Source of the DNA: Candidatus Uhrbacteria bacterium
Lineage (GTDB): Bacteria > Patescibacteriota > Patescibacteriia > UBA9934
Length of the DNA stretch: 64,000 nt
Reading direction: 5' to 3'
Assembly (NCBI GenBank): GCA_963822405.1
Contig: CAWGHH010000002.1
Location: forward strand, 23,569-87,568
Shown: positions 1 to 64,000 of the stretch, one piece after another
Layout of the letters: every line of letters starts with the position of its first letter
How positions within the stretch are numbered: position 1 is the first letter of the stretch
Notes under the pieces: generated by a model
Told to the model about the DNA's origin: nothing
The model's database searches: none
What the model saw: the letters and a program-made list of their open reading frames with translations, nothing else
Position numbers and translations under genes: made by a program

Positions 1-604
1 CTGCAAAATCTGCAAAAAACTGGAGTTCGAGGTGCCTGAAATGGCACAAATATCTAAGGCGGGAGTATACACCACAAAGCCGAAAAGGTCAAATAAAATG
101 AACGACGCGCAGGCCTCTGGTTAGGCTTGCGCGTCGAGACGAATGGAACGGTGTTCGGATTTCCCTTTGGGGTTTATGTCCCAGTCAAGCCCCTAAGGCT
201 CACCAATATTCTGAAGGGGGTTTTAGAAGGATTGCCCCCGCGACGGACTCCATCTCACAAGCGTTCAGCCAACGTTGTGACCATCGGAACTAACTCACCC
301 GGTGTGTCCTTTCACCCGCGAGGAACGATCCGTTCCTAATGGAATGAGTTGCTGCCCCTGGCTCGGTCAGTGGACCGGGTTCAGGGTGGCTGCTGGTAGG
401 GCATCGATTGGTTGTGGGGCATATGGCGGGGGAGTGCCTGCCTACCCATCCTTACTTGAAATGGCTTGGATGCATTCTGCCTCCGTCGTATCGTGGCATT
501 ATGATAGCAGAAATTTACAAAAAAGTCAACAAAAACTGCCCCGGCTGTCTATTCCGACTGCGGTCGGTGAGAAGCGCGGGGCGTTTAGCGGGTGTTGTCC
601 GACC

Positions 605-1042
605 TTAGGATTCGTAACGTTTTTGATCGTACGGGTCTGGCGTACGGCGACCATCGATCATCTCAATGATCTCGTAGGTGTATGTGACATGTTGCTGACA
701 GATGCAGGAACATTGAGGGGTTTCCTTTGTCGGCATATCCACACCCTTCTCGCGGAGTTCGTCCAACGTCGGGGGATACTCTTGCGTCCCCGACCAGATA
801 TTGTTGAGACCGTGTCTTTTTTTTGGTCCGTCGGTGGTTGGTATTTCTTGCTTTTCGGTGTCAGGAACCCAGCGATGGACGTAGAGTCGAAACTCGCGCA
901 TATGGCCTCCATGTCTAGGCGAAGACGTTCTCATGAAAGTCGCTTTCTGTAAAGGCAAAGTACCCTCTTTACTCTTAGGCCAGTTAGCTCTAAACTCTGA
1001 ACACTTATGTTCAAAGCGGTCGAGGCGCCCTTGTCGGGACAT
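605..1042 (-). CDS. doubtful hypothetical protein (145 aa, hydrophilic, C-terminal Cys cluster)
   Basis: Six-frame ORF only; no recognisable motif. It lies in the ORF-poor, hairpin-rich 1-kb leader and would overlap the metK start by 36 nt. Confidence 0.2.
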   Translation of the reverse strand: MSRQGRLDRFEHKCSEFRANWPKSKEGTLPLQKATFMRTSSPRHGGHMREFRLYVHRWVPDTEKQEIPTTDGPKKRHGLNNIWSGTQEYPPTLDELREKGVDMPTKETPQCSCICQQHVTYTYEIIEMIDGRRTPDPYDQKRYES

Positions 1043-2068
1043 CCTGATAAAATCTGCGATATTTTGGTCGAATCTATTGTCGACGAATATTTGCGTCGAG
1101 ATCCGTTGTCCAGACTCGACATCCAGGCGCTTGGCAGTAATGGCATGGTGATGATGGGCGGAATGGCAGATTCAAAGGCAGATTTTGATGTGGCGGAGGT
1201 TGCCAGAAGAGCCTACGAGGCCATTGGCTACAAAGATAGTTTGGAATTTTTTGTAAACCTGGAGAAGCCGTCGGTGAACGGCCCCGCCCCGTCAACGTAC
1301 GGACTTGGCGACGCCAAGTCCCTACAACGGGGCGGGGGAGCTCAGGGCACGGCTATTATTTACGGCTACGCTACTAAAGAGACGCGCGAACTTCTTCCTC
1401 TTCCGGTGGTTCTCGTCCATGCGCTGGCTCGACGGATCGACGATTTGCGACAAGGCGAACCGCGGTTTGCTTGGTTGAAGCCTGACGGAAAAATTCAGTT
1501 AGTCATGGACGGAAAAAATATTGAACACGTAACCGTTATTGCCGAGCATGACGTGAACATGGACGTGTCACAGGTACAGGCGTTGTTGCTTGAGCACGCA
1601 GTTGCGCCGGTTCTTGGAAATGTTGACGGTGTAAAATTATTTATCAATCCAAGTGGTCCGTTTACAAATGGTGGTTTCACTTTGAACGCCGGTGTTTCCG
1701 GTCGAAAAGCCTTAGCCGATTCTTACGGCGGACTCCTCCCACACGGTGGTGTTGCGCTTGCCGGTAAGGATCCGCTGAAGCCCGCCCGCGCCGGTACATA
1801 CATGTCGCGTTATGCTGCGCGCGAGTTAGTGAAAGAAGGTTTGGCGAGCAACGTCCTTGTTCATGCAGTTTACGCTGTTGGTCTCGCTGATCCCGTTTTA
1901 CTTTCTGCTCGCGCTGGTGACGGAACCGATTTATCGAGCATCGTCAAAGAGCGTTTCGACTTCCGCCCCGAAGCAATCGTTGAGCGTTTTAATCTGCGCC
2001 GACCTTTTTACGCATCGTGCGCCACGTACGGAATGTTCGGCCGCGATGGAGTGCCGTGGGAGGAGTAA
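1007..2068 (+). CDS. metK: S-adenosylmethionine synthetase
   Basis: N-terminal GHPDKICD motif and C-terminal ATYGMFGR; 353 aa, typical MetK length and architecture. Confidence 0.92.
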   Translation: MFKAVEAPLSGHPDKICDILVESIVDEYLRRDPLSRLDIQALGSNGMVMMGGMADSKADFDVAEVARRAYEAIGYKDSLEFFVNLEKPSVNGPAPSTYGLGDAKSLQRGGGAQGTAIIYGYATKETRELLPLPVVLVHALARRIDDLRQGEPRFAWLKPDGKIQLVMDGKNIEHVTVIAEHDVNMDVSQVQALLLEHAVAPVLGNVDGVKLFINPSGPFTNGGFTLNAGVSGRKALADSYGGLLPHGGVALAGKDPLKPARAGTYMSRYAARELVKEGLASNVLVHAVYAVGLADPVLLSARAGDGTDLSSIVKERFDFRPEAIVERFNLRRPFYASCATYGMFGRDGVPWEE

Positions 2069-2134
2069 TGCATTGGTCCCCGAGCGTAGGCGAGGGGTCT
2101 AGAGATAAGGTATTTGGTGGAGTAAGATTGTGAT

Positions 2135-2875
2135 ATGGAAAAACTATTTATTAAAAACCGAAAAGGACAGAAGATCAGTGTTATCGTCGAACAACCCGAG
2201 AATCCTGTTGGACTAGCTTTTGTAATGCACGGTCTTGGAGGATTTAAAGAGCAGCTACACATTGAAGTGATGGCCAAATCATTTGTTGATGCCGGATACA
2301 CAACGGTACGTTTCGACGCAACGAACGCGTTTGGGGAGAGCGATGGTGATTATGCCGACGCAACGGTGACAAATTATTTTGCGGATCTTGAAGATGCGAT
2401 CTCGTGGGCGAAGAATCAGAAATGGTATCGGGAACCATTTGTTTTAGCTGGGCATAGTCTTGGTGGTCTCTGCACAATGTTATTCACTGAACAACATCCA
2501 GAACTCGTAAAGGCACTTGCGCCTATTGCGACCGTTCTTTCTGGCGAGATGCACGCGAATACTTCGCAGTCGCTTGAACGAATGCCGGAATGGAAGCGTA
2601 CCGGCTGGTTGATAACAGAAAGTCATTCAAAGCCAGGAATAATGAAGAAATTAAAGTATGGTTTTATCAAAGATATTTTGCGGTTCGACGCGATGAAGGA
2701 TTTGCGGGAAGTGACCGTTCCTGTTTTGATTATTGCGGGTGAAAACGATGAATCGACCCCACTCGATCAACAGAAATTTCTATTTGACCAGCTAGTTGGA
2801 TCAAAAGAATTCCATGTTATTAAGAAGGCACCGCACACTATCCGTGATAGCGAGCAGTTGAAAGAACTAGGTTGA
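2135..2875 (+). CDS. alpha/beta-hydrolase fold serine hydrolase
   Basis: GHSLGG nucleophile-elbow motif; HG oxyanion region (FVMHGLGG); 246 aa. Confidence 0.8.
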   Translation: MEKLFIKNRKGQKISVIVEQPENPVGLAFVMHGLGGFKEQLHIEVMAKSFVDAGYTTVRFDATNAFGESDGDYADATVTNYFADLEDAISWAKNQKWYREPFVLAGHSLGGLCTMLFTEQHPELVKALAPIATVLSGEMHANTSQSLERMPEWKRTGWLITESHSKPGIMKKLKYGFIKDILRFDAMKDLREVTVPVLIIAGENDESTPLDQQKFLFDQLVGSKEFHVIKKAPHTIRDSEQLKELG

Positions 2876-2948
2876 CTATTCGATGTTTGGATTGAGTCAC
2901 TTTCTAGATAACCAATTTTTGAAAAGTGATGTGTTATCATACGAACAT

Positions 2949-3776
2949 ATGACGAACAATCACATTGCATTGTTTAAGGGCAAACAGATTCGAAAAATAG
3001 AACTCAACGGTGAGTGGTGGTTTTCGGTGGTGGATGTAATCGAGGCGCTCACTGATAGCGCTCAGCCGAGTGTTTATTGGAGCGTCATGAAGTCTCGCAT
3101 GAATAGTGAAGACGGAATTCAACTCTTTACAATTTGTAAACAGTTGAAATTGGAGGCCCCGGACGGGAAGATGCGCGAAACAGATTGTGCTGACACGGAA
3201 GGAATGTTTCGTATCATTCAATCGGTTCCATCCCCCAAGGCTGAGCCATTTAAGCGCTGGCTTGCAAAAGTTGGTTTCGAGCGCGTGCAGGAAATCGAGA
3301 ATCCCGAACTCGCTTCGAAACGAACTCGAATGCTTTACAAACTAAAGGGCTATCCAGATTCCTGGATTGAAAAGCGCATGCGGGGAATTGTTATTCGCGA
3401 GGAACTGACTGACGAATGGCAGAAACGAGGCGCAGAAGAAGGTGGGGATTACGAAATCCTAACAGCTGAAATTTCAAAGGCTACTTTTGGAGTGACGCCG
3501 ACTGAGTACAAGAAACTCAAAGGCTTGAAGCGTGAGAATTTGCGCGACCACATGGACGACTTTGAGCTGATTTTTAATATGCTTGGCGAGCGGTCTACAA
3601 CAGAAATCCATCGCAATGAAAATTCGAAAGGCGTAAAGAAATTAAAGGCTGACGCAAAAGCCGGTGGCGCTATTGCCGGGGGAGCGAGGAAACAACTCGA
3701 GAAGAAACTCGGAAGATCAATCGTGACGAAGAAAAACTTTTTGAAACCAGGGAAGAAAAAGAAATTGATCAAATAG
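2949..3776 (+). CDS. DNA-damage-inducible protein D-like (Bro-N domain) with Lys-rich C-terminal tail
   Basis: N-terminus (IALFKGKQIRKIE..WWFSVVDVIEAL) and the central region align by eye with recalled E. coli DinD. The ATG at 2949 is chosen over the upstream ORF start at 2883 because it matches the DinD N-terminus. Confidence 0.65.
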   Translation: MTNNHIALFKGKQIRKIELNGEWWFSVVDVIEALTDSAQPSVYWSVMKSRMNSEDGIQLFTICKQLKLEAPDGKMRETDCADTEGMFRIIQSVPSPKAEPFKRWLAKVGFERVQEIENPELASKRTRMLYKLKGYPDSWIEKRMRGIVIREELTDEWQKRGAEEGGDYEILTAEISKATFGVTPTEYKKLKGLKRENLRDHMDDFELIFNMLGERSTTEIHRNENSKGVKKLKADAKAGGAIAGGARKQLEKKLGRSIVTKKNFLKPGKKKKLIK

Positions 3777-3784
3777 CACCACCT

Positions 3785-4213
3785 CTAGATCCCTCCTGAC
3801 GTCGGGATCGAATGCATGCCGAGGATCCCGTCAATAAGAGTTGAATTGTATTTCAGATAAAGGAAAATGAGCGCGATCTGCAGAAGAACGAGTAGTGCAA
3901 AGACGAACTGAAAACTCGTCTTTTTTGTTTTGTGCCTAAATAGTTGCATGCCGGCTATGGCGCCAATGGAGCCGCCGAGAAATGCGGAGAGCCAGAGAAT
4001 GCGTTCGGGGATGCGTTGGCTGTTTGAACCGGCTAATAATTTGTCGAGTCCGTACAAAAGAAATGCACCAACGTTGAGGCCGATGAAAAGTGAGAGTAGC
4101 CACGGCAGATGAAAAAATGAACCGATCAGAACACTCGACGCGAAGACAAAAAATCCCCAGGGGATAAGTGCGCGAGAATACGGTGATTTAAATCTCAAAT
4201 TGCGTGGACGCAT
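3785..4213 (-). CDS. DUF1294-family small membrane protein
   Basis: Four hydrophobic segments; RIPERILWLSAFLGGSIGAIAGMQLFRHKTKK matches the recalled DUF1294 signature. Confidence 0.65.
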   Translation of the reverse strand: MRPRNLRFKSPYSRALIPWGFFVFASSVLIGSFFHLPWLLSLFIGLNVGAFLLYGLDKLLAGSNSQRIPERILWLSAFLGGSIGAIAGMQLFRHKTKKTSFQFVFALLVLLQIALIFLYLKYNSTLIDGILGMHSIPTSGGI

Positions 4214-4240
4214 ATGTTATACTTGTGCGGTAATAATACT

Positions 4241-4522
4241 ATGTCTAACAAGGAGGATATGTCTACCCCAATTTCACAGGATAAACCAAAGCGTCCAGCT
4301 ATGAAAAAATCAAAAGTGATGTCTACTGCTTCTTCCTCGCCACGGGCTGGAAACGTGTGCCACAGCTGTAATCTTTTGCCAGTTGGTAGCATTGATTTGA
4401 CGGCTCTTATGCTTGTGCTAGTGTTCTCTCTGTCCGCAGTATTGTTCACCACGGTTTACGCGCTTAACGTGTCTCACGCAAAAGTAAATCAACTCCAGGG
4501 CCAGCTCACTTACCAAAAATAA
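4241..4522 (+). CDS. hypothetical small membrane-anchored protein
   Basis: ORF with C-terminal TM segment. An AAGGAGG sits at 4250-4256, so the alternative start at 4259 is also possible. No homology recognised. Confidence 0.4.
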
Positions 4523-4527
4523 ATTCT

Positions 4528-5196
4528 ATGCGTCTTGCGCCCGTTGCTCTTGTTGTTCTTCTCTTGACTACAGTTGGCGCTGGTTGTACGAATCAGGCTC
4601 CAGCTGAGTCAGTTTCTCCTTCCACAGCCGTGAAAGGAGTAAGTGATCCTGCGGAGTCTTTTTCGAACCAACCAACAACCACACCTATGGCCACCTATAC
4701 CTACCAGGGACAGCTTCCAGAGAGTGAGATTACCAATAAAGTTGTGCGCATTACTACTGAGAAGGGTGATATTGTAATTGCGCTCTATCCAGACACTGCG
4801 CCACTAACGGTTTCAAACTTTGTTTCTTTGGCTGGCAAAGGTTTTTATGACGGTACTATTTTTCATCGCATCATTAAAGACTTCATGATCCAGGGTGGTG
4901 ATCCAACGGGCACAGGCATGGGTGGTCCAGGATATCAGTTTAAGGATGAGCTGAAGGATAAGCACACTTATGTTCGAGGCACAGTGGCCATGGCTAACTC
5001 GGGTCCGGATACAAACGGTAGCCAGTTCTTCATTATGCACGCTGACGTTCCATTGCCACACGCTTACTCTATTTTTGGAGAAGTTATTTCCGGGATGGAC
5101 GTAGTTGACGCTCTCGCTTCTACCACCGTAGACGGCAGTGATCGTCCACTCAAGGAACAGAAGATGACTAAGGTGACAGTTGAGGACGCAAAATGA
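4528..5196 (+). CDS. ppiB: cyclophilin-type peptidyl-prolyl cis-trans isomerase, lipoprotein
   Basis: [15 protein letters not shown]...[14 protein letters not shown] cyclophilin core. N-terminal signal peptide with lipobox VGAGC. Confidence 0.88.
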
Positions 5197-6602
5197 AATC
5201 AATAACGCAAAAACATTTCTACCAGTATCTCAAGTGTCCGTCATGGATCGCTCATGACGCTAAGGAAGCCAGACTTGAGAACAAGCTAAAAGACCGTCTG
5301 CAGCAGGACGGTCTTTTGTCGTCACATGAAAAGGAATTATTGAAGGGTCGCGACGTAATTGACGTCGGGGTCGACCCATGCGTCGACCCTGGCCACGGCG
5401 ACGTCGAAGAATTATTCGCGCGTACGCTTGAAGAAATGAAAAAAGGGACGCCTACTATTTATGGGGGAGTTCTGGTTCATGGTCGATTTGTGGCCGAACC
5501 GGATTTGCTTGAACGCGTGGAAGGGAAGTCAAAGCTTGGCAAATATTATTACGTAGCTTGTGACATAAAGCGATCAAGTAGGCTCAAAGAAGAATACAGA
5601 CTACAGGGCTGTTTTTACGCCGAACTTTTGAATTTGATTCAGGGCACTCGACCACTCCAAGGCTACATCATGCATCCTAATAAGGAGGTCGAGGCTTACT
5701 TGCTTGAGGAGACTGCGGTGAAATACCGGCTTACGCTTGATGCCATTGAGCGAATAATGGACGGGGAAGAGGAGCCTCATTTTTTGACCAGCGATTGTAA
5801 ACAGTCGCCATGGTTTTCTATTTGTAAGCAAGGCGCTATTGAATGTGACTCGCTGTCTAGACTGAATAGAATTTGGCGCAGTGAAGTTAGAATATTTGAA
5901 GAAGCTGGATTTAAAACTGTCACAGATTTTGCTAGACAAAATCCTGACCTAATTGCCGCGCGTACTTCTGGAATCACTAGGGACAGAATAGACTTTTTAC
6001 ATCTGCAGGCGCGAGCATTACTCGAAAACAGATTTCTCAAAGTCGGCTCGGTTGATCTGCCCGAGAGCGATCTCATTCTTGTGGTCGATATCGAAAGCGA
6101 TCCGTTGCGCGACGTTCACTATTTGTTTGGCGTACTCGAAAAAGGTGACGGCATAGATGTCTATCATTCTTTCTTAGCGAAAGACCCGAAAGACGAGCGC
6201 CGAGCTTGGGAAGACTTCATTGCTTTCATGAAGAATTATCCTGGCGTGCCAATTTATCATTACGGTTGGAGCGAGCAAGCTACATTTAAGGAGCTTGGCG
6301 AAAAATATGCCACGCCAATTGAAACGCTTGTCATGCTTGAAGAGCAGGGTGTTGATCTATTAATTCGGTTACGCGAAGCAGTTGTCTTTCCGTTGTCTTT
6401 CTATTCGCTCAAAGACATTGCGCAGTTTCTAGGTTTCAAATGGAGACATGCAGATGCCTCTGGTCTTAACTCCGTTCTCTGGTTTAACGAGTGGCTGACA
6501 AAGAAGGACGAGTCTGCACTTAAAGACATCATCGAGTACAATGAAGACGACGTCCGTGCGACTCTCGTTTTGATCGAATGGGCACAAAAAAACCTGAAGT
6601 AG
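5193..6602 (+). CDS. RecB-like nuclease, TM0106 family (RNase H-like C-terminal domain)
   Basis: 469 aa; C-terminal [11 protein letters not shown]...[17 protein letters not shown] exonuclease-like motifs. Carries one in-frame family-A palindromic repeat, translated as [10 protein letters not shown]. Confidence 0.55.
5367..5390. repeat. palindromic repeat family A, copy A1 (GGGGTCGAC-CCATGC-GTCGACCC), in-frame inside the nuclease CDS
   Basis: Perfect 8-9 bp inverted arms around a 6-nt spacer; same unit as 6603, 27827 and 28487. Confidence 0.85.
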
Positions 6603-6624
6603 TGGTCGACCCATGCGTCGACCA
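6603..6624. repeat. palindromic repeat family A, copy A2 (TGGTCGAC-CCATGC-GTCGACCA), intergenic
   Basis: Begins 1 nt after the nuclease stop codon and 9 nt before the next start; the hairpin could also act as a terminator. Confidence 0.85.
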
Positions 6625-6632
6625 AATCTCTT

Positions 6633-7442
6633 ATGCGAACACGCCCTCTCACTTGGAAATCTTTCTGGCCTCTTTTCCTAATTTTGATCATCGCTGGCGT
6701 CCTCAAGATCAAGACGCATTTTTCGCAACCAGTCGTGCCAACGGCTACTGTGCCGGCGGTGACGCATGAAGAAATTGTCGAGGTGCCAACCACCCCGACC
6801 GAAAGCGCGGGAGTGCCCGCGCCTGCAACCTCCCCCCAGCCCCCTCCTTCTGAAGGAGGGGGAGTAGGCGAGCATCCTGCCGAGTTCAACCTCGCCGTTC
6901 CGTTTTCATCACAGGCGCCGTTCATGAAATGGGACGCGTATCATGAGGAGTCATGTGAGGAGGCGTCGATTTTGATGACGCTCGAGTTTTATAAAGGCGC
7001 GAAGTCTGTTGATCCACAATTTGCCGACGACGAATATTTGAAAATAACAACGCTTGAAGATTCACTTGGTTATGGCTTGAGCATGACTGCCGAACAGACA
7101 GTCGACATCATTCAAAAGTACTCCGACTACTCGGCGCGCGTGATTGAGAATCCAACCGTCGATCAACTCAAAGAACTTCTAGTTAAGGGCGAGCCGATCA
7201 TCATTCCCGCCGCTGGTCGCAAGCTCGGCAATCCGTTCTTCACTGGTATTGGTCCGCTCTATCACATGCTCGTTATTCGTGGCTACACAAAAGACGGCAA
7301 GTTCATCACAAACGACCCCGGCACCCGCCACGGCGAAAACTACACCTACGACGCCTCCGTCCTCATGAACGCCATCGGCGACTGGAACAACGGCGACCCC
7401 GAACACGGCGCAAAACGCGTTGTGATTATTGAGTCAAAATAG
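6633..7442 (+). CDS. peptidase C39-like domain protein, membrane-anchored with Pro/Thr-rich linker
   Basis: N-terminal TM segment; C-terminal domain resembles the recalled C39-like/YvpB family. The linker carries the family-B palindrome, translated as SPQPPPSEGGGVGEHP. Confidence 0.5.
   Translation: MRTRPLTWKSFWPLFLILIIAGVLKIKTHFSQPVVPTATVPAVTHEEIVEVPTTPTESAGVPAPATSPQPPPSEGGGVGEHPAEFNLAVPFSSQAPFMKWDAYHEESCEEASILMTLEFYKGAKSVDPQFADDEYLKITTLEDSLGYGLSMTAEQTVDIIQKYSDYSARVIENPTVDQLKELLVKGEPIIIPAAGRKLGNPFFTGIGPLYHMLVIRGYTKDGKFITNDPGTRHGENYTYDASVLMNAIGDWNNGDPEHGAKRVVIIESK
6841..6861. repeat. palindromic repeat family B, copy B4 (CCCCTCCTTC-T-GAAGGAGGGG), in-frame in the peptidase linker
   Basis: 21-bp perfect palindrome; extended similarity to copy B5 covers 6832-6873. 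Confidence 0.8.
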
Positions 7443-7497
7443 ATTTGAAATAGGCTATACTTACCGCTGAACCTAGCCAAAAAAGGCGTGTTTGAGG

Positions 7498-7526
7498 TTG
7501 ACAAAAGGCTGTTTTTCTGCTAAGAT
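7498..7526 (+). promoter_or_regulatory. sigma-70-like promoter TTGACA-N17-TAAGAT
   Basis: TTGACA at 7498-7503 and TAAGAT at 7521-7526 with a 17-nt spacer, 9 nt upstream of the GT4 ATG. Almost the same hexamers recur at 53546-53574. Confidence 0.35.
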
Positions 7527-7534
7527 TGGCGGTT

Positions 7535-8695
7535 ATGAAAATCGCAATGATAGGACAAAAAGGAGTACCGAATATCTTTGGCGGGGTTGAAACCCACGTC
7601 ACGGAATTAGCTACTCGACTAGTAAGACTTGATAATGACGTAATTGCTTACGCACGTTTTTGGTACACGCCACGCGGTACAAAGATGTTTAATGGCATCC
7701 GCGTTGTTCGTTTGCCAAGCATAAAGACCAAGATGTTGGATGCTATTTCGCATACCTTTCTTTCAACCATGCACGCATGTTTATTTGTGCGCCCTGACGT
7801 TTATCACTTCCACGGCGTAGGCCAGGCGTTACTTGCTTGGATCCCACGCGTCCTCGCGCCTCGTGCTCGAGTTGTTGTGACATTCCACGCCATTGACCGC
7901 TTCCACGATAAGTGGAATCCATTTGCGCGTTTAATGTTGCATTTGGGCGAGTATTGCGCAGTTACTTTCCCGCACGAGACCATTACGGTGTCGAAAGTCC
8001 TTCGCGACTATGTGAAGAAGGAATACGGTGTTCGCGCTACATATATTCCTAACGGAATTTCCCCTCGTCGCGCTTCTGCTGATCCAATTCTACTTAAGCC
8101 TTTTGGCCTTGAGCCGTTTGGTTACATTGCGGTCGTATCACGCCTTGTTCGCCACAAGGGTCAGCACACGCTGATTTCAGCTTGGCAGAAAGCGCGTGAA
8201 CTCCGCCCAGAACTATTTATGGATTTGAAGCTCGCCATTGTTGGCGACTCCGCCTTTACGGATGCGTACGTTCGCGAACTTAAGAAGATGGCTAAGGGTG
8301 ATGACTCGATTGTCTTCACTGGTTATCAACGTGGTGAAACTCTTGAATCCATTTTTATGGGCGCTCGATTCATTGTTCACCCATCTATTAGTGAAGGTTT
8401 GTCGATTGCCATCCTTGAGGCTATGAGCTACGGCAAGGCGGTTATTGCTGCGAGCATTCCTGAGAATATGGAAGCCCTCGGCGATCACGGTATCCCGTTT
8501 AAGCCGGGTAGGGTTAACGAGCTTGCTGATAAAATAGTCGAGCTAACAGAAGACCCAATGAAGGCCGCTGGTATAGGCCATGTAGCCAGACACTACGTAG
8601 AGGACACATTTAACTGGGATGCGATTTCGAAGAAGACACTTCACGTGTACGAGGAATACGCGAACCAGGCACAACCGGTTCTCGCGACTCGATAA
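7535..8695 (+). CDS. glycosyltransferase family 4
   Basis: N-terminal GT4 fold (MKIAMIGQKGVPNIFGGVETHV) and C-terminal EGLSIAILEAMSYGKAVIA motif. ATG 7535 is preferred over the TTG at 7526. Confidence 0.82.
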   Translation: MKIAMIGQKGVPNIFGGVETHVTELATRLVRLDNDVIAYARFWYTPRGTKMFNGIRVVRLPSIKTKMLDAISHTFLSTMHACLFVRPDVYHFHGVGQALLAWIPRVLAPRARVVVTFHAIDRFHDKWNPFARLMLHLGEYCAVTFPHETITVSKVLRDYVKKEYGVRATYIPNGISPRRASADPILLKPFGLEPFGYIAVVSRLVRHKGQHTLISAWQKARELRPELFMDLKLAIVGDSAFTDAYVRELKKMAKGDDSIVFTGYQRGETLESIFMGARFIVHPSISEGLSIAILEAMSYGKAVIAASIPENMEALGDHGIPFKPGRVNELADKIVELTEDPMKAAGIGHVARHYVEDTFNWDAISKKTLHVYEEYANQAQPVLATR

Positions 8696-8696
8696 A

Positions 8697-8740
8697 GAAA
8701 AACTCCCCAACGCCGTAAAGCGATGGGGAGTTTTTTTGGT
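8697..8740 (+). terminator. rho-independent terminator
   Basis: CTCCCCA...TGGGGAG stem followed by T7. Confidence 0.6.
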
Positions 8741-8755
8741 TCTTGGATATTCTTT

Positions 8756-8781
8756 CCCCTTCCAGGGGGATAGAGGGGGTC
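8756..8781. repeat. palindromic repeat family B, copy B1 (CCCCTTCCAGGGGGATAGAGGGGGTC), intergenic
   Basis: Near-identical 27-mer to copy B3 at 51457-51483; contains a CCCCCT/AGGGGG hairpin. Confidence 0.8.
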
Positions 8782-8782
8782 A

Positions 8783-9058
8783 TTACTCACTTTCTAACGC
8801 TTTCGGGTTGGGGGAGTAGAGGCGGTTTTTGATTTTCCAGCGGTCTACATATTGGCCAAGGCCGGACTTGTTCATCTTATTTTTGACCGTTGTAGTTTCC
8901 TGACTCCACTTGAGTAAGGACTCGAATGTAATTTTATACCTACCTTGAACGACTATATACGTTACAGCCCCGTCGGATACTGCGCGACGGATTGTCCGCG
9001 GGCTGACGCCGAATAACTTAGAGGCTTCTGAGACGGAGAGTCTAATGAGAGTTTGCAT
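8783..9058 (-). CDS. helix-turn-helix DNA-binding protein (excisionase/MerR-like HTH_17)
   Basis: LSVSEASKLFGVSPRTIRRAV HTH motif; 91 aa; divergent from the ECF sigma gene. Confidence 0.6.
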   Translation of the reverse strand: MQTLIRLSVSEASKLFGVSPRTIRRAVSDGAVTYIVVQGRYKITFESLLKWSQETTTVKNKMNKSGLGQYVDRWKIKNRLYSPNPKALESE

Positions 9059-9064
9059 AATGTT

Positions 9065-9106
9065 ACACTAGCGTGGACAAACAGATTTACTTGTCCATAC
9101 TAGTGT
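9065..9106. promoter_or_regulatory. large imperfect palindrome (ACACTAGcGTGGACAA-N10-TTGTCCAtaCTAGTGT), putative operator
   Basis: 16-bp inverted arms lying 7 nt upstream of the HTH gene start, in the divergent promoter region shared with the ECF sigma gene. Confidence 0.4.
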
Positions 9107-9231
9107 AGACAAACGTAAAGTGCTGGTCAAGAGGTATGGCTAATATTTCTTGCGCATAGGAACCTTATCCTGTTACATTAGCCCCTTATAAGAGTGCTTG
9201 TAATGATTTCCTTTCCCAAACGACTTCATCC

Positions 9232-9771
9232 ATGTCAGCCTATCGTCAAAAATTTCTTGCCTTCCGCGTGTACCGGTTTAAGGACACGGACGCGTACGGG
9301 CAGTTGTATGACATCCATGCTGACCGCATACGTCGGTTTTTAATCTTCAAAGTTCCTCGCAAAGAGGACGCTGAAGAAATTACCAGTGAGGTATTTTTAC
9401 GAGGTTGGGAGTACATGACTTCAAGCTCAGTGGATAACGTTGGCGCCTTGCTCTTCCGCATAGCCAGAAACATTACGGCTGACTTCTACCGCAGGAATGT
9501 GCCAGTCGACAATGTCGAGGATTCAATCCTTGAACAGATCCCTGCCGGTACGGTACTCGCCGAAGAAGTGGCTCAGAAGATAGAGAGTGATGATCTCATT
9601 GAGAAGCTGAAACTTCTTAAAGAAGATTATAGAGAAATCCTAGTCATGCGGTATTTGAACGAGATGAGCATAGGCGAGATTGCGGATACGCTTGAGCAGA
9701 CGCCAAATAACGTGAGGGTCACTCTACATAGAGCGAAGAAAGCTCTCCAGGAGATAGTCGTTAGTCGCTAG
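9232..9771 (+). CDS. ECF-type RNA polymerase sigma factor (sigma-70 regions 2 and 4)
   Basis: Region 2 (FLRGWEY...RIARNITADFYRR) and region 4 HTH (EMSIGEIADTLEQTPNNVRVTLHRAKKAL). Confidence 0.88.
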   Translation: MSAYRQKFLAFRVYRFKDTDAYGQLYDIHADRIRRFLIFKVPRKEDAEEITSEVFLRGWEYMTSSSVDNVGALLFRIARNITADFYRRNVPVDNVEDSILEQIPAGTVLAEEVAQKIESDDLIEKLKLLKEDYREILVMRYLNEMSIGEIADTLEQTPNNVRVTLHRAKKALQEIVVSR

Positions 9772-9802
9772 TCATTAGTCTATAGTCAAAGAACCTGATC
9801 CT

Positions 9803-10933
9803 GTGTCCAACTTATTTTCACAATTAAAGAGTTTGAAAAATAACCCCCAAGCTGGGGCTCTTTCTCTATCTGAGCATGAGACGGCTAAGGCTCGTCTCCT
9901 TTCCCGCGTGAGTGCAGACCTGCCAGCAGGCAATGAATCCAAGTCTTATGTTTCCTGGTATGTCAGTTCTTTCATTTCTAAGCCAGTGACCGTTGGCGTA
10001 GCGGTAGTGACAATTTTTACGGGAAGTTTGTCTACGGTAAGCGCTGCGTCTTCCAGTATTCCTGGCGATACCTTATATACGGTGAAGCGCATTACAGAAC
10101 AGGCACAGCTAAAACTGGCCTCACTAGACCGTCGAGCGATCCTTCACACGGAGTTCGCAGAACGCCGGTTGCGGGAGGCAGTCGAACTGCGGTCAGCTGA
10201 CACGGTTGACTCAGCTCATCAGACACTCGCTAAAACAGCCATGGTTGAGTATGCCTCAGAATTATTGCAAGCCTCGGCTGATCTGAAAAACTTGAAGAAC
10301 AATGTTGGTTCCTCGGCAGCTCTCGCAGTTGTCACAGATGTCCAGAACAAGATTGATTCAATGAAGGCGGTGATTGAGGAAACGGCTTCCACTAACTCTA
10401 CTTCAGCTGCTGGCACAGAAACTGTTGACGCCAAGCAAGCAGTAAAAGAAACCCAGGAGGTTGCTACCACGGTTGCGGTAGACGTACATGAGCAAGAAGC
10501 CACTGATAAATCTAGCCAAGAATTAAAGGCGATGTTTACAAAAGAACTTGGTTCTATAGAAGCCAGGCAGACCTTTGACGAACATAGACTGCAAACTATT
10601 GAAAAGAACGTGATCGGAAATGAGATGTTTGAGGGCGTGGCGGGAATTCCAGACAGTGATGATCTAAAAAGACTGAACTACGTTATTAAGCAAACCAAGC
10701 TCCAGATTCCAGAAGCCATGAATGGCTTTGCCGCTGGGGGATACAGAACAGCCTTCGCCACACTTCAAGGAGTAGACCAAGAACTGCTGACACTTGAAGC
10801 AAAGATTGCTGAGGTAGAAATCCTGATCATGCAAACTAGAGACGCTTCTGAGAAAGCGGGGTTAGAAACCCCGCCTTCCGAAACGCCGACATCCGATCTG
10901 GAAACCCCGCCTTCTGCGGCGCCAATGCCATAG
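9803..10933 (+). CDS. putative anti-sigma factor-like membrane protein (DUF5667-like, coiled-coil)
   Basis: Immediately downstream of the ECF sigma; one TM segment (VTVGVAVVTIFTG), then a long coiled-coil region. The C-terminal ETPPSETPTSDLETPPS tail is encoded by a GC palindrome. Confidence 0.5.
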   Translation: MSNLFSQLKSLKNNPQAGALSLSEHETAKARLLSRVSADLPAGNESKSYVSWYVSSFISKPVTVGVAVVTIFTGSLSTVSAASSSIPGDTLYTVKRITEQAQLKLASLDRRAILHTEFAERRLREAVELRSADTVDSAHQTLAKTAMVEYASELLQASADLKNLKNNVGSSAALAVVTDVQNKIDSMKAVIEETASTNSTSAAGTETVDAKQAVKETQEVATTVAVDVHEQEATDKSSQELKAMFTKELGSIEARQTFDEHRLQTIEKNVIGNEMFEGVAGIPDSDDLKRLNYVIKQTKLQIPEAMNGFAAGGYRTAFATLQGVDQELLTLEAKIAEVEILIMQTRDASEKAGLETPPSETPTSDLETPPSAAPMP

Positions 10934-11100
10934 ATACAAATCTCACGTATTTCCTTCACGAGCGATCTCAAACGAGGTCGCTCGGAAAGGGACTGCGTTT
11001 AACGCATCCCGGGTAAGCATGCTCAAAGGTCGGGGCCGCAGGCCCATGCAAACCTCTATCTCTTTACCCCTTAAAAGGGGAAAATGGTTCTTGCAATTTT

Positions 11101-13059
11101 ATGCAACATGTTCTAGAAACTGGAAAGCGCGCAATCTCCGCAGCAGTAGCTGCCGCGACGATCGCTTTCTCAATCGGTGCTGGTGTTCTAATGACCCCAA
11201 GCACTTCTCACGCTGCAGCTGCCGGTGACCGCTTCCGAAGCGTTTCACTTTCTACTGTCTATTACTACGGTTACGACGGCATGCGTTACACGTACCCAAA
11301 CCTAAGCACTTATAAGAGCTGGCACATGACAGCTTCTGGCGCAGCTGATTTCAGCGGCGTTAGCACAGTTTCAGATAGCACGATCTCGGATATCACCTTG
11401 GGTGGTAACGTCGTCATGCGTGGCGGTTCCTACTGGATCAAGGTCACTTCTGACCCTAAGGTCTACGCGGTCGCCCGCAACGGTAACATTCACTGGATTG
11501 AATCAGAAGCTGTCGCCACCTCATTCGCTGGCTCCGACTGGAACCAGAGAATCGTTGACGTAGCCGATGTTTTCTTCACAGATTACACGGTTGGCTCCTC
11601 ACTCATGAGTGCCACTGCGTATGACGGTGTGATGTTCTCAGACGCTGGTAGCACATACCTCGCATGGGGTGGTGCAAAGCGTTTGGTATCCGCTGCAGGT
11701 ATGTCTGCTAACGGTCTCCAGTCCATGTTCGTCATGGATGGATCCGGTGTTGTAAGCAGCGCATTGTCTGCTGGTTCTGATTTGACTGTTAAGGACAGCG
11801 AAGTCTCTGACGACGCTCAGACTGTAGTTGGTTCATCGGTAGTTACTGGCGCCCTCACGGTGTCCGCAGCTTCCTCTATGCCAGCTGGTGCCTCCCTTCC
11901 AGGTGGCGCTAACTCAGTCCAGGTCTACTCCTTCAACGTGAAGGCAGGTAGCGAAGCTGCTACGTTCAGTGGTGTAACTCTCTCCATGATTGGAGCTGGT
12001 TCCACTAACAACATCAGCAACGCCTACTTGTACGAAGGTGCCACACGTTTGACGGAATCACGCACTGTGAACTCCTCAACACGTCAGGTTTCCTTCAACA
12101 ACTTGAACCGCGCTATTGCTGCAAACGCAATGCACACCTACACGGTGCGCGTAACCGTTTCTACGTCCCAGACGGCAGCTGATACGTTTGGCTTCAAGAT
12201 CGGAGCTTCTGCTGACGTAGTGTCCGCAGGATCCGTAGGCGGTTCCTTCCCAATCTCGGGAAACATCTTTACCCTCACCGGTACTGATGCTGGAACTCTC
12301 TTGATCACAAAGACCGGAACAATCGCTGACCCAACGGTTGGCGCACAGGACGCAGAAATTGGTCAGTTCAAGGCAGCCGCAAACGGCTCCGAGGCTGCAG
12401 ACATTTCCGCAATCACTCTTAAGATTGACAATGCTTCAGACCACGCAGACTTCCGTCTCTGGGATGGCAACGTTGAACTTTCTAAGGGTGTTAACTCCTC
12501 CGGTGACTGGGTAGTCTTTGATCTTTCCGCACATCCTTTCCACATCAACGAAGGTGGTAATAACATCTTCTCAGTGACTGCGGATATTGGCGGACAGTCA
12601 CTTGACACAGTTAAGGTTTACGTTGACAACGCAGTTGACGTTGTCGCTATCGGTGGTGACTACGGATTTGGCCTGACAATTGACATCAGCACCGGTTCTA
12701 CCGGTTACGATGGTACTTCTTGTACGGCTTCCACCGGTGAATGTTCCTTCAGCACGGTTAAGGGTGGCAAGCTCACGCTTGTACTCAACGGCCCAGCTGC
12801 TGGCGACATCCAGGTAGATTCTCAGGATCAGACTCTCTTGAAGTTCGCTGTGACCGCTACTCAGTACGTCAACATCAAGGACCTTGATATCAACGTCTAC
12901 GGTGATGACGACGCAGATGCAGACGCATTTGACGGAACTGAAGCTGACACAGATGTAAGCACGGACGGTTTGATCGGTGCTACTTCCGCTAACATCACGG
13001 ACATCAAGATCATTAACGCTGACACTGGCGCTGTGATCATGGGTCCTGATGGAGCTTGA
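11101..13059 (+). CDS. large secreted Ser/Thr/Gly/Ala-rich surface (S-layer/adhesin-like) protein, N-terminal part
   Basis: Signal peptide (AISAAVAAATIAFSIGAGVLMTPSTSHAAAAG); 652 aa of low-complexity beta-rich sequence. Ends at a TGA that overlaps the next ORF by 11 nt in the +1 frame. Confidence 0.6.
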   Translation: MQHVLETGKRAISAAVAAATIAFSIGAGVLMTPSTSHAAAAGDRFRSVSLSTVYYYGYDGMRYTYPNLSTYKSWHMTASGAADFSGVSTVSDSTISDITLGGNVVMRGGSYWIKVTSDPKVYAVARNGNIHWIESEAVATSFAGSDWNQRIVDVADVFFTDYTVGSSLMSATAYDGVMFSDAGSTYLAWGGAKRLVSAAGMSANGLQSMFVMDGSGVVSSALSAGSDLTVKDSEVSDDAQTVVGSSVVTGALTVSAASSMPAGASLPGGANSVQVYSFNVKAGSEAATFSGVTLSMIGAGSTNNISNAYLYEGATRLTESRTVNSSTRQVSFNNLNRAIAANAMHTYTVRVTVSTSQTAADTFGFKIGASADVVSAGSVGGSFPISGNIFTLTGTDAGTLLITKTGTIADPTVGAQDAEIGQFKAAANGSEAADISAITLKIDNASDHADFRLWDGNVELSKGVNSSGDWVVFDLSAHPFHINEGGNNIFSVTADIGGQSLDTVKVYVDNAVDVVAIGGDYGFGLTIDISTGSTGYDGTSCTASTGECSFSTVKGGKLTLVLNGPAAGDIQVDSQDQTLLKFAVTATQYVNIKDLDINVYGDDDADADAFDGTEADTDVSTDGLIGATSANITDIKIINADTGAVIMGPDGA

Positions 13060-15214
13060 CTCTGCAGTAGACGGTGGAAATGACGCCGTGCAGACCATTG
13101 ACTTCACTGATGACTTCTCCATGAACGCAGGTGAAACTTTGAACCTTGCGGTTACGGCAGACATTGCTAGCGGTGCAGCCTCTGGCACAGCCTTTGGTGC
13201 AAAGTTCGTTCGCTCAGGTCTAGTAACAGAAGATGGCAACGGTGATGCACTCGCAACATCTGACATCATCCCTGGTACTGACATCACTGGTTACAACCAG
13301 GTTGCTCGTGCTGCTTCCTTGGCCTTTGCCTTGGCTAGCACACCTTCTAGCACTACTACTGTTGACGGTACACAGAACGTTTCTGTGGTCGGCTTCACAG
13401 TAACTGCTGGCTTGGCTTCTCCAGTTACTGTTACTGATTTGACTCTCTCTGCATACGGTGAAGACACAGCAGTGGGCGGTACTTACACCATTGGTGGTGG
13501 AGCTCCGGACACCAACGCAGACGTTAACGATTACGTTGACTCCTGCTCACTCTATGACGGTGCTACACGCGTAGCTGGTCCAGAGGCTCCAGCAACTAAC
13601 GGTCAGACGATCCGCTTCAACTCTATGAGCTGGACGATTGCTGCCGGTGGTGTAAAGAACCTCACAGTACAATGTAACTTTGCCAACACTTCTACGGCTG
13701 GCAATGCTTACTTCTCCTTTGACATCGCAACCGTACTTACGGACGTTGTTGCAGAAGATTCTTCTAGCAACGCGATTGACGTAACGGGTGACGCAGCTAA
13801 CGGTGGTGTGACTCCTACTCGCACTGTAACGTTGGCCGACTCCGGCACACTTGCAGTAACGGTAGCTTCTGGTACTCCTAGCGCTGACTTTATCCTCACG
13901 GGTACAAACAACGCAGAGGTAGCAGAATATCGTTTCACAGCTACTAACGAATCCTTCAACGTCACCACGCTCGAATTCAAGGAATTTGCAGCTCAGAATG
14001 ACGGAATTGGTGCTGATTCTTCCGCATACGCTAACAACATCTCTCTCGTGACCCTCTCTTACCCTAAGGCCGACGGCACAATGGGTACGGCTACTGCGTC
14101 TATGTCAGCAAACGCTGCAACGTTTACTGGTCTAACCATGTACGTACCGGTAGGAACTCCGAAGGATGTAAAGGTATACGTGAACACCCCAGCTTCTGAT
14201 CGTAACTCTGGTGGCTCCGCTACCAGCAACGAGAAGATTCGCATGACGTTCTCTAACGGTGACGGATCTGGCACTGAATCATTCAAGGCGACTGGAGCAG
14301 GCTCCGGTTACACACTTGATGAATCAACCAAGTCTGATATCACTACTGGTGTACCGGCTTTCGTAGTCCGCGAAACCAAGCCAGTGATCACTCTCAGCGC
14401 TTCCTCACCTTCCGGTAGTGTCGTCGCTGGTCGCATCGAAGCTCTCCGCTTTAACGTAGCGGCTTCTGCTAACCAGGATGTAGTATTGAACACACTTACG
14501 TTCAAGATGACATCAACAGACAACGCAGGCACTCCAACTCTCTGGAACGGTTGTGACACTAACGGTGTATCTCAGACACTTACGTCAGACTTCGATTTCT
14601 ACGATCTGAAGGACGCAAGTACGACTCTTGATACAGCAGATACCGATTGGACCTTCTTGAAGGCCACCGGTGCAGTTTGCGACACAGCAGCTGCTTCACT
14701 CGGTTTCGTAAAGATCACTCTTCCAGTCGCCTCGATTGTTACTAAGGGTACGAGCCACTCGTATGCCTTGTACTTCGATGCAACCGGTGCAAGCTCAAGC
14801 AGCGATGATTCGCTTCGCTTCGACCTTCCTACGGATCCGATCGCGAATACGTATTTGGTTGATCAGGCATATGTTGTTGCTGTCACTGCAGTCAACACTG
14901 ATTTCACGGCTGCAGCCGCAGGAGGATATACGCTTGGTGACGTTATTTGTGTGGACGCAGACGCTAGTGGCGTTTGTGACGCAGCGGAAGAAAAGGTATT
15001 GGTCGTGGTAGACGGTGGAACTGCTCTTACAGTAGTTCGCGGGTACCTCGGATCTACACCAGCAGCTGATGCGGCTGGAAACTTCCTACGTATGCCAGGT
15101 TCTCTTCTATGGCAGGATGACGGTTCTTCAACCGTTGCCCTTCCTTTGCAGGAATACTGGAGCTCGTCACTTGTTGACAACCTACCGGTCACCGGCGGAA
15201 CATTGGTCTTCTAA
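13049..15214 (+). CDS. large Ser/Thr/Gly/Ala-rich surface protein, C-terminal part (probably continuous with 11101..13059 across a frameshift)
   Basis: Same composition and repeat style as the upstream ORF; no signal peptide of its own; the frame switches at 13049-13059. Confidence 0.6.
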   Translation: MELDSAVDGGNDAVQTIDFTDDFSMNAGETLNLAVTADIASGAASGTAFGAKFVRSGLVTEDGNGDALATSDIIPGTDITGYNQVARAASLAFALASTPSSTTTVDGTQNVSVVGFTVTAGLASPVTVTDLTLSAYGEDTAVGGTYTIGGGAPDTNADVNDYVDSCSLYDGATRVAGPEAPATNGQTIRFNSMSWTIAAGGVKNLTVQCNFANTSTAGNAYFSFDIATVLTDVVAEDSSSNAIDVTGDAANGGVTPTRTVTLADSGTLAVTVASGTPSADFILTGTNNAEVAEYRFTATNESFNVTTLEFKEFAAQNDGIGADSSAYANNISLVTLSYPKADGTMGTATASMSANAATFTGLTMYVPVGTPKDVKVYVNTPASDRNSGGSATSNEKIRMTFSNGDGSGTESFKATGAGSGYTLDESTKSDITTGVPAFVVRETKPVITLSASSPSGSVVAGRIEALRFNVAASANQDVVLNTLTFKMTSTDNAGTPTLWNGCDTNGVSQTLTSDFDFYDLKDASTTLDTADTDWTFLKATGAVCDTAAASLGFVKITLPVASIVTKGTSHSYALYFDATGASSSSDDSLRFDLPTDPIANTYLVDQAYVVAVTAVNTDFTAAAAGGYTLGDVICVDADASGVCDAAEEKVLVVVDGGTALTVVRGYLGSTPAADAAGNFLRMPGSLLWQDDGSSTVALPLQEYWSSSLVDNLPVTGGTLVF

Positions 15215-15256
15215 GACTAGTGTGACGTCCTAAGCCAAAGGGTTTAAGACAATCAA

Positions 15257-15296
15257 AATCCCCCAAGGCCGAAAGGCTGAGGGGGATTTTGGTTTG
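15257..15296 (+). terminator. rho-independent terminator
   Basis: ATCCCCC...GGGGGAT stem followed by TTTTGGTTT. Confidence 0.6.
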
Positions 15297-15310
15297 GGTG
15301 ATAAATATGC

Positions 15311-15355
15311 TATAATCAACAATATGCGATGGAAGTAAGAGTTTTCCATACTTCC
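15311..15355 (+). promoter_or_regulatory. TATAAT -10 box plus inverted repeat GGAAGTA-N11-TACTTCC upstream of abiEi
   Basis: Perfect TATAAT at 15311-15316. The 7-bp inverted repeat at 15331-15355 lies between the -10 box and the AbiEi start, as expected for an autoregulatory operator. Confidence 0.35.
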
Positions 15356-15371
15356 GTCCACTATTATTGAT

Positions 15372-15944
15372 ATGGACAGCCTTTTGAGCAAAATCTATCA
15401 GTCACAAAAAACGATCCTTACTAGTAAGGATTTGGCTTTGATTTGGCGAGAAACTGATCAAAATAATTTAAAAACGAAAATTTCATACTACGTAAAGCAA
15501 GGGTCGTTACTCCGTTTATCTAGGGGAATTTTCGCGAAAGATAGTAACTATTCTCCCAGGGAGCTGGCCACGAGTGTATATACTCCGTCGTACATAAGTT
15601 TTGAAACAGCGCTTCGTGACGCTGGCATGATTTTTCAACATCACGATACTATTTTTGTGGCTGGGCCATGGTCTAAGACGGTGCGCATTGACAAGACGTC
15701 TATTGTATTTCGGAAACTTAAAGAGAGCGTATTGTATAACCAGGAAGGGATAGAAAGAAACGAAACATATAGTATTGCTTCACCAGAGCGTGCATTTTTA
15801 GATATGATTTATCTTTTTCCAGAATATCACTTTGATAATCTTCGAGTATTAAATTGGGAGAAGTGCTTCGAATTAGTAAGAATATACAGCAATGCACAGC
15901 TGGAGAAGCGGTTAAGAAAGTATCAAAACATTTATGCTAAATAG
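15372..15944 (+). CDS. AbiEi-like antitoxin/transcriptional regulator (type IV TA)
   Basis: 190 aa; overlaps the following AbiEii-like gene by 11 nt. N-terminal wHTH-like region plus a C-terminal domain of AbiEi size. The assignment rests mainly on synteny. Confidence 0.55.
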   Translation: MDSLLSKIYQSQKTILTSKDLALIWRETDQNNLKTKISYYVKQGSLLRLSRGIFAKDSNYSPRELATSVYTPSYISFETALRDAGMIFQHHDTIFVAGPWSKTVRIDKTSIVFRKLKESVLYNQEGIERNETYSIASPERAFLDMIYLFPEYHFDNLRVLNWEKCFELVRIYSNAQLEKRLRKYQNIYAK

Positions 15945-16644
15945 AGAAAAGCACCAACTGATCATGGGGCGTATTTTGCGTGATATTTACGCTGACGCTT
16001 CGATTGCTTCATTGTTGGGTTTCAAGGGAGGCACCTGCGCGTATTTTTTTTATGACCTTCCAAGGTTTTCGGTAGATTTGGACTTTGATTATTTAGGAGG
16101 GGATGACACGGATAAGCAGTTAGTATTTGAGAAGTTGGGTAAGATCCTGGAGCAATACGGTCAGCTTAAGGATAGTTGTATCAAACTTAAAACAATATTC
16201 TTCCTTCTGTCTTATGGTGACAGTGATCACAATGTAAAAATTGAAGTAAGTACAAGGATGAACATTCCTAATTTTGGTGATCATTTTGAACTGAAAGAAT
16301 ATCTTGGTATTTCTATGCTAGTTAGTAAGCAACCATATCTTTTTGCGAGTAAGCTTGCGGCACTTACAACGCGAAGTGAGATGGCCACACGTGATATTTT
16401 TGATATCTGGTACTTTGCGAAGAGTAACTGGGATATTGATAGCGAGGTGCTCATTTTGAGGGTCGGAAAGAGTGTGAAAGACCATCTATTGGCATGCATT
16501 ACTGTTATCGAAGGAGTTAAGGACAATCAAATCCTCTATGGGTTAGGGGAGCTTGTCGACGAAAAAGGGAAGACATGGATCAAGAATCATTTACGAGATG
16601 AGGCAGTTTTTATGCTGAAAAATTATTCTTCTGTGTTGAGATGA
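15934..16644 (+). CDS. AbiEii/AbiGii-family nucleotidyltransferase toxin (DUF1814)
   Basis: LGFKGGTCAYFFYDLPRFSVDLDFD nucleotidyltransferase motif (GG..., D.D); 236 aa. Confidence 0.78.
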   Translation: MLNREKHQLIMGRILRDIYADASIASLLGFKGGTCAYFFYDLPRFSVDLDFDYLGGDDTDKQLVFEKLGKILEQYGQLKDSCIKLKTIFFLLSYGDSDHNVKIEVSTRMNIPNFGDHFELKEYLGISMLVSKQPYLFASKLAALTTRSEMATRDIFDIWYFAKSNWDIDSEVLILRVGKSVKDHLLACITVIEGVKDNQILYGLGELVDEKGKTWIKNHLRDEAVFMLKNYSSVLR

Positions 16645-16648
16645 GCAT

Positions 16649-16840
16649 ATGCAACAAGAGCAAGAGAGTAGTGATGCGAAGAAGATATATATTAGATGCA
16701 CTCATTGCGGAGATGAAATATTTTGGAATACTCACAAAAGCCTGACGTACTGTCAGTGCGAGCAAATTTCTGTTGATGGTTGTGAATACTACGTACGAAT
16801 CAACGGTAACAAGGGTGATTATGAGCATGTACAGCGTTGA
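16649..16840 (+). CDS. small zinc-ribbon protein (63 aa; CxxC...CxC...C)
   Basis: CTHCGDE and CQCEQISVDGC cysteine pairs. Starts 4 nt after the abiEii stop, so it is probably co-transcribed. Confidence 0.45.
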   Translation: MQQEQESSDAKKIYIRCTHCGDEIFWNTHKSLTYCQCEQISVDGCEYYVRINGNKGDYEHVQR

Positions 16841-16857
16841 CAATCAACGATAAATTA

Positions 16858-16903
16858 TTGACATTTCTGCATATTTCAGCTATTTTAGTGAAGTTAACTT
16901 CAC
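16858..16903 (+). promoter_or_regulatory. promoter TTGACA-N17-TATTTT followed by palindrome GTGAAGTTAACTTCAC
   Basis: -35 at 16858-16863 and -10 at 16881-16886; a 16-bp perfect palindrome at 16888-16903 lies just upstream of the GTG start of the MopE-like gene. Confidence 0.35.
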
Positions 16904-16916
16904 TCTGGGAGATACC

Positions 16917-19397
16917 GTGAAAAACAGCATTCTATTGTTCGTGTTCCTGACCGCGTGCATTTTCCCCCATGAACCATTGGTGGATGCGGATGGGGACGGT
17001 TATTGGGATTTTGAGGACTGTAATGACTCGGATGCGTCGATTAACCCCGGCGCGGAAGACATTATGTGCGAGGAGGTTGATCGCAACTGTGACGAGAACG
17101 TGGCGTACCCGCGCAATAGCACGTTCACGGACGCTGATGGTGATGGATTCGGTGACCCCGAAGCCTACATCGATCCATGTGCTGCCGTTCAGGGGGTCGA
17201 CAACCGCGACGATTGCAACGACGCGGATCCGGAGATTCATCCCGAACTTGAAGATCCGGCCGACGGAGTCGACAACGACTGCGACGGTGAGGTTGACGAG
17301 GACGCAGTGGTCGACGAAGACCTGGACGACGACGGTTACGGTGTGGACGACTGTGACGACACGAACGCGGGCATCAATCCCGATGCGGAGGAAATCTGCG
17401 ACGGGGTCGACAACGACTGTAACGGTTTGGTTGACGATGACGATACCGGTGTGGCCAGTCAGGCCACTTGGTACGTTGACGTTGACCATGACGGTTACGG
17501 GACGAGCGTGTCAGTCCTGGCTTGTGAAGAGCTGTCTGGCTACTCGGCCGACAACGGGGATTGCAATGACGAGAATTCGGACATTCACCCCGGGGCTGAT
17601 GAGTGGGACTGCTTGGATGTCACGGACTACAACTGTGACGGTCAAACGGGTTACACCGACGCTGACCTGGACTGCAGTCCTGCCTGTGAGGACTGTAACG
17701 ACCAGGACAAGAATTCCTATCCCGGCGCGTCAGAGGTTTGTGATAACGCCGACAACGATTGCAACAACATCGTGGACGATCCTGGCACGGTCACTGGCCA
17801 GAGTCCGTTCTACGCAGACCTTGATCATGACAGCTACGGAGACTTGAACTCTTTTGTGCTGGCTTGTTCTGTGCCAAACGGGTACACGGGCGACTCGACC
17901 GACTGCGATGACGGGAAAACACTCGTGCATCCAGGCGGCGTAGAGGTGTGTGACTCGAACAGCGTAGACGAAGACTGTGACGGAACAGCGAACGACGCTG
18001 ATAGTTCCGTGACCGGTAAATCTACGTTCAATAAAGATGTGGACGGTGATGGGTACGGCGGAGTGCTGACCATCGCCGCGTGCGTTGCGCCTCCGGGTTA
18101 TGTTGCCTTGATTGGCGACTGTGATGACTCGAGCGTTGCGTATCACCCGGGTGCACCCGAAGCTAGTTGTACAGATTCGCATGATTACAACTGTGACGGC
18201 GTAACTGGATATGTTGATCAAGACGGAGACGGCTCTCCGGCTTGCGAAGACTGCAACGACAACAACCCCAGCATTCATACCGGCGCCACAGAATTGTGCA
18301 ACGGTGTGGATGATAACTGTAACGGAACCGTAGACGGTTCAACTGAGGCCACGAATACAAATACTTACTACTTGGACGCAGATGGTGACACGTTCGGGAA
18401 ACTGAGTGCGACCACTAAGGCTTGTTCGTTACCGTCTGGCTACTCGTCGAATTCAACGGACTGTGATGACTCGAAAGTTGGGGTTAATCCCTCAGCGGTC
18501 GAAGTCTGCAACAGTATCGACGACAACTGTAACGGCCTGGCGGACGACGCCGACCCTGGCGTAACTGGTCGCGCTACGTACTATCGTGATGCGGACGGGG
18601 ACACTTTCGGGAGTTCGTCGACTACCAAGCTTGGTTGCGTTCAGCCTCCCGGTTACGTAGTCAGTTCGACTGACTGCAACGACGTCGTCAGCGCAATCAA
18701 TCCGAGCGCAGTTGAAATCTGCGACGTGAAAGACAACGACTGCGACGGCTTCGTTGATGACCAAGACCCGTCCATCACCGGCCAGACCAAGTGGTACGTG
18801 GATACGGATGGTGACGGTTACGGGAATCCGAACTCGTCGAAGCTCGTCTGTTCGCAACCGGCTAACTACGTCGTCAGCTCGACGGACTGCGATGACGCAA
18901 AGTCGGCCGTCAATCCGAGCGCGGTTGAGATCTGCGACGGGATAGACAACAACTGCGTTGGCGGCATTGACGACGGTCTAGCTACCAGTATTTGGTACGC
19001 CGACGTAGATGGTGACGGTTATCGGAATGTGAGTTCGTCGGTCACGGCGTGCGCTCGGCCTGCGGGCTATGTAGCGTCAACCGCCGGAGCGGATTGCGAT
19101 GACACAAACTCGCACGCTCAGACTACGGTTGGACCGGAGGTTTGCGACGGCTTCGACAATAACTGCGATGGTAATATCGACGAAACGTTCGGGACGCAGC
19201 CTTGGTACCCGGATACGGACGGCGATATGTACGGCCTGTTGTCGGGCATGGTTCGTAGCTGTTACCAGCTGCCTGGCTACGTTGACAACAAGTACGACTG
19301 CGACGACACGCGCAGTTATGTCCATCCGTCAGCGCAGGAGCTGTGCAACGGGATTGATGACAACTGCAACGTAACCGTTGACGAGAACTGCATTTGA
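16917..19397 (+). CDS. lipoprotein with about 17 tandem MopE-like Cys/Asp-rich putative metal-binding repeats
   Basis: GTG start; lipobox LTAC. The unit ...DCDDxxxxxxPGAxExCDGxDNDCDGxxDD and WYxDxDGDGYG recurs about every 70 aa. About 12% Asp and 8% Cys. Confidence 0.7.
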   Translation: MKNSILLFVFLTACIFPHEPLVDADGDGYWDFEDCNDSDASINPGAEDIMCEEVDRNCDENVAYPRNSTFTDADGDGFGDPEAYIDPCAAVQGVDNRDDCNDADPEIHPELEDPADGVDNDCDGEVDEDAVVDEDLDDDGYGVDDCDDTNAGINPDAEEICDGVDNDCNGLVDDDDTGVASQATWYVDVDHDGYGTSVSVLACEELSGYSADNGDCNDENSDIHPGADEWDCLDVTDYNCDGQTGYTDADLDCSPACEDCNDQDKNSYPGASEVCDNADNDCNNIVDDPGTVTGQSPFYADLDHDSYGDLNSFVLACSVPNGYTGDSTDCDDGKTLVHPGGVEVCDSNSVDEDCDGTANDADSSVTGKSTFNKDVDGDGYGGVLTIAACVAPPGYVALIGDCDDSSVAYHPGAPEASCTDSHDYNCDGVTGYVDQDGDGSPACEDCNDNNPSIHTGATELCNGVDDNCNGTVDGSTEATNTNTYYLDADGDTFGKLSATTKACSLPSGYSSNSTDCDDSKVGVNPSAVEVCNSIDDNCNGLADDADPGVTGRATYYRDADGDTFGSSSTTKLGCVQPPGYVVSSTDCNDVVSAINPSAVEICDVKDNDCDGFVDDQDPSITGQTKWYVDTDGDGYGNPNSSKLVCSQPANYVVSSTDCDDAKSAVNPSAVEICDGIDNNCVGGIDDGLATSIWYADVDGDGYRNVSSSVTACARPAGYVASTAGADCDDTNSHAQTTVGPEVCDGFDNNCDGNIDETFGTQPWYPDTDGDMYGLLSGMVRSCYQLPGYVDNKYDCDDTRSYVHPSAQELCNGIDDNCNVTVDENCI

Positions 19398-19494
19398 CCT
19401 ACAGCCCCGCGTTTCATCCGCCCTTGCGCACAAGGGAGCTAGGATGGGACGTGGGGTTGCTCTTTTTCTCAGGTTTTTCTATACTTTCACCTAT

Positions 19495-20193
19495 ATGACC
19501 TTGTCTAGAACGCGTTTGATTATTGGCCTTGTAGCTGTAGTTGTTCTACTTTCTCTTGGTTACGGCGTTTTTCTGCTTTTTGGTCCTTCGGCTAAGTATA
19601 GAGGCTTAACTACACATATCCAGGTAGACATGGATGACTCTACGCGTGCATATGTCCAGAATCAGTTGAATACTGCTAAGGCATCACTCGCCGCCGCTAA
19701 AGCAAAAGGCGGGGAAATTGATTTGAACATGTATGACGCGGTTGCTAGCCAGGCATTTATTCTTGGTGATTTGGTCACCGCTCGTGAAGCGCTTGAAGCT
19801 GAGCTGAAGGGCAACCCAATAAACTACGGCGCCACAAATTCCTACGGCAACGTTCTGGAAAAAATGGGGGATTATGCTGGCGCTCGTCAGGCGTTTGAAA
19901 AATCCATTGAGCTTAGTGCCGGCCAAGGTCCAGAGAGTTTCTATATTAATTTGATCGAGCTTCTTGAGACTCGTTTCCCGGATGAAAAGGACACAGTCAA
20001 GACGATCCTTGAGGGTTACGTAGCCAAGCGCGGACAGACCGCTTGGTCCATGGTAAAGCTTGGCCGATGGTATGAGGCCGCTGGGGATTGTCAGCGTGCT
20101 ATTGATCATTTCTCGGTTGCCAAAACCCTGTCGCCAACTAACCAGAGCATTACGGACGAACTTCAAGCCTTGAAAGTGTCGTGCGTGAAGTAG
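19495..20193 (+). CDS. membrane-anchored tetratricopeptide-repeat protein
   Basis: N-terminal TM segment (LIIGLVAVVVLLSLGYGVFLLF), then TPR-like helical repeats (AYVQNQLNTAKA..., GDYAGARQAFEKSIEL). The ATG at 19495 is preferred over the upstream ORF start at 19378. Confidence 0.6.
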   Translation: MTLSRTRLIIGLVAVVVLLSLGYGVFLLFGPSAKYRGLTTHIQVDMDDSTRAYVQNQLNTAKASLAAAKAKGGEIDLNMYDAVASQAFILGDLVTAREALEAELKGNPINYGATNSYGNVLEKMGDYAGARQAFEKSIELSAGQGPESFYINLIELLETRFPDEKDTVKTILEGYVAKRGQTAWSMVKLGRWYEAAGDCQRAIDHFSVAKTLSPTNQSITDELQALKVSCVK

Positions 20194-20215
20194 GGTTCAG
20201 GTATACTGCTCTCAT

Positions 20216-22291
20216 ATGCGCTTTCCAGTGAAATTTCTCGCTGGCGCCGCTATGGGAGCGGTTTTTATTTCGCAAACATTTCCCTATGCGTTCGCCAGGA
20301 CTCCGAATGATCCTTTTTTTGTTAATCAATGGTATTTGCGGATGATTGGCATGGAAACCGCTTGGGATACGGCCACTGGCGATAGCTCGATGATTGTTGC
20401 TGTGCTTGATACAGGTGTAGACCTTGATCATCCTGATCTGGCCGGGAATCTTTGGAAAAATTCGAAAGAAATTCCAGGCAATAACATTGATGATGACAGG
20501 AACGGATATATTGATGACGTAGAGGGTTGGGATTTTGTCGACCATGACAACAACCCAGTCCCAAATGGAACTGTGGCAGACCCAAACTCTTCGTCGCTGG
20601 CGCTGTCTCACGGCACACTCATTGCTGGCATTATTGGCGCGGTTGCAGATAATAGCCTTGGTTACGCTGGCATAGATTGGCAGGTGAAAATTATGCCTCT
20701 TCGTATTTTGAATGAAGAAGGCGGTGGGGGAGAGGAAGGGGCAATAAACGCAATTCATTACGCGGTAAAAAACGGTGCCAAAGTTATTAATCTAAGTTTC
20801 GTTGGCAACGATTCGGCGCCAGCCTTGAGGCAAGCTGTGGCCGATGCGTATCACGCCGGTGTTGTGGTTGTAGCCGCGCTTGGAAATGACGCAAAAGATG
20901 TGAACTTGTCACCAGTTTATCCGGCTTGTTTTCGCTCAGCTACAGAAGATTGGGTGATCGGCGTTTCAGCTACTGATGAAAATGACGCGGAGACTGAATT
21001 CACAAACTTCGGCAACACATGTGCTGACTTGAGCGCGCCTGGAACAAATATTGAAGGACTAACTTTGAGTAACGGCAATGACGGTTTGACTAGCAATCAA
21101 ATTTCTTGGGACGGCACTTCAGCGGCCAGTCCAATGGTAGCTGGCGCAGCGGCCCTGATTCTTTCGGCCTTCCCAACGCTGTCAGTTGATCAGGTTCGAA
21201 CCGCGTTAAAACTATCGGTCGATCCAATTAAAGAAACCGTATCCGGCAAGGGCGCACTTGGCGTTGGCAGATTGAATGTTGGGCGAGCTTTGACTGTGGC
21301 TCAGGCAATTGCCGGCACGGTTCCGGTTATCCCAATAGTCGGCACGCCAACTCAGACTAAGCCTTCAACTGGTACAGTCGGCCTCACTGGTGACGCGTCA
21401 TATTCGTTTATTGCGCTTGGTGCACCGGCCGGCGAGGTACCGAATATTCGAGTGTTTAAGGCTGACGGTACGCCTTACGCTGAATTCTATGCTTTTGCGC
21501 CTACATTTCTTGGTGGCGTTCGGGTTACACTCGCCGATTTAGACGGTGATGGTACGCCGGAAGTTATTGCCTCAGCCGGGAAGGGCGGTGGTCCGCAGAT
21601 TCGAGTGTTTACTGCTACCGGTGCGCTTATCCGCTCATTCTTCGCTTTTGATGAGAAGTCGCGGCAGGGGGTTTCGGTGGCGCTTGGTGACGTAGACGGA
21701 GATTACAGTGACGATATCATTGCAGTAGTTGGCGCGGGGGTGAGTAACGACGCGGTTGTTTTTGGGCAAGACGGAAAGGAGAAGCTCCGGTTTCCGGTGT
21801 CCGGTTTCGTGCCCGGCACACCATTAACAGCCACCGTGGCTGACGTTGATGATGACTTTGATAAAGAAATAGTTTTTGCTGGTTTATCTGGTTCGCCACG
21901 CGTTGCGGTTTATGACAATAACGGCAAGCCACTTGTAGACTTCTTGGCTTACTCGTCAGATATGACCAGCGGTTTGTCACTCGCTGCCGGTGACTTTGAT
22001 GGTGATTCGCGAGACGAGATTGTGACTGCGCCTCACGCGCCAAATTCCGCAAACATCCGCATCTTTAATAAAATCGGGGCGCTTTGGGGACAATTCTCGG
22101 TGACCGATCAGACAACGTCGGGCACGGTCATTTCTGTTTCAGATATGGATGTGGACGGAAATCCCGATATTATCGTTGCGCCTCAGGCTGGTGCTGGCGA
22201 AGTTAGAATTTTTACCCCGCACGGTAGTATTATGGGGACACTTGGTTCTAAGCTTGTTGGATCAAAGGGAACTAATTTGGGCGCGTGGTAA
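20216..22291 (+). CDS. S8 family subtilisin-like serine peptidase with C-terminal FG-GAP/VCBS-like repeats
   Basis: Catalytic triad motifs VAVLDTGVD, HGTLIAGIIGA and GTSAASPMVAGAAALI. C-terminal DLDGDGTPEVI/DVDGDYSDDII/DFDGDSRDEIV repeats. Confidence 0.88.
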   Translation: MRFPVKFLAGAAMGAVFISQTFPYAFARTPNDPFFVNQWYLRMIGMETAWDTATGDSSMIVAVLDTGVDLDHPDLAGNLWKNSKEIPGNNIDDDRNGYIDDVEGWDFVDHDNNPVPNGTVADPNSSSLALSHGTLIAGIIGAVADNSLGYAGIDWQVKIMPLRILNEEGGGGEEGAINAIHYAVKNGAKVINLSFVGNDSAPALRQAVADAYHAGVVVVAALGNDAKDVNLSPVYPACFRSATEDWVIGVSATDENDAETEFTNFGNTCADLSAPGTNIEGLTLSNGNDGLTSNQISWDGTSAASPMVAGAAALILSAFPTLSVDQVRTALKLSVDPIKETVSGKGALGVGRLNVGRALTVAQAIAGTVPVIPIVGTPTQTKPSTGTVGLTGDASYSFIALGAPAGEVPNIRVFKADGTPYAEFYAFAPTFLGGVRVTLADLDGDGTPEVIASAGKGGGPQIRVFTATGALIRSFFAFDEKSRQGVSVALGDVDGDYSDDIIAVVGAGVSNDAVVFGQDGKEKLRFPVSGFVPGTPLTATVADVDDDFDKEIVFAGLSGSPRVAVYDNNGKPLVDFLAYSSDMTSGLSLAAGDFDGDSRDEIVTAPHAPNSANIRIFNKIGALWGQFSVTDQTTSGTVISVSDMDVDGNPDIIVAPQAGAGEVRIFTPHGSIMGTLGSKLVGSKGTNLGAW

Positions 22292-22300
22292 TTAAATAAT

Positions 22301-23317
22301 ATGAACAAGAAAAATATCTTGGTTACGGGTGGAGCCGGGTTTATTGGTTCATTTTTGTGCGACGCTTTGTTGAAGGAAGGTAATCACGTTATTTGCGTGG
22401 ATAATTTCTCTACCGGCCATGTTAGAAACATCGAATCATTACTTCGCAACCCAGATTTTCAGTTTTTGAAACTCGACATCTCTGTACCGTTTGATCTCGA
22501 ATCATTTCTAGAACTTGAACCGTTCAAGGTGAAGTTCCTGGGCATCCAGGAAATTTATCATCTTGCTTTGCCAACGGCCGTTAAGGGTTTTGAAAAATAT
22601 CGCATGGCTGCGTTACTCGCTAACTCCGTTGGCACGAAGAACGTTCTTGATCTGGCGGTGAAGTACAAGTCACGCGCTCTCCTCACCTCGTCAGCTACAG
22701 TTTACGGTGCTCGAGATGCGAGTATTACTTCTGGCATTGTCGAAACAGAAATGGGCGTTGTTGACCACCTTAATCCTCGCGCCTGTTTTAATGAGGGTAA
22801 GAAATTTGCTGAGACCATGTTCCAGACATATGCGGACGTGTATGACCTTGACTGTAAAATTGCCCGTATCTTCCGGACATATGGTCCGCGTATGCCTCTG
22901 TTCCAGGGTCATCAAATTCCTGATTTCATTTTGAATGTTCTGGAGGGCGTGCCGATTTCTATTATGGGCGACGAACATTCCACGACTACGTTGGCTTATG
23001 TCACGGATGTGGTAGATGGACTGACTCGTTTGATGCGCGCCGAGAAAGGAATTGGTCCAGTTAACCTTGGTAGTGACGTCGAAGTGAAGATTTCGGACGT
23101 CGCTAAGCAGATTATGGCGATTGCGGAGGGTGATGTAGCAATTGCTTATGAACCACAGGCTGCCCATATGGTGACTCTTGGTTTGCCAGCTCTCAACAAG
23201 GCCAGGGAGAAGCTCGGTTGGATTCCGCTTGTTCGGACAGAAGATGGTCTAAAGAAGGCCGTTGATTACGTTCGCGCTAATAAACTGCTTTTGACGAATG
23301 GCGGAAATGGCGGTTAG
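22301..23317 (+). CDS. NAD-dependent epimerase/dehydratase (UDP-glucuronate decarboxylase/UXS-like SDR)
   Basis: N-terminal GGAGFIGSFLCDALL Rossmann motif; extended SDR family; 338 aa. Confidence 0.8.
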   Translation: MNKKNILVTGGAGFIGSFLCDALLKEGNHVICVDNFSTGHVRNIESLLRNPDFQFLKLDISVPFDLESFLELEPFKVKFLGIQEIYHLALPTAVKGFEKYRMAALLANSVGTKNVLDLAVKYKSRALLTSSATVYGARDASITSGIVETEMGVVDHLNPRACFNEGKKFAETMFQTYADVYDLDCKIARIFRTYGPRMPLFQGHQIPDFILNVLEGVPISIMGDEHSTTTLAYVTDVVDGLTRLMRAEKGIGPVNLGSDVEVKISDVAKQIMAIAEGDVAIAYEPQAAHMVTLGLPALNKAREKLGWIPLVRTEDGLKKAVDYVRANKLLLTNGGNGG

Positions 23318-23327
23318 ATAGCGCTAT

Positions 23328-24005
23328 ATGCGCACCGTTGCGGTAATAGCTGGATATAACGAAGAGGCCCGGATTGCGGAAGCAATTAGGGACGCTTTGG
23401 TGTATGTGCCTTTAGTGGTTGTGGTCGACGATGGCAGTCGAGACAGAACCGGCGAAGTAGCCCTTAGTGCTGGGGCACACGTGCTCACTCACATTTTGAA
23501 CCGCGGACAAGGCGCGTCACTGCAGACTGGCATGGACTACGCCTTGCGAGTGTTAGAGGCTGATGTCATTGTTCACTTCGACGCTGATGGTCAAATGCGG
23601 GGGAGTGAGATTCCGATGATGGTCGAGCCGATTCTAACGGGCGAGGCTGACGTAGTGCTCGGTTCTAGGTTTCTTGGCCGTGAGGCGGAGAATATGCCTA
23701 CTATGCGTCGAGTGATGATTCGGTTGGGTGTTCTATTCACTCGCGGTCTTTCCGGAATTAAAGTGACGGACACGCATAACGGGTTTCGGGTGTTGTCGAG
23801 AAACGCCGCGTTAAAAATCCGCATCTCCCTTGATCGCATGGCGCACGCTTCAGAGATTCTCGACATTATCGTGAATAAGCGGTTGAAGTATGTCGAGCGT
23901 CCCGTGACCATTCGCTACAGTGAAGAGACTTTGAAGAAAGGGCAGTCAACGCTTAAGGCAATGGCTACAGCTAAAGATATTTTGAAAAAGAAACTTGTTG
24001 GCTAA
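23328..24005 (+). CDS. glycosyltransferase family 2 (polyprenol-phosphate sugar transferase-like)
   Basis: VVVDDGSRDRT and DADGQ motifs; 225 aa. Confidence 0.82.
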   Translation: MRTVAVIAGYNEEARIAEAIRDALVYVPLVVVVDDGSRDRTGEVALSAGAHVLTHILNRGQGASLQTGMDYALRVLEADVIVHFDADGQMRGSEIPMMVEPILTGEADVVLGSRFLGREAENMPTMRRVMIRLGVLFTRGLSGIKVTDTHNGFRVLSRNAALKIRISLDRMAHASEILDIIVNKRLKYVERPVTIRYSEETLKKGQSTLKAMATAKDILKKKLVG

Positions 24006-24339
24006 TATGATATTTCAAATTGCACTCGTAGTATTTGCAGCCTTCGCCATTTATAAAACTTGGATTCAATATTCAAAAAAAGAAGCGTCCAAATATTGGG
24101 CGATTGCTTTTTCGTGTTTGTGGCTGATAGTGATTGCCGTGGCCCTCGTTCCAAATTTGGCCAACGTGCTCGCGAACCTTGTCGGCATTGGTCGCGGTGC
24201 GGACGTGATTGTTTACTCGGCGATTGTAATTCTGACGTATACGGTTTATCGACTAATGTTGAAGCAACAGAAGTTGTCTGCGGAGATGACGGAACTTGTT
24301 CGCGCGGTAGCCATTGAGAAAGCCAAGAAAGCCAGTTGA
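23995..24339 (+). CDS. DUF2304-family small membrane protein
   Basis: Two TM segments plus a C-terminal amphipathic helix; its position directly after a GT2 gene is the usual context for DUF2304. Confidence 0.55.
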   Translation: MLANMIFQIALVVFAAFAIYKTWIQYSKKEASKYWAIAFSCLWLIVIAVALVPNLANVLANLVGIGRGADVIVYSAIVILTYTVYRLMLKQQKLSAEMTELVRAVAIEKAKKAS

Positions 24340-24351
24340 TCCTCCCCCCGA

Positions 24352-24374
24352 CCCCCTCCACTTCGTGGAGGGGG
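24352..24374. repeat. palindromic repeat family B, copy B5 (CCCCCTCCAC-TTC-GTGGAGGGGG), intergenic
   Basis: 10-bp perfect arms; the flanks 24341-24382 resemble copy B4. Lies between the DUF2304 stop and the GT4 ATG at 24392. Confidence 0.8.
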
Positions 24375-24391
24375 AGGAGCTCACCAATTCT

Positions 24392-25504
24392 ATGAAAATA
24401 GCTATTGTTACCCCTGTTTTCCCTCCTTATAAGGGTGGTATTGGGCATGTGGCCGAGGCACAGGCTAATTCTTTGAAGGCACTAGGACATGAGGTGGTTG
24501 TGTTTGCGCCGTCGACCATGAAGCCATGGTTTTCTTACGGTAATGCCTCCATAACTCCACAACTTCTTTCTAAACTTTATAACTTTGATCTCATTCACGT
24601 TCACTACCCGTGCTACGGAACGGACGTCTTCGCGGCACTCGCCTCGATCGTGCATAAAACGCCCCTTGTGCTCACGTATCACATGAAAGCGGTGACGAAT
24701 GATTGGCGCAATATAATTTTTACTTTACACCGTTGGTTCATTGAGCCGATAATTTTCAAGATCGCTAAAATAGTGTTTGTCAGTACGTTCGAATATGCCG
24801 AGGCTTCCGGTATTCAGCATCCTCATCTTGTCGAAATGCCCTTCGGCGTAGACGGCGCGCGCTTCGCACCCGGTCCGGGTGGCGCGACCTTCCCCCTTCC
24901 AGGGGGCTCGCCCGTAGGGCGGTCTACGCCCGAGGGACCAGAGGGGGTCGCAGGGGCGCGCCTCCTCTTCGTGGGTGGTCTCGACCGCGCACACGACTTC
25001 AAAGGCGTCGACGTTCTTCTCCGAGCCTTTGCCACGCTTCCAGCTTCGGCGAGTTTACTTATTGCCGGCGACGGTGATCTTCGACTATTCTACGAGAGTC
25101 TCGCGCGCGATCTTAAAATTGCGGATCGGGTACAATTTCTTGGTCGAGTTTCTGACGAGGACTTGCCGAACGTATATCGCTCAGCTGATGTTCATGTATT
25201 GCCGAGTATCAATGGTGGCGAGGCTTTTGGTTTAGTTACACTTGAAGCCGCTGCCTCGGGTTTGCCGTCAGTAGTTAGCGACTTGCCTGGGGTTAGAACG
25301 CTCGTCGTAAAGGGTCAGACTGGATACTTGGCCAAGCCTGGAGATATTGATGACTTAGCTTATCAACTGCAAAAACTAGTAGATCACCCAGAAGACGCCA
25401 TAATTATGGGGGCAGCGGCTAGAGTTAGGGTCATGGAAAGTTACGACAGCGGGGCTATTGCGCGCTCATTACTCCAGGCGTATAACGGGATTCTGAAGGT
25501 ATGA
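24392..25504 (+). CDS. glycosyltransferase family 4 with an in-frame palindromic-repeat insertion in the interdomain linker
   Basis: MKIAIVTPVFPPYKGGIG N-terminal GT4 motif and C-terminal E..E region (GEAFGLVTLEAAASGLP). The insert FPLPGGSPVGRSTPEGPEGVAGAR corresponds to repeat B2. ATG 24392 is preferred over the upstream ORF start at 24314. Confidence 0.78.
   Translation: MKIAIVTPVFPPYKGGIGHVAEAQANSLKALGHEVVVFAPSTMKPWFSYGNASITPQLLSKLYNFDLIHVHYPCYGTDVFAALASIVHKTPLVLTYHMKAVTNDWRNIIFTLHRWFIEPIIFKIAKIVFVSTFEYAEASGIQHPHLVEMPFGVDGARFAPGPGGATFPLPGGSPVGRSTPEGPEGVAGARLLFVGGLDRAHDFKGVDVLLRAFATLPASASLLIAGDGDLRLFYESLARDLKIADRVQFLGRVSDEDLPNVYRSADVHVLPSINGGEAFGLVTLEAAASGLPSVVSDLPGVRTLVVKGQTGYLAKPGDIDDLAYQLQKLVDHPEDAIIMGAAARVRVMESYDSGAIARSLLQAYNGILKV
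24892..24950. repeat. palindromic repeat family B, composite copy B2 (CCCCCTTCCAGGGGG...GCCCGTAGGGC...GAGGGGGTCG), inside the GT4 CDS
   Basis: Shares the CCCCCTTCCAGGGGG and AGAGGGGGTCG ends with B1/B3, with an extra internal hairpin. Confidence 0.75.
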
Positions 25505-26730
25505 AGATAGGAATCATTACAAACCTATATCCTCCGCATGCTCGTGGGGGAGCGGAAACGGTCATTGTCCGAACAGTGCAAGAACTCCTTGCCCGCGGAC
25601 ATGACGTATTTGTGATTACCGGACAGCCCCGAAGCGAGGGAAAAGGGATACTACTTGATCGTTCTACGGTTGAGCGAATTTACAGATTCTTTCCGCGTAA
25701 CATTTATTTTACTTTGAACGACTACAAGTATCCGTGGTTCATCAGACTTTTTTGGCACATCATTGATGGTTTCTCTGGACATGGCGCGGAGGTTGTTCGA
25801 ACGATCCTCGTTAATGAACAACCAGACGTTGTCATTACGCATAACCTGAAGGGTCTAGGTCTGACTATTCCGCGAGCGATTCGTCAGATGAAGGTGCCAC
25901 ATGTGCACGTCATTCATGATTTGCAGTTGATCGTTCCGTCTGGTCTTGTCATGTTCGGCAAGGAGCAGACGCCGTGGTTTATTGAGCCGATTTACAAAAT
26001 TTATCAGTTAGTTTGTCGAGCCAGGTTTAAGAACCCTGACGTAGTTATTTCTCCTTCTCATTACCTTGAGCGAATGTATCGTCAGGTGCATTTCTTTACG
26101 GGTACAAATATTGAAGTCCTCTCAAACCCAGCGCCAACGTATAACATTTCGCCTAAGAAGGGCCGTTCGGTTGGTCCGTTAAAATTGCTGTTTGTTGGCC
26201 AGCTTTCTCAGCATAAAGGTACAGCGTTTTTGGTCGAGGCCATCTCTACGTTGCCGGTGGATACTCGCCTAATGATTGCTGGTGACGGAGTACTTCGTCG
26301 ATGGACTGAGAAACGGGCAAGCGAGAATGAGCGCATTACTTACTTGGGTTACATGCCACCAGAAGAGTTGATTAATGTGTTCGGTGTGGTTGACGCGCTA
26401 GTGGTACCGAGCTTGTGCTACGAGAATTCGCCAACTGTTATTTACGAAGGACTACAGGCTGGTTTGCCAATTTTGGCTTCTAGGATTGGGGGAGTAGGCG
26501 AGCTGGTAGAAGAAGGTAAAAATGGTTTCTTGTTTATTCCTGGTGATAAGGGTGATTTTTTACGGGCTTTGACCACACTTGATAAACAGAAGGACGAGTT
26601 TGCCCAGCGAAGAGAAGAAATAAGCAAAACAGTGGCCGAGTATTCACTCCCAAAATACGCTGAACACCTTGAACGACTTTGCGCAGAAGCCATCAAGCAC
26701 CGGAAGGAGAGGATGATTGTGGGGAAGTAG
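25501..26730 (+). CDS. glycosyltransferase family 4
   Basis: MKIGIITNLYPPHARGGAETV N-terminus; C-terminal ENSPTVIYEGLQAGLPILASRIGG motif; 4-nt overlap with the previous GT4. Confidence 0.82.
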   Translation: MKIGIITNLYPPHARGGAETVIVRTVQELLARGHDVFVITGQPRSEGKGILLDRSTVERIYRFFPRNIYFTLNDYKYPWFIRLFWHIIDGFSGHGAEVVRTILVNEQPDVVITHNLKGLGLTIPRAIRQMKVPHVHVIHDLQLIVPSGLVMFGKEQTPWFIEPIYKIYQLVCRARFKNPDVVISPSHYLERMYRQVHFFTGTNIEVLSNPAPTYNISPKKGRSVGPLKLLFVGQLSQHKGTAFLVEAISTLPVDTRLMIAGDGVLRRWTEKRASENERITYLGYMPPEELINVFGVVDALVVPSLCYENSPTVIYEGLQAGLPILASRIGGVGELVEEGKNGFLFIPGDKGDFLRALTTLDKQKDEFAQRREEISKTVAEYSLPKYAEHLERLCAEAIKHRKERMIVGK

Positions 26731-28695
26731 TTACTCAAACACCATCACTGTCACCTCGTGGTCGCCGAAGATCCAGGATGTGTCCGTGATGGTTTTTGAT
26801 TGTTCGATGACACGTTTGGAATCCCACCAATAATCGTCCATGACAAAGAAGACGAGCTGTGCGCCGGTGAGTGTGCGAGCTTGATCAACGGTTTCTTTGG
26901 TTGGTGCTTTGGCCATGTCGAGATAAAGCTGATAAAGGGGGCCACCGGTCGGGATAGGATAGAAATAGATATCGTCGTGATAATATTTTTTGAAACCGAG
27001 TTTTGCAATTGCGGCAGATGATGTTGCTTGGTTTGCAAGGACAACGTAATCGCGTCCCGCCGCATATTTATCAATGGCCGCCACCGCGTCAAAGTCAGCT
27101 TGCGTCACATTGAACCCCGCGGACGATGCATACGCGTCATACCGCGGGTACGCGCCATACACGGTCGACACGAACACGACGCCGATGACGACAATGGCAA
27201 ACGCGCCCCGCGCGTTGTAAGGGCCGACTTCTATGTCGGCCCCTCTCTCGATCGCATGTGGAATGTATGGCGTCAGGAACAACACCGTCAGGGTCAGCAT
27301 TCTGGCCGCAAAATCCGTCCGTTCATACGAAATCAAAAACGGGAAATCAAAGAACAACCCGAGGATAAGGAAATTCGAAAACGCAATCCCCGCACAAATC
27401 AACGGGACGAATTGTCGTAGGGGCCGACTTCTATGTCGGCCCTCTTGGAGCATCCGCCACGCCCCCACAATCCCCAAAACAACGGTCACGATAAATATAT
27501 TCCCGATGATCAGATACGCCGTATCACCCCACGCATTAAAATGCGTTCCGACAAATGCGGTTAACGGCAGAGCGGTCAGGTCGTGGATGGTCGGCAGGTG
27601 CAATCCAATCGGCATGTGCGCCTTCATGGATTGCACGATAAATGCCGCCGGCAATGCAACGGCCGATGCGATTGCGACGATGATCGTCGCGGCTGTAAGG
27701 GTCGACTTCGATGTCGACCCTCTCTCCGCCACGTACATCATCCCCACGAAAAACACCGCCGGCAACCCCGCAATCGGATGTGCACATAGCGCCGCGAGTG
27801 CGAAAATACCCGTGATCATCGTGGTAGGGGTCGACCCATGCGTCGACCCATCCGGATCCGCGCGTGTCGTGCCCAACAACACCGCCATCGCCGTAAACAC
27901 AAACGCCAACGCTTGTGGGGTGGTCTGCACGAACGCGGCGATAGGCAGAACCAACAACATCGCCGCCGTAAGGGTCGACTTCGATGTCGACCCTTGATTG
28001 GTCCGCATGAGCACCGCCGCCGGAATCAACGTCGCCGCCAAAAGTGGCACGAGGTACACGTCCACGAGCATTAGTGGCAGGTGGAGCACCTTCAGCGCGA
28101 ACAATTCGATCACATATTCGCCAATGTAGTAGAGGGGTTTCGGGGTGATCGTTCCAAAGTCGGCAATATGTTGGATGGTTGCGCGATGCAAGAATGGATC
28201 GAACCCATACCCAAGCGGATATACCGTCGCTACAAATGACAACGCCGAGAACAGGGTCATGACAATCACGCCGAAGGCCATCGCGGTTGTAAGGGTCGAC
28301 TTCAATGTCGACCCTCTCTTCATCATCACCGCCGCACACACCGTTGGTATGAACAGCCACACCAGGTTGGCCGGCGAAATCACCAACCACGGCGAGCGTA
28401 CCGATTCGAGAATCGGATGAGTGAGGATAGCGTGCCACCACGCGCCGAGGGACGCGACTGCAATTACCGCGAGGAAAACCGCTGTAGGGGTCGACCCCCG
28501 CGTCGACCCTCGTTGAACTGTGACCAAGGGAAAGGATTTTGATAGCAAGAAAATCGCCCCGATCGCCATAGCTGCGCAGACAATCAGTCCGACAGTTGTC
28601 ACATTCATGACATAATAGAGAAAAGTAGCCAGAATGCTATAAATAGCTAAACCGGCGCCAGACCAAATGATTCCTTGAAGAAAGCGATTAAACAT
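26731..28695 (-). CDS. polytopic integral membrane protein (GT-C-like?) carrying seven in-frame family-A palindromic repeat insertions
   Basis: 654 aa with more than 12 hydrophobic segments. The peptides [55 protein letters not shown] and RGADIEVGP map exactly onto repeats A9 to A3. Confidence 0.6.
   Translation of the reverse strand: MFNRFLQGIIWSGAGLAIYSILATFLYYVMNVTTVGLIVCAAMAIGAIFLLSKSFPLVTVQRGSTRGSTPTAVFLAVIAVASLGAWWHAILTHPILESVRSPWLVISPANLVWLFIPTVCAAVMMKRGSTLKSTLTTAMAFGVIVMTLFSALSFVATVYPLGYGFDPFLHRATIQHIADFGTITPKPLYYIGEYVIELFALKVLHLPLMLVDVYLVPLLAATLIPAAVLMRTNQGSTSKSTLTAAMLLVLPIAAFVQTTPQALAFVFTAMAVLLGTTRADPDGSTHGSTPTTMITGIFALAALCAHPIAGLPAVFFVGMMYVAERGSTSKSTLTAATIIVAIASAVALPAAFIVQSMKAHMPIGLHLPTIHDLTALPLTAFVGTHFNAWGDTAYLIIGNIFIVTVVLGIVGAWRMLQEGRHRSRPLRQFVPLICAGIAFSNFLILGLFFDFPFLISYERTDFAARMLTLTVLFLTPYIPHAIERGADIEVGPYNARGAFAIVVIGVVFVSTVYGAYPRYDAYASSAGFNVTQADFDAVAAIDKYAAGRDYVVLANQATSSAAIAKLGFKKYYHDDIYFYPIPTGGPLYQLYLDMAKAPTKETVDQARTLTGAQLVFFVMDDYWWDSKRVIEQSKTITDTSWIFGDHEVTVMVFE
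27221..27243. repeat. palindromic repeat family A, copy A3 (GGGCCGAC-TTCTAT-GTCGGCCC)
   Basis: GCCGAC variant of the unit; preceded by GTAA; read in-frame as GADIEVGP on the minus strand. Confidence 0.85.
27421..27442. repeat. palindromic repeat family A, copy A4 (GGGCCGAC-TTCTAT-GTCGGCCC)
   Basis: Identical core to A3 but read in a different codon phase (GRHRSRP); preceded by GTAG. Confidence 0.85.
27699..27720. repeat. palindromic repeat family A, copy A5 (GGGTCGAC-TTCGAT-GTCGACCC)
   Basis: Preceded by GTAA; translated as RGSTSKSTL. Confidence 0.85.
27827..27849. repeat. palindromic repeat family A, copy A6 (GGGGTCGAC-CCATGC-GTCGACCC)
   Basis: Identical to copy A1 at 5367; preceded by GTAG; translated as DGSTHGSTP. 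Confidence 0.85.
27972..27993. repeat. palindromic repeat family A, copy A7 (GGGTCGAC-TTCGAT-GTCGACCC)
   Basis: Identical to A5; preceded by GTAA; translated as QGSTSKSTL. Confidence 0.85.
28293..28314. repeat. palindromic repeat family A, copy A8 (GGGTCGAC-TTCAAT-GTCGACCC)
   Basis: Preceded by GTAA; translated as RGSTLKSTL. Confidence 0.85.
28487..28509. repeat. palindromic repeat family A, copy A9 (GGGGTCGAC-CCCCGC-GTCGACCC)
   Basis: Preceded by GTAG; translated as RGSTRGSTP. Confidence 0.85.
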
Positions 28696-28714
28696 GTAAA
28701 ATGATGGTACTTGT

Positions 28715-29302
28715 ATGGAAGAAACAGCGCAAACTACCGTGCCGAAGCTTTATTTACATGACAAACTCATGAAAGTGCTAGTTTTGCCTTTTGTGCCAGC
28801 ATTTGTGAGGCCAAACCATGTAACAGCCTTCCGCCTTCTTTTTACGCCGGTCATTTTTTATTTGTTCATGATCGAAAACTTTAACCTGGCGGTTCCGGCG
28901 TTTATTGTGGCGGCGTTTTCAGACGCGCTCGATGGTTCGCTGGCCAGGGTCAGGAATCAGATTACGCCTTGGGGAATATTTTTTGACCCTTTGGCTGACA
29001 AGCTGCTGATTGGCGGCACCGCACTTTTGGTTGCGATTAAATATTACCACCCAATAATAATTATCGGTGCTTTGGTTTTGGACGTTATGCCCTCAATTTT
29101 GTGGGCTAGTAACAAGCGAGGCGGAATGATCATGATGGCCAACTGGTGGGGAAAAACAAAAATGATCCTCCAGGTGGTAAGTATGACAGCGTTGTTGATC
29201 GGAATAATGACGAATACTCCGGATCTAATAATTTTTGGTCAGGTGACGCTTGGGATTTCGCTCATCTTTGCCTTTATTGCGGTCATTACGTATTCCTTGT
29301 AG
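28715..29302 (+). CDS. CDP-alcohol phosphatidyltransferase family protein
   Basis: DALDGSLAR...GIFFDPLADK signature (D-x2-DG-x2-AR...G-x3-D-x3-D); multiple TM segments. Confidence 0.78.
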   Translation: MEETAQTTVPKLYLHDKLMKVLVLPFVPAFVRPNHVTAFRLLFTPVIFYLFMIENFNLAVPAFIVAAFSDALDGSLARVRNQITPWGIFFDPLADKLLIGGTALLVAIKYYHPIIIIGALVLDVMPSILWASNKRGGMIMMANWWGKTKMILQVVSMTALLIGIMTNTPDLIIFGQVTLGISLIFAFIAVITYSL

Positions 29303-29305
29303 GAT

Positions 29306-30964
29306 GTGGCCGTTATGCGGGGATTTTTCAAAGACTTTATTCGCAGCGTTATTGTCATCGCTTTCTTTGTTTCGACGCTCTGTTTGAGCGCGTACGGCGA
29401 GCGTGTTTTTGTTTCGCCGGATGAGAATTCGGCATTTTTCTTTGCTAAACAATTTGCAAATGTTGGTTCACTTTCGGTTCACGAAAGCCTTAACACGACA
29501 GTCGGAGGAATTATTCATCCGCGTAGTACGGCGGTTTTGGGTGAAGTCATTCTCCCTGGTAGTTTTATTGGCTTACCAATTTTGGCCGGGCTATTTATTA
29601 TTCCATTCGGCGATGCTGGTGGTTTATTGCTGACGCCAGTTCTAGCATTATTTGGTATTTTGGCCTTTCGAACATCAATAAAGAAAGTGTTCGAGGATGA
29701 GGCTTTGGCGGATCTTTCGGCGCTGTTGCTCATGGCGCATCCGGCATATTTGTATTTTTCTGGTCGAGTCATGATGCATAACATTGCCTTTGTCGACTTT
29801 CTTATCTTCGCAGTATATTTTGCGGTCACTCGTCCATTCGGTACGAAATCATTATTCACAAGAGAGTTTCGTCGGTTAGAGTTTATTCTTTCCGGCATTA
29901 TGGTTGGCACGGCGCTTTTTCTGCGGATCAGTGAGGCTCTCTGGGTTCTACCGATTGCTTTTGGTCTATTTATATATTTCCGAAACAATCTTGGTTGGCG
30001 AAACATTGTTTCATTTTTCTTTGGTTTGGGTTTAATGTTAACGGTGATCGCTGGGGTCAATTCGTGGGTTTATGGTTCTCCATTTGCTACCGGATATACT
30101 CTTCCAACTGTTTCTGTTACCACTTCTTCTCTTAACCCGTCACCCGTCACTTATCGCCTGCCTCTCTTTGGTTTTCACCCTCGAGCAATTCTACGTAACG
30201 TCTGGGATTACGGCGTAACTCTTTATCCGTGGATGACGGTTCTCTCTATCCTTGGTTTTTGCCTTTTAGCGTTTAGGCGATTCGAAAAGAATAAAGCCTG
30301 GAAAGCCTTGACGATTATTTCTATTTTTACGTCTGTTATTTTATTTTCGTTGTACGGTAGTTGGAATTTTTTCGACAACCCAAACGCGGCTCTCGTAACA
30401 ATCGGTAATTCGCACGTTCGCTATTGGCTCCCGGTATTTATTTTATCGATTCCATTTACGTCATATCTAGTTGTGAGCCTGTGGCGCTTGGTGAAGGAGT
30501 TTGGCGACGCCAAACCCTTACACCGATTATTGCGCGCATCCGTCCGCGCCCTCCTCATTCTCGCTTTTCTCGCTGGACTTGTGGCGAATGTCCGGTTAGT
30601 TTTTTACGGTCACGATGGGATTCTGGCCTCTCGCGCCGCAATGAGTTCGTTTGTCAGTAAACGTACCCGTCTGCTCATGATTACTGAGCCGGAATCGGTT
30701 ATTGTGGTTGATCGGGCTGATAAATATCTCTTTCCTTATCGTCGAGTAATTGCGCCGCTCCGTGACGAGAGAACTTATTCTGCACTGCCAGAGCTTGTTA
30801 AAGATGTGCCAACATATTACTTTGGTATTACATTCCCACAGTCAGACCTCGACTATTTGAACGGCGAGAAACTGAAAGCGCTTGGTCTTAAAATTGATCT
30901 TGTAGAAACAATAAACGAAGAATCGCTTTATAAATTCTCACATGCGCAAACAACTATTCGTTAA
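29306..30964 (+). CDS. polytopic membrane protein, putative GT-C-fold glycosyltransferase (GT39/ArnT-like)
   Basis: 552 aa with more than 10 TM segments in the N-terminal two thirds and a soluble C-terminal domain. The family is not recognised with confidence. Confidence 0.45.
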   Translation: MAVMRGFFKDFIRSVIVIAFFVSTLCLSAYGERVFVSPDENSAFFFAKQFANVGSLSVHESLNTTVGGIIHPRSTAVLGEVILPGSFIGLPILAGLFIIPFGDAGGLLLTPVLALFGILAFRTSIKKVFEDEALADLSALLLMAHPAYLYFSGRVMMHNIAFVDFLIFAVYFAVTRPFGTKSLFTREFRRLEFILSGIMVGTALFLRISEALWVLPIAFGLFIYFRNNLGWRNIVSFFFGLGLMLTVIAGVNSWVYGSPFATGYTLPTVSVTTSSLNPSPVTYRLPLFGFHPRAILRNVWDYGVTLYPWMTVLSILGFCLLAFRRFEKNKAWKALTIISIFTSVILFSLYGSWNFFDNPNAALVTIGNSHVRYWLPVFILSIPFTSYLVVSLWRLVKEFGDAKPLHRLLRASVRALLILAFLAGLVANVRLVFYGHDGILASRAAMSSFVSKRTRLLMITEPESVIVVDRADKYLFPYRRVIAPLRDERTYSALPELVKDVPTYYFGITFPQSDLDYLNGEKLKALGLKIDLVETINEESLYKFSHAQTTIR

Positions 30965-32387
30965 GGGCGTGATTGTAGCTGTTCCGATACTTCTCTTCTT
31001 TGGTCTTCTGTATAACTACTTGGGTCTTTCCGGTGAAAAAATAGTTCATTACACAGTTGGCGACTCTTCGCCCTTTGTTCAGAGCCTTTTGCCGAGCGAT
31101 CGGGTGAGTAAAGTTGAAAATGGTTCCGTGAAACTACTTGAAGAGCCGGTCTATTTTTCCGTTTTTGCGCCGCCTGGAAATTGGCAGACAGCAGACGTTA
31201 AGATTGATTTTCAAACAGGCGATCAAGCTATTTTAGAGCTTGGGGTATTGAGAGATCTATTCGCCCAAGCATTTGATTTTAAGCCATTAGCAAATACTGT
31301 AGTTGAGCACTTAGAAGCGAATGGTTGGGTGGGGAGACCGCTGGCACAGTTAGGCGAGAACGTTAATGTGTTTATTCGTAAGGAGTTTGTCGGCGCGCCA
31401 CCTTCGTCAATTAAGGATGCGCAAATCGGTATTTATAAAGCATCTCTGCCGTGGTCGCCTCCACCGGGCGCTACTGCTTCAAAAAAAGATAAGACCTATT
31501 CATTGATGTTACGCGGTCCGCACGAGCTTTTTACGGCTATTGGCGATAAAGAACCGTTGCGAATCTCAATACTCTTGGATGATCTGAATGAGGCGGTTGG
31601 TTCTGACGAGGGAGCAATTAGAATCTATTCGCAAAAAGGAGGCATGGTTTCAGAAACAGTATTTGCTGATGACGGGAATACGACTGCGGATGGATCATTG
31701 AGTCCTTCAAGAACAGTTGTCGTCGCGCCAGACGGTTTGCCTGCCGGTACGTACAGAATCGTTCTTTCCGGTACGTCAGACATTGTTTTTGATGAATTTG
31801 TTACCAAACAAAACTATCTAGTTGTTAAGAACTCAATGACGATTAAGCCACATACTGGCGCAATTGCCTTGAACACGAACGCAAAAAAGATAACGGTAGA
31901 GCCGTTAGCTGTTGGCGCCCTCGGCACTACGGTGTTTGGTCAGACCAAAATGGCGCTTGAGAAAGTTAATGAAAAAGTCAGCGGAGTTTCTATTGATCGT
32001 GATGTCTCATCACTCATCCTTCCGGGAGGCGGCGTGAAGATCACGGGCGAGGGATTCTTTGCGCTGGCTAACGCCGCATTCTTCATTCCGGAGCCGGCCG
32101 GATTCTCAAACTTTCTAGCCGCGCCAGATCGTTTCAGAGCAATTGTCGCTTTCTTCCCGCCACAGATGCGAGACGGCCATTGGCGCACTGCTACTACGAA
32201 GTACGAATTATCAACGCTCGCTAAAGAACGTGGAGCGTATAAGTTTGTTATTTCGGCGCCGCTCGTGCATGAGACTGATGGGGGAGTTGAAATTCATTCT
32301 ATTGACGTAACATTCAAGAAACCACAAACAACATTCCGGTCGCTGTTTTCATCGCTTAAGTCTTTTGCTCGTGATCTCATTTGGTAA
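30942..32387 (+). CDS. hypothetical membrane-anchored extracytoplasmic protein
   Basis: N-terminal TM segment (VIVAVPILLFFGLLYNYLGL), then 450 aa with no recognised domain; overlaps the upstream GT-C-like gene by 23 nt. Confidence 0.5.
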   Translation: MRKQLFVKGVIVAVPILLFFGLLYNYLGLSGEKIVHYTVGDSSPFVQSLLPSDRVSKVENGSVKLLEEPVYFSVFAPPGNWQTADVKIDFQTGDQAILELGVLRDLFAQAFDFKPLANTVVEHLEANGWVGRPLAQLGENVNVFIRKEFVGAPPSSIKDAQIGIYKASLPWSPPPGATASKKDKTYSLMLRGPHELFTAIGDKEPLRISILLDDLNEAVGSDEGAIRIYSQKGGMVSETVFADDGNTTADGSLSPSRTVVVAPDGLPAGTYRIVLSGTSDIVFDEFVTKQNYLVVKNSMTIKPHTGAIALNTNAKKITVEPLAVGALGTTVFGQTKMALEKVNEKVSGVSIDRDVSSLILPGGGVKITGEGFFALANAAFFIPEPAGFSNFLAAPDRFRAIVAFFPPQMRDGHWRTATTKYELSTLAKERGAYKFVISAPLVHETDGGVEIHSIDVTFKKPQTTFRSLFSSLKSFARDLIW

Positions 32388-32562
32388 TATGAAAGAATAT
32401 TTTTATTTCGCGTTCAAAGTTTCTTTCATCGCTACAATTGTTTTGGGTATTATCGAGTGGCGAGCGCCGGGATTTGTAAGTTACGCATTCCCGTTTCCAG
32501 TTTTAATTTTCTTCACGGCTTTCTTCTATTATTTTTCGACTAATAATTTCAAATTACCACCT

Positions 32563-32964
32563 ATGCCATGTATCTTTTGTAAGATTGTTTCCGGCGAAAT
32601 CCCAGCTTTGAAAATTCACGAGAATGAAAAGGTTTTAGCTTTTCTAGATATAAATCCAGTCAGCAAAGGTCACACACTGTTAATTCCAAAGACGCATGCT
32701 CAGGATCTCGCGGCTGGTTCCGTCGACGACGCAACTGAGCTCATGAAAGTGGTTCACGACCTCGCGCCGAAGATTACGAAGGCTCTCGGTGCCTCCGGAT
32801 ACAACCTCGGCATGAACCATGGAATAGACGCCGGCCAAGAGGTTCTCCACACGCACATTCATATCATGCCTCGCTACAACGGGGATGCGAGAAGTTTTGT
32901 TAAGACGCATCCGGTGAAGGAAGAGCTCGAGGTTGTCGCACAGGAGATAAGAGCGAAGATGTAA
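32563..32964 (+). CDS. HIT-family (histidine triad) hydrolase
   Basis: CIFCKIVSGEIP N-terminus and HTHIHIMPR histidine triad. ATG 32563 chosen; the upstream in-frame 66-aa hydrophobic extension from 32365 is probably spurious. Confidence 0.8.
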   Translation: MPCIFCKIVSGEIPALKIHENEKVLAFLDINPVSKGHTLLIPKTHAQDLAAGSVDDATELMKVVHDLAPKITKALGASGYNLGMNHGIDAGQEVLHTHIHIMPRYNGDARSFVKTHPVKEELEVVAQEIRAKM

Positions 32965-32969
32965 TTTTT

Positions 32970-33284
32970 ATGGAGGTAATTGTTTATTACACCGACACGC
33001 AAGAGTTTATAGCAGATCTTGATGATGTGCCGACTGCCAAGGTGATCAGTCTCATTCGTGCTCTTCGGGTCTGCGGAAGTGACATGAGCATGCCACAGAG
33101 CAGAAGTCTTGGCGGAGGTCTCTTTGAATTGCGGGCAAGAGGCAAGAAGGAAGTCCGACTTTTTTATTGTTTCCATCGTGATTCCGCGATTATTCTTCAT
33201 GGGATTATTAAGAAAACCTCAAAGATTCCCAGGAATGAAATCGAGATCGCAAAATCACGTATGGGAAAAATTGCTGGATTATAG
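32970..33284 (+). CDS. type II toxin, RelE/HigB-like (phage Gp49-like family)
   Basis: 104 aa; LFELR...RLFYCF...AIILHGIIKKTSKIPRNEIEIAKSR matches the recalled Gp49/HigB-like toxins paired with XRE antitoxins. Confidence 0.6.
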   Translation: MEVIVYYTDTQEFIADLDDVPTAKVISLIRALRVCGSDMSMPQSRSLGGGLFELRARGKKEVRLFYCFHRDSAIILHGIIKKTSKIPRNEIEIAKSRMGKIAGL

Positions 33285-33307
33285 CGTATAAGCTATAATC
33301 ACAATAT

Positions 33308-33631
33308 ATGAAAAAGAACGAAATAAAAATGGTTAATTTTAGAGTTATTGAGCGGGAACTCATGAAACGTCCGGGAGTACGTAAGGCGGTTGAGGATCTC
33401 AAGCATGATCCTGAATTTGCACTGCTTGATCGTATTATCGAAAAACGGAAGGAAGAAGGTCTCACACAAGCGAAACTTGCAAAGAAGATGAAGACTACGC
33501 AATCTGCAGTGGCCAGATTTGAAGCTGGCGACACAAATCCTACATTAGACTTTTTAAAGAAGCTCGCCGACGCACTTGGAACCGACATGAAGATTACGTT
33601 TAAGGATCGAGTCGTTTCGAAAGCGCGATAG
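33308..33631 (+). CDS. XRE-family HTH antitoxin (HigA-like)
   Basis: LTQAKLAKKMKTTQSAVARFEAG HTH_XRE motif; 107 aa; immediately downstream of the toxin. Confidence 0.7.
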   Translation: MKKNEIKMVNFRVIERELMKRPGVRKAVEDLKHDPEFALLDRIIEKRKEEGLTQAKLAKKMKTTQSAVARFEAGDTNPTLDFLKKLADALGTDMKITFKDRVVSKAR

Positions 33632-33633
33632 AT

Positions 33634-34080
33634 ATGCCCAAAGACCGATTCAAAAGCATTGTTGCGGTGTACATGATTCTTGAGCGTGACGGAAAGATTT
33701 TTTTAATGCGCAGAGCGAATACGGGATACATGGATGGCATGTACGGGTTGCCGGCGGGGCATCATGATGGAGCGGAAGGCCTGCGCGAGGCCACGGCACG
33801 GGAGGCAAGAGAAGAAATCGGTGTGACAATAAAACCAGAAGACTGCGAGTTTGCATTTCTGTTGCATCGGCCGTTTGCGAACGACGGAGACCGCGTCGAT
33901 GCATATTTCAAGATCAAATCTTGGGAGGGCGAGCCGCAGAATCTGGAGCCAGAAAAGTGCGATGAGATGGGCTGGTTTGCGTATGACGCACTGCCGGAAA
34001 ATCTCATTTCTAAACTCCAAATCGTGCTCGAGGGGATAAAAAATGGCGAACGTTACGCAGAAGTTGACGATAGGGTCTAA
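33634..34080 (+). CDS. NUDIX hydrolase
   Basis: Nudix box GLPAGHHDGAEGLREATAREAREEIGV. Confidence 0.8.
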   Translation: MPKDRFKSIVAVYMILERDGKIFLMRRANTGYMDGMYGLPAGHHDGAEGLREATAREAREEIGVTIKPEDCEFAFLLHRPFANDGDRVDAYFKIKSWEGEPQNLEPEKCDEMGWFAYDALPENLISKLQIVLEGIKNGERYAEVDDRV

Positions 34081-34101
34081 CGTGGTAACGTTGAAGGTGC
34101 T

Positions 34102-35121
34102 ATGAAGCTTTTAATAACTGGAGGTGCTGGGTTTATTGGATCGAACTTTGTTCGTCATGTTTTGCGCGAACGCAGGTTTATCCAAGTATTGAATTTTGAT
34201 TTGCTGACTTACGCGGGCAACCAGGAGAACTTAGCAGATTTGTCTGGTGACCCTCGGTATCGTTTTGTGCAGGGTGACATTGCAAACCCAGGACTTGTAG
34301 ATAAAGTTTTTGAGGATTTTAAGCCGGACGCCATTATTAACTTCGCTGCAGAAACGCACGTTGATAGATCCATTCACGGGGGAGCGGCCGATTTTGTGCG
34401 GACAAATGTGATGGGCGTGCAGGTATTACTTGAGGCCGTGAAGAAACATAAGACAACTGCCTACGTCCAGATTTCTACAGACGAAGTTTACGGCGCACTC
34501 GATCTTGACTCTGGCTTACCAAAAGTCGAGACTGATACGTTCGAACCAAACTCGCCATACTCCGCAAGTAAAGCGGGAGGCGATTTGCTGTGTCGCGCCT
34601 ATCATCAGACTTACGGCGTGCCGGTGATTGTTACTCATGCCGCGAATAATTACGGGCCATATCATTTCCCCGAAAAAATTATTCCGTTTTTTATTACTCG
34701 CGCGCTGAAGGACGAAAAATTGCCACTGTACGGCGATGGAAAAAATGTTCGCGATTGGTTGCACGTTGAGGACCATTGTTCGGCGATACTTGCGGTACTC
34801 GAACGCGGTGTGTTCGGCGGGGTTTATAATATCGGCGCGGACAATGAGTGGGCGAATATTGATCTGGCGAAAATGATCTTGAAGATTCTCGGCAAGCCAG
34901 AGGATCTACTCGCTTATGTTGCGGATCGACCAGCTCATGACCGTCGTTATTCATTGTCGAGCGAAAAGATTCGTCGAGAACTAGGTTGGAAGCCGAAGTA
35001 TGGTCGAGATTCATTTGAACAGGGAATGAGGGAAACTGTCGAGTGGTTTTTGGCGCACCAGGAATGGGTTGAACAGGCTATGGCTCGATCAAAAGGCGTT
35101 AACGAACATATCACACTATGA
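34102..35121 (+). CDS. rfbB: dTDP-glucose 4,6-dehydratase
   Basis: GGAGFIGSNFVRHVL, YSASKAGGDLL catalytic YxxxK motif, and C-terminal RFBB-like region. Confidence 0.9.
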   Translation: MKLLITGGAGFIGSNFVRHVLRERRFIQVLNFDLLTYAGNQENLADLSGDPRYRFVQGDIANPGLVDKVFEDFKPDAIINFAAETHVDRSIHGGAADFVRTNVMGVQVLLEAVKKHKTTAYVQISTDEVYGALDLDSGLPKVETDTFEPNSPYSASKAGGDLLCRAYHQTYGVPVIVTHAANNYGPYHFPEKIIPFFITRALKDEKLPLYGDGKNVRDWLHVEDHCSAILAVLERGVFGGVYNIGADNEWANIDLAKMILKILGKPEDLLAYVADRPAHDRRYSLSSEKIRRELGWKPKYGRDSFEQGMRETVEWFLAHQEWVEQAMARSKGVNEHITL

Positions 35122-35981
35122 GGATTTTAATTTTCGGCCACGGGTTTCTTGGCCAGCGCGCACTGGGTGCGTGGGGTGATGACGCGATCTTGTCTGAGCG
35201 GCGTATTTCTACGCGTGAAGACGCGCTTGCGGAGATTAAAAAATACCAGCCCGATGCCGTCTTGAATGCCATTGGCATCACGGGGAAACCGAACGTCGAT
35301 TGGTGCGACATTACTGATAATCGAGTTGCGACGATGCGTGGCAACGTGATCATCCCGCTTGAAATTGCGGACGCTTGTCAGGAAGCCGGCGTGTATCTTT
35401 TGCACATGGGTTCTGGTTGTATCTACTACGGAGATTCTCCGCATCCAGACAAAGCATGGCGCGAAAATGACCACGGAAATCCTGAGCCGGTGTATTCGCG
35501 TTCAAAGCTCGCGGCGGATTTAATGTTGTCGACGCTCCCGAATGTTGGTATTGGTCGTGTCCGCATGCCGATTGATCATATTCCAGGGTCTAGAAACCTT
35601 ATCGACAAACTTGCGAAGTATCCCAAGATTATCGACGTTGAAAATTCCGTCACCGTTATCGACGACATGTTGAATGTGTTTCACCAACTCATGGAGAAAA
35701 AAGCTCCAGGTATTTTTCACGTTACGAATCCAGGAACAATGAAGCACCGCGACTTGATGGCGTTGTATGTCGAACTCGTAAACCCCGCACATACAAACGA
35801 ATGGATCACCGCCGAAGACCTCGTCGCCCAAGGACTCGCCACGAAATTGCGTTCCAATAATTTCCTCGCCTCAGAACGCCTCGGCGAGTTTGGCATTTTA
35901 ATGCGTCCGATCTCGATTGCGTTGCGTGACACGATGGAAAAATATGCCGCTAATGTTAAGGCTGCTCGAGCCACTTTTTAA
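35118..35981 (+). CDS. rfbD: dTDP-4-dehydrorhamnose reductase
   Basis: MRILIFGHGFLGQ N-terminus, YSRSKLAAD YxxxK motif; 4-nt overlap with rfbB. Confidence 0.8.
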   Translation: MRILIFGHGFLGQRALGAWGDDAILSERRISTREDALAEIKKYQPDAVLNAIGITGKPNVDWCDITDNRVATMRGNVIIPLEIADACQEAGVYLLHMGSGCIYYGDSPHPDKAWRENDHGNPEPVYSRSKLAADLMLSTLPNVGIGRVRMPIDHIPGSRNLIDKLAKYPKIIDVENSVTVIDDMLNVFHQLMEKKAPGIFHVTNPGTMKHRDLMALYVELVNPAHTNEWITAEDLVAQGLATKLRSNNFLASERLGEFGILMRPISIALRDTMEKYAANVKAARATF

Positions 35982-36060
35982 TTTCATTGTTTCACTGTTG
36001 CGAAAGTATCAAGCAAAAACGGGATTATTACCGATCAATTATTGGCATGCGATTATTAAA

Positions 36061-36453
36061 ATGACTCCGGTTGCGGCAATAGAGCTCATCGTATTGCGTG
36101 GCGCGGGAGCTGATCAGGAGATTCTTTTGCTTCGCAGGTCGTCAACGGATCCCATTTGGCCAAATCAGCTTCATTTTCCAGGCACGGTCATTAGGAATGG
36201 CGATTCGCTCGAAAAAGCACTTGATCGTGACGCGAAAGAAATCGGACTCGATCAATTCTCTTGCCCTCCTCAATTTTTTGGATTTGATATTTGTCCAAGT
36301 GAACGAAACTATGTTGTTTCGCTTTGTTATGTCTTGGAGGCAGGCGATTTTACCCCAATAATTGGTGAATTCCATAGCTTGAACGCGCTGCCAAGCGATA
36401 TGATGCAGTATCAGATCGGCCAACTCACGCGACTGGGGATTTTGACCAAATAG
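36061..36453 (+). CDS. NUDIX-like hydrolase (degenerate Nudix box)
   Basis: LLLRRSSTDPIWPNQLHFPGTVIRNGDSLEKALDRDAKEIGL resembles a Nudix fold, with G in place of the first catalytic E. ATG 36061 is chosen to avoid overlap with rfbD. Confidence 0.4.
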   Translation: MTPVAAIELIVLRGAGADQEILLLRRSSTDPIWPNQLHFPGTVIRNGDSLEKALDRDAKEIGLDQFSCPPQFFGFDICPSERNYVVSLCYVLEAGDFTPIIGEFHSLNALPSDMMQYQIGQLTRLGILTK

Positions 36454-36481
36454 CTACTTCTTTGCTAATGTACCCCGTGAT

Positions 36482-37561
36482 ATGAAAGCACTTTTGACAG
36501 CTGGGGGACTGGCCACGAGATTGCGTCCAATCACTTGGACTTTGAATAAGCATTTGATTCCACTCGCTAATAAGCCGATGCTTGGGTATGCGATCGAAAA
36601 GTTAGTCGACGCGGGGATTACGGAGATTGGGATCAATGTAAATATTGGAGATACGGAAATTGCCGGGGCTTTTGGTGATGGGTCAAAGTTTGGTGCGAAG
36701 ATTTCGTACTTGGAACAGCCAGGAGGACCGCTTGGTATTGCGCACGCGGTGAATGCGCAACAGGCATTTTTGGGAGACGAGCCATTTATTTTTTTCTTGG
36801 GCGATAACATTGTTCTCGGAAGTTTGAAACGCTTTGTCGATAAATTCGAGTCTGAGAAATTAAACTGTTTGCTCGCGCTTTCTCGCGTGAAGAATCCGAA
36901 TCGTTTCGGTGTTCCTGTTTTTGATGAAGCCGGAAGGATTACGAGTGTAGAGGAGAAGCCAGCGAACCCAAAGAGTCAGTACGCAGTGACGGGTATTTAT
37001 GTGTACGACAAAAGTTTCTTTGAAGCGTTCAAGCACATCGCGCCTTCTGCTCGCGGTGAGTACGAAATTTCTGATATTCACACGTGGCTTTTGCAGAACA
37101 ACTATAACGTTGGTCATGAAGAAATTACGGGTTGGTGGAAGGACACGGGGAATCCAGAAGACTTGCTGGAAGGCAACGCACTTTTCTTGAATGAGCTACC
37201 CGTTGAAAAAGTGGTCATGCAAGGTGAGGTGATGGACGGTGCAATTATCCAGGGCAAAGTGAGCGTGGGTGCCGGTACAAAAATTGGTCCGAAAGTTTTG
37301 ATTCGTGGACCAGTGGTTATTGGTGAAGGCTGCATTATCAACGAGGCGTACATTGGTCCTTATACCTCTATCGGGAATGCCGTTACACTCGACGGCACAG
37401 AGATTGAACATTCTATTGTCTTCGACGGTGCTGCTATTCGTTGCGGCAAGAGAATTGTCGACAGTCTGATCGGGAAGAATGCGGTTGTGACACGTGTCGA
37501 GGAATCTCTGCCACACGGGCACAAGCTAGTAGTCGGCGATCACGCGAGAGTTGAACTCTAG
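36482..37561 (+). CDS. rmlA: glucose-1-phosphate thymidylyltransferase, long form with C-terminal left-handed beta-helix
   Basis: MKALLTAGGLATRLRPITWTLNKHLIPLANKPML nucleotidyltransferase motif; hexapeptide repeats in the C-terminal 120 aa; 359 aa. Confidence 0.8.
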   Translation: MKALLTAGGLATRLRPITWTLNKHLIPLANKPMLGYAIEKLVDAGITEIGINVNIGDTEIAGAFGDGSKFGAKISYLEQPGGPLGIAHAVNAQQAFLGDEPFIFFLGDNIVLGSLKRFVDKFESEKLNCLLALSRVKNPNRFGVPVFDEAGRITSVEEKPANPKSQYAVTGIYVYDKSFFEAFKHIAPSARGEYEISDIHTWLLQNNYNVGHEEITGWWKDTGNPEDLLEGNALFLNELPVEKVVMQGEVMDGAIIQGKVSVGAGTKIGPKVLIRGPVVIGEGCIINEAYIGPYTSIGNAVTLDGTEIEHSIVFDGAAIRCGKRIVDSLIGKNAVVTRVEESLPHGHKLVVGDHARVEL

Positions 37562-37576
37562 TATATAAAAGCAATC

Positions 37577-37612
37577 GCCCGCCAGAGGATCTCCTCCGGC
37601 GGGCCGTTTTTG
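37577..37612. terminator. bidirectional rho-independent terminator between convergent rmlA and the GNAT gene
   Basis: CCCGCC-AGAGGATCTCCTCC-GGCGGG stem followed by TTTTTG; the complement strand also ends in a T-run. Confidence 0.6.
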
Positions 37613-37621
37613 TTATCTGAC

Positions 37622-38053
37622 TCAGAGTTTGAGCCGGTACGTGTTCGTGTCCCTTTGTTCGAAGCCCAGCGATTGATAGAGCTTGTTCGCCGCTACGCGT
37701 GATGGGCGACTCGTGAGATGGAGGTGAGTCATGTGAAGACTCGTGGCGTCGTTCATGAGTGCTTTCATGATTGCCTTGCTAACGCCCTGTCCGCGATAGG
37801 ATTCTGTTACAACGACCCCTTCTACGTGTCCCTCGGTTCCATCGAGCGTATACGCAGGAACAAGCGTTGCCATGCCGATGATGAGCGTGTCATCAATGGC
37901 GAGCCAGAGCCGACTGAACCTTACGGCGTTACAGAGGCCGTTGAAGTCTATGTCTTTCGTCCTTTCGGAAAGCTCTTTGCGGAGAGCATTGATCATCGCC
38001 ACTTCTTCGACGATCCGATTGAACTCATTTAGACGAACAATCGTGAAGTTCAT
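37622..38053 (-). CDS. GNAT-family N-acetyltransferase
   Basis: VVVTESYRGQGVSKAIMKAL acetyl-CoA binding motif (Q/RxxGxG/A); 143 aa. Confidence 0.8.
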   Translation of the reverse strand: MNFTIVRLNEFNRIVEEVAMINALRKELSERTKDIDFNGLCNAVRFSRLWLAIDDTLIIGMATLVPAYTLDGTEGHVEGVVVTESYRGQGVSKAIMKALMNDATSLHMTHLHLTSRPSRVAANKLYQSLGFEQRDTNTYRLKL

Positions 38054-38486
38054 GAAAACACCTCCTGGAGGAGGGTATCAATTCCCTGATTCTTTTAAAA
38101 GGGGGAGGCATCTTGTGCGTTTATAATAGTTGTCGGGAGAGATATTGTTCTGTTGGGGGCACTCGAGTTTGGTGTACCGCAAGTGTACACCTGACGGACG
38201 GTTTGCAGAGAATTAAATCAGTAACTTGAGGTTACCAGACACGCCAGTATCGTAGTATTTCGATCTCATCGAGGAGATCCGCGGCGTTTAACACAGCTCA
38301 ATGTTTTCAGGCAGATGTTTGTGCTCGATAACGAAGAAGGTACCCCGTTGAGAAATCCAAAATTCCCATATCCAGACCTGACCCCATCTTACGTTATTTG
38401 GATGTCATCTCTAATAAAAGGTCACTTCCAATAGCCCACCTCTAGGCCCTTCGCCTACGCTCAGGGACTAATGCAGTTATCCGTCA

Positions 38487-39581
38487 CTACCACCGCACAA
38501 TGAATTTCACTATCTTGAAATAGAATTCCATGATCGGGTTTGCGAATCTTGTCACCAGAGGGTTCTCCATAGAAGATTCTTGAAACAGAATCGAGCCGAC
38601 ACAACTCGCCAATATAGTTTTGTCCGAAATCTGACGCATGGCCTGCGTTTGTTTCCGTTTGCCGAGCCAGAGTTTCCACGTAGAAGGTTTGATCCAATAC
38701 TTGAGAACCTTTACGCGTTCGCTGACCCAGCCACCTTTAAGCGCAAAGACCCAGAGGCCTAGCTCGAGCGGAATCAGAATTGGTAGGATAAGAAGCAACG
38801 TCGGCCACTTATAGAACATGAGTAGCACAGCGTAACGGTTCCGTTCCATCCAGTAGAACTTAGTGATTGATTTGGAGAATTCGTATTTGTGATAAAAGAT
38901 GGAATCGCGTACACAAACCACACGGTATTTATTGATTTTGAGTCGCAAAGACCATTCTAAATCTTCGTGATACATGAAGAAATTTTCATCCCATGCGCCG
39001 AGCGCTTGAACGACACTCGAACGTACCATGAACGCCGCGCCACTTGCGTAGGGAACGTCGTAAACAGCCGGAAGGTTTAGGTCGGTCAGCTTTTTTTGAT
39101 AATCGTTGCAGTATCCGAAACCTAGATAGTGGAAAGCGTTACCGGAAGTATTCACGAGCTCCTTGTTATTAAATAGAAGAATCATGGATTGAGCGATCCC
39201 AATAGTTGAATCGGCTTCCATGGCTTCGACTAGCTTCAAGATACAATCTTTGCCTAGGGCTGCGTCATTATTGTGAAAGAAGACGTAATCAAAGCCTTTA
39301 TCAAGCGCCCAGGCGACGCCGGCGTTGTTGCCAATACCAAAACCGCCATTTTCTGGTTGCGGTAAGTAGGTGACATGTGGAATTTCTTTGCCGGAGAGGG
39401 GGAGGATGTGTTCTTCCACGTACTTATTCGACAATCCATGAACTGGATGTGGATTATCCACGATCACAAATTCGACTAACTCTTTTGGGTAGTTAAGTGT
39501 TTTGAGTGCATCGACTACGTCTGGAAAATATGGCTCAGAATGAAATGAAAGATAAATAACCGCTACTTTTTTATTCGGCAT
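38487..39581 (-). CDS. glycosyltransferase family 2
   Basis: VIYLSFHSEPYFPDVVDAL...VIVDNPHP N-terminal GT-A fold, DAAL/DxD region; 364 aa with a C-terminal membrane-associated extension. Confidence 0.75.
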   Translation of the reverse strand: MPNKKVAVIYLSFHSEPYFPDVVDALKTLNYPKELVEFVIVDNPHPVHGLSNKYVEEHILPLSGKEIPHVTYLPQPENGGFGIGNNAGVAWALDKGFDYVFFHNNDAALGKDCILKLVEAMEADSTIGIAQSMILLFNNKELVNTSGNAFHYLGFGYCNDYQKKLTDLNLPAVYDVPYASGAAFMVRSSVVQALGAWDENFFMYHEDLEWSLRLKINKYRVVCVRDSIFYHKYEFSKSITKFYWMERNRYAVLLMFYKWPTLLLILPILIPLELGLWVFALKGGWVSERVKVLKYWIKPSTWKLWLGKRKQTQAMRQISDKTILASCVGSILFQESSMENPLVTRFANPIMEFYFKIVKFIVRW

Positions 39582-40410
39582 AATTTCTGTGTTTGAAAGA
39601 CCACTTAGCTAAATATCTAAACCAGCTGGCACCGTGGATCCGAGCGAGTTTGTTTTTGAGAATAGCCGAAATAATTCCCGGCACTTTAGCGCTTTCACGT
39701 TCATGTACGTGAGTGATCTCAATGTCATGGACGTAATATACTTTCCAACCACGTTCCCACATTGTTCGGCACCAATCGCAGTCTTCAAGGTACATGAAAT
39801 AGCGTTCGTCAAACCAGCCGACTTCTTGAATAGCTTCGCCCCTAACAAGCAAGGCCGCACCAAGCACCCAGTCTACAGGCCGAGTGCTCGCATGATCAAA
39901 ATCAGCCATTTGCAGCCGGCTTACAAGGCGTTTCACGAGCGGTAATTTCTCGTCCAACTTTGCTTGCTTGAACGGTTTGACTAGAATAGACGGCAGATCA
40001 AACCTGTAGCACGAACTCTGTAGCCGGCCATCAGGGTAGACAAGCTTTGGTCCGCAGATGCCAACTAAAGGGTTTGCGTCCATGAAAGCTACCAACCGAT
40101 CCATTACCTTTGTTCCGCCGTTCATGTCAGTATCGCGGTTTAAAGCAAAATAATATCGGGCTGGGTAAGTCTTGAAACCGATTGTATTACCTGTGCCAAA
40201 ACCTACATTACCTCCAGCATCAATATATTTCACGCTCGGGAGTGCAGAGCTGAGAGCCTCACGGATTCCGTCTACGTTCGCTGAGTTATCAACTACCACG
40301 ATCTCGACTGACAACGCCGAGCCGCTTAAGTCCGAAATAACCGCCGCAGCTGCGCGGAGGATATCTGCCTTCATCTTATAATTTACAAATACTACCGTAA
40401 CGTCCGTCAT
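39571..40410 (-). CDS. glycosyltransferase family 2
   Basis: VVFVNYKMKADIL...VVVDNSAN, DTDM and YLEDCDWC motifs typical of rhamnosyl/galactofuranosyl GT2 enzymes; 11-nt overlap with the downstream GT2. Confidence 0.8.
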   Translation of the reverse strand: MTDVTVVFVNYKMKADILRAAAAVISDLSGSALSVEIVVVDNSANVDGIREALSSALPSVKYIDAGGNVGFGTGNTIGFKTYPARYYFALNRDTDMNGGTKVMDRLVAFMDANPLVGICGPKLVYPDGRLQSSCYRFDLPSILVKPFKQAKLDEKLPLVKRLVSRLQMADFDHASTRPVDWVLGAALLVRGEAIQEVGWFDERYFMYLEDCDWCRTMWERGWKVYYVHDIEITHVHERESAKVPGIISAILKNKLARIHGASWFRYLAKWSFKHRNYAE

Positions 40411-40427
40411 ACGTCGTTCACTGAACC

Positions 40428-41615
40428 TTACTGTACTAACCTTCTCCTTTCAAGGGTTGGGGTTCCATCAATATTCATGATGATATAGAGGTTCTTTGCG
40501 CCCTTATCTAGCCACATATCAGTTACCGGGGCTTTAGAATCAAGAAGAATTGTGGAAACTCGGCCATTGAAGGCATCTTTATCAATGGCATTGATATGCG
40601 TCGATGTGCCCACTAGCACCGCTGATCCACTTGGGTGCCAGGCTAGGTTAGTGATCAAATCACTTTGTCTGGTGAAGAAAGTTTTTTCGCCAGTGGTTGC
40701 GTCATAGCTACTCACTTCAATGCCATCTGACCAGGCTAGAAAATGAAGATCAGGTAACCAGCTAATTATTGAGGCTGACGAGTCTAGCGTCACCACATTG
40801 TTTCCAGAGAGGGATAGCACGGTGAGCATTTTGCGTTCATCTTTTAAAACGGCAAACTCATCATCAAAGGCGACTACGTTGTACGTTCCGTCTGGTAGCA
40901 GGGCGAGTGTTTTGCTGTTATCACGAACTGGATGTACTTCGATATTTTTTCCGTTGTTAACGAGCACTATTGGAGCATTTTCGTCATTCGCCGAAAAGAC
41001 ACTAGCACTAACTTTTTCTCCGCTGACTGTAAAACCCTCAAACGGTAATCCGTTTTGCCATAAGACAAAAAGATTTTTACTTTCATTATAGGTGGCGGTA
41101 TACGGCGTGGAAGATATTGGCAGGGTACCGAGTTTTTTTGAAAAATGAGTTAGATCGTCATATAAGGTTATTGTCGAGCCATCAAGTTCAGGGGTAACGG
41201 CGAACAGATAGCGACCGTTGATTGATCGAGCGAAGACTGATCCGACCCCAAAACTAGTGAGTTTTTCTGGCGTAGTGTCGGCGTAAAGAATGGCGGACAC
41301 ATATGTTGTTCGACCTGCGCTCACTGGAACTGTTTGTTCCCAGGAAATATAGCCGGCGCGTTCAAAACGAACCCGGGTGTCATGGGGGAGTACGTTCTGG
41401 ATAACTGTTGGTGTCTTGGCTGATTCTTTTTTACCGTCAATTAATACTGTTGCTCCTCTTGGGCTGGTGCTACTAGCTACGGCACCGGTTTCAAGGACGC
41501 GGTAATTGTTTAAACTAAGGCGGTAGCCGGCCGTGTAGAGAACTACAAGTGGCGCAGACACTAGGAAAGCGCCAGCGAAGAAGAAAAAGAGAATTTGGCG
41601 TGTTGTTTTACGCAT
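40428..41615 (-). CDS. hypothetical membrane-anchored extracytoplasmic protein (beta-propeller-like?)
   Basis: N-terminal TM segment (ILFFFFAGAFLVSAPLVVLYTAGY), then 360 aa of beta-rich sequence; no confident family. Confidence 0.5.
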   Translation of the reverse strand: MRKTTRQILFFFFAGAFLVSAPLVVLYTAGYRLSLNNYRVLETGAVASSTSPRGATVLIDGKKESAKTPTVIQNVLPHDTRVRFERAGYISWEQTVPVSAGRTTYVSAILYADTTPEKLTSFGVGSVFARSINGRYLFAVTPELDGSTITLYDDLTHFSKKLGTLPISSTPYTATYNESKNLFVLWQNGLPFEGFTVSGEKVSASVFSANDENAPIVLVNNGKNIEVHPVRDNSKTLALLPDGTYNVVAFDDEFAVLKDERKMLTVLSLSGNNVVTLDSSASIISWLPDLHFLAWSDGIEVSSYDATTGEKTFFTRQSDLITNLAWHPSGSAVLVGTSTHINAIDKDAFNGRVSTILLDSKAPVTDMWLDKGAKNLYIIMNIDGTPTLERRRLVQ

Positions 41616-41644
41616 ACCAGTATGGTAGCATGTCTTAGAAATCT

Positions 41645-42871
41645 ATGAGAATCGCACCCTCTTCTTTACCCCGTTCCTTTAAGGCATTTATCCTCCTTAC
41701 TGGTACGGCAGCTGTGTTTTCAGGTGGATTTATTGCTGGTCGAGTGCCAACGGTTAATGGCGCAGTGCCAACTGTTGATAGTGTAGCTAACATGGGAACT
41801 CTGCCGCCCTTCGCCATGAAGGACGTAGACTTTAACATGTTTTGGGACGTTTGGAAGCTGGCCAAATCTCAGTACGTAGACCAGCCAGTATCTGACAAGG
41901 AACTATTCTACGGCGCACTTGATGGCATGGTATTTGGTCTAAAAGACCGGTACTCCACCTTCTTTGATCCAGAGAAGGCTCAAGCCTTTAATGACGAGCT
42001 TGATGGCACGTTCTTTGGCATCGGCGCGCAGATAGGGTTAGACAAAGACGGTCTAATCACGGTTATTGCGCCTCTTCCGGGGACGCCAGCTGATAAAGCC
42101 GGTATCATGGCCGAAGATCATATTTTGGCCATTGACGCGGTTGACACAGCCGGCATGACAGTGGACGAAGCTGTCTCGAAAATTAGAGGAGAAAAGGGGA
42201 CGCCAGTAAAACTGACTATTCTGTCCAAGGGTTCAAAGACTCCAAAGCCAGTTGAGATTGTTCGTGATGAGATTTCTGTAAAGAGTGTAACTTGGAAGAT
42301 GCGTGATGACGGAATCGCCGTGGTTTCTATTACCATCTTCAATGAAGACACTTCTAAACTTTTCGGCGATGCGGTGACGGACATCATGACAAAGAATCCA
42401 AAGGGGTTGATTGTTGACTTGAGAAATAATCCAGGTGGACTTTTAGACGCCGCTATTAATTTATCTGGTTATTGGATGGATGGTAAGACGGCAGTTATGG
42501 AGGAGGTGCGTGGCAAGAGAACTGAGAGCGTAGCTCACGGCAATAACGCTCTTTCTAAAGTACCTACTATGGTGCTGGTGAATGGTGGCTCAGCTTCAGC
42601 TTCAGAAATTCTCTCTGGCGCGCTTCAGGATTATCACTTCGCAACTTTGATCGGTGAGAAAACTTTTGGTAAAGGTTCTGTTCAGGAGTACCATGATCTG
42701 CCAGATGGTAGTGCGGTTAAAATTACAGTTGCTAGATGGTTGACTCCGCTTGGGAGATCAATTGATAAAGAGGGCATCACCCCGGATGATGTGGTGCCGT
42801 ACACTATAGAAGATTTACATGCCGATAGAGACCCCCAGCTTCAAAAGGCGGTCAGTCTCCTCAAGAAATAA
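41645..42871 (+). CDS. ctpA: carboxyl-terminal processing protease (S41 family) with PDZ domain
   Basis: PDZ region (GIGAQIGLDKDGLITVIAPLPGTPADKAG) and S41 catalytic region (VLVNGGSASASEILSGALQD...GEKTFGKGSVQ). Confidence 0.88.
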   Translation: MRIAPSSLPRSFKAFILLTGTAAVFSGGFIAGRVPTVNGAVPTVDSVANMGTLPPFAMKDVDFNMFWDVWKLAKSQYVDQPVSDKELFYGALDGMVFGLKDRYSTFFDPEKAQAFNDELDGTFFGIGAQIGLDKDGLITVIAPLPGTPADKAGIMAEDHILAIDAVDTAGMTVDEAVSKIRGEKGTPVKLTILSKGSKTPKPVEIVRDEISVKSVTWKMRDDGIAVVSITIFNEDTSKLFGDAVTDIMTKNPKGLIVDLRNNPGGLLDAAINLSGYWMDGKTAVMEEVRGKRTESVAHGNNALSKVPTMVLVNGGSASASEILSGALQDYHFATLIGEKTFGKGSVQEYHDLPDGSAVKITVARWLTPLGRSIDKEGITPDDVVPYTIEDLHADRDPQLQKAVSLLKK

Positions 42872-43376
42872 GCCCGGAGGAGGCAAACACCGTACCGAAG
42901 TCTCAGCCGGAGGCTTAGTTTTTAAGCGTACCAAAGACGGTGTATTTTTTGCCATGGTTGTAGATTCTTATGGCAAGTGGGCGTTTCCTAAGGGCCACGT
43001 TAAGCTCGACGAAAGATACCGAGAAGCGGCTGTGCGAGAGATCCGCGAAGAGATGGGGCTTACTAGGCTACGAACAATTGCCAGACTCGACACCATAGAC
43101 ATTTGGTTCCGCGACCGGTTTGTGCACAAAGGCTCGCTCATCCATAAATACATTCATTATTTTCTATTCGAGGCTCCACCGGACGCCGGCCTCACTAAGC
43201 CCGCGCCGAAGGACGAGGGCGAGACAATTAAGGATGTAGCCTGGGTTCCGGCGGAAGAGTTGCTCAAACGCTCGAGCTACAAAGATATGCTTGGTATAAT
43301 CAAGAAGGCTCTACGCCTATGCTCGTCACCCTCTTGGAAAACGTCGCGTCACTTGGCTCCGAAGGCCAAGCTGTAG
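42819..43376 (+). CDS. NUDIX hydrolase
   Basis: Nudix box KGHVKLDERYREAAVREIREEMGL. Start uncertain (42819 overlaps ctpA by 53 nt); the 3' end overlaps rplI by 58 nt. Confidence 0.7.
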   Translation: MPIETPSFKRRSVSSRNKPGGGKHRTEVSAGGLVFKRTKDGVFFAMVVDSYGKWAFPKGHVKLDERYREAAVREIREEMGLTRLRTIARLDTIDIWFRDRFVHKGSLIHKYIHYFLFEAPPDAGLTKPAPKDEGETIKDVAWVPAEELLKRSSYKDMLGIIKKALRLCSSPSWKTSRHLAPKAKL

Positions 43377-43738
43377 AAGTGCCGGAAGGCTACGCTACGC
43401 ATTTTTTATTTCCGCAACATCTAGCCGTCGAGGGGGGAGAAAAAGAACCAAAGGAGATAAAGAACCAAGAACCAACCAAGGTTGAACTTGAAGAAGAAAA
43501 ATTAGCAGCAGAAATCGATGGCGTAGAAGTTGTCATCCCGGCGAAATCGGTCAAGGGGAAACCAGAGACTGCAGTAACCGCAACAGAAATCAGAAAAGGA
43601 TTAAAAGAACTTGGCTATACTGTGCCTAAGGATGCTATTAAAACTTTACAACTTTACAACTTTACTACTGTGGAGGTCCCTGTGGAGTTCTCCTCTGGCT
43701 TTGAAGCACAAATAAAGGTTACTGTAGAGCCGGCCTGA
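43319..43738 (+). CDS. rplI: 50S ribosomal protein L9
   Basis: N-terminus MLVTLLENVASLGSEGQAVEVPEGYATHFLFPQ aligns with E. coli L9 [33 protein letters not shown]; 139 aa. Confidence 0.88.
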   Translation: MLVTLLENVASLGSEGQAVEVPEGYATHFLFPQHLAVEGGEKEPKEIKNQEPTKVELEEEKLAAEIDGVEVVIPAKSVKGKPETAVTATEIRKGLKELGYTVPKDAIKTLQLYNFTTVEVPVEFSSGFEAQIKVTVEPA

Positions 43739-43756
43739 TGGGCCGGTTCTTCTTTT

Positions 43757-45376
43757 ATGCAACATTCTTATCTGTTTATCGTTGGTGGCGTCATGAGTGG
43801 CGTTGGTAAGGGGACATCGAGCGCGGCATTGGCGCTCACGCTCAAGGCAAAAGGCTACAAAGCGACCATGATGAAGATTGATCCGTACGTGAACGTTGAC
43901 GCTGGCACAATGAACCCGCTTGAACACGGTGAAGTGTTCGTGACTACGGATGGCGATGAGACTGACCAGGATATTGGAACCTATGAACGCTTTTTGAACG
44001 AGGATATTACTCGACTAAATTACATGACGACTGGGCGCGTTTATCAGACGGTCATTGCTCGCGAGCGAAATCTTGAGTACGGGGGAAAATGCGTAGAAGT
44101 CGTCCCGCACGTACCGGAAGAAATCATTCGTCGAATCAAGACTGCCGCCGAGCACGCCGAAGCTGACATTACGATTATTGAAGTTGGCGGAACAGTGGGG
44201 GAGTACCAGAACATTTTGTTCTTGGAAGCCGCTCGCATGTTGCAGGGGGAGCTTGGTCGAGACCGAGTTCAGTTTGTGCTTGTTAGTTATTTGCCGGTGC
44301 CGAAGTCTATTGGCGAGATGAAAACTAAGCCGACGCAATACGCGGTGCGTGAGCTAAATGGTGTAGGCATTTTGCCGAATTACATCGTCGGTCGTTCTGA
44401 GTATCCGATCGATAAGCCACGAAAAGAAAAGATTGCTATGTTCTGCGCGGTTTCGGCAGAGAACATTATTTCGGCCCCAGATGTTTCGAGTATCTACGAC
44501 ATTCCAGATATGTTCGAGGGTCAGGAATTTGCCAGCAAAGTGCTAAAGGGTTTTGGCCTTGTTCAAAAGCAAAACGACCTTGAAGCTTGGAATGATTTTA
44601 CGGCCAAGATTCGTTCGGCGCAGAAGGAGGTCCGAGTCGGAGTGGTCGGCAAATACTTTTCAACGGGAGATTTTGTGCTATCCGACGTGTATCTTTCGGT
44701 GCTTGAATCGATTAAGCACGCTGGCGCTGCACTTGGGGTGAAGCCGGTTATTGAGTGGTTGAATGCCGAGTTATATGAAACTAATCCTGAGAAGCTAGTT
44801 GATCTTAAAGACTTGCATGCAATTGTTATTCCCGGCGGGTTTGGTTCGCGTGGTATCGAGGGAAAAATTAAGGTTATCGAGTACGTCCGCGTGAATAACA
44901 TTCCGTACCTCGGTTTGTGTTACGGTATGCAATTGGCGGTTGTCGAGTATGCCAGAAACGTCCTTGGCTGGACTGACGCGAATACTACGGAGATCGATAA
45001 ACTGACGGCTCATCCAGTGATTGATTTCATGGCGGGACAGAATGAAAACGTCGAGAAGGGTAATTACGGTGGTACGCTCCGTCTTGGTTCGTACGATTGC
45101 GTTCTCGCGCCGGGTACGAAGTCTGCGGTAGCGTACGGGCGTCCAACAATTTCAGAACGTCACCGTCATCGCTATGAGTTCAACAATACCTTTCGCGCCG
45201 AACTTGAGGCGGCTGGCTTAATCATTGCCGGTACTTCGCCCGACGGATCACTTGTAGAAATGATCGAGCACAAGAATCACCCTTTCTTTGTTGGCGTGCA
45301 GTTCCATCCTGAATTCCAAAGTCGGCCATTAGCCCCACATCCGCTCTTCGTTGCGCTCCTGAGCGGGCGGGAATAA
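43757..45376 (+). CDS. pyrG: CTP synthase
   Basis: N-terminal GGVMSGVGKGTSSAAL P-loop region and C-terminal glutamine amidotransferase (GLCYGMQLAVVE, HPEF); 539 aa. Confidence 0.95.
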   Translation: MQHSYLFIVGGVMSGVGKGTSSAALALTLKAKGYKATMMKIDPYVNVDAGTMNPLEHGEVFVTTDGDETDQDIGTYERFLNEDITRLNYMTTGRVYQTVIARERNLEYGGKCVEVVPHVPEEIIRRIKTAAEHAEADITIIEVGGTVGEYQNILFLEAARMLQGELGRDRVQFVLVSYLPVPKSIGEMKTKPTQYAVRELNGVGILPNYIVGRSEYPIDKPRKEKIAMFCAVSAENIISAPDVSSIYDIPDMFEGQEFASKVLKGFGLVQKQNDLEAWNDFTAKIRSAQKEVRVGVVGKYFSTGDFVLSDVYLSVLESIKHAGAALGVKPVIEWLNAELYETNPEKLVDLKDLHAIVIPGGFGSRGIEGKIKVIEYVRVNNIPYLGLCYGMQLAVVEYARNVLGWTDANTTEIDKLTAHPVIDFMAGQNENVEKGNYGGTLRLGSYDCVLAPGTKSAVAYGRPTISERHRHRYEFNNTFRAELEAAGLIIAGTSPDGSLVEMIEHKNHPFFVGVQFHPEFQSRPLAPHPLFVALLSGRE

Positions 45377-45446
45377 TATTATTGCTCTTCGGCTGTCGTC
45401 GGATTACCGACTAAGCAGCCTCATCGCAACAATATTATTCCCGCCC
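45365..45446. repeat. 21-bp inverted repeats (GGGCGGGAATAATATTATTGC / GCAACAATATTATTCCCGCCC) flanking a 40-bp hairpin-containing spacer
   Basis: Arms at 45365-45385 and 45426-45446, 20/21 complementary. The first arm overlaps the pyrG stop codon; an inner TCGG-ATTA-CCGA hairpin lies between the arms. Confidence 0.7.
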
Positions 45447-45450
45447 TTAA

Positions 45451-45485
45451 GAAGACCGCCCTATGCGGTCTTTGTGCTTTTTTGA
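45451..45485. terminator. rho-independent terminator between convergent pyrG and the membrane-protein gene
   Basis: AGACCGC-CCTAT-GCGGTCT stem followed by TTGTGCTTTTTTG. Confidence 0.6.
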
Positions 45486-46942
45486 GCAATGAGAACTCGA
45501 CCGATCCCGAGCGTGAGCCAGAAGAAGATGCAGAAGAAGTTTGTTTCAAGATAGGGCTGGAAGAGGAAGACAAAACCCTGGAAGAGAAGTAGGCCAAGAA
45601 TGATGAAGTCTAGCTGACCAAGTGAGGTGTGTTTTCTGGCCTCGACAAAAAGTTTATAGACAATTGTGAAGATGTACCCCAGGAGTAGCCCGGCACCAAC
45701 TATGCCAGTTTGGATAAGGAGAGCGAGCCAGGAGTTATGCATGTTGCGAATTTCCACCACGGCGTGATAGTCGCCCATTTGGATAGGGACACTCGCGCCA
45801 AAGCCAACGCCAATAATAGGGGAGACGGCAAACTTTTTCAGGGCTTCTTTCCAGACCACAATTCGCCAAGCAAAGCTGGAGTCTTCAGCGTTACCAAGCG
45901 AAGTGACTCGTTCGCCGACATGTACAAAATTGCTGTTGACTCCGCCGGTGTGGGGGAGCGAGAGAAATGCGGTTAGGACAATGCCGACGAGCACGGCTGG
46001 TACTGCGGCTTTGAGTACGAAAGCAGCTAACGCTTTACCGTAATAGATCGGGGCACTCGCTAGAGCTACGCTAAACGCAAGCAGCAAGCCAAGCCACAGA
46101 TGTCGCATGAGCGAGCTTATGATGCCCGCGGTTAAGAATGTCACCCAGGCGCCACAGGCCAGTTGGACGTTTGTCGAGGCTTTTTTGAACCAGATCGGGA
46201 GTGACAACAGAGTTATTAAAAGCGCGAGAGAGAAGTAAAAAGTATGCGGGAAGGCTAAAAGTCTAACGCCTTCTGTTGAGAGCGGGGTGTACTCGGTCCA
46301 CAAGCCTTGACCACGGATCAAGGCGAGAATGAAGAATGCGCCAGCCGTAGCTACACCAGACAAAAATAGTTTTCCAAAGCCAATTACGTCATCTGTACTA
46401 CGCAGAAGACCAAGAACAGCAAAGGTAAGTGACCCGTAAAATACGTAATTTTTAACTGCGCTAAAGGCGACGGCGGCGTCTGTATGTCCTGGGGCTAGAA
46501 TGGAGCCGGCGAAGAGAACGATTACCCACAGAAAAAATAGACCAAGCAGCGCGTCCTCTTTTTTCCAGGCGAAAAGTTTTTTGCCCTGTTGTAGATACTT
46601 CACGCCAAGAGCCAAAAATATAGCGACGACAATGAAGTCTATTGGGTAGAGTTTGATTAGATGTGTGCCCCAGGTGATTGGTTCAAGAGTGAAGAAGCGT
46701 TCAAAGAGTACCGTGGTGATGACGGCCGCGGTTAGGCCCGCGCGGGGTGCGAAATACGTAGCTACAGCACATAGCGGAACAGTTAGGATAAGACTAATGA
46801 GCGAGAAGCCGGCTACAGCTGTGAGCGCGGCATTTACTCCAAGAAGGCTAAGTATGAATATTAGTGCAGTGCTTTCAAAGCGGGGATGTTTAAAAAAACT
46901 CTCCATAAACTGATTGGTTATTTCCCTACAATGGTAACACAA
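45461..46942 (-). CDS. O-antigen ligase/polymerase-like polytopic membrane protein (Wzy/WaaL family)
   Basis: 493 aa, 10-12 TM segments with a larger periplasmic loop; the family call is from architecture only. Confidence 0.5.
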   Translation of the reverse strand: MCYHCREITNQFMESFFKHPRFESTALIFILSLLGVNAALTAVAGFSLISLILTVPLCAVATYFAPRAGLTAAVITTVLFERFFTLEPITWGTHLIKLYPIDFIVVAIFLALGVKYLQQGKKLFAWKKEDALLGLFFLWVIVLFAGSILAPGHTDAAVAFSAVKNYVFYGSLTFAVLGLLRSTDDVIGFGKLFLSGVATAGAFFILALIRGQGLWTEYTPLSTEGVRLLAFPHTFYFSLALLITLLSLPIWFKKASTNVQLACGAWVTFLTAGIISSLMRHLWLGLLLAFSVALASAPIYYGKALAAFVLKAAVPAVLVGIVLTAFLSLPHTGGVNSNFVHVGERVTSLGNAEDSSFAWRIVVWKEALKKFAVSPIIGVGFGASVPIQMGDYHAVVEIRNMHNSWLALLIQTGIVGAGLLLGYIFTIVYKLFVEARKHTSLGQLDFIILGLLLFQGFVFLFQPYLETNFFCIFFWLTLGIGRVLIAQKSTKTA

Positions 46943-46972
46943 AAACGAGCCGTTTAAGGCTCGTTTTGCTTT
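46943..46972. terminator. rho-independent terminator downstream of rpmA (minus strand)
   Basis: ACGAGCC-GTTTAA-GGCTCGT hairpin flanked by T/A runs on both strands. Confidence 0.55.
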
Positions 46973-46977
46973 ATCGT

Positions 46978-47250
46978 TTAGACGATGGACACGTAAGTGC
47001 GGAGTTTAAGCGCGCCGACGAAGTTCTCAGACTTCTTCTTCATGAACTTTACAACTCCGTCCTTCATGGCGTAGATAGTGAAGTCTGTTCCAACTTTCAC
47101 GTTCTTTCCAGGATGAACTTTAGTGCCGCGCTGGCGGATGATGATTTCACCAGTTTTCACTTTGGTGCCATCAGAGCGCTTGACGCCCAAGCGTTTAGCT
47201 TGCGAATCTCGGCCGTTTCTTGTAGAACCTTGGGCAAGTTTATGTGCCAT
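46978..47250 (-). CDS. rpmA: 50S ribosomal protein L27
   Basis: [25 protein letters not shown]...[13 protein letters not shown] closely matches L27. The start is set at the MAHK codon (47250) rather than the upstream ORF Met. Confidence 0.92.
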
Positions 47251-47329
47251 ATATAGTAAATACGAATGGCAGAAGAGTACGTGAATGTGTAACATTAGTC
47301 AAGGATTAGAGGTGTATAATGAAAATGTT

Positions 47330-47557
47330 ATGCGGGAAGAGGTAGAAAAAGCATTAAGAAGGGTGTCAGAAGCCTTGAAAATCCACGCCGGAGGCATTGA
47401 GCTGGTAGACTGTGACGAGGTGCTTGGGGTGGTGAAAGTGCGTTTTACGGGCATGTGCGCTTCCTGTATGCTTCAGGCCGTCACGCTTAAGGACGGAGTG
47501 GCCGTTATGCTTTACGAATCAGTCCCTCAGATTAAAGAAGTTATTCAGGTTCCCTAG
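47330..47557 (+). CDS. NifU-like (Nfu-type) Fe-S cluster scaffold domain protein
   Basis: IHAGGIELVDCDEVLGVVKVRFTGMCASCMLQAVTLKDGVAVML matches the NifU C-terminal domain CxxC pattern. Confidence 0.7.
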   Translation: MREEVEKALRRVSEALKIHAGGIELVDCDEVLGVVKVRFTGMCASCMLQAVTLKDGVAVMLYESVPQIKEVIQVP

Positions 47558-47602
47558 CACATGCGCTCATTATTTTATCTGCATGAAGGGGGAGGCGAAC
47601 GG

Positions 47603-47953
47603 ATGCGAAGCGTCGGTTTTTTTCGTTTCGTGCCGATTGTTTCTGGATTGCTCATTGTGTCGGAAATCGCCCTCATCTCTTGGCGCATTGTGCCCATGAT
47701 CTACGGACAGACCGCTGTTCCTCTGCATTATAATGTTCACATTGGTGTGGATACGGTTGGGGACTGGTGGAGAATTTACACTGTTCCGGTAGTTGCTCTC
47801 TTGGTACTTTTAGTGAACTTTGGGCTGGCTAGGTTTTTCTTCAGGCGAGAACGCGCTCTTTCTTACATGGCTTTTGGTGCTACTTTGCTACTTGAAGGTG
47901 TTTTGTTTATAGCTACCATCTTTATCATCCTCTTGAATATCTCGTATGGTTGA
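47603..47953 (+). CDS. hypothetical small membrane protein
   Basis: Three hydrophobic segments; no homology recognised. Overlaps the mraY start by 8 nt, suggesting translational coupling. Confidence 0.4.
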   Translation: MRSVGFFRFVPIVSGLLIVSEIALISWRIVPMIYGQTAVPLHYNVHIGVDTVGDWWRIYTVPVVALLVLLVNFGLARFFFRRERALSYMAFGATLLLEGVLFIATIFIILLNISYG

Positions 47954-49001
47954 TCCCTTTGCGCTCGGTAAAATTCTCCTACTCTCTACACTCGCTTTTC
48001 TAGTTGCGATTGCTTGGACTCCGGCTCTCACGCACTTTTTGTATAAATATAAGTTAGGCAAAAGTATTCGGAGCGCAGTTAAGGCGCCAATGTTCGCCGA
48101 GCTTCACAAGAAGAAGGCCGGCGTCCCAACCATGGGTGGCATTCTCATGTGGGGAACGGCTCTATTCATTGCCGTATTTTTTGCTATTTTGGCTTGGCTA
48201 TTTCCGACTAGTGGTATTGCGTCATTGAACTTTTTGACTCGTTCGCAGACTTGGTTGCCTCTGGCTGTGCTTGTGGCTGCAGGGCTAGTTGGTATCGTCG
48301 ACGATCTCTTTAATATTCTGAAGATCGGTCCAGATGGTGGCGGCATCCGTTTTCGTGAGCGCATAGTCCTTTACGCGATCATTGCCGGGATTGGTGCTTG
48401 GTGGTTCTTCTTCAAGCTTGGTTTTGATTCTCTTCATATCCCGTTTTTTGGAGACGTGGCAATGGGGGTTTGGTACATTCCGCTTTTCATCTTAGTTATC
48501 GTCGCTACATCATTCTCTGTGAACCAGACCGATGGGCTGGATGGACTGGCTGGCGGAACTCTGGCTTCGGCTTTTGCGGCCTATGCCATCATTGCGTTGC
48601 TTGAGGGTAAGGTCGAGCTGGCCGCTCTATGCGCTGTAATCGTTGGAGCTACGCTGGCGTTTCTCTGGTTCAACATTTACCCAGCGCGCTTCATCATGGG
48701 GGACACCGGCGCTATGAGTCTTGGGGTCACGCTTGGGGTGGTGGCTATGTTGACTAATACGGTGGCTCTTCTGCCTATTATTGGCATTGTTTTTGTGGGC
48801 GAGTCACTGACAACAATCATTCAAATTACTTCGAAAAAACTTTTTTACAAGAAAGTGTTTCTTATTGCGCCTATTCACCATCACTTTGAAGCTAAGGGTT
48901 GGCCAGAACCAAAAGTGGTTATGCGTTTTTGGGTGATCTCTTGGATTGGGGCTGGTATCGGTTTAATCCTGGCTCTTCTTGATCCGAGCTTCTTTTCTTA
49001 A
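47946..49001 (+). CDS. mraY: phospho-N-acetylmuramoyl-pentapeptide transferase
   Basis: NQTDGLDGLAGG and HHHFE motifs; 10 TM segments; 351 aa. Confidence 0.92.
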   Translation: MVDPFALGKILLLSTLAFLVAIAWTPALTHFLYKYKLGKSIRSAVKAPMFAELHKKKAGVPTMGGILMWGTALFIAVFFAILAWLFPTSGIASLNFLTRSQTWLPLAVLVAAGLVGIVDDLFNILKIGPDGGGIRFRERIVLYAIIAGIGAWWFFFKLGFDSLHIPFFGDVAMGVWYIPLFILVIVATSFSVNQTDGLDGLAGGTLASAFAAYAIIALLEGKVELAALCAVIVGATLAFLWFNIYPARFIMGDTGAMSLGVTLGVVAMLTNTVALLPIIGIVFVGESLTTIIQITSKKLFYKKVFLIAPIHHHFEAKGWPEPKVVMRFWVISWIGAGIGLILALLDPSFFS

Positions 49002-49022
49002 GTATGTCGGAACCGAACGCTG

Positions 49023-50096
49023 TTGGTCCTGCTCTCCGGTATAGTCCTTTTTGGACTAGCTATGTTGGCGTCAGCTTCCTGGCCACTTGGTTTTGATAAA
49101 TTTCATGACGGATATTATTTTGTAAAACATCAAGTTATTTTTGGTCTTATTCCTGGGGTGATCGGCGCAATTGTTGCCTCAAGGATTCCATATTCATTTT
49201 ACCGAGAATACGCTTGGGCCATGTTACTTATCTCTATCGGGCTTCTCGTTCTAGTCTTTGTCCCAGGTTTGAGTGCAGACTTCGGCTCTTCGAAGAGTTG
49301 GATCACGCTCGGCAGTTTTTCTGTTCAGCCGTCAGAAATTGTTAAGCTGACTTTTCTTATTTACTTGGCCGCGTGGATGGAAAAGCGTTCAAAGGATGAT
49401 CTGCATAGCGTTAATACCGGCTTGATTCCATTCATGACAATTCTTGGGGTAATTATGGGACTGTTGATTTTAGAGCCCGACACTGGCTCAATGGCGATAA
49501 TCGTCGCTATGTCATTGGCGGTATATTTTGTGGCTGGTGCGCCACTTCGTTACTTCTTTTTGTTTGGCGGGCTGGGAGCTGGAATTTTCTGGTTACTCAT
49601 AAAAATTTCGCCTTATCGAGCCGCTCGGTTTACTACTTTTCTTCATCCAGAACTTGATCCTCAGGGTATCGGTTACCACATTAACCAGGCTCTCCTCGCA
49701 ATTGGTTCTGGTGGTATTTTTGGTCGAGGGTATGGCCACTCCGTACAAAAGTTTCAGTATCTACCGGAGGTTGAAGGGGACAGTATATTTGCGGTGGCTG
49801 GCGAGGAACTTGGTTTTATTCTTACGGCCGCCTTCCTTCTAATGTATGTATCCTTTCTTTGGCGAGGTCTGACAATTGCTGACCGAGCACCAGACGCCTT
49901 TGGCCGATATTTAGCCGTTGGTATTATTTCTTGGTTCGGCATCCAGGCCTTTGTTAACATCGGCGCCATGGTTGGCGTTCTACCAATTACTGGTGTTCCT
50001 TTGCCATTTGTCAGCTACGGCGGAACTTCTCTGGCCGTCTGTCTAACAGCAGCGGGTATACTATTGAATATATCGAAGGAGATGAAAGAAACCTAA
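49023..50096 (+). CDS. ftsW: SEDS-family peptidoglycan glycosyltransferase FtsW/RodA
   Basis: GSGGIFGRGYGHSVQKFQYLPEVEGDSIFAVAGEELGF matches the SEDS signature; 357 aa; polytopic. Confidence 0.88.
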   Translation: MVLLSGIVLFGLAMLASASWPLGFDKFHDGYYFVKHQVIFGLIPGVIGAIVASRIPYSFYREYAWAMLLISIGLLVLVFVPGLSADFGSSKSWITLGSFSVQPSEIVKLTFLIYLAAWMEKRSKDDLHSVNTGLIPFMTILGVIMGLLILEPDTGSMAIIVAMSLAVYFVAGAPLRYFFLFGGLGAGIFWLLIKISPYRAARFTTFLHPELDPQGIGYHINQALLAIGSGGIFGRGYGHSVQKFQYLPEVEGDSIFAVAGEELGFILTAAFLLMYVSFLWRGLTIADRAPDAFGRYLAVGIISWFGIQAFVNIGAMVGVLPITGVPLPFVSYGGTSLAVCLTAAGILLNISKEMKET

Positions 50097-50150
50097 ATAC
50101 CGGCATGAGGAGATAGAGGGCTCCTCTCTCCTCTAGTCGACGGTGGCATT

Positions 50151-51230
50151 ATGAAAACAGTTTTATTCACAGGCGGTGGCACTCTTGGTCCGGTTACGCC
50201 TCTTTTATCAGCGGCGCGTCTTTTGCGTGAAATAAATCCGGACGTGAAAATTGTTTGGATCGGTACACCGGACGGGCCGGAACGTGAGCTTGTTGAACGG
50301 GACAGCTATGAGTTTCGCTCGCTCAAGGCACCGAAGCTAGATCGAACTCGACCGTGGACTTTGCCGTTAGTTCTTCCGCAATTTATTATCAGTTGTTTTC
50401 AGGCGTACGCTATGTTGCAGGACATTGATCCGTTTACGGTTGTTAGCGCGGGTGCGTACGTGAGCGTGCCGGTGGCCTTCATGGCGAAGACGCTTGGTAT
50501 CCCGGTAGTTATTGAACAGCTCGATGTTGTTCCTGGGATTGCGAATAAATTAATGGCGCGGGTAGCGAAAAAGATTTTTGTTACTTGGCCAGAAAATCTT
50601 TCAGCGTTTCCAAAAGGGAAGACAGAAGTGGCCGGTGGTTCTGTTCGCAAATCTATGTTGCGCGGCGAAGCACACTTGGCGCGCGAACGGTTCGGTCTTA
50701 GACGAACATTGCCGACCATACTCGTGATCGGCGGGGGTACAGGTGCGGCGAGCATGAACGAAATATTTTTGACGATCGGTCCTGAGCTTGTAAAATTCGC
50801 CAATGTGATCCATCTAACCGGCAAGGGCAAGATGTTGCCGGGGCTTGAGCAGATCGGTGACGGATACAAGGCCGTTGAATTTTTGGGCGAGTCACTTGCG
50901 GATGCCTACGCCCTTGCTGACGTCGTCGTTGCTCGCGCTGGGATGGGAACCATCATGGAGGTGGCCGCGCTTAAGAAGCCAACGATTCTCATTCCTATTC
51001 CGGGTACGCACCAAGAAGCAAATGCTAAAGCTGTGGAATCTCGTGGCGCGGCACTTTCGCTATTCGGCGACGCAACTCCGCAAAATCTTTTGCAGGCTAT
51101 TAAGAAACTTATTCAAGACGATCTTAAGCGAGCCGAACTTTCTGAGGCAGTAGGGAAGCTCTTCCTATTTAATCTCGACGAAATGTTGGTATCAGCGGTA
51201 GAGTATCCTCATGACCTGGGAAATGCCTGA
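50151..51230 (+). CDS. murG: undecaprenyldiphospho-muramoylpentapeptide beta-N-acetylglucosaminyltransferase
   Basis: MKTVLFTGGGTLGPVTPLL N-terminal G-loop and C-terminal GGGTGAASMNE motif (GT28); 359 aa. Confidence 0.9.
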   Translation: MKTVLFTGGGTLGPVTPLLSAARLLREINPDVKIVWIGTPDGPERELVERDSYEFRSLKAPKLDRTRPWTLPLVLPQFIISCFQAYAMLQDIDPFTVVSAGAYVSVPVAFMAKTLGIPVVIEQLDVVPGIANKLMARVAKKIFVTWPENLSAFPKGKTEVAGGSVRKSMLRGEAHLARERFGLRRTLPTILVIGGGTGAASMNEIFLTIGPELVKFANVIHLTGKGKMLPGLEQIGDGYKAVEFLGESLADAYALADVVVARAGMGTIMEVAALKKPTILIPIPGTHQEANAKAVESRGAALSLFGDATPQNLLQAIKKLIQDDLKRAELSEAVGKLFLFNLDEMLVSAVEYPHDLGNA

Positions 51231-51969
51231 TAGAAACTGGGTTAAGTTACTCGCGCCATCTGTCTTTTTTGGTCTTATTGCCGTTGTGCTTCTTTTGAAA
51301 TTTATTACGAGCGACGGAATACCAACGGTAGCCTCCTATCAATCATCCTGTGCAGAGCAAAATGGCGAATGGCTATTTAATAGCGCCAAGCCTACCTGCG
51401 TTTTCCCGGGCGGTCGCCTCGTCGTCTTCGACGATCGTCAGGACGGTTCGCTCCTTCCCCCTTCCAGGGGGATAGAGGGGGTCGTAAGCGCGTCAGCGCC
51501 CTCCGGCAGGGTGGCCACCTCCGACGACGCTTCTGTGCCGTCGACCGACCCCGCTCCCGAATGTGGCTACGGCCAGGTTGGTTCATTCGCCGATTATCCC
51601 GCAACGGACACATATCGAGGTCGCCCCCACAAGCCCGACTTCTCGACTTTTCCCGACGCCGCAAAGTATCGAACTGCAATTATGAAAGACGTCACACGTG
51701 GGGTGAACTTCGCTGGAGTGTATGTGATTTCTACTTGGGGTCGAGCACAGACTTTTAACGAAACAAAAACTATCGGATTCGCGATCGTTGATGCCCGAGA
51801 CGGTCGAATTATTGATTACAGTGAGCGATCCGATTATGTAAGTTGGTCGGGCGCAGTTTTGTCAGTTGATTATCAAAAAGACAGCCGGTTCTTTCGAGTG
51901 CATTCGTCTACTGGCCCCTTCGCTGAAATCATTTCGAACGGCAACGAGGTTCAATGCGGTCGCTATTAA
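51211..51969 (+). CDS. hypothetical membrane-anchored protein with an in-frame family-B repeat
   Basis: N-terminal TM segment (VFFGLIAVVLLLKFI); the LLPPSRGIEGVV segment is encoded by repeat B3; no domain recognised. Confidence 0.5.
   Translation: MTWEMPDRNWVKLLAPSVFFGLIAVVLLLKFITSDGIPTVASYQSSCAEQNGEWLFNSAKPTCVFPGGRLVVFDDRQDGSLLPPSRGIEGVVSASAPSGRVATSDDASVPSTDPAPECGYGQVGSFADYPATDTYRGRPHKPDFSTFPDAAKYRTAIMKDVTRGVNFAGVYVISTWGRAQTFNETKTIGFAIVDARDGRIIDYSERSDYVSWSGAVLSVDYQKDSRFFRVHSSTGPFAEIISNGNEVQCGRY
51457..51483. repeat. palindromic repeat family B, copy B3 (CCCCCTTCCAGGGGGATAGAGGGGGTC), inside a CDS
   Basis: 27-mer nearly identical to copy B1 at 8756. Confidence 0.8.
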
Positions 51970-52020
51970 TAAGAAAACCCCGACCGGAGAGCGGTCGAGG
52001 TCTTGAGCGAGTGTGACTCG

Positions 52021-52560
52021 CTAGTCTGCTGATGGACGTGGGAACGTGCGGTCTTGTTTGTTTTTCCGCACAAGCCAGCTTGTTCCTGTCTTGTCGAACA
52101 CATGGATCAGAATAAGGAGCCATTCCATGAGAAACCGTTTCAACCCTACGTGATAACGGAGCGGAATGATCTCAACCGCCACACCATGCGCTCGGTGGAA
52201 CGTGATCCAGAACCGCAGGGCATGTTGCCATTGGGAGATCACGGTGATGGTCCCGGTTCGCTTGCCCCAAAGTGCATCCATCACTCCGGAGATATTCTCG
52301 TAAGTATCTCGAGAACGGGTCTCGGCAATGATCAGATGTTCCTTTACTCCGCATCGTACCAGCCACTCTTTCATGAGCGTGCCCGATGGGCGGGTTTGGA
52401 TCTCCGGTGGCATATACACACCGCCCGAGACAATAATCATCTCGAACTGTCCTCTTTTCCACATGGCCAGTCCCGCGTTCAGACGCCTTTCCGTCTCCGT
52501 GCCATCGAGCTGATCGACCGGCGCCACCTCACAACTCGGAATTAGCAAGTATCGCATCAT
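52021..52560 (-). CDS. DUF218 (ElyC/SanA/YdcF-family) protein
   Basis: MIIVSGGVYMPPE...SRDTYENI core; 179 aa. Coding sequence is visibly GC-richer than the flanks. Confidence 0.65.
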   Translation of the reverse strand: MMRYLLIPSCEVAPVDQLDGTETERRLNAGLAMWKRGQFEMIIVSGGVYMPPEIQTRPSGTLMKEWLVRCGVKEHLIIAETRSRDTYENISGVMDALWGKRTGTITVISQWQHALRFWITFHRAHGVAVEIIPLRYHVGLKRFLMEWLLILIHVFDKTGTSWLVRKNKQDRTFPRPSAD

Positions 52561-52674
52561 CGGTCACCTCCAAAGTAACGGGGAATAGTAATAGATAAAT
52601 GTAGATTATGCAAAAACCCCGCCAGCCAAAGCCGTTGGGGCCTTGGTCAGCGAGGCTGACGAACGAGTCACTGA

Positions 52675-53307
52675 TTACTTGATGAGACCGGATGCCACGA
52701 GCGATTCGAGGGTGTAGACCTGCTTGCGGAGCGGTACTCCCCGTGCGAAACCGCCCTTGAAGTTGTTCCATTGCCCGAGTCCCCAGAGGAATCCGAACAT
52801 GTAGAACTCACTTCGGACTCCTGGCGTGAACGAGCTCGGCGGGAGATTCTCGCGCCGGTGAACGCGACCTGTTCTCTGATCGTCAATGATGACGTTCTTG
52901 CCCGAGGCTCTGACCCCGTCTGCGAAATCGGCAATGCAGTAGCACCGTTCCGGGAGCCTGCCGGTTGCCAGCTCTATCTCCCGCTGCGGATCAATGTACT
53001 CCACGCTGACGAGCCTTTGCCCTTCGTGGGTGGACACCATGACCGCCCTTTCGTAACCAGCCTTTCCGCGCCGCTTGATGGTAACTTGTTTGCTCATGAC
53101 GTGCTCCGATCTTGGGTTTTGCCCGCTACCGTTTCCAGCCGCGAGCAGTTTTGCCTCCGTACCCAGGACATCAGGCCTTCGCAGAGAAAAGCCTGTCATG
53201 AGAAGAACAATAATCTGTGTGATCATGTTCTTGAAATGTGGTCGAAATCCTTCGCATTGAAAGGAGGATCGACCAAGGATATTGGCATAAAAGTTGGGTT
53301 TTGTCAA
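52675..53307 (-). CDS. hypothetical protein (orphan; start possibly at internal MSKQ codon at about 53097)
   Basis: ORF in the GC-richer islet; the N-terminal 70 aa may be a signal/TM segment or spurious; no motif recognised. Confidence 0.4.
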   Translation of the reverse strand: MTKPNFYANILGRSSFQCEGFRPHFKNMITQIIVLLMTGFSLRRPDVLGTEAKLLAAGNGSGQNPRSEHVMSKQVTIKRRGKAGYERAVMVSTHEGQRLVSVEYIDPQREIELATGRLPERCYCIADFADGVRASGKNVIIDDQRTGRVHRRENLPPSSFTPGVRSEFYMFGFLWGLGQWNNFKGGFARGVPLRKQVYTLESLVASGLIK

Positions 53308-53427
53308 TGTATTTATGGATATTTATAAGCTATTTAGGGTTGCAAGTTATTTATTTTTTGTGTAAGCTACTCGCCGTTAGTGCTGAAGCCGAATTTTGGG
53401 AAGTCCGTAAAATGGGCATTCCAGTAC

Positions 53428-53500
53428 GCGCTGGTAGCTCAGCTGGTAGAGCACAGGCCTTTTAAGCCTATGGTCATGGGTTCGAATCCCATCCGGCGCA
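53428..53500 (+). tRNA. tRNA-Lys (anticodon UUU)
   Basis: Cloverleaf checked by hand: acceptor GCGCTGG/CCGGCGC, D-arm GCTC-AGCTGGTA-GAGC, anticodon loop CTTTTAA, T-arm ATGGG-TTCGAAT-CCCAT. CCA is encoded at 53501-53503. Confidence 0.92.
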
Positions 53501-53506
53501 CCAGAG

Positions 53507-53535
53507 AATCCCCTTAGAACAGGGGATTTTTTGTT
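53507..53535 (+). terminator. rho-independent terminator after tRNA-Lys
   Basis: AATCCCC-TTAGAACA-GGGGATT stem followed by TTTTTTGTTT. Confidence 0.6.
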
Positions 53536-53545
53536 TACCAAATCA

Positions 53546-53595
53546 TTGACAAAAAGCATAAAAAGTGCTAAGATTACAGGTGATCTGGAGATCAC
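53546..53595 (+). promoter_or_regulatory. promoter TTGACA-N17-TAAGAT followed by operator-like palindrome GTGATC-TGGA-GATCAC
   Basis: -35 at 53546-53551 and -10 at 53569-53574; a 16-bp palindrome at 53580-53595 lies between the -10 box and the GGAGG RBS at 53597-53601. Confidence 0.4.
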
Positions 53596-53605
53596 TGGAG
53601 GTGAC

Positions 53606-54553
53606 ATGCTGACCAAGGCGGACTTTGTTTTCCTGCTTAATGCGCTGGATGTCGCCGATGTTCTCGGGACTCCCCGGCGCCTGCCATTTCTTCTTGTGCC
53701 CCTCATGCTGGAGTGGTTCGTGGACGACCCTTTGGAGGCCATTGCGCGCCTGGCCGAGTCCGGCTGTGCACGGATGGTTTCTACGGAGGTGGTCGTCATC
53801 TACCCCGACCAGATCCTGAAGAACTCGAAGGATCTCCTGTCGGCTTCTGCGGGGCAGGTGTCTGGCAACATTGTAGAGCTCGCGTATCTTCGCTGGTCAC
53901 TGCGTAGCCATGAAGGAGTGACCAAGCTTGCCCAAGAAGAACTGATTCGGGCTTGGTATGTTGGCCGGTCTCCCCGGGCTCCGTCTACGCCGGAAACGGT
54001 TCAGAACCGTTCGCGGGTCGAGCTTCAGAGGCAGTTCCAGGAGCGCCAGAATCAAGATTCGCTTGGCCATTTGATGGATCAGGACGAATACTTACCCGCT
54101 TGTACGCCAATGCGTGGGGCGTGCGAGCTGATCGAGTTTCCGGGGTCAGTTTCTGGGGAGCCTGCTCAGTCGTCGCGGTACGTGTACCGTACGCCTCAGT
54201 GGCTGCACTACCAGATTCTCCGCGATCATCGGTACGTGGAGGAGGTGAACATTGAACTCTACGGCGAATGTCCTCTCTATGAGGGCACGTCTTACGCAAC
54301 GTTCAACCACCACCACGATCACAAGATCAATGAGCGTGCTCAGCGCCAAGCCTGGAAGGAGCGGGGCGAGTTCGTCTCAAGTGACGAAGGGCGGTACGGC
54401 CCAGGTTGCCGCTGGCGAGTGGCTGATCGGATGCTGGGCATAATCGAAAACATCGCCCCATCCATCACGCGCGCCCAGGCTGAGGACTTCATTGCTACAG
54501 GTCGCGGCTCCGCCACTCGGGTGCGTCGGCGCGCGCATTCGTTCATGAGATAG
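53606..54553 (+). CDS. hypothetical protein (orphan, 315 aa, His-rich motif NHHHDH)
   Basis: ATG 53606 with GGAGG RBS is preferred over the ORF-track start at 53531, which runs through the promoter. GC-rich; no recognisable domain. Confidence 0.5.
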   Translation: MLTKADFVFLLNALDVADVLGTPRRLPFLLVPLMLEWFVDDPLEAIARLAESGCARMVSTEVVVIYPDQILKNSKDLLSASAGQVSGNIVELAYLRWSLRSHEGVTKLAQEELIRAWYVGRSPRAPSTPETVQNRSRVELQRQFQERQNQDSLGHLMDQDEYLPACTPMRGACELIEFPGSVSGEPAQSSRYVYRTPQWLHYQILRDHRYVEEVNIELYGECPLYEGTSYATFNHHHDHKINERAQRQAWKERGEFVSSDEGRYGPGCRWRVADRMLGIIENIAPSITRAQAEDFIATGRGSATRVRRRAHSFMR

Positions 54554-54673
54554 TTTCTCGCTGATCCCTGGGTCGTGTCGTCCATTGGACACATGACTCG
54601 GGGATTTTCGTTTTGCCACAAACAAAAAACCACGTTTTTCAACGCGGTCGCCCTCAGCGGAGGGGCTTAGTTG

Positions 54674-55018
54674 CTAGCAGAAGTACGTGATGTTAATTTC
54701 CCCCATCGTGTTCGTGGCTTCGAAATTGCCGTTTTGGAGAAGATACTCGTGGAAGGCCGAGATGACGCCAGTAACTGGATCGGGTGTGAGCTCTACGAGC
54801 GCAAAGTCAAGGATGCAGTCGTCCTGATTTGCGCATGCCTCACACTCTGCCTGATGTTTTTCGTATAACTCTTTTCTGTGCCGGACGAATTCCGCGTTAA
54901 GAGATTCGACGCTTATACAGAATACTCGCCTAGTTTTCGGGTTATAGGCTGCGTGCCCCCTGAGGAATGCAATGATTAGATCGCGGACCTTGACCCGTAC
55001 GTGCTGAGCATGAGACAT
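54674..55018 (-). CDS. hypothetical small Cys-containing protein (114 aa)
   Basis: ORF convergent with the upstream orphan gene; a GC hairpin (CCCTC-AGCG-GAGGG at 54651-54664) lies between the two; Cys pattern C..CEAC..C. Confidence 0.4.
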   Translation of the reverse strand: MSHAQHVRVKVRDLIIAFLRGHAAYNPKTRRVFCISVESLNAEFVRHRKELYEKHQAECEACANQDDCILDFALVELTPDPVTGVISAFHEYLLQNGNFEATNTMGEINITYFC

Positions 55019-55096
55019 GGAACCTCCCGATAGCCAGCTTAAGACAAAATCTCTTCTAGGACAATATAGCTAATTATTGGTGGTAATATAGGGGAT

Positions 55097-57613
55097 ATGC
55101 TGGATGTACGTCCTTGGCATCATTTGAGTACCGCGGAGGTGATGACTTCGCTTGGTTCGGGGCGTGAGGGGTTAACAGAGGTTGAGGCGAAGAAGCGGTT
55201 GGCTGGGTTGCCTAAGTTGGCCAGACCGCGGGCTACTCGCTCGACTAAAATTTTGTTACGCCAATTTACTAGTCCGTTCATGTTGATTTTGGCGGTGGCC
55301 GTTGGCTTAAGTGCGGTGACGAGCGAGTGGCAAGATGTGTCTTTGATAGTCGCGATCGTTCTATTTAATGTTGGCCTTGGGTTCTTTCAAGAGTACAAAG
55401 CTGACCGAGCACTGTTTGCGCTCGCCCAGCTATTACCACGAACTGCGAGTGTACGTAGGGACGGAGTGATGAAAACTATTTCTGCGGACGAGGTTGTTCC
55501 AGGGGACGTGATGTACTTAACTTCCGGGGATCGAATAGTAGCTGACGCCCGAGTCATTTCTTCGACTAATTGTTTGACTAACGAATCTGCTTTGACGGGG
55601 GAGTCAGAACCAGTTGAAAAATTAAGTCATCACGTAGCGCTAGACGTTTCAACGCCCGAACAGCATTCTATGGTTTTTGCGGGAACAATAGTTGTCGGTG
55701 GAAAAGCGCAGGTGATGGTGGTGGGGGTAGGCGAGCAAACGGCGCTTGGCAAGATTTCGATTTTGGTTTCAGACGTTAGCGAAACAGAAACGCCTTTGAC
55801 TATAGAGCTAAAACGTTTCTCACGAAGAGTAGCTGTCTTAATTGCGCTGGTTGCTGTTGGCGTATTTTTTCTTGGCGTAGTGCGTGCCGAGCCGACCATT
55901 TCGATGCTCACTTTGTCAGCTGCCCTTGCTGTGGCTGCTGTGCCCGAGGGACTGACGGTGGCTTTGACGGTAATTTTTGTCGCTGCCATGAGGCGGATGG
56001 CTAGGCGTGGTGCCTTGACGCGGCGAATGGTGGCGGCTGAGACGCTCGGCGCGGTAACGGTTATGTGCATGGACAAGACGGGAACGCTGACCACGGGGGA
56101 GATGAAAGTAGAAATGTTCGACGGCGATAGTGAAGCAACATCGATCTTTGCGGCTCTCCTTGCGGTAAACGATGGCCATGCAACGCCTCTAGAAAAGGCG
56201 GGGAGAGAATTCCTCGACACTCGAGCACCATCAGTCCCGACACCTGTAGTGACGCATGAGTTGCCATTTGATTCTCGTCATAAATTTTCAGCCGTTGTCG
56301 CGCAGATGAATGGTGATGAAACACTATGCGTCATGGGTGCGCCCGATATTCTTTTCCAATTACTTGGCATATATCCAGACGCACTTGAGAAACTGAAAGC
56401 AACTCACCGTGAGTTAATGAGCCAGGGACTCAGAGTTTTGTTAATCGCTAAGTGCGATTGGACAGATGAAAAACTTACGGCGAAGTCTGTAAATAATCTC
56501 GTGCCAGTAAGTTTTGTTGGTTTGCGAGATCCTTTGCGAGTAGAAGCAAAGCACGTAGTCATGAATGCCTTACTCGCCGGCGTGCGTTCTGTGATGGTGA
56601 CGGGTGATCATGAAGACACAGCGCGCGGAATTGCTGTGTCGCTTGGTTTATCCGTGCACGCCGGGGCGGTAATTTCGCACAATGAACTGGTTACACTCGA
56701 CGACCAGCAACTAGCAAAACGAATTAATGCAGTTCGAGTTTTTGCGCGAGTATTACCGGAAGACAAAGTGCGAATTGTGCAGGCTTTTCAGCGAGCGGGA
56801 CACATTGTAGCCATGACTGGGGATGGGGTGAATGACGCGCCGGCACTTAAGGCCGCAGATATTGGCGTGGCCATGGGTAGCGGAACAGACGTTGCAAAAG
56901 AAGCGGCGGATATGGTCTTGCTCGACGATAATATTGCTACTTTGCTTGCCGCTATTCGGGAGGGCCGCGTACTTTATGACAATGTGCGCAAAGTCGTCGC
57001 TTACCTGATGACGTTTAGTTTGAGCGAGGTGGCGGTGATTGTATTCGCTTTGGTGGCAAATATTCCGGTCCCGTTTCTGCCGATCCATCTTTTGTTTATA
57101 AACATCGTGACTGACGGTTTTCCAGCCATGGCTTTAGCTTTTGAGTCTGGCGAGCCAGGAATCATGCGAGCTGGGGCGCGCCGGAAAGATGAAGCAGTTA
57201 TTAATTCGAACTTGTTGTGGCTCATGACGGCGATTGGTGCGGTTTCTGTCTTGTCCCTCGCGATTCTGCAAGGATTTTTGTTTAAGGCTGGAGTATCAAT
57301 TGAGGCCACTCGAACTGTTCTCTTTTTGTCCTTGTGTTTAGACGGCGTGATGGCTGTGTTTGTGATCCGTCATCTACGTGGTCATGCCTTTATGCGGGGG
57401 AGCGAGCGGAACAGAGCGTTTGTTCCGGCTGTGCTTGCGAGCATTGTTTCGATTATTCTAGTTTTGGGTGTTCCAAACCTTCGTGAGGCCTTTGGATTCT
57501 CAATTTTACCGGGTATTGGATTCGCTACACTGTGCCTTCTTCTTCTCATTAAGTTTGGTCTCTTCGAAGGTCTTAAACACCTAGTCATTCCTGAATCAAG
57601 AGGCATCATGTAG
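55097..57613 (+). CDS. cation-transporting P-type ATPase (P2/P3-type, Ca2+/Mg2+-like)
   Basis: CMDKTGTLT phosphorylation motif, TGES actuator motif (LTGESEPV), MTGDGVNDAPALK hinge motif; 838 aa; 10 TM segments. Confidence 0.9.
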   Translation: MLDVRPWHHLSTAEVMTSLGSGREGLTEVEAKKRLAGLPKLARPRATRSTKILLRQFTSPFMLILAVAVGLSAVTSEWQDVSLIVAIVLFNVGLGFFQEYKADRALFALAQLLPRTASVRRDGVMKTISADEVVPGDVMYLTSGDRIVADARVISSTNCLTNESALTGESEPVEKLSHHVALDVSTPEQHSMVFAGTIVVGGKAQVMVVGVGEQTALGKISILVSDVSETETPLTIELKRFSRRVAVLIALVAVGVFFLGVVRAEPTISMLTLSAALAVAAVPEGLTVALTVIFVAAMRRMARRGALTRRMVAAETLGAVTVMCMDKTGTLTTGEMKVEMFDGDSEATSIFAALLAVNDGHATPLEKAGREFLDTRAPSVPTPVVTHELPFDSRHKFSAVVAQMNGDETLCVMGAPDILFQLLGIYPDALEKLKATHRELMSQGLRVLLIAKCDWTDEKLTAKSVNNLVPVSFVGLRDPLRVEAKHVVMNALLAGVRSVMVTGDHEDTARGIAVSLGLSVHAGAVISHNELVTLDDQQLAKRINAVRVFARVLPEDKVRIVQAFQRAGHIVAMTGDGVNDAPALKAADIGVAMGSGTDVAKEAADMVLLDDNIATLLAAIREGRVLYDNVRKVVAYLMTFSLSEVAVIVFALVANIPVPFLPIHLLFINIVTDGFPAMALAFESGEPGIMRAGARRKDEAVINSNLLWLMTAIGAVSVLSLAILQGFLFKAGVSIEATRTVLFLSLCLDGVMAVFVIRHLRGHAFMRGSERNRAFVPAVLASIVSIILVLGVPNLREAFGFSILPGIGFATLCLLLLIKFGLFEGLKHLVIPESRGIM

Positions 57614-57625
57614 AATGTCCGCATT

Positions 57626-59083
57626 ATGGACCTCAGCAAAATCGCCAGTTTTAAGGATGCCATTGTTACCGTCATGGGACTTGGTCGGTATAAGCAGGGA
57701 AGCGGACTCGGCACTGCCAAGTGGCTCATGCGTCACGAGGCGCAAACGGTCATCACTGATTTGAAAGACGAGAAAGAACTGAAGGAATCAGTTGACCTTG
57801 TCATGGAATGGTTTAATAAATACAAGGAAATGTATCCAGACAGAACTATTTATCAGCCATTATTTATTTTGGGCGAGCATAGAAAGGAGGATTTTACCGG
57901 TGTTGATTGTGTCGTGCAGAACCCCGGCGTGCCAAGCGAGAGCGAGTTTGTACAGCAAGCAAAGGCTGAGAATATTCACATTGAGTCAGATGTCAGTTTG
58001 TTCTTCCGTTATTACCCGCATGAGATCATCGCTGTTACTGGAACAAAGGGTAAGACGACGACTACTCTCATGCTTGGCGAAATGGTGAAGACGCTTGACC
58101 CGGCCACGATCATTGCCGGTAACGTGAAGGTTTCGCCACTCGAATTCCTTGATGACCTACTTGTGAAAGACATGAAGACGCCGGTAGTGCTCGAACTCTC
58201 CTCGTGGCTCCTTGAAAGTTTGCCTGGCGCGTTTGCCGAGATGAAGAAGGGTCCAGAGATTGCGGTGTTAACAAACGTCTTCCCAGATCACTTGAACCGT
58301 TATGCTTCTTTCGAGGACTACCAGAAGTCCAAGGAAATCATTTTCGAGTACCAAACTCCAGAACAGTACACGGTCTTGAACCGTGACCACGACCTCGTCA
58401 AAGCCATGGCTTCACAAGTTAAGGGCAAGCTTTATTGGTTCTCGAAGACCGATGATGGTACTTCTAATGGCTGTTTCTTAAAGGGCGAGGCCGTTGTTTT
58501 CCGAAAAGATGGCGTCGAAACGATCATCTGTTCTTACAAGGATGTCGCACTTCAGGGCGAGCATAACCTTGAAAATGTTTTGTCGGCTGCGTGTGCCGCC
58601 ATGCTTCGAGGAGTCAGCGTCGAAGGTGTCGCGAAAGTGCTTAAGGAGTTCAAAGGCGTGCCTGACCGCCAAGAGTTGGTTCGAGAGGTAGACGAAATCA
58701 TGTACATCAATGACACAGCTGCGACTGCGCCAACTGCTGTCGTCGCCGCACTTAAGGTTTACGGCAAAGACAAGAAAGCTATTCTCATTGCCGGCGGTGT
58801 CGACAAAAAATTGCCATACGAAGAAATGATCGCGGAAGCCGTTAAGGGCTGCAAGGCCGTCATTCTGTTCCCCGGCGACGCATCCGACATTATCGAAAAA
58901 GGTTTACTTGGCAAGGTCGCCATCGAACACGCCGCTAACATGAAAGAAGCGGTCCAGAAATCTCGTAAACTTGCGGAAACCGGCGATATTGTCTTACTTT
59001 CTCCTGGAGCTGCCAGCTTCAACATCTTTAAAAATGAATTTGACCGCGGTGAGCAGTTCAGAGAAGAAGTGAGAAATTTGTAG
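57626..59083 (+). CDS. murD: UDP-N-acetylmuramoylalanine--D-glutamate ligase
   Basis: N-terminal Rossmann-like VTVMGLGRYKQGSGLGTAKWL, GVDCVVQNPGVP, P-loop IIAVTGTKGKTTTT; 485 aa. Confidence 0.85.
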   Translation: MDLSKIASFKDAIVTVMGLGRYKQGSGLGTAKWLMRHEAQTVITDLKDEKELKESVDLVMEWFNKYKEMYPDRTIYQPLFILGEHRKEDFTGVDCVVQNPGVPSESEFVQQAKAENIHIESDVSLFFRYYPHEIIAVTGTKGKTTTTLMLGEMVKTLDPATIIAGNVKVSPLEFLDDLLVKDMKTPVVLELSSWLLESLPGAFAEMKKGPEIAVLTNVFPDHLNRYASFEDYQKSKEIIFEYQTPEQYTVLNRDHDLVKAMASQVKGKLYWFSKTDDGTSNGCFLKGEAVVFRKDGVETIICSYKDVALQGEHNLENVLSAACAAMLRGVSVEGVAKVLKEFKGVPDRQELVREVDEIMYINDTAATAPTAVVAALKVYGKDKKAILIAGGVDKKLPYEEMIAEAVKGCKAVILFPGDASDIIEKGLLGKVAIEHAANMKEAVQKSRKLAETGDIVLLSPGAASFNIFKNEFDRGEQFREEVRNL

Positions 59084-59084
59084 G

Positions 59085-59327
59085 TTGGACGAGGTTTTGG
59101 TGGGCGTGGTAATGTGTAAATATATGACGTCAAAAGCCATGCAGGCAGTGATTGAGAATATTTCCGAGCGGCTCGGGATTCTTGAGCGTAAAATTGGTAC
59201 GCCGCAAAAAAAGTTAAGTCCTGAAGATCGTCAAAGAATTCATGACGAGACTTTTGGTTCGATCGATAAAAAGCGAGCGAAAGCGATGATAACTTTTCTG
59301 AATAAATCGCGGAATTCTGGGAGATAA
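59085..59327 (+). CDS. putative antitoxin partner of the downstream PIN protein (small hypothetical)
   Basis: 80-aa ORF (TTG at 59085; alternative ATGs at 59112 and 59124) ending 2 nt before the PIN gene; no known antitoxin fold recognised. Confidence 0.4.
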   Translation: MDEVLVGVVMCKYMTSKAMQAVIENISERLGILERKIGTPQKKLSPEDRQRIHDETFGSIDKKRAKAMITFLNKSRNSGR

Positions 59328-59329
59328 GT

Positions 59330-59695
59330 ATGGCACTTGCCGTATTGGATTCGAATGCTCTAATTTACCATGTGGGTGGATTGCAGACGATTCCCGATTT
59401 GCTCACGAGCACCTATGCAGTTTCCTCGGTTATTGTTTTTGAGTTATTGCGCTTTCCTGGGATGTCAAAACAGGAAGAGTCATCTTTAATCAAGGCTATT
59501 GATTATTGTGAGATTGTAGGTGTTACTGAGGCGATTGCTTTTCGAGCGGCTTTTTTGAGTCGGATACGTCCACGTGGTAAAGCTATGGATATATTTATCG
59601 CGGCAACTGCCCTGGAATTAGACATTCCTTTGATTACGGGTAACATTAAAGACTTTAAGAATATTCCCGGTCTTCAGGTTAAGAGTGAATTTTGA
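59330..59695 (+). CDS. vapC: PIN-domain ribonuclease toxin (VapC-like)
   Basis: VLDSNALIY (Asp1), FELL (Glu), DIFIAATALELDIPLITGNIKDF (Asp3/Asp4 region); 121 aa. Confidence 0.8.
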   Translation: MALAVLDSNALIYHVGGLQTIPDLLTSTYAVSSVIVFELLRFPGMSKQEESSLIKAIDYCEIVGVTEAIAFRAAFLSRIRPRGKAMDIFIAATALELDIPLITGNIKDFKNIPGLQVKSEF

Positions 59696-60993
59696 TTATG
59701 TTGCACCAGCTTAAAAAACTTGTTCCTCGTCCGGTACTTCAGATCTATCACTTCGCCCTCGCAAAAACGGCTGAGGCTGTTTATCGGCATCCGTCGGAGA
59801 AGCTCGTCGTCATCGGCGTCACGGGGACAAACGGCAAGTCATCAACGGTTAATTTCATCGCACAGATTTTGAATAACCTCGGCGAAACTGTTGGTTATAC
59901 GTCGACTGCCGGTTTTTCGATCGCGGGGAAGGAAGTCGAGAATAAGATGAAGATGACCATGCCGGGGAGATTCTATTTGCAGAAGATCATGAGCGAGATG
60001 GTGAAGGAGAAATGCGCGTACGCTGTTATTGAAACGTCTAGTCAAGGACTCGACCAGTTCCGCCACCTCGGTATCAATTATGACGTCGCTGTTTTTACAA
60101 ACCTCACACCGGAACATATTGAAGCGCACGGAGGATTCGAAAATTACAAGAAGGCAAAAGGGAAGTTGTTCGAGCATCTGACAAATCGTCGAAAGAAACA
60201 CTTTGAAGGACATGAAGTGCCGAAGACAATTATCGTGAATGGTGACGACGAACACTCGGCGTACTTTGCATCTTTTCCGGCCGATAAACATGTGTCATTT
60301 AGTTTTACGGAAAAGGTGATTCGGGCGGGTGACGTGATTCACCCTGTCGACAAGCTACCATTACGCGCCGAGTTCGAGCAGAAGAATGCGCTGGCTGCTA
60401 TTGCCACGGTTGAGGCTCTAGGTTTCCCATTGAAGCGTGTGCTCGACGCAGCTGAGTTGCTCCGACCACTCGCTGGCCGTTTCGAAAAGATCGAGCAAGG
60501 TCAGCCTTTTGCGGTTATTGTCGACTACGCGTATGAACCTTATGCGCTCCAGGCACTATATGATGCTGTGAGTGGGCCGACATCGAAGTCGGCCCTTACC
60601 TCGAGGATCATCGGTGTACACGGTTCGGCGGGGGGAGGGCGTGATATTGCGCGTCGTCCTATCATCGGCAAACTCGCCGGTGAACACGAGGCTGTAGTGA
60701 TTGTGACGAATGAGGATCCGTACGATGAGGATCCGCGAGAGATCATTGAGGCCGTTGCGTCGGGCGCTCGCGAAGCGGGGAAGATTGAGGGAAAAGATTT
60801 GTTCTTGGTCGACGACCGCAGAGAAGCCATTGAGAAAGCGTTCGAGCTCGCCAAACCGGGTGATACTGTTTTATTAACAGGCAAAGGTTCGGAACCGGTG
60901 ATGGCTGTGGCTGGCGGAAAGAAAATTGCCTGGGATGATAGAATTGCTGCGCGAGAAATCTTAGCTCAGATGGGGTATCATAAAGCCGTATGA
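59692..60993 (+). CDS. murE: Mur ligase, MurE-like (UDP-MurNAc-L-Ala-D-Glu:diamino acid ligase)
   Basis: P-loop VIGVTGTNGKSST and the IETSSQGL motif (MurE-type E.SSHGL); 433 aa with a short N-terminal domain; 4-nt overlap with the PIN gene. Confidence 0.72.
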   Translation: MIMLHQLKKLVPRPVLQIYHFALAKTAEAVYRHPSEKLVVIGVTGTNGKSSTVNFIAQILNNLGETVGYTSTAGFSIAGKEVENKMKMTMPGRFYLQKIMSEMVKEKCAYAVIETSSQGLDQFRHLGINYDVAVFTNLTPEHIEAHGGFENYKKAKGKLFEHLTNRRKKHFEGHEVPKTIIVNGDDEHSAYFASFPADKHVSFSFTEKVIRAGDVIHPVDKLPLRAEFEQKNALAAIATVEALGFPLKRVLDAAELLRPLAGRFEKIEQGQPFAVIVDYAYEPYALQALYDAVSGPTSKSALTSRIIGVHGSAGGGRDIARRPIIGKLAGEHEAVVIVTNEDPYDEDPREIIEAVASGAREAGKIEGKDLFLVDDRREAIEKAFELAKPGDTVLLTGKGSEPVMAVAGGKKIAWDDRIAAREILAQMGYHKAV

Positions 60994-61406
60994 CGAAGGG
61001 CGAGGGCGGTGGCAAAAAAAGTATTTTTCTACTAGCGACCATGGTTGTGGCTGGTGTTTTCGTTTTTGGCTTTGGCCGAGAGTACTTGCGCGAGCGAGAA
61101 ATTGCGATGCAAATTTCTTCATTGCAGGCTGAAAATGATCGGCTCGACGGGAAGAAGCTGGAGTTTTTGGATTTGATCGACAAGCTATCTAGCCAGTACT
61201 ATTTAGAAGGACAGGCTCGAACAAAAGAGGGGCTAGCGAAGCCGGGTGAGACACTTTTGGTTGTCGATGCCGGTCAGTCTGCAACTACGGTCACGTCTGG
61301 CAAGGTTCTTGGCGCAACAGACATGGCAGAGGACATTAGTAATCCAACCCGTTGGTTTTACTATTTTTTTGACCGCACCAAGTTTGATTCCATGAGTAAG
61401 CTATGA
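60990..61406 (+). CDS. septum formation initiator-like protein (FtsB/DivIC family)
   Basis: Single N-terminal TM segment (IFLLATMVVAGVFVFGFG), then a coiled coil (LQAENDRLDGKKLEFLDLIDKL); 138 aa; located in the cell-wall/division cluster. Confidence 0.5.
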   Translation: MTKGEGGGKKSIFLLATMVVAGVFVFGFGREYLREREIAMQISSLQAENDRLDGKKLEFLDLIDKLSSQYYLEGQARTKEGLAKPGETLLVVDAGQSATTVTSGKVLGATDMAEDISNPTRWFYYFFDRTKFDSMSKL

Positions 61407-62146
61407 GGACGCTGGTTAGTCTGCTTTTAGCCGCGTATCTCGGGCTGCACTTTATTGTTTTTGTGTTTCACCCGTTGTCGGGTGTTTTTCTTTCTTTGTC
61501 GCATGTTGTGCTTCCGGCGGCTATCGTCGACGGCCGTCCGGTTTGGTATCCGCGCGTTGCGACCTTCGCCAAAATTGCTCGCGCCGAAGAACCGACTATG
61601 AAGAAGCGTGATGTTGTCGAGCTCGGACTTCAGGAGGCGGTGTATGAAGCTCGTGTACGAAACATATTGCGACAAACTCATGCTCCGTTTGACCAAAAGA
61701 ACCGAGAAGATCCAGTTGCCGGTGTCGTCGAACTCTCCCGCGCTGCAAACGCCGCCGTTTTCGCTTCGGTCGATCTTCAATCGGATGTGAAGCTACGACT
61801 CGACGGTTTACGTTCGCGTATCGTTAACGACGGTCTGCCATTTGGTGACGCCGCGATGCGCTACTCGGAACATCCTTCAGCGAAATTCAACGGAGATCTT
61901 GGTCTGTTGGATAGCCAAACTGTCCCGGGGTGGATGAAAAAAGTTTTCGAATTATCTGTCCTCGAGGTCTCTCAACCGATAAATGGTCTGGATTCATATT
62001 GGCTATTTCTCATTCGTTCAGAAGCCGGCAAAGACGCTGAACATATGGGAGGAAGAGTAAGTGGTATCGCCTTCCGCAAAAAAGAGCTTCCTGCCATCAT
62101 CGCCAAATCTGCCAAGAACGATAGGCCGTGGGTGTTTGTGTGGTAA
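61403..62146 (+). CDS. membrane-anchored parvulin-type (PpiC) peptidyl-prolyl isomerase
   Basis: C-terminal FGDAAMRYSEHPSAKFNGDLGLLDSQTVPGWMKKVFELSVLEVSQPINGLDSYWLFLI resembles the PpiC rotamase domain; N-terminal TM segment. Confidence 0.55.
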   Translation: MRTLVSLLLAAYLGLHFIVFVFHPLSGVFLSLSHVVLPAAIVDGRPVWYPRVATFAKIARAEEPTMKKRDVVELGLQEAVYEARVRNILRQTHAPFDQKNREDPVAGVVELSRAANAAVFASVDLQSDVKLRLDGLRSRIVNDGLPFGDAAMRYSEHPSAKFNGDLGLLDSQTVPGWMKKVFELSVLEVSQPINGLDSYWLFLIRSEAGKDAEHMGGRVSGIAFRKKELPAIIAKSAKNDRPWVFVW

Positions 62147-62183
62147 AAAGAAAAACCATCCGGTTAGGGATGATTTTTCCTGG

Positions 62184-62256
62184 AGCCGATTCCGGGAATC
62201 GAACCCGGGACCTCTACTTTACGAAAGTATTGCTCTACCAGCTGAGCTAAATCGGC
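62184..62256 (-). tRNA. tRNA-Thr (anticodon CGU)
   Basis: Hand-folded from the reverse complement: acceptor GCCGATT/AATCGGC, D-arm GCTC-AGCTGGTA-GAGC, anticodon loop TTCGTAA, T-arm CCGGG-TTCGATT-CCCGG. CCA encoded (62181-62183 on the plus strand). Confidence 0.9.
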
Positions 62257-62262
62257 CTATGG

Positions 62263-62334
62263 AGCAGGAGACGGGATTCGAACCCGCGACCCTTTGCTTG
62301 GGAAGCAAATATTCTACCACTGAACTACTCCTGC
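62263..62334 (-). tRNA. tRNA-Gly (anticodon CCC)
   Basis: Acceptor GCAGGAG/CTCCTGC, anticodon stem TTTGC/GCAAA, loop TTCCCAA, T-arm GCGGG-TTCGAAT-CCCGT. CCA encoded (62260-62262). Confidence 0.9.
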
Positions 62335-62450
62335 ACTGTCGTCGATCGGGTGAAAAGATAACATGATCACCTGATCTTTCGCAAGTTTCGCTACACAGCT
62401 AAAGGATGCTAATCTATACATGGAGATTTCTATTAGTACGTTGTCCTCAT

Positions 62451-62930
62451 ATGGTTATGAACTGCCTTGTTTGCTCAGAAATCGAAAAAATCAAAGCCGA
62501 CATCTGCCCAGACCTTATCGCTGAACTCGAAACAGGTTATGCCGTACTTGGTTGGCACCAATTTTACAAGGGCTATACTATTTTCTTTTGTAAGGAGCAC
62601 AAAACAGAGTTGCATGAACTCGACCATGATTTTAAGATTAAGTTTTTAGAAGAAATGAGTCAGGCAGCTGAAGCAGTTTTCAAGGCATTTGGTCCGCAGA
62701 AGATGAATTACGAACTTCTCGGCAACAGCGAATCACACATGCACTGGCACTTGTTTCCAAGACACGCGGACGACCCACGACCGCTCAACCCGGTGTGGGT
62801 GATCGACGAATCCGTGCGTCGGGCTGACTCGGTCAAACCATCTCCGGAACAACTCGCCGAATATAAGCAAAGAATTTTTGCGGAACTAGAGAAAATTGCT
62901 TCAATCGAAAAAGGCCCATCAAGATGTTGA
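62451..62930 (+). CDS. HIT-like hydrolase with N-terminal CxxC
   Basis: NCLVCSEI CxxC and HMHWHLFPRH histidine-triad-like motif. ATG 62451 is preferred; the ORF-track ATG at 62406 is also possible. Confidence 0.55.
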   Translation: MVMNCLVCSEIEKIKADICPDLIAELETGYAVLGWHQFYKGYTIFFCKEHKTELHELDHDFKIKFLEEMSQAAEAVFKAFGPQKMNYELLGNSESHMHWHLFPRHADDPRPLNPVWVIDESVRRADSVKPSPEQLAEYKQRIFAELEKIASIEKGPSRC

Positions 62931-62945
62931 AGGTGGTGTTTCTTT

Positions 62946-64000
62946 TTATATCGTGCCATTGTTTAGGACGAGCTCGGTATCAATCCCTATACTTTTGAGA
63001 AAATATTCGTCATGCGAAACAATAAGCAAAGCGCCTTGGTATTCGCGCAGTGCGTTTTCAATGATTTCTCGGGACGGGATGTCTAAGTGGTTAGTTGGTT
63101 CGTCGAGGATCAAGAGTTGAGATTCTTGCTGCAACAGTATGGCGAGTTGTAGTCGAACGCGTTCACCGTAACTGATATTACGAATTTTCTTGGAGATAAT
63201 ATCGCCCGTAAAAAGAAACGCGCCGAGGGTTGCTCTCGCTCGTGATTCAGTGAATGGTCGTTGCACCTTGCTGACAAACGACTCCATTACGGTTGAATAT
63301 GGATTTAACGTTTCAAGCTGTTGGGCGAAGTATCCAATTCGGACATTCTCGCCTATCTCTACTGTTCCATGATCGGGGGAGAGTTCTCCAGTAATAATGC
63401 GAAGGAGCGTTGATTTACCCGAACCGTTTTCACCGACCAATCGAAAATGGGTTTTTCCGCGTAGCTCAAACGTTACATTCTGCAGTACTGGATGATCGTC
63501 GAAGTGTTTAGATACGTCCGACAATCTCAGTATGAGCTTGCCGGTGTGCACCGCGCCCGCAAAGTTGGCACTAACCATATCTTTTCCCAGCTGGGGCTTG
63601 GCGATTTCCTGGTTTAGGATTTCGCGTTCGAGTCTATGTTCCATTTGCTTCAGTTGTCGGCCCTTGGCGGGACTTGGATGGGCTGTGGCCTCTTGGCGTT
63701 TGAGCGCCATCCACTGTAACATGTCCTTTTTCTTTCGTTGTTGAAGATAGTAATCATCGGTTCGTCTATCGAACTCCAGCGCCTTTTCTTGCTTGAATGC
63801 ATCGTAATTTCCCTGGTAGAGGCTGGTGTGATGATTGGCGGGGTCAATTTCGAGGATTTCTGTTGCGCACACGTTGAGAAATGTTCGGTCGTGAGAAATA
63901 ACAAGAATAATCCCGGAATAGGTCAGGATATTTTCGGTGAGCCATTGACGAGTCACTGTATCGAGATGATTCGTAGGTTCATCGAGGAGTAGCGTGCTTG
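62946..64000 (-). CDS. ABC-F family ATPase (translation-factor-type, EttA/Uup-like), 5' end beyond window
   Basis: Second ABC domain (LSGGERVRLQLAILL, LILDEPTNHLD, LIVSHDEYFL), inter-domain linker, and the end of the first domain (LVISHDRTFL). The reading frame runs open to the window edge. Confidence 0.85.
   Translation of the reverse strand, partial: STLLLDEPTNHLDTVTRQWLTENILTYSGIILVISHDRTFLNVCATEILEIDPANHHTSLYQGNYDAFKQEKALEFDRRTDDYYLQQRKKKDMLQWMALKRQEATAHPSPAKGRQLKQMEHRLEREILNQEIAKPQLGKDMVSANFAGAVHTGKLILRLSDVSKHFDDHPVLQNVTFELRGKTHFRLVGENGSGKSTLLRIITGELSPDHGTVEIGENVRIGYFAQQLETLNPYSTVMESFVSKVQRPFTESRARATLGAFLFTGDIISKKIRNISYGERVRLQLAILLQQESQLLILDEPTNHLDIPSREIIENALREYQGALLIVSHDEYFLKSIGIDTELVLNNGTI

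Follow-up and report, generated by a model that had tools for sequence, protein, structure and literature searches.

What kind of element is a short palindrome that lies in frame inside a RecB-like nuclease gene, recurs in the spacer directly behind that gene and is found once more in another gene? The sequence-only reading of this locus took it for a member of a dispersed, proliferating repeat family, as opposed to a local duplication. The analysis covers the window, i.e., the whole stretch of 64,000 nucleotides in which the palindrome was noticed, along with syntenic DNA from related genomes and matches to the element in wider genome collections.

Copies of the palindrome in the window

The palindrome, GGGTCGAC-CCATGC-GTCGACCC, was confirmed by direct reading of the window sequence. 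Copy A1 (5364..5389, + strand) comprises a degenerate tag, GTCG (5364-5367), followed by GGGTCGAC, the loop CCATGC and GTCGACCC. It lies in the sense orientation and in frame within an intact ORF (5193..6602, + strand) that encodes a RecB-like nuclease of the TM0106 family with RNase_H_2 and Cas4-like domains. The ORF matches PF13482 and, weakly, Cas4 in Pfam, and it matches TIGR03491 over its full length at 310 bits. A1 is read there as VGVDPCVDP. In an AF2 model, A1 residues 58-67 are in coil, and pLDDT is <50 at residues 62-69.

The second copy, A2 (6599..6624, + strand), consists of the tag GTAG (6599-6602), stem TGGTCGAC, loop CCATGC and stem GTCGACCA. The TAG of its tag, at 6600-6602, doubles as the stop codon of the nuclease gene. 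A2 lies in a spacer of 30 nt that ends at the ATG at 6633, where a gene for a C39-like peptidase opens. The initial description of one copy in frame in the nuclease gene and one in a 30-bp intergenic spacer is borne out, and its placing of A2 1 nt past the stop codon is right for the exact GGTCGAC core.

The position of A2 directly past a stop codon, like that of many REPs, would suit a selected signal: an mRNA stabiliser or terminator, a pause site before transmembrane segments, a protein-binding site or an inverted-pair DNA-uptake sequence. We consider a signal of any of these kinds very unlikely. As an intrinsic terminator, A2 is ruled out: it is followed by AAATCTCTTATG, in which a T-run is lacking, and the other copies lie within ORFs. 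An Rfam scan matched three tRNAs and assigned the element to no RNA family. The DNA-uptake version is rejected on the rarity of lone arms, the 8-mer arm occurring outside hairpins just twice in the window (17194 and 17404), unlike uptake sequences.

A1 (5367-5390) had been called 100% identical to a copy at 27827, then labelled A6. The identity holds for 23 nt, with GGGGTCGACCCATGCGTCGACCC present at both 5367-5389 and 27827-27849, whereas base 24 differs (T vs A). The exact pattern GGTCGAC-N6-GTCGACC occurs seven times in the window, against 0.01 occurrences expected from dinucleotide shuffles. Once the compensatory stem GGGCCGAC-N6-GTCGGCCC is counted, a repeat search and a hairpin scan bring the family to ten copies, at 5368, 6603, 27221, 27421, 27698, 27828, 27970, 28292, 28488 and 60574, three of them (27221, 27421 and 60574) with the variant stem. 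Besides A1 and A2, seven lie in one membrane-protein gene and one in a MurE-like gene. Nine of the ten are intragenic, A2 being the only extragenic copy; none of the nine shifts the reading frame of its host gene or introduces a stop codon. As DNA, all ten fold into hairpins, with energies of -7.7 to -10.1 kcal/mol (z = -2.9 to -6.9). The window contains 15 perfect GC-rich hairpins whose stems reach 8 bp or more, versus 1.8 expected, an approximately 8-fold excess. All copies in the window are singletons, and inverted doublets of the REPIN/BIME kind are absent from it; neighbours within the membrane-protein gene are in direct orientation at a spacing of 129-321 bp.

That the repeat is the product of chance or assembly, or else a protein-level linker repeat of the form GSTxxSTxT, is in our estimate extremely improbable. 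The seven exact-pattern copies compare with the chance expectation of 0.01, and the elements are present in independent assemblies from JGI, ENA, NCBI and Logan. The protein-level version draws on the membrane-protein gene (26731..28695, - strand). Its product is a 654-aa polytopic membrane protein conserved in Patescibacteria, to which searches of Pfam and NCBIfam returned no match, and it adjoins CDP-alcohol phosphatidyltransferase and GT4 genes.

The seven copies in this gene, S1-S7, always have their tag on the + strand, that is, antisense to the gene. S1 (28484..28509) reads GTAG GGGTCGAC ccccgc GTCGACCC and encodes RGSTRGSTPT. S2 (28289..28315) reads GTAA GGGTCGAC ttcaat GTCGACCC and encodes RGSTLKSTLT. 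S3 (27968..27995) and S5 (27695..27721) share the reading GTAA GGGTCGAC ttcgat GTCGACCC and encode QGSTSKSTLT and RGSTSKSTLT, respectively. S4 (27824..27849), which reads GTAG GGGTCGAC ccatgc GTCGACCC, is the former A6, and its assignment to a gene other than the nuclease gene is correct. The variant stem is found in S6 (27417..27442), GTAG GGGCCGAC ttctat GTCGGCCC, which encodes GRHRSRPL, and in S7 (27217..27242), GTAA GGGCCGAC ttctat GTCGGCCC, which encodes GADIEVGPY. Thus, the gene uses three frames, giving RGSTxxST(P/L)T five times and EGRHRSRPL and RGADIEVGPY once each. The recurrence of GSTxxST(P/L)T in five of the seven copies is what recommends a protein motif, but there are three frames in this one gene, a fourth reading in the nuclease, and A2 is non-coding; this frame diversity rules the motif out. 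The same repeat DNA is read in different frames, on either strand and also as non-coding sequence, and it follows that the repeat is a unit at the DNA level.

The AF2 model of the membrane protein puts each of the seven inserts in an inter-helix stretch, and pLDDT is <50 in the segments that contain four of them. Hydropathy and the model agree that each copy sits just upstream of a hydrophobic helix, a placement that speaks for a selected signal. S3-S7 are separated by two hydrophobic segments each, which suggests that these inserts may lie on one membrane face.

The tenth copy (60574..60599, - strand) reads GGGCCGAC atcgaa GTCGGCCC TTAC on the + strand, its GTAA tag being on the - strand. It is antisense and in frame in a MurE-like ligase ORF (59692-60993), where it encodes SGPTSKSALT, and at the insert loop the MurE-like protein is five residues longer than a solved MurE-like chain. 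Lying 32 kb past the cluster and in the opposite orientation, it shows that the family is not confined to the 23-kb interval in which it was noticed. The element is dispersed, as had been perceived.

Anatomy of the unit and turnover at orthologous sites

The unit consists of a 4-nt tag, a stem arm of 8 nt, a 6-nt loop and a second arm of 8 nt, ~26 nt in all. GTAG or GTAA stands directly 5′ of the stem in nine of the ten window copies; the exception is A1, with GTCG. Across the Patescibacteria loci, an adjacent GTAG, GTAA or GTAC accompanies 20 of 49 GC-rich perfect hairpins, versus ~7% expected. The stems vary by paired change, GTCGAC giving way to GCCGAC/GTCGGC or, in genomes L004, L002 and L128, to GTCGAT/ATCGAC, such that the GTCGAC, GCCGAC and GTCGAT variants are each paired with their own complement. 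This preservation of pairing by compensatory change is a further point for a selected signal. The sequence-only reading had missed the 5′ GTAG/GTAA tag, the GCCGAC stem variants and the other co-resident hairpin families.

Both host proteins have their homologues in Patescibacteria (CPR) MAGs, where identity reaches 71% with the membrane protein and 85-86% with the nuclease. Syntenic DNA was compared from eight relatives: L001, L002, L003, L128 and L129 for the membrane-protein gene, and L004, L005 and L006 for the nuclease gene. In these alignments the inserts measure 24-39 nt, or 8-13 codons. The A2 site is empty in L005 (TAA|TATG) and in L006 (TAA|TATGCAA), and the window has an insertion of 28 nt. 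L004 also carries a 28-nt insertion at this site, GTAA-GGGCCGAT-CCATGC-ATCGGCCC, in which the loop is unchanged and the stem has two compensatory changes.

The A1 site has a more layered history. A comparison with nuclease orthologues lacking the VDPCVDP segment had been suggested, and 16 of the 18 aligned orthologues prove to be free of an insert there (..VVEIxxD-DxE..), L006 included. In the two closest, L005 and L004, the site holds another hairpin, oppositely oriented, with the sequence GGACATGGC-gac-GCCATGTCC and GTAC after it. A1 in the window adjoins GGCCACGGCGAC (5393..5404, + strand), which, from the DNA alignment, is probably the left-arm remnant of this older, second-family hairpin that is intact in L005 and L004. 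The second family is also found in metK (1301..1321), as GTAC GGACTTGGC gac GCCAAGTCC CTAC. There it is part of a 24-nt insertion that the metK of L004, 90% identical, lacks.

A codon alignment of six genomes shows that each of the S1-S7 loop sites is empty in some genomes and occupied by other hairpin families in others. Empty sites include S2 in L003, L129 and L128, S3 in L003, S4 in L003 and L129, and S5 in L003, L129 and L001. The families found at these sites are GGGTCGAC-N6, GGGCCGAY-N6, GGGCGGGG-caag-CCCCGCCC, GCGGGGTT-aaa-AACCCCGC, GGACGGGG-cgag-CCCCGTCC, GGGTCGGTC-aca-GACCGACCC and CCCCCCTCTT-acg-AAGAGGGGGG. A family is common to several sites within one genome, and the families differ between genomes. 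On the coding strand, the 3′ arm of nearly all these hairpins leads directly into YTAC or GTAC, which falls at the same codon in the alignment. In a comparison with orthologues, eight of the ten unique sites of window-specific insertions of at least 5 aa coincide with hairpins, against 6.7% for random control segments from the same genes. Tagged hairpins are present in other Patescibacteria as well, at position 8538 of L001 (in a 562-aa ORF), 4790 of L020 (in an ORF like that of CCA-adding enzymes) and 5519 of L060 (in TruB), and of the 15 tagged copies found in Patescibacteria loci, 14 are deep within long ORFs. Dispersal, the diversity of frame and strand, polymorphic orthologous sites and copies elsewhere together support a proliferating repeat family over local duplication.

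The same comparisons bear on two rival explanations. Close relatives have empty sites, so the sites are dispensable; unrelated stem sequences occupy the same sites in related genomes; and decayed copies are visible in L002 at S4 and S5. All of this argues against a selected signal, as does the want of a T-run and of an Rfam match noted above. A serious rival to REP transposition is recombination without a dedicated enzyme, in which gene conversion or replication template-switching at palindromes would leave neutral passengers at a few permissive sites. We regard it as rather unlikely. Its attraction is that the same codon-level sites receive different families in different genomes, in constant orientation and with the tag codon-aligned, which resembles replacement at an old site; that sites share a family within a genome (S2, S3 and S5 in the window, S3 and S7 in L001); and that A1 lies directly beside the remnant of the older hairpin. 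However, A2, the metK hairpin and S2-S5 correspond in relatives to clean empty sites, where there was no older palindrome for conversion to act on, and a conserved 5′ tetranucleotide would have no role under pure conversion.

Likeness to REP elements and the RAYT question

The anatomy of the unit fits published descriptions of REPs, and the element is read here as a REP-like repeat on that ground; it is the tag, the GCCGAC stem variants and the co-resident hairpin families that identify it as such. As presented in the text of Di Nocera 2013 (PMC3733652), GTAG-tagged REP families have stems of 6-9 bp, form sub-families through complementary residues and occur several to a genome. The same text states that the TAG of the tag often serves as the stop codon of flanking ORFs, and that REPs wholly inside ORFs exist, many in repair genes including recB, and also in truB (PMC3733652). 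Short perfect palindromes, of the group-3 type, are mobilised by RAYT/TnpA-REP, according to passages in Di Nocera 2013 (PMC3733652) and Corneloup 2021 (PMC8266576). GGGCCGA and GGGTCGA stems were not found in the text and supplements of Di Nocera 2013 (PMC3733652), the consensus-sequence figure of that paper being outside the search.

The likeness to GTAG-tagged REPs is extensive, as follows. Both have a unit of ~26 nt with GTAG or GTAA directly 5′ of a GC-rich perfect stem, complementary sub-families and coexisting families; in both, the tag provides a stop codon through its TAG, and occasional in-frame intragenic copies occur in genes that include recB-type and truB genes. Hairpins of the same class are found beside RAYT-like genes in other phyla. 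The differences are that the host here is a reduced Patescibacteria genome, that nine of ten window copies are intragenic whereas REPs are mainly extragenic, that only singletons are seen in the window, and that the loop has 6 nt versus the usual 2-4 nt. In addition, intragenic copies here are almost always antisense, and no RAYT gene accompanies them in the window or the ~190 kb of related DNA.

We judge it probable, with moderate confidence, that the element is a REP-type repeat in a CPR genome, spread by a RAYT-type enzyme and tolerated as translated, near-neutral inserts in permissive loops. By analogy with known REPs, the tagged hairpin would, when single-stranded, be the substrate of an HUH/Y1 REP-associated tyrosine transposase (RAYT, TnpA-REP), which would cut and rejoin single-stranded DNA and so spread copies. 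Gene conversion may also homogenise them. The genome is nearly all coding, with spacers of a few tens of bases, and most landing places would be within genes. Survival would be limited to copies that leave the frame intact, are free of stop codons and are situated in surface or inter-helix loops that tolerate them. The AF2 models, with A1 in coil and the membrane-protein inserts between helices, agree with such selection. Surviving copies would then be translated as 8-13 extra residues whose sequence is set by the frame, i.e., GSTxxST(P/L)T, GRxxxRPL or (V/A)DxxV(D/G)P, presumably at little cost to the protein. At a gene end, a copy may supply the stop codon through its own tag, as A2 would have done.

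Other known systems are instructive. The short rickettsial repeats RPE-4 and RPE-6 are classed as CGTC REPs in the text of Di Nocera 2013 (PMC3733652). That CGTC tag sets them apart from the GTAG-tagged element described here. Like it, Rickettsia palindromic elements are translated palindromes in frame in conserved genes of a small genome, present or absent between species. RPE-1, however, is ~100-150 bp long and encodes 30-50 aa, compared with elements of 24-30 nt and 8-13 aa here. The ends of IS200/IS605 elements (IS608, ISDra2) resemble the unit in having a sub-terminal hairpin and a 5′ guide tetranucleotide, recognised as single-stranded DNA by an HUH/Y1 enzyme. Unlike them, the unit is a single hairpin and does not enclose a transposase gene between dissimilar ends. 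The mobile GC clusters and byp elements of yeast mitochondria are likewise short GC-rich hairpins that invade coding sequence, in that case of a compact, AT-rich organellar genome, and byps are skipped by the ribosome. The intragenic copies here differ in keeping the frame and being stop-free, which makes read-through a simpler account than byp-like skipping.

How widely is this hairpin class distributed? A collection with one genome per species was scanned with the pattern GTAR-GGGYCGAY-N6-RTCGRCCC, in which the tag is part of the pattern, so that the matches give no gauge of tag conservation outside Patescibacteria. At least 119 genome stretches from many phyla match. The matches listed come in the majority from Oscillospiraceae and other Clostridia, and also from Bacteroidaceae/Alloprevotella, Nitrospirota, Acidobacteriota, Chloroflexota, Planctomycetota, WOR-3, Coatesbacteria, Eremiobacterota and two Patescibacteria MAGs. 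Stems are perfectly complementary in 139 of the 155 matches listed, versus the 25% expected if the degenerate positions were independent. Many of the matches listed form inverted pairs 40-150 bp apart, like classical REP dimers, and such pairs are common in Oscillospiraceae loci. In JGI metagenomes the exact 22-mer is rare: it was found on six contigs, none of them syntenic with the window, with the GTAG tag on four of seven copies.

RAYT genes were sought among six-frame ORFs of the window and of all loci, first with E. coli RayT as the phmmer query and subsequently by hmmsearch with an HMM built from the sequences so recovered. RAYT-like ORFs were found in non-Patescibacteria loci only: L084 (Lawsonibacter), L087 (labelled Bacteroidaceae), L025 (Flavonifractor) and L100 (Coatesbacteria), with a RAYT-like fragment in L008 (Nitrospirota). 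The family that these ORFs match best is NF047646 (REP-associated tyrosine transposase), at E = 5e-18 to 5e-13 and under its curated 80-bit cut-off; the L100 ORF passes Pfam Y1_Tnp. In three of the four loci, hairpins lie in frame inside the RAYT-like transposase ORF itself. This tie between the same tagged hairpin class and RAYT-like genes counts against recombination as the whole explanation. Conversely, hmmsearch found a RAYT-like ORF neither in the window nor in the ~190 kb of DNA from related Patescibacteria, a result that favours recombination and was counted against the REP-type reading.

On balance, the element is read as a new member of the known GTAG-tagged REPs, set apart by its CPR host and its mostly intragenic placement; that a RAYT mobilises it is suggested by analogy. 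A literature search found no paper on REPs in CPR.

Antisense insertion and what it may mean

Among independent intragenic sites in the Patescibacteria loci, the tag runs antisense to the host gene at ~13 and in the sense direction at one. The single sense copy is A1, with its mutated tag. From the stop codon that the tag contains, just ~60% antisense would be expected. In other phyla, the probable intragenic copies are 14 antisense and 8 sense. Replication-strand bias is ruled out as the source: the copies in the membrane-protein gene have the opposite strand orientation to the MurE copy, yet all are antisense to their host genes, in a window whose GC skew is uniformly positive throughout. 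Therefore, the bias tracks transcription and not replication. A bias relative to transcription is also something that a selected signal would explain. The REP-type reading does not predict the antisense bias, which was counted against it.

We propose tentatively, as a possibility that goes beyond the REP-type reading, that in ultra-compact CPR genomes the main habitat of REP-like hairpins may have shifted from intergenic to coding DNA. The hairpins would there make up most lineage-specific indels of conserved proteins, with one family replacing another at fixed 'landing codons' of cytoplasmic loops, and they would insert almost exclusively antisense and perhaps spread without a resident RAYT. 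If this is true, antisense insertion would point to a transcription-coupled or RNA-level constraint that has not been described for REPs.

REP elements would be shown in the Candidate Phyla Radiation. In its streamlined genomes they would be a main source of short insertions in conserved proteins, as at eight of ten sites in the window. For annotation and structure modelling, segments of 8-13 residues in low-confidence loops would be footprints of selfish DNA and not functional motifs. The presence or absence of copies would offer ready markers for tracking CPR strains in metagenomes, and site re-use together with the antisense bias would give a concrete handle on how REPs disseminate. The significance of the finding rises if site turnover, the antisense bias or independence of RAYT holds genome-wide.

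Second hairpin family in metK and at the A1 site

The metK ORF (1007-2068) contains, at bp 1301-1321 of the window, a hairpin that represents a second family: GGAC(A/T)(T)GGC-gac-GCC(A)(A/T)GTCC with GTAC/CTAC on its flanks. The family also occupies the A1 site of relatives, i.e., the site in the TM0106/RecB-like nuclease gene, at about 1240-1270 of nuclease locus L005 and about 10030-10060 of nuclease locus L004. The metK loop of the window has a 24-nt insertion that includes the hairpin, and the L004 metK, which is 90% identical, is without the insertion. The window's metK hairpin is enclosed by longer arms, CCCCGCCCCGT...ACGGGGCGGGG, which suggests that it is nested within them.

L004 and a Patescibacteria locus, L020, both come from GCA_964348985.1, a MAG titled 'uncultured Gammaproteobacteria bacterium'. 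Its contigs carry nuclease and metK genes that are of Patescibacteria type and 86-90% identical to those of the window. Thus, the Gammaproteobacteria label looks wrong.

Directly 3' of the metK stop lies one copy of a 53-nt inverted repeat (2062-2114 vs 38430-38482, 79% complementary). The other copy is directly downstream of ORF 38487-39581 (-), so that the repeat marks two gene ends with 36 kb between them. It is unrelated to the hairpin family.

Further families and other repeats

At 6805-6862 of the window, GCGCGGG-agtg-CCCGCGC and CCCCCTCCTT-ctg-AAGGAGGGGG form a two-hairpin composite, in-frame within a C39-like peptidase ORF. The same composite is present at 6011-6068 of L129, a locus from a related MAG, but there the host gene is a GT4 gene rather than a C39-like peptidase gene. 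The composite is therefore a third dispersed family.

The family CCTTCCCCCTTCCAGGGGG(ATAGAGGGGGTC) has three copies (8752-8781, 24888-24906, and 51454-51483): one intergenic, one in the GT4 gene (24314-25504), and one in ORF 51211-51969. The GT4-gene copy is within a window-specific insertion of roughly 14 aa. Another hairpin, CCCCCTCCAC-ttc-GTGGAGGGGG (24352-24374), is located in the short spacer 3' of the stop of ORF 23995-24339. Its right arm is GGAGG-rich, with the likely GT4 ATG (about 24390) about 12 nt downstream, and may overlap the GT4 ribosome-binding site.

Direct-repeat families D1-D3, D7, and D8, and two lone GGGTCGAC 8-mers (17194 and 17404), are explained by ORF 16917-19397. This large ORF has Cys-rich repeats of the CDGxDNDCDG type and is MopE-like according to the annotation of relatives.

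Sites in the membrane-protein gene

An untagged family, GCGGGGTT-aNa-AACCCCGC followed by CTT and lacking the GTAG tag, is found at 10856-10874. In relatives, it occurs at membrane-gene loci L001 (10884 and 18902), L129 (1985), and L128 (10988), and at nuclease locus L005 (386). In some Patescibacteria genomes, this family fills sites S3-S5 of the membrane-protein gene (26731-28695 in the window). Each of the gene's seven sites, S1-S7, is a short loop rich in K/R; when empty in orthologues, the sites consist of A-rich Lys/Arg codons, e.g., AAAAAACGT. Since two hydrophobic segments separate each of S3-S7 from the next, these sites are probably on the same membrane face, the cytoplasmic one.

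Hairpins within RAYT-like ORFs

Copies of a GTAG-GGGCCGAT hairpin lie in-frame inside the coding sequences of three RAYT-like ORFs: L084 4086-4577 (Lawsonibacter), L087 1908-2405 (Bacteroidaceae), and L025 7033-7803 (Flavonifractor), the taxa being those of the contig labels. Two inverted copies match the pattern in the L084 ORF, and L087 and L025 have homologous peptides. The peptides encoded by hairpins within these ORFs are VVGADVLIGP and GPMGTSAPT. The hairpins are presumably cognate to the RAYT-like ORFs that contain them.

Follow-up and report, generated by a model that had tools for sequence, protein, structure and literature searches.

The closest described relatives of the locus reported here are the AbiE systems of Streptococcus agalactiae and Lactococcus lactis, overlapping bicistrons in which the regulator gene abiEi comes first and abiEii, encoding a DUF1814 nucleotidyltransferase, comes second. 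These nucleotidyltransferases carry four motifs, namely hG[GS] (motif I), DxD with an upstream Arg (motif II), KLxAaxxR (motif III) and +DxxD (motif IV), and AbiEi proteins bind inverted repeats in promoters (PMC3985639). Binding of promoter inverted repeats by AbiEi-type antitoxins is also described in a second source (PMC7319586). A phospho-acceptor position has been placed at T65 of S. agalactiae AbiEii and at S78 of MenT3 (bioRxiv 10.64898/2026.01.19.700257). MenAT3 and MenAT4 of Mycobacterium tuberculosis (Rv1044-Rv1045 and Rv2827c-Rv2826c) likewise pair a COG5340-type antitoxin with a DUF1814 toxin.

Within the 64,000-nucleotide stretch of DNA analysed here (the window), the same arrangement was found in a three-gene locus (Table 1). 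It differs from the S. agalactiae and L. lactis systems in having a third coupled gene and a CPR host, in its shorter and very divergent AbiE proteins (14% identical to 6Y8Q when aligned by structure) and in being known from sequence alone. With a probability of roughly 0.7, it represents a horizontally acquired islet in which a standard AbiE module with a palindromic operator is followed by a partner-independent zinc ribbon of the DUF7695 family.

Table 1. Features of the abiE-DUF7695 islet and its borders, in window coordinates.
Feature	Position	Strand	Basis
GC-rich hairpin followed by a T-rich run	15251..15294	+	inverted repeat I1, 14-nt arms, 93% complementary
TGcTATAAT, extended -10-like box	15308..15316	+	sequence; TG 15308-15309, TATAAT 15311-15316
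TGCGAT, decayed homologue of the family -10 TA(C/T)AAT	15325..15330	+	alignment of 61 abiEi upstream regions
29-bp palindrome ATGGAAGTA-N11-TACTTCCGT, predicted AbiEi binding site	15329..15357		conservation in 61 loci
abiEi (ORF1), 190 aa, predicted antitoxin and autorepressor	15372..15944	+	PADLOC, AF2/Foldseek, homologues
abiEii (ORF2), 236 aa, predicted DUF1814 nucleotidyltransferase toxin	15934..16644	+	Pfam, PADLOC, motifs
DUF7695 gene (ORF3), 63 aa, predicted all-beta zinc ribbon	16649..16840	+	Pfam, homologues, AF2
TTGACA-17-TATTTT, promoter-like site of the next gene	16858..16886	+	promoter scan, 10/12 matches

The three genes form a 1.6-kb islet of low GC (approximately 37-42% against 50-60% in the flanks, from the GC profile) in a Patescibacteria (CPR) chromosome, the host having been assigned by PyrG. 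The GC content falls after approximately 15230, and the left edge of the islet lies at the hairpin, which was left unflagged by a simple terminator scan and is likely the terminator of the upstream gene for a 721-aa surface protein. The islet ends directly after ORF3, with its right edge at the promoter-like site of the next gene, and the GC content climbs to 56-60% from approximately 16950. This next gene is unrelated and of high GC, and encodes an 826-aa protein with MopE-like repeats (Pfam Cu-binding_MopE). A search for flanking repeats at the borders of the islet gave only one imperfect 13-nt pair, which is probably due to chance.

The earlier note on this DNA, which was made from the sequence without database searches, had proposed an AbiEi/AbiEii module with an 11-nt overlap of the two genes, and this identification was borne out. 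ORF1 matched the PADLOC AbiEi model over its full length (PDLC02255, 4e-56), with scores below the cut-offs of the curated models Pfam AbiEi_4 (16.3 bits, cut-off 25), Pfam AbiEi_3 (15.2 bits, cut-off 26) and NCBIfam TAA_AbiEi (39 bits, cut-off 150). Searches of PDB sequences with ORF1, both singly and as a profile (alignment A3), returned nothing useful. An AF2 model of ORF1 (pLDDT 78.7), built from an alignment of database homologues (A5), was compared with the PDB using Foldseek, and its best match was S. agalactiae AbiEi (6Y8Q_A; E 9.6e-5, probability 1.0, 202 aligned columns, full length), with the much longer Rv2827c (1ZEL, 3.9e-3; 293 aa) as the third structural match. The two-domain fold predicted by the model is that of 6Y8Q. 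At least 1000 AbiEi homologues of ORF1 were found, some of them named 'predicted transcriptional regulator of viral defense system', and the abiEi/abiEii pair is kept in every one of the 68 close AbiEii loci whose sequence reaches far enough upstream.

ORF2 belongs to Pfam PF08843 (E 2.3e-17, 64.2 bits, gathering cut-off 22.5) and matched PADLOC AbiEii over its full length (PDLC02324, 4.5e-67). All four motifs are in place: G32-G33 (motif I), R44-x-S46-x-D48-x-D50 within R44-F-S46-V-D48 (motif II), K140-L-A-A-L-T-T-R147 with Leu at the 'aromatic' position (motif III) and R153-D154-I-F-D157 (motif IV). The residues of these motifs are invariant in the alignments of relatives (A2 and A4), and they include the GG...DxD pattern noticed earlier. 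S46, two residues before the first catalytic Asp and invariant in 20 relatives, is a candidate phospho-acceptor; its equivalence to T65 of S. agalactiae AbiEii is based on the spacing R63-x-T65-x-D67-x-D69 and not on structure superposition. A profile search of the PDB with ORF2 retrieved the DUF1814 structures 4O8S and 4OK0 (2e-9; JHP933-type), and no sequence-level match to the MenT structures was obtained in single or profile searches of the PDB. The label 'type IV' given to the module is contested, as a 2026 preprint moves AbiE to type VII.

Upstream of abiEi, a perfect TATAAT had been pointed out. The box is real and in place, and the TG in front of it makes it an extended -10; it was missed by a scan for -35/-10 pairs due to its poor -35 region. 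It is presumed to be the present promoter of the operon, but it is not the promoter of the family. In the alignment of the 61 abiEi upstream regions, the relatives lack a box at this position and instead have a promoter of consensus TTGACn-17-TA(C/T)AAT that abuts the palindrome. In the window the -10 of this family promoter has decayed and its -35 (TTGAC) has also been lost (GATAAA), so the TATAAT is taken to be lineage-specific.

The inverted repeat GGAAGTA-N11-TACTTCC described earlier (arms at 15331-15337 and 15349-15355) lies between this box and abiEi and forms the core of a longer, conserved, operator-like palindrome of 29 bp. A perfect repeat of at least 7 bp arose in 4.5% of shuffled 55-nt leaders, so that the 7-bp repeat alone is only marginally unusual. 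In comparison with related loci it is far from random. The 29-bp palindrome occurs only once in the window, where chance alone would give 0 matches, and was found to be gap-free across 61 related loci, with compensatory changes, beginning inside the family -10. Across these loci 83.6% of cells are paired, compared to 34-47% in slid controls; changes occur on both sides in ten of the twelve pairs, and the observed values were reached in 0 of 500 shuffles. Pairing computed on the other strand is 80.2%, and such likeness of the two strands fits DNA rather than RNA. The outer half-sites TGGAA/TTCCA keep their sequence beyond what pairing demands, also in a distant clade, and the variable positions 7-9 of the operator co-vary with residues 28-41 of AbiEi. 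The mean AMI is 0.257 in the predicted recognition helix (residues 30-42) against 0.05-0.10 elsewhere in AbiEi, or 0.40 against 0.13 when only variable columns are counted, the co-variation being confounded by shared ancestry, for which only this enrichment of the helix over the rest of the protein controls. Three operator classes were distinguished, namely K34 with GTA/TAC, T/L34 plus K38 with AGG/CCT, and Y/H34 with CT[GA]/[CT]AG; the window belongs to the first of these, with K34 and GTA/TAC. Based on its conservation and on the co-variation of its variable bases with the recognition helix, the palindrome is most likely the AbiEi operator. As such it would be one compact element over the family -10 and start site, unlike the two 23-bp repeats across the promoter in S. 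agalactiae and L. lactis and the multiple repeats of the mycobacterial operator (PMC7319586).

That the palindrome serves mainly as a 5' stem-loop of the RNA, controlling translation or the stability of the mRNA, and not as an AbiEi operator is considered highly improbable. Transcription from the TGnTATAAT of the window would include the whole palindrome, the pairing is slightly higher on the + strand, and mismatches on that strand are G:T in 56 cases and A:C in 26, a ratio of about 2:1 which gives a weak hint of RNA pairing. This G:U versus A:C asymmetry was set aside as a means of telling DNA from RNA, being too weak and confounded by relatedness. In 60 relatives, however, the -10 covers the first two bases of the palindrome, so that a start approximately 7 nt downstream would remove most of the left arm from the transcript. 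The sequence conservation of the half-sites, the co-variation with the AbiEi helix and the described binding of AbiEi proteins to promoter inverted repeats (PMC3985639; PMC7319586) also stand against a stem-loop. No Rfam match was found in or around the leader.

The third gene, ORF3, starts 4 nt past the stop codon of abiEii (TGAgcatATG), a position that would fit co-transcription with abiEii as suggested earlier. The proposed four-Cys zinc ribbon proved to be a real, conserved, Cys-rich gene of an existing Pfam family (DUF7695, PF24749; 1.3e-9, 38.1 bits, cut-off 25). Its cysteines are C17, C20, C35, C37 and, in addition, C45. Residues C17, C20, E23, W26, N27, T28, K30, C35, D43, G44, C45, R50 and G53 are invariant in the family, and conservation is at least 90% at C37 and H29. 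The 33 close homologues share 14 invariant residues, all of which are kept in ORF3, indicating that the gene is still under selection. An AF2 model (pLDDT 81.5) has five strands and in Foldseek searches of BFVD matched phage 'DUF7695 domain-containing proteins', among them those of Klebsiella phage Sugarland and Proteus phage PM135. The phage proteins would have the same fold, as modelled, and they share the signature CxxC...CxC...DG...R; their own pattern is CxxCxD..S..RHDF..CKCG..VDGG..Y.RR, without the fifth Cys. In phages the genes are found among series of small early-type ORFs, have no neighbour in common and carry only hypothetical-protein annotations, whereas the CPR members stand directly behind defence effectors. 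The best Foldseek matches of the model in the PDB were eS27-like and MCM zinc-ribbon-like (E approximately 0.6) and were not used as evidence; a profile search of the PDB gave insignificant zinc-ribbon matches only. PHROGs returned only weak matches to families without an assigned function, and there is no PADLOC model for ORF3.

ORF3 is the most acidic and most divergent CPR member found (net charge -3 and pI 5.45, the family median being 8.3) and is without the Lys-rich tail of its relatives, which makes it a poor fit to nucleic-acid binding. Fusions of DUF7695 to HicB-like antitoxin, NADAR and RNase T domains were observed but are rare among the best 150 of the 566 family clusters. In the HicB-like fusion and the phage NADAR fusion the domain sits on a neutraliser of a toxin (HicB) or on a reverser of toxin DNA damage (NADAR), which points to an accessory role in toxin-antitoxin contexts, possibly one directed at nucleic acids. 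Unlike these fusions, ORF3 is stand-alone and acidic.

The neighbourhoods of DUF7695 were compared at 64 species-level loci, almost all of them in CPR genomes. A same-strand gene ends no more than 30 nt upstream in 48 of 61 loci, and the tight upstream partners in the 61 species loci include PDC-S01 (15), SoFic (12), AbiEii (11) and an exonuclease-like effector (4); RhuM is also among the effectors followed by DUF7695. Downstream genes include those for RadC, HsdM/S, HsdR, an N6/N4 methylase and a PLD-SNF2 helicase, and tight coupling on this side is seen in 29 of 58 loci. The CPR loci resemble islands in which accessory genes accompany defence or R-M functions (SoFic, the PDC-S01/DUF4143 ATPase, RhuM, AbiE), with the order effector, DUF7695, RadC and then type I R-M, methylase or PLD-SNF2 helicase. 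The window differs in holding the abiE-DUF7695 part only, with no R-M or RadC genes beside it. No description of a small zinc-ribbon 'hinge' gene in such islands was found in the searchable literature, nor any mention there of DUF7695 or of AbiEii together with a zinc ribbon. DUF7695 proteins are no more alike within partner types (identity 0.669) than between them (0.673; permutation p = 0.64) and do not cluster by partner; near-identical DUF7695 proteins occur behind different effectors, and the same protein behind different AbiEii types.

The earlier note had regarded the zinc ribbon as a possible new accessory component of AbiE and had asked whether the gene is conserved downstream of abiEii. 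It was absent from all 66 closest AbiE loci having at least 200 nt downstream of AbiEii (tblastn and motif scan), and the AbiEii of the window is nested 12 nodes inside the DUF7695-free clade; the lineage of the window probably gained ORF3 recently. DUF7695 was also absent from loci L213-L215, and in L216 it lies upstream of abiE in divergent orientation. Trios of AbiEi, AbiEii and DUF7695 were found in at least three AbiEii clades (L009, L023, L029, L041, L044, L056, L061 and L217, and the long-AbiEii loci L004, L075, L079 and L220), with DUF7695 last, as in the window, in L041, L044, L056 and L220. Judged by these comparisons, ORF3 is not a component of AbiE but a promiscuous rider behind defence genes, since it follows SoFic, PDC-S01, the exonuclease-like effector and RhuM as often as it follows AbiEii; neither a new component nor a specificity to AbiE is supported.

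Three other readings of ORF3 were weighed against this one. As a dedicated third AbiE component, ORF3 would contact AbiEii or AbiEi, for example as an additional antitoxin, as a sensor or as a specificity factor. The 4-nt gap and the low GC common to ORF3 and abiE would agree with this, as would the recurring trios, the DUF7695 gene beside abiE in the other orientation in L216 and the closest relative of ORF3 (69%), which is likewise found behind an AbiEii. A divergent DUF7695 gene also adjoins the closest AbiEi relative, and together with the trios and the 69% relative it leaves room for a functional tie to AbiE. Against a dedicated component, the closest AbiE loci do without the gene, AbiEii is the upstream partner in only 11-12 of the 61 species loci, the near-identical proteins with different effectors show no clustering by partner, and the characterised AbiE systems consist of two genes (PMC3985639; a 2026 preprint). 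This reading is accordingly rated very improbable. Somewhat less so, but still improbable, is that the functional unit is DUF7695 with the RadC or R-M genes that follow it, and that the window kept only the 5' fragment of a larger island, in which case ORF3 would be a leftover without a role here. RadC or R-M genes are tightly downstream in many loci, no other CPR member found is as divergent or as acidic as ORF3, whose Lys-rich tail is gone, and the islet stops right after this gene. However, upstream coupling is much more constant than downstream coupling (48/61 against 29/58), several operons ending with DUF7695 beside housekeeping genes exist (L018, L022, L041, L044 and L220), and ORF3, with all of the invariant family residues kept, is still under selection.

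The remaining reading treats DUF7695 as a linker or mobile mini-cassette, whose conserved gene ends and repeated junction TAAATTTATG would promote the recombination by which defence genes are shuffled; its associations would then reflect the assembly of islands and not a shared biochemical function. The junction TAAATTTATG is present on both sides of DUF7695 in many loci, and 19 of its 34 occurrences in 413 kb are at DUF7695 borders, with approximately six estimated to be expected in all. The occurrence of the same protein behind different AbiEii types, without partner clustering, would also be accounted for. Yet the protein is strongly conserved (four to five Cys, H29, D43, G44 and R50), also in phages without the TAAATTTATG junction; TAAATTTATG is found at other gene borders too and is absent from the window, which has TGAgcatATG; and 4-nt gaps are common in these operons. 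Such a linker is scarcely probable. For the same reasons, namely its presence at other borders and its absence from the window, the idea that TAAATTTATG is the target-site duplication of a mobile DUF7695 cassette was rejected.

With the islet reading preferred, the following picture is proposed. The 1.6-kb three-gene islet would have been acquired horizontally by the Patescibacteria chromosome. By analogy with characterised AbiEii and MenT toxins, AbiEii would be expected to stop translation through the addition of nucleotides to the 3' ends of tRNA, and an AbiEi winged-helix dimer is predicted, with support from the comparison of loci, to bind the palindrome and repress the operon. As with S. 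agalactiae AbiEi and MenA3, AbiEi may also neutralise the toxin by inducing its auto-phosphorylation, here at Ser46; tRNA 3'-end nucleotidylation and antitoxin-induced auto-phosphorylation are the mechanism expected from accounts of MenAT. ORF3, which follows abiEii after the 4-nt gap without an intervening promoter or terminator, would be translationally coupled to it. The DUF7695 family is mainly phage-borne, with CPR bacteria placing members behind many single-effector defence genes and often before RadC or R-M genes.

As to the role of ORF3, a contact specifically with AbiEii is unlikely. It is tentatively suggested, with low confidence, that ORF3 is a partner-independent nucleic-acid-binding or regulatory module, useful in co-expression with any toxic effector. 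A wider proposal is more speculative still: DUF7695 could be a general-purpose, phage-derived accessory of the single-effector anti-phage systems of Patescibacteria (AbiEii, SoFic, PDC-S01, exonuclease-like, RhuM), often forming the hinge to RadC/R-M; it might serve them in common as a regulator, a safety catch or a sensor of infection, without effector-specific contacts. If this were true, the window would hold its minimal self-contained example (abiEi-abiEii-DUF7695), and a shared regulator or sensor would be a new interchangeable part in the defence islands of a poorly studied phylum. Should DUF7695 prove to be no more than a passenger or a linker for recombination, the finding would be an ordinary one. 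As a mostly viral zinc ribbon that in CPR bacteria stands a few nucleotides behind four or five unrelated defence effectors and before RadC or R-M genes, DUF7695 is the more interesting lead of the locus. The AbiE pair is routine in itself and adds a compact and very abundant CPR clade (the at least 1000 AbiEi homologues) with a single-palindrome operator. Since the operator classes track AbiEi residues 34 and 38, this clade offers a natural experiment on repressor-operator specificity and on the cross-talk of co-resident AbiE systems.

The positions reported in the earlier note for the TATAAT box, the inverted repeat and the three ORFs were all reproduced when the window and its ORFs were read again (see table below). 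The three genes form an islet with a GC content of approximately 37–42% versus 50–60% in the flanks. The CTP synthase of the window (43757–45373) shows 88% identity to a protein of a 'Patescibacteria group bacterium' and 68% to one of Candidatus Uhrbacteria, which on sequence places the host bacterium in the Patescibacteria (CPR).

Coordinates of the features discussed (window positions, unless a comparison locus, L, or another DUF7695 protein, P, is named)
Feature	Position	Remarks
GC-rich hairpin	15251-15294	likely terminator of gene preceding islet
TATAAT	15311-15316	with TG at 15308-15309, extended -10 form
Inverted repeat	15331-15337; 15349-15355	GGAAGTA, 11 nt, TACTTCC
ORF1 (abiEi)	15372-15944	190 aa
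ORF2 (abiEii)	15934-16644	236 aa; 11-nt overlap with ORF1
ORF3 (DUF7695)	16649-16840	63 aa; start 4 nt past ORF2 stop
TTGACA-17-TATTTT	16858-16886	promoter-like site of next gene, downstream of islet
DUF7695 fusions	L123:3488-4195; P0146; P0051	NADAR+DUF7695 (phage contig); HicB-like antitoxin+DUF7695; DUF7695+RNase T exonuclease
Junction TAAATTTATG	L004:2524-2534 and 2720-2730; many of L016-L079	

The proposal that ORF1 and ORF2 constitute an AbiEi/AbiEii module was borne out by PADLOC for both proteins, by Pfam for ORF2 and by the structural model of ORF1. ORF1 matched the PADLOC AbiEi model PDLC02255 (4e-56) and lay below the curated Pfam and NCBIfam AbiEi cut-offs. The best PDB match of its AlphaFold model (pLDDT 78.7) was the AbiEi of S. 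agalactiae (6Y8Q) over the full length (E 9.6e-5, probability 1.0), with Rv2827c of M. tuberculosis as the third. At least 1000 homologues make its family a very large one in CPR metagenomes, and some of them bear the JGI name 'predicted transcriptional regulator of viral defense system'. ORF2 scored 64.2 bits against Pfam AbiEii (PF08843, cut-off 22.5) and matched PDLC02324 end to end (4.5e-67), while a profile of its relatives matched the DUF1814 structures 4O8S/4OK0 (2e-9). It carries G32-G33, R44/D48/D50, K140...R147 and R153-D154-x-x-D157, motifs required for toxicity and GTP binding in AbiEii (Dy et al., PMC3985639), as well as S46, spaced like the phospho-acceptor T65 of S. agalactiae AbiEii (bioRxiv 10.64898/2026.01.19.700257); all are invariant across 20 relatives. 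The pair is a further member of an already known kind. Going by characterised relatives, AbiEii would act as a tRNA-directed nucleotidyltransferase and AbiEi would neutralise it via induced auto-phosphorylation, this mode of neutralisation being the reason for which AbiE was moved from type IV to type VII in a 2026 preprint. A long form of AbiEii (421–430 aa) was also seen in other loci (L004:1262–2527, L043:2699–3982, L075, L079, L220:823–2109), with a C-terminal extension of approximately 200 aa outside every Pfam model. It is paired with its own AbiEi of approximately 206–212 aa, and DUF7695 comes next there too.

The 7-bp inverted repeat, suggested in the earlier note to be operator-like, is weak evidence by itself, as 4.5% of shuffled leaders hold one equally long. 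A scan of metagenome contigs gave the 80 closest AbiEii loci (50–74% identity), with an abiEi orthologue upstream in all 68 having enough upstream sequence, and an alignment of 61 distinct upstream regions of related abiE loci revealed the repeat as the core of a conserved palindrome. These regions share a promoter, TTGACn-17-TA(C/T)AAT, and a gap-free 29-bp palindrome, ATGGAAnnnnnn-5-nnnnnnTTCCAT, the first two bases of which are the last two of the family −10. Over its 12 pair positions 83.6% of cells were paired on the + strand versus 34–47% with one arm slid, both-sided changes occurred in 10 of the 12 pairs, and none of 500 shuffles reached the observed pairing values. That the palindrome works as an RNA stem-loop is argued against by the expected start of transcription in the relatives, which should fall inside the left arm because the family −10 abuts the palindrome. 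Pairing on the opposite strand was nearly equal (80.2%) and mismatches were divided merely 56 G:T to 26 A:C, so no clear strand bias of the RNA type is seen. This layout recurs in a distant AbiE clade, with arms particular to that clade, for example ACTGGAA-N17-TTCCAGT and ATTTGTACTGGA-N19-TCCAGTACAAAT.

The most telling result for the putative operator is its co-variation with AbiEi. The best predictors of operator positions 7–9 were AbiEi residues 34, 31, 38, 41, 28, 32 and 30, which belong to the predicted recognition helix (residues 30–42) or immediately precede it. Mean adjusted mutual information was 0.257 in the helix versus 0.05–0.10 elsewhere, or 0.40 versus 0.13 with variable columns only; shared ancestry inflates such scores, an effect expected protein-wide and not in the helix alone. 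Using AbiEi residues 31, 34, 38 and 41 and the upstream regions of loci L133–L212, three operator classes were distinguished: K34 with GTA/TAC, T/L34 plus K38 with AGG/CCT, and Y/H34 with CT[GA]/[CT]AG. The window, with K34 and GTA/TAC, belongs to the first. Owing to the conserved pairing and this co-variation, 15329–15357 is regarded as the predicted AbiEi operator, and it fits the autoregulation by AbiEi shown in S. agalactiae and M. tuberculosis (PMC3985639; PMC7319586). A single compact palindrome overlapping the −10, in three classes tied to residues 34/38, is a tidy variant of this autoregulation, and the distinct helix variants suggest mutual insulation of the AbiE systems co-resident in CPR communities. 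The TATAAT is indeed present in the window but does not occupy the family promoter position: it is a lineage-specific box 9 nt upstream of the family boxes, of which decay has left GATAAA for the −35 and TGCGAT for the −10. Should the TATAAT serve as the active promoter, the operator would lie at approximately +6 to +35 and be wholly transcribed.

By its match to Pfam DUF7695 (38.1 bits, cut-off 25), ORF3 is judged a real gene of a known, uncharacterised family. Thirty-three close homologues were found, 14 residues are invariant (C17, C20, E23, I24, W26, N27, T28, K30, C35, D43, G44, C45, R50 and G53), and the protein is under purifying selection. Its AlphaFold model (pLDDT 81.5, confident) is all-beta and had no significant match in the PDB by sequence profile or structure comparison; it matched phage 'DUF7695 domain-containing proteins', e.g. 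of Klebsiella phage Sugarland and Proteus phage PM135. Phage DUF7695 genes lie in arrays of small ORFs annotated only as hypothetical, and no constant neighbour was found beside them. An exhaustive profile search gave 566 DUF7695 clusters, mostly stand-alone and 50–100 aa, with a few fusions (HicB-like antitoxin, NADAR, RNase T) among the best 150.

The zinc ribbon had been proposed as a new AbiE accessory, for which its conservation downstream of abiEii elsewhere was to be checked; the outcome was divided. AbiEi-AbiEii-DUF7695 trios do occur in at least three AbiEii clades, and in some of them (L041, L044, L056, L220) DUF7695 is the last gene and adjoins housekeeping genes, as it does in the window. 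The closest relative of ORF3 (69%) sits behind an AbiEii, and at the locus of the closest AbiEi relative (74%, L216) a DUF7695 gene lies 108 nt ahead of abiEi in divergent orientation. However, in the 66 closest AbiE loci that offer 200 nt or more of downstream sequence, neither tblastn nor a motif scan found a DUF7695 gene. In a neighbour-joining tree the window AbiEii is nested 12 nodes deep in this DUF7695-free clade, which makes a recent gain of ORF3 parsimonious. In a species-level set of 64 genome loci, which come almost entirely from CPR, a same-strand gene lies within 30 nt upstream of DUF7695 in 48 of 61, the partners being PDC-S01 (AAA_14+DUF4143; 15), SoFic (12), AbiEii (11), a 152-aa exonuclease-like effector (4) and others; RhuM was seen as a partner as well. 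Grouping of DUF7695 sequences by partner was not found: identity was 0.669 within partner types versus 0.673 between (permutation p = 0.64), and for 11 of 34 sequences the nearest neighbour shared the partner type. The accessory reading is therefore not upheld; the coupled gene is a new locus architecture and not a new AbiE component.

ORF3-type genes are positioned for co-translation with toxic defence effectors, among which DUF7695 is interchangeable, suggesting a generic and not an effector-specific role. The fusion proteins may hint at the function of the domain, their partners suggesting a context of toxin-antitoxin systems or nucleic acids. On these two grounds the leading guess, at roughly one chance in three, is a partner-independent regulatory or nucleic-acid-binding module. 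Against it count the acidity of ORF3, which with a net charge of −3 and a pI of 5.45 (median 8.3) exceeds that of every other member in a set of 53 CPR DUF7695 proteins, and its N-terminal tail, MQQEQESSDAKK in place of the Lys-rich one of its relatives. Less probably, ORF3 could be what is left of a larger abiE-DUF7695-RadC-R-M island, a recombination linker or a genuine AbiE accessory. No mention of the family was found in the searchable literature, where its hinge-like position in CPR defence islands, following effectors of diverse kinds, appears undescribed; this pattern is the part deserving follow-up.

Some further features of these loci should also be noted. The 152-aa family (L031:3537–3992, L042, L049, L077), recurrent directly upstream of DUF7695, matched 'Effector / Exonuclease' of PADLOC (7.5e-21) and nothing in Pfam. 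In L216 the divergent DUF7695 (1986–2180, − strand) is accompanied by RadC (3567–4064) 5 nt past abiEii, the same parts in another order. The junction TAAATTTATG (10 nt: stop, ATTT, start) occurs on both sides of DUF7695 independently of the neighbours; it was counted 34 times in 413 kb, 19 times at DUF7695 borders, against approximately 6 expected in all by estimate, and it is present at further gene borders in these islands too. It is absent from the window, which reads TGAgcatATG. An imperfect 13-nt direct repeat, GTTGACAACCTAC / GTTGACAATCAAC (15173–15185 and 16836–16848), flanks the low-GC islet; it is probably due to chance, although it could be the trace of an insertion event. The islet sits between very large, repeat-rich proteins of secreted or surface type (11101–15214 and 16917–19397), with ORFs of 652 and 721 aa on one flank and, on the other, an 826-aa protein built from MopE-like Cys/Asp repeats, the N-terminus of which resembles a signal peptide.

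Follow-up and report, generated by a model that had tools for sequence, protein, structure and literature searches.

The window analysed here, a stretch of 64,000 nucleotides, carries a gene for a repeat-rich lipoprotein that is followed by genes for a TPR protein and a secreted subtilase (Table 1). Proteins named Patescibacteria or Candidatus Uhrbacteria share 64-88% identity with the PyrG encoded in the window, which supports the small-genome host assumed in a first-pass annotation made from the sequence alone. An identical repeat protein (P0001) is present in public assemblies, and orthology, synteny and conserved columns rule out a spurious gene; the 826-aa frame is a real one. The overlapping frames on both of its strands (185, 292, 182 and 121 aa), which the annotation had already called spurious, are shadow ORFs that arise because stop codons are scarce in frames +1 and -0 (20 and 10 in ~826 codons). 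Upstream, the promoter-like site is a consensus match only, there being 5 such sites in the region and 3.2 in shuffled sequence. The N-terminus (L-T-A-C) fits the lipobox pattern [LVI][ASTVI][GAS]C, and the lipoprotein assignment is strengthened by a lipobox-like motif within the first 40 aa in 76 of 121 relatives, including the orthologues P0028 (LVGC) and P0043 (ASAC). Neither Lgt nor LspA was found among the window ORFs scanned.

Table 1. Features of the array gene and its surroundings (positions within the window)
Feature	Position	Strand	Details	Basis
Promoter-like site	16858..16886	+	TTGACA, 17 nt spacer, TATTTT; 31 nt 5' of start codon	10/12 consensus matches
Shine-Dalgarno-like site	16908..16912	+	GGGAG, 5 nt 5' of GTG	direct sequence reading
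PF11617-repeat lipoprotein gene	16917..19397	+	stop codon included	ORF list, GTG start, 826 aa
Signal peptide and lipobox	16917..16958	+	residues 1-14, MKNSILLFVFLTAC, LTAC; Cys14 predicted lipidated residue	sequence
Unit 1	16974..17120	+	short, residues 20-68, 3 Cys	unit alignment/HMM
Unit 2	17121..17312	+	long, residues 69-132, third Cys missing	unit alignment/HMM
Unit 3	17313..17465	+	short, residues 133-183	unit alignment/HMM
Units 4-6	17466..18023	+	long, short, long; residues 184-369; ancient three-unit duplication, copy 1	unit identity matrix, alignment
Units 7-9	18024..18575	+	long, short, long; residues 370-553; three-unit duplication, copy 2	unit identity matrix, alignment
Units 10-11	18576..18989	+	both long, residues 554-691; segment modelled with AlphaFold2	
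Units 12-13	18990..19394	+	both long, residues 692-826; extra Cys at 825	unit alignment/HMM
Membrane-anchored TPR protein gene	19444..20193	+	conserved, downstream	Pfam TPR matches
Secreted S8 subtilase gene	20216..22291	+	C-terminal FG-GAP repeat region; conserved, downstream	Pfam PF00082, PF13517, PF01839

Almost the whole protein consists of repeats of the Cys/Asp-rich kind originally proposed. The Pfam family PF11617 (Cu-binding_MopE, 'putative metal-binding motif') matches it in 13 stretches with 341.7 bits and E 2.2e-104, the curated gathering threshold being 27 bits. A purpose-built HMM likewise gives 13 units, so that the earlier estimate of about 17 has to be lowered, and two kinds of unit can be told apart, nine long (59-73 aa) and four short, in the order S-L-S-L-S-L-L-S-L-L-L-L-L (S, short; L, long). 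Of each long unit, PF11617 spans no more than the last 30 aa. The consensus derived from 98 di-units, TWYxDxDGDGYGx7ACxxPxGYVxxxxDCDDxxAxxxPxAxExCDGxDxDCDGxxDE, agrees with the pattern first described, and in the unit alignment the core DC(D/N)D...P.A.E.C..D.DC.G..D is found in all 13 units. The three-unit duplication is visible in the unit identity matrix (units 4 and 7, 51%; 5 and 8, 47%; 6 and 9, 50%). Tandem Repeats Finder detects no DNA-level repeat in the gene, and for this reason recent expansion and slippage-driven phase variation were rejected. The array protein has no other Pfam domain, be it a partner, enzymatic or recognisable binding domain, and no NCBIfam family, and a six-frame scan of the window revealed neither further units nor a second copy of the array.

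Cysteine spacing is conserved between units, being 13-15-7 in most long units of the protein. Across the family (1421 long units, 121 proteins) all four cysteines are kept in 97%; Cys2 and Cys4 are never lost, and joint loss of Cys1 and Cys3 occurs 15 times where ~0.5 would be expected under independent losses. From this covariation only, disulfides between Cys1 and Cys3 and between Cys2 and Cys4 may be predicted in each long module. Because the mature protein has 51 cysteines, which is an uneven number, and each of units 1-3 has three, at least one must be unpaired or paired between units. Formation of ~25 disulfides would require an oxidising envelope or an oxidase. The composition is otherwise strongly acidic (D 18.3%, C 6.3%, pI ~4), with 185 acidic and 22 basic residues and a net charge of about -160. 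His and Met are rare (11 and 3 residues in the mature chain) and not conserved, and the H/N/Y position preceding Pro is not conserved among units. Motifs of the form [DN]x[DN]x[DN]G number 18 against 1.4 in composition-matched shuffles, and strict DxDxDG motifs 11 against 0.5. Each long unit has two Dx[DN]xDG motifs. Throughout the 98 di-units and in 40 full-length relatives the Asp columns of both loops show little or no variation, a sign that these side chains are under selection. Among Dx[DN]xDG sequences, DADGDG is one whose Ca2+ binding is documented by structure (PMC3123361).

Structure prediction gave small loop-rich modules and not the beta-solenoid considered at the outset. The AlphaFold2 model of units 10-11 (pLDDT 96.0, pTM 0.80) has a few short strands and suggests a fixed orientation between neighbouring units, while the full-length model (pLDDT 82, pTM 0.32) is consistent with there being no global globular packing. 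DSSP assigns 2-3 short strands per unit in the confident models, the remainder being coil. Foldseek searches of the PDB with the two-unit and full-length models returned no match at E<=0.001, and the confidently predicted fold is thus one for which the PDB holds no significant counterpart. In the PDB, sequence and profile searches picked up nothing beyond residues 5-54 of MopE* and sub-threshold matches to the large-subunit N-terminus of AOAH (acyloxyacyl hydrolase), dockerin and caltractin; these sub-threshold matches, and the non-significant Foldseek match to thrombospondin-1 (E 4.8), are all Ca2+-associated. As no solved structure matches significantly, the case for Ca2+ coordination rests on motif analogy.

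The first-pass annotation had treated MopE as a Myxococcus protein; it belongs to Methylococcus capsulatus, and it is merely the motif that is abundant in Myxococcota. MopE* (PDB 2VOV) has one PF11617 motif at its N-terminus (the aligned residues 5-54, E 1e-6). Its Cu(I) site, formed by His132, His203 and kynurenine130, lies outside that motif, which is disordered in the crystal (PMC3423442). The name Cu-binding_MopE is consequently no evidence for a transition-metal sponge. The beta-sandwich with a His-His-kynurenine Cu(I) site that characterises MopE* and CorA of Methylomicrobium album is absent from the array protein; for this reason, and as the MopE* motif is single, disordered and not the Cu(I) site, the array protein is not a MopE orthologue. 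There is a likeness to the thrombospondin type 3 repeats and the teneurin C-rich domain, which share Dx[DN]xDG-type loops interleaved with cysteines and little regular secondary structure. The teneurin domain binds three Ca2+ with thrombospondin-T3-like coordination, its fold being organised by Ca2+ and disulfides (PMC9058538), and Tucker et al. aligned the teneurin C-rich domain/core to PF11617 (PMC3278476). However, the number and spacing of cysteines differ (teneurin spacing is one residue off PF11617), the long unit described here adds a small beta-sheet, and neither teneurin nor thrombospondin was matched at E<=10 in the unit-profile search of the PDB; the likeness may be one of analogy and not of homology. 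The sole solved structure to recur in every search is the N-terminal module of the AOAH large subunit (PDB 5W78, 5W7A-F), whose segment FKDVDSDKYS...RGYHWRGRDCNDSDESVYPG...DSNCNG can be aligned over the full length of a long unit (26-27% identity over ~81 columns, rmsd 3.5-4.3 A), with all matches below threshold (E 0.93 and 0.5 for sequence/profile, 2.4-9 for Foldseek). Gorelik et al. in 2018 reportedly found this module to bind Ca2+. Unlike the array units it is present in single copy, is fused to a GDSL lipase and lacks Cys1 and Cys3.

Within PF11617, a very large and experimentally unstudied family, the protein is unremarkable: there are 40,326 clusters at 50% identity, and no functional study or experiment on such arrays was found in the searchable literature. 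Members of the family, which NCBI annotates as 'MopE-related protein' or 'putative metal-binding motif-containing protein', share with the one described here the 30-aa core DC(D/N)Dx6PxAxExCxGxDxDCxGxxD, an optional N-terminal half WYxDxDGDGYG..C..PxGY, a 66-71 aa period, tandem arrays and an N-terminal lipobox or signal peptide. The array had been thought unusually large for a small-genome organism. With arrays of up to 3,785 aa in so large a family, it is in fact modest in size; the median among the best 121 matches is 15 units, and at 826 aa it is shorter than most top matches (1,000-3,785 aa). It also differs from many relatives in having no passenger domain, whereas these add C-type lectin, RCC1, FG-GAP, fibrinogen or other domains. 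Fusions of arrays to C-type lectin, legume lectin, Kelch, beta-helix or Fz domains are frequent, Lectin_C being present in 17 of 40 relatives.

A further distinction is that the gene resides in a Patescibacteria genome as part of a conserved trio with the TPR and S8/FG-GAP genes. It is not an oddity in its lineage, since related genomes contain co-linear orthologues with conserved neighbours. The orthologue P0043, at 53% identity, has all 13 units in identical order, 12 of which find their best match in the unit at the corresponding position, and the array gene is, on this comparison, vertically inherited. The trio occurs in matching gene order at three related loci, L082, L083 and L084. Orthologues of the TPR gene lie at the equivalent position in L082 (61% identity) and L084 (58%), and those of the S8/FG-GAP gene are 69% and 72% identical, respectively. 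A terminator scan detected no terminator-like site between the array and TPR genes, and the two are possibly co-transcribed.

Taken together, these observations lead us to regard the protein as probably a lipid-anchored surface stalk or adhesin of 13 disulfide-stapled, Ca2+-stabilised modules, where surface exposure, Ca2+ binding and role are what we infer. After removal of the signal peptide the mature chain of ~812 residues would be a string of small modules, lipid-anchored and extracytoplasmic. Each long module would have four parts, namely a DxDGDG(Y/F)G loop, a very small sheet of three strands, a DC(D/N)D...P.A.E.C segment and a D(N/D)(D/N)C(D/N)G..D(D/E) loop, and would be stapled by the two predicted disulfides. 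By analogy with thrombospondin type 3, the teneurin C-rich domain and other Dx[DN]xDG proteins, each of the two acidic loops of Dx[DN]xDG type is most likely a site for one Ca2+, and binding may convert the highly charged chain into an ordered, extended cell-surface stalk. The array could then serve as a spacer or adhesin and also as a layer that holds divalent cations. Because no lectin or other binding domain is attached to it, unlike in many relatives, the array itself may be the functional surface, and its probable partners are the TPR membrane protein and the S8/FG-GAP protease, which are conserved alongside it. Of the functions first put forward, surface Ca2+ binding or adhesion is the one we favour on this reasoning, and the metal sponge is not.

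Ca2+ is most likely favoured over copper as the ligand. The Pfam family name and description suggest that Cu, Zn or Fe is trapped by the repeats on the cell surface, so as to be taken up or detoxified, and the Asp-rich N-terminal 24 residues of MopE*, which are part of the motif, may aid weak Cu(II) binding (Ve et al., PMC3423442); carboxylates can, moreover, hold Cu(II) and other divalent cations non-selectively. We nevertheless consider this improbable. The high-affinity Cu(I) site of MopE* is in a beta-domain which the array protein lacks, the motif region of the MopE* crystal is metal-free as well as disordered, His and Met are not conserved in the array, its cysteines covary as disulfides would and not as free thiolate ligands, and the hard-oxygen geometry of Dx[DN]xDG favours Ca2+. 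Equally hard to credit is a protein that has no specific function towards an ion or ligand and is just a structural spacer of the envelope, or a repeat remnant, its acidic residues doing no more than keeping the chain stretched out and hydrated. The low pTM of the full-length model (0.32), the absence of partner and enzymatic domains and the faster evolution of the array relative to its neighbours (53% against 61-69% identity) are in keeping with it, but the near-invariance of the Dx[DN]xDG aspartates in the di-units and full-length relatives, the retention of the 13-unit order at 53% identity and the lack of any DNA-level repeat that would indicate recent junk expansion are not.

Many Patescibacteria live attached to host cells. 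It is conceivable, if unlikely, that the array is an episymbiont adhesin which binds a specific ligand on a partner cell and is processed by the S8/FG-GAP neighbour, Ca2+ providing scaffolding only. The lineage, the lipid anchor, the lectin fusions in arrays of relatives and the location of the gene in a conserved cluster of surface proteins and a protease are all compatible with this, and the individual conservation of each of the 13 unit positions between orthologues suggests surfaces that are not interchangeable. However, the protein is without a recognisable binding domain, nothing links the organism to a host, free-living Myxococcota and Bacteroidota have such arrays in abundance, and synteny alone does not demonstrate functional coupling. 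Distinctly doubtful is the more elaborate proposal of a calcium-rigidified attachment organelle, in which the individually conserved modules would bind the surface of the partner cell, with the co-inherited TPR membrane protein and S8/FG-GAP protease serving to mature or release the array; if true, it would provide a first function for PF11617 arrays and for a conserved surface gene cluster of a candidate-phyla bacterium.

Returning to the Ca2+-stabilised stalk or adhesin, what the analysis adds to routine annotation is a Ca2+/disulfide module favoured over a copper site, a confidently predicted fold with no significant counterpart in the PDB, and position-by-position inheritance within a conserved cluster of surface proteins. 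The family name Cu-binding_MopE would appear to point to the wrong metal, and matches to it in metagenome surveys should not be taken as copper homeostasis genes. Arrays of this type are abundant in Myxococcota and Bacteroidota. In our scan of a genome collection the matches came mostly from Myxococcota MAGs, with several labelled Enterobacterales or Rickettsiales (bin labels that call for caution), and the one Uhrbacteria MAG encodes a protein of different architecture.

The reading frame was present exactly as the first-pass annotation had placed it, and gene callers predict the identical protein in public assemblies, on a contig of 352,527 bp. The MopE-like family proposed there was also borne out, since the one Pfam family matched was PF11617 (Cu-binding_MopE, 'putative metal-binding motif'), which scored 341.7 bits (cut-off 27 bits) in 13 stretches. 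Thirteen units were likewise obtained by single-unit BLAST against the protein, by MAFFT alignment of the units and by a purpose-built HMM, which found no unit elsewhere in any of the six frames of the 64-kb window; the original figure of about 17 repeats was thus an overcount. Short units (S, about 40-54 aa) consist of little more than the PF11617 core. To this the long units (L, 59-73 aa) add an N-terminal half, (W/Y)YxDxDGDG(Y/F)G...C..PxGY, which lies outside the Pfam model; in most of them the four cysteines (Cys1-Cys4) share the spacing 13-15-7. The units run S-L-S-L-S-L-L-S-L-L-L-L-L from the N-terminus. Identities of 51, 47 and 50% between units 4-6 and units 7-9 point to an ancient three-unit duplication, long-short-long (17466-18575). 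The blocks include a characteristic junction in which DEWDCLDVTDYNCDG precedes a short unit starting 'SPACEDCND'. Tandem Repeats Finder detected no DNA-level repeat in the gene, which argues for an old array that is not prone to slippage. The overlapping shadow ORFs reported earlier are real and arise from a scarcity of stop codons in two of the other frames, which have 20 and 10 per approximately 826 codons.

The N-terminus of the protein, MKNSILLFVFLTAC, is a short signal peptide with the lipobox L-T-A-C at its end, and a lipobox-like Cys near the N-terminus also occurs in the orthologues and many relatives (76 of 121 by a loose pattern). Composition is extreme, with 18.3% Asp, 9.8% Gly and 6.3% Cys (52 residues); the mature protein counts 185 acidic residues to 22 basic ones, contains 11 His and 3 Met, and has a pI of about 4. 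Its 51 cysteines are an odd number, so at least one has to be unpaired or bonded across units. Units 1-3 contain three Cys each and unit 5 contains five, and residue 825, two residues from the C-terminal end, is an additional Cys. AlphaFold2 modelling of units 10-11 (residues 554-691), built on an alignment of 98 di-units, gave a pLDDT of 96.0 and a pTM of 0.80 for a structure that is nearly all loops, with a few short strands and one-turn helices. The full-length model (pLDDT 82, pTM 0.32) has two or three short strands recurring in each long unit and no global packing. The protein is therefore predicted to be a string of small loop-rich modules rather than the beta-solenoid first envisaged, and the modelled fold, although confident, is structurally unprecedented.

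A word-indexed search returned at least 7,500 relatives, and HMMER, run exhaustively over 1.84 billion cluster representatives, identified 40,326 clusters at E<=1e-3, of which 9,459 reached E<=1e-30. Among the 121 best matches the median is 15 units, with a dominant period of 66-71 aa, and the longest PF11617 arrays reach 3,785 aa. An array of 13 units is consequently modest for the family, not unusually large as had been suggested, and the protein is of a well-populated, already known kind. Named members, mostly from Myxococcota and Bacteroidota, are called 'MopE-related protein' or 'putative metal-binding motif-containing protein'. Many relatives carry extra domains, for example C-type lectin, RCC1, FG-GAP, fibrinogen C, Kelch or beta-helix, with Lectin_C in 17 of 40. 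Several genome bins with close relatives (L002, L007-L010 and others) are labelled Enterobacterales, Rickettsiales or Klebsiella pneumoniae; they are probably mislabelled, since these labels appear at odds with the Myxococcota-like nature of most matches. One Candidatus Uhrbacteria MAG (L033 42-3104) encodes a 1020-aa protein in which short PF11617 units are mixed with thrombospondin-type-3-like DxDxDGxxDxCD segments behind an N-terminal region resembling a putative peptidase domain, so other Patescibacteria also possess the motif, differently arranged.

The closest relatives are P0043 (53% identity, 849 aa), P0028 (54%, 875 aa) and P0035 (about 47-50%, 1026 aa). Their genes are followed by the same order as in the window, comprising a membrane-anchored TPR protein, an S8 subtilase with an FG-GAP tail, an epimerase and glycosyltransferases, and the neighbouring proteins are 58-72% identical across these loci. 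The repeat and TPR genes are not separated by any terminator-like site. P0043 has an identical S/L pattern, and 12 of the 13 units find their best P0043 match in the unit at the same position, which indicates that the array was inherited as a fixed 13-module structure whose modules are not interchangeable. The genes upstream may form a sigma-controlled surface-protein cluster (9232-15214). Between its last, conserved gene and the repeat gene lies an AbiE-type pair with a DUF7695 ORF (15372-16840); all three ORFs are missing from the orthologous locus L082, and the segment therefore looks like a mobile toxin-antitoxin insertion. In L083 a second, shorter PF11617 protein (4117-5845, 392 aa) is encoded immediately upstream of the orthologue, beside a Y1 transposase gene; it is a local paralogue with no counterpart in the window.

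Features of the repeat gene and its surroundings (window coordinates)
Feature	Position	Strand	Remarks
ECF-type sigma factor	9232-9771		
DUF5667 protein	9803-10933		
Large protein without Pfam match	11101-13059		
721-aa protein without Pfam match	13049-15214		64% identical orthologue directly upstream of repeat gene in L082
190-aa partner ORF	15372-15944		upstream of AbiEii toxin gene
AbiEii toxin gene (PF08843)	15934-16644		
Small DUF7695 ORF	about 16649-16840		
Promoter-like TTGACA-17-TATTTT	16858-16886		upstream of repeat gene; consensus match only
Ribosome-binding site GGGAG	5 nt upstream of GTG start		read from sequence
Repeat gene	16917..19397	+	GTG start, 826-aa ORF
TPR and S8 subtilase/FG-GAP genes	19444-22291		3' of repeat gene; recur in L082, L083, L084

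The Pfam name might suggest that the array is a transition-metal sponge. It derives from MopE*, a protein of Methylococcus capsulatus and not of Myxococcus as first stated, which binds Cu(I) through His132, His203 and kynurenine130, with only a weak Cu(II) contribution suggested for its aspartates (PMC3423442). No His or Met is conserved in the repeat protein, however, and its cysteines behave as disulfide pairs: across 1421 long units no loss of Cys2 or Cys4 occurs, and Cys1 and Cys3 disappear jointly 15 times against approximately 0.5 expected. A sponge is accordingly improbable. Each long unit has two loops of the Dx[DN]xDG type (DxDGDG; D(N/D)(D/N)C(D/N)G), whose Asp columns are invariant or nearly so among relatives, and the protein contains 18 such motifs where 1.4 are expected. 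Dx[DN]xDG binds Ca2+ in a near-identical manner in at least a dozen folds, DADGDG being a documented form (PMC3123361). The teneurin C-rich core, which Tucker et al. aligned to PF11617 (PMC3278476), is disulfide-stapled and holds three Ca2+ with thrombospondin-T3-like coordination (PMC9058538). By inference from motifs, calcium is therefore the best-supported ligand, and the suggestion of copper in the family name should give way to it.

We consider it fairly likely that the protein is, at its core, a Ca2+-stabilised surface stalk. Lipid-anchored and extracytoplasmic, its 13 modules would be stapled by disulfides and their acidic loops organised by Ca2+ into an ordered, extended and strongly anionic stalk at the cell surface. 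The same array bears lectins and further binding domains in relatives, pointing to a general function as a spacer or as a scaffold for presentation. In the present protein there is no passenger domain and each position is conserved, so the array itself is probably the interacting surface, either an adhesin or a layer with envelope and cation-binding functions; an inert spacer is improbable. An adhesin specific for host attachment would overlap with the stalk model and is somewhat less improbable, but still unlikely. The stalk may act in partnership with the TPR protein and the S8/FG-GAP protease inherited alongside it, any specific partner being far less probable than the stalk itself. The literature searched contained no experiments on any member of the PF11617-array family; the value of the present analysis lies in a clarified module anatomy, a confident fold prediction without structural precedent and a cluster of surface-protein genes conserved in a Patescibacteria lineage.

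The premise of a small-genome host was supported by the CTP synthase of the window (43757-45376), whose best named relatives are 'Patescibacteria group bacterium' and 'Candidatus Uhrbacteria' (64-88% identity); DUF5667 and PEGA proteins and a strong one-strand gene bias are consistent with this assignment. A P-type cation ATPase (55097-57613), whose Cation_ATPase_N and Cation_ATPase_C domains are arranged as in Ca2+/Mg2+-type P2 pumps, may bear on the handling of divalent cations; no link between it and the repeat gene was found. Most of the window is envelope-related (22301-26730 and 34102-51969), encoding sugar epimerases, dehydratases, many GT2/GT4 glycosyltransferases, an O-antigen ligase-like Wzy_C protein and, for the cell wall, MraY, FtsW, MurG and Mur ligases. 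Nearly all of these genes are on the + strand, with positive GC skew throughout.
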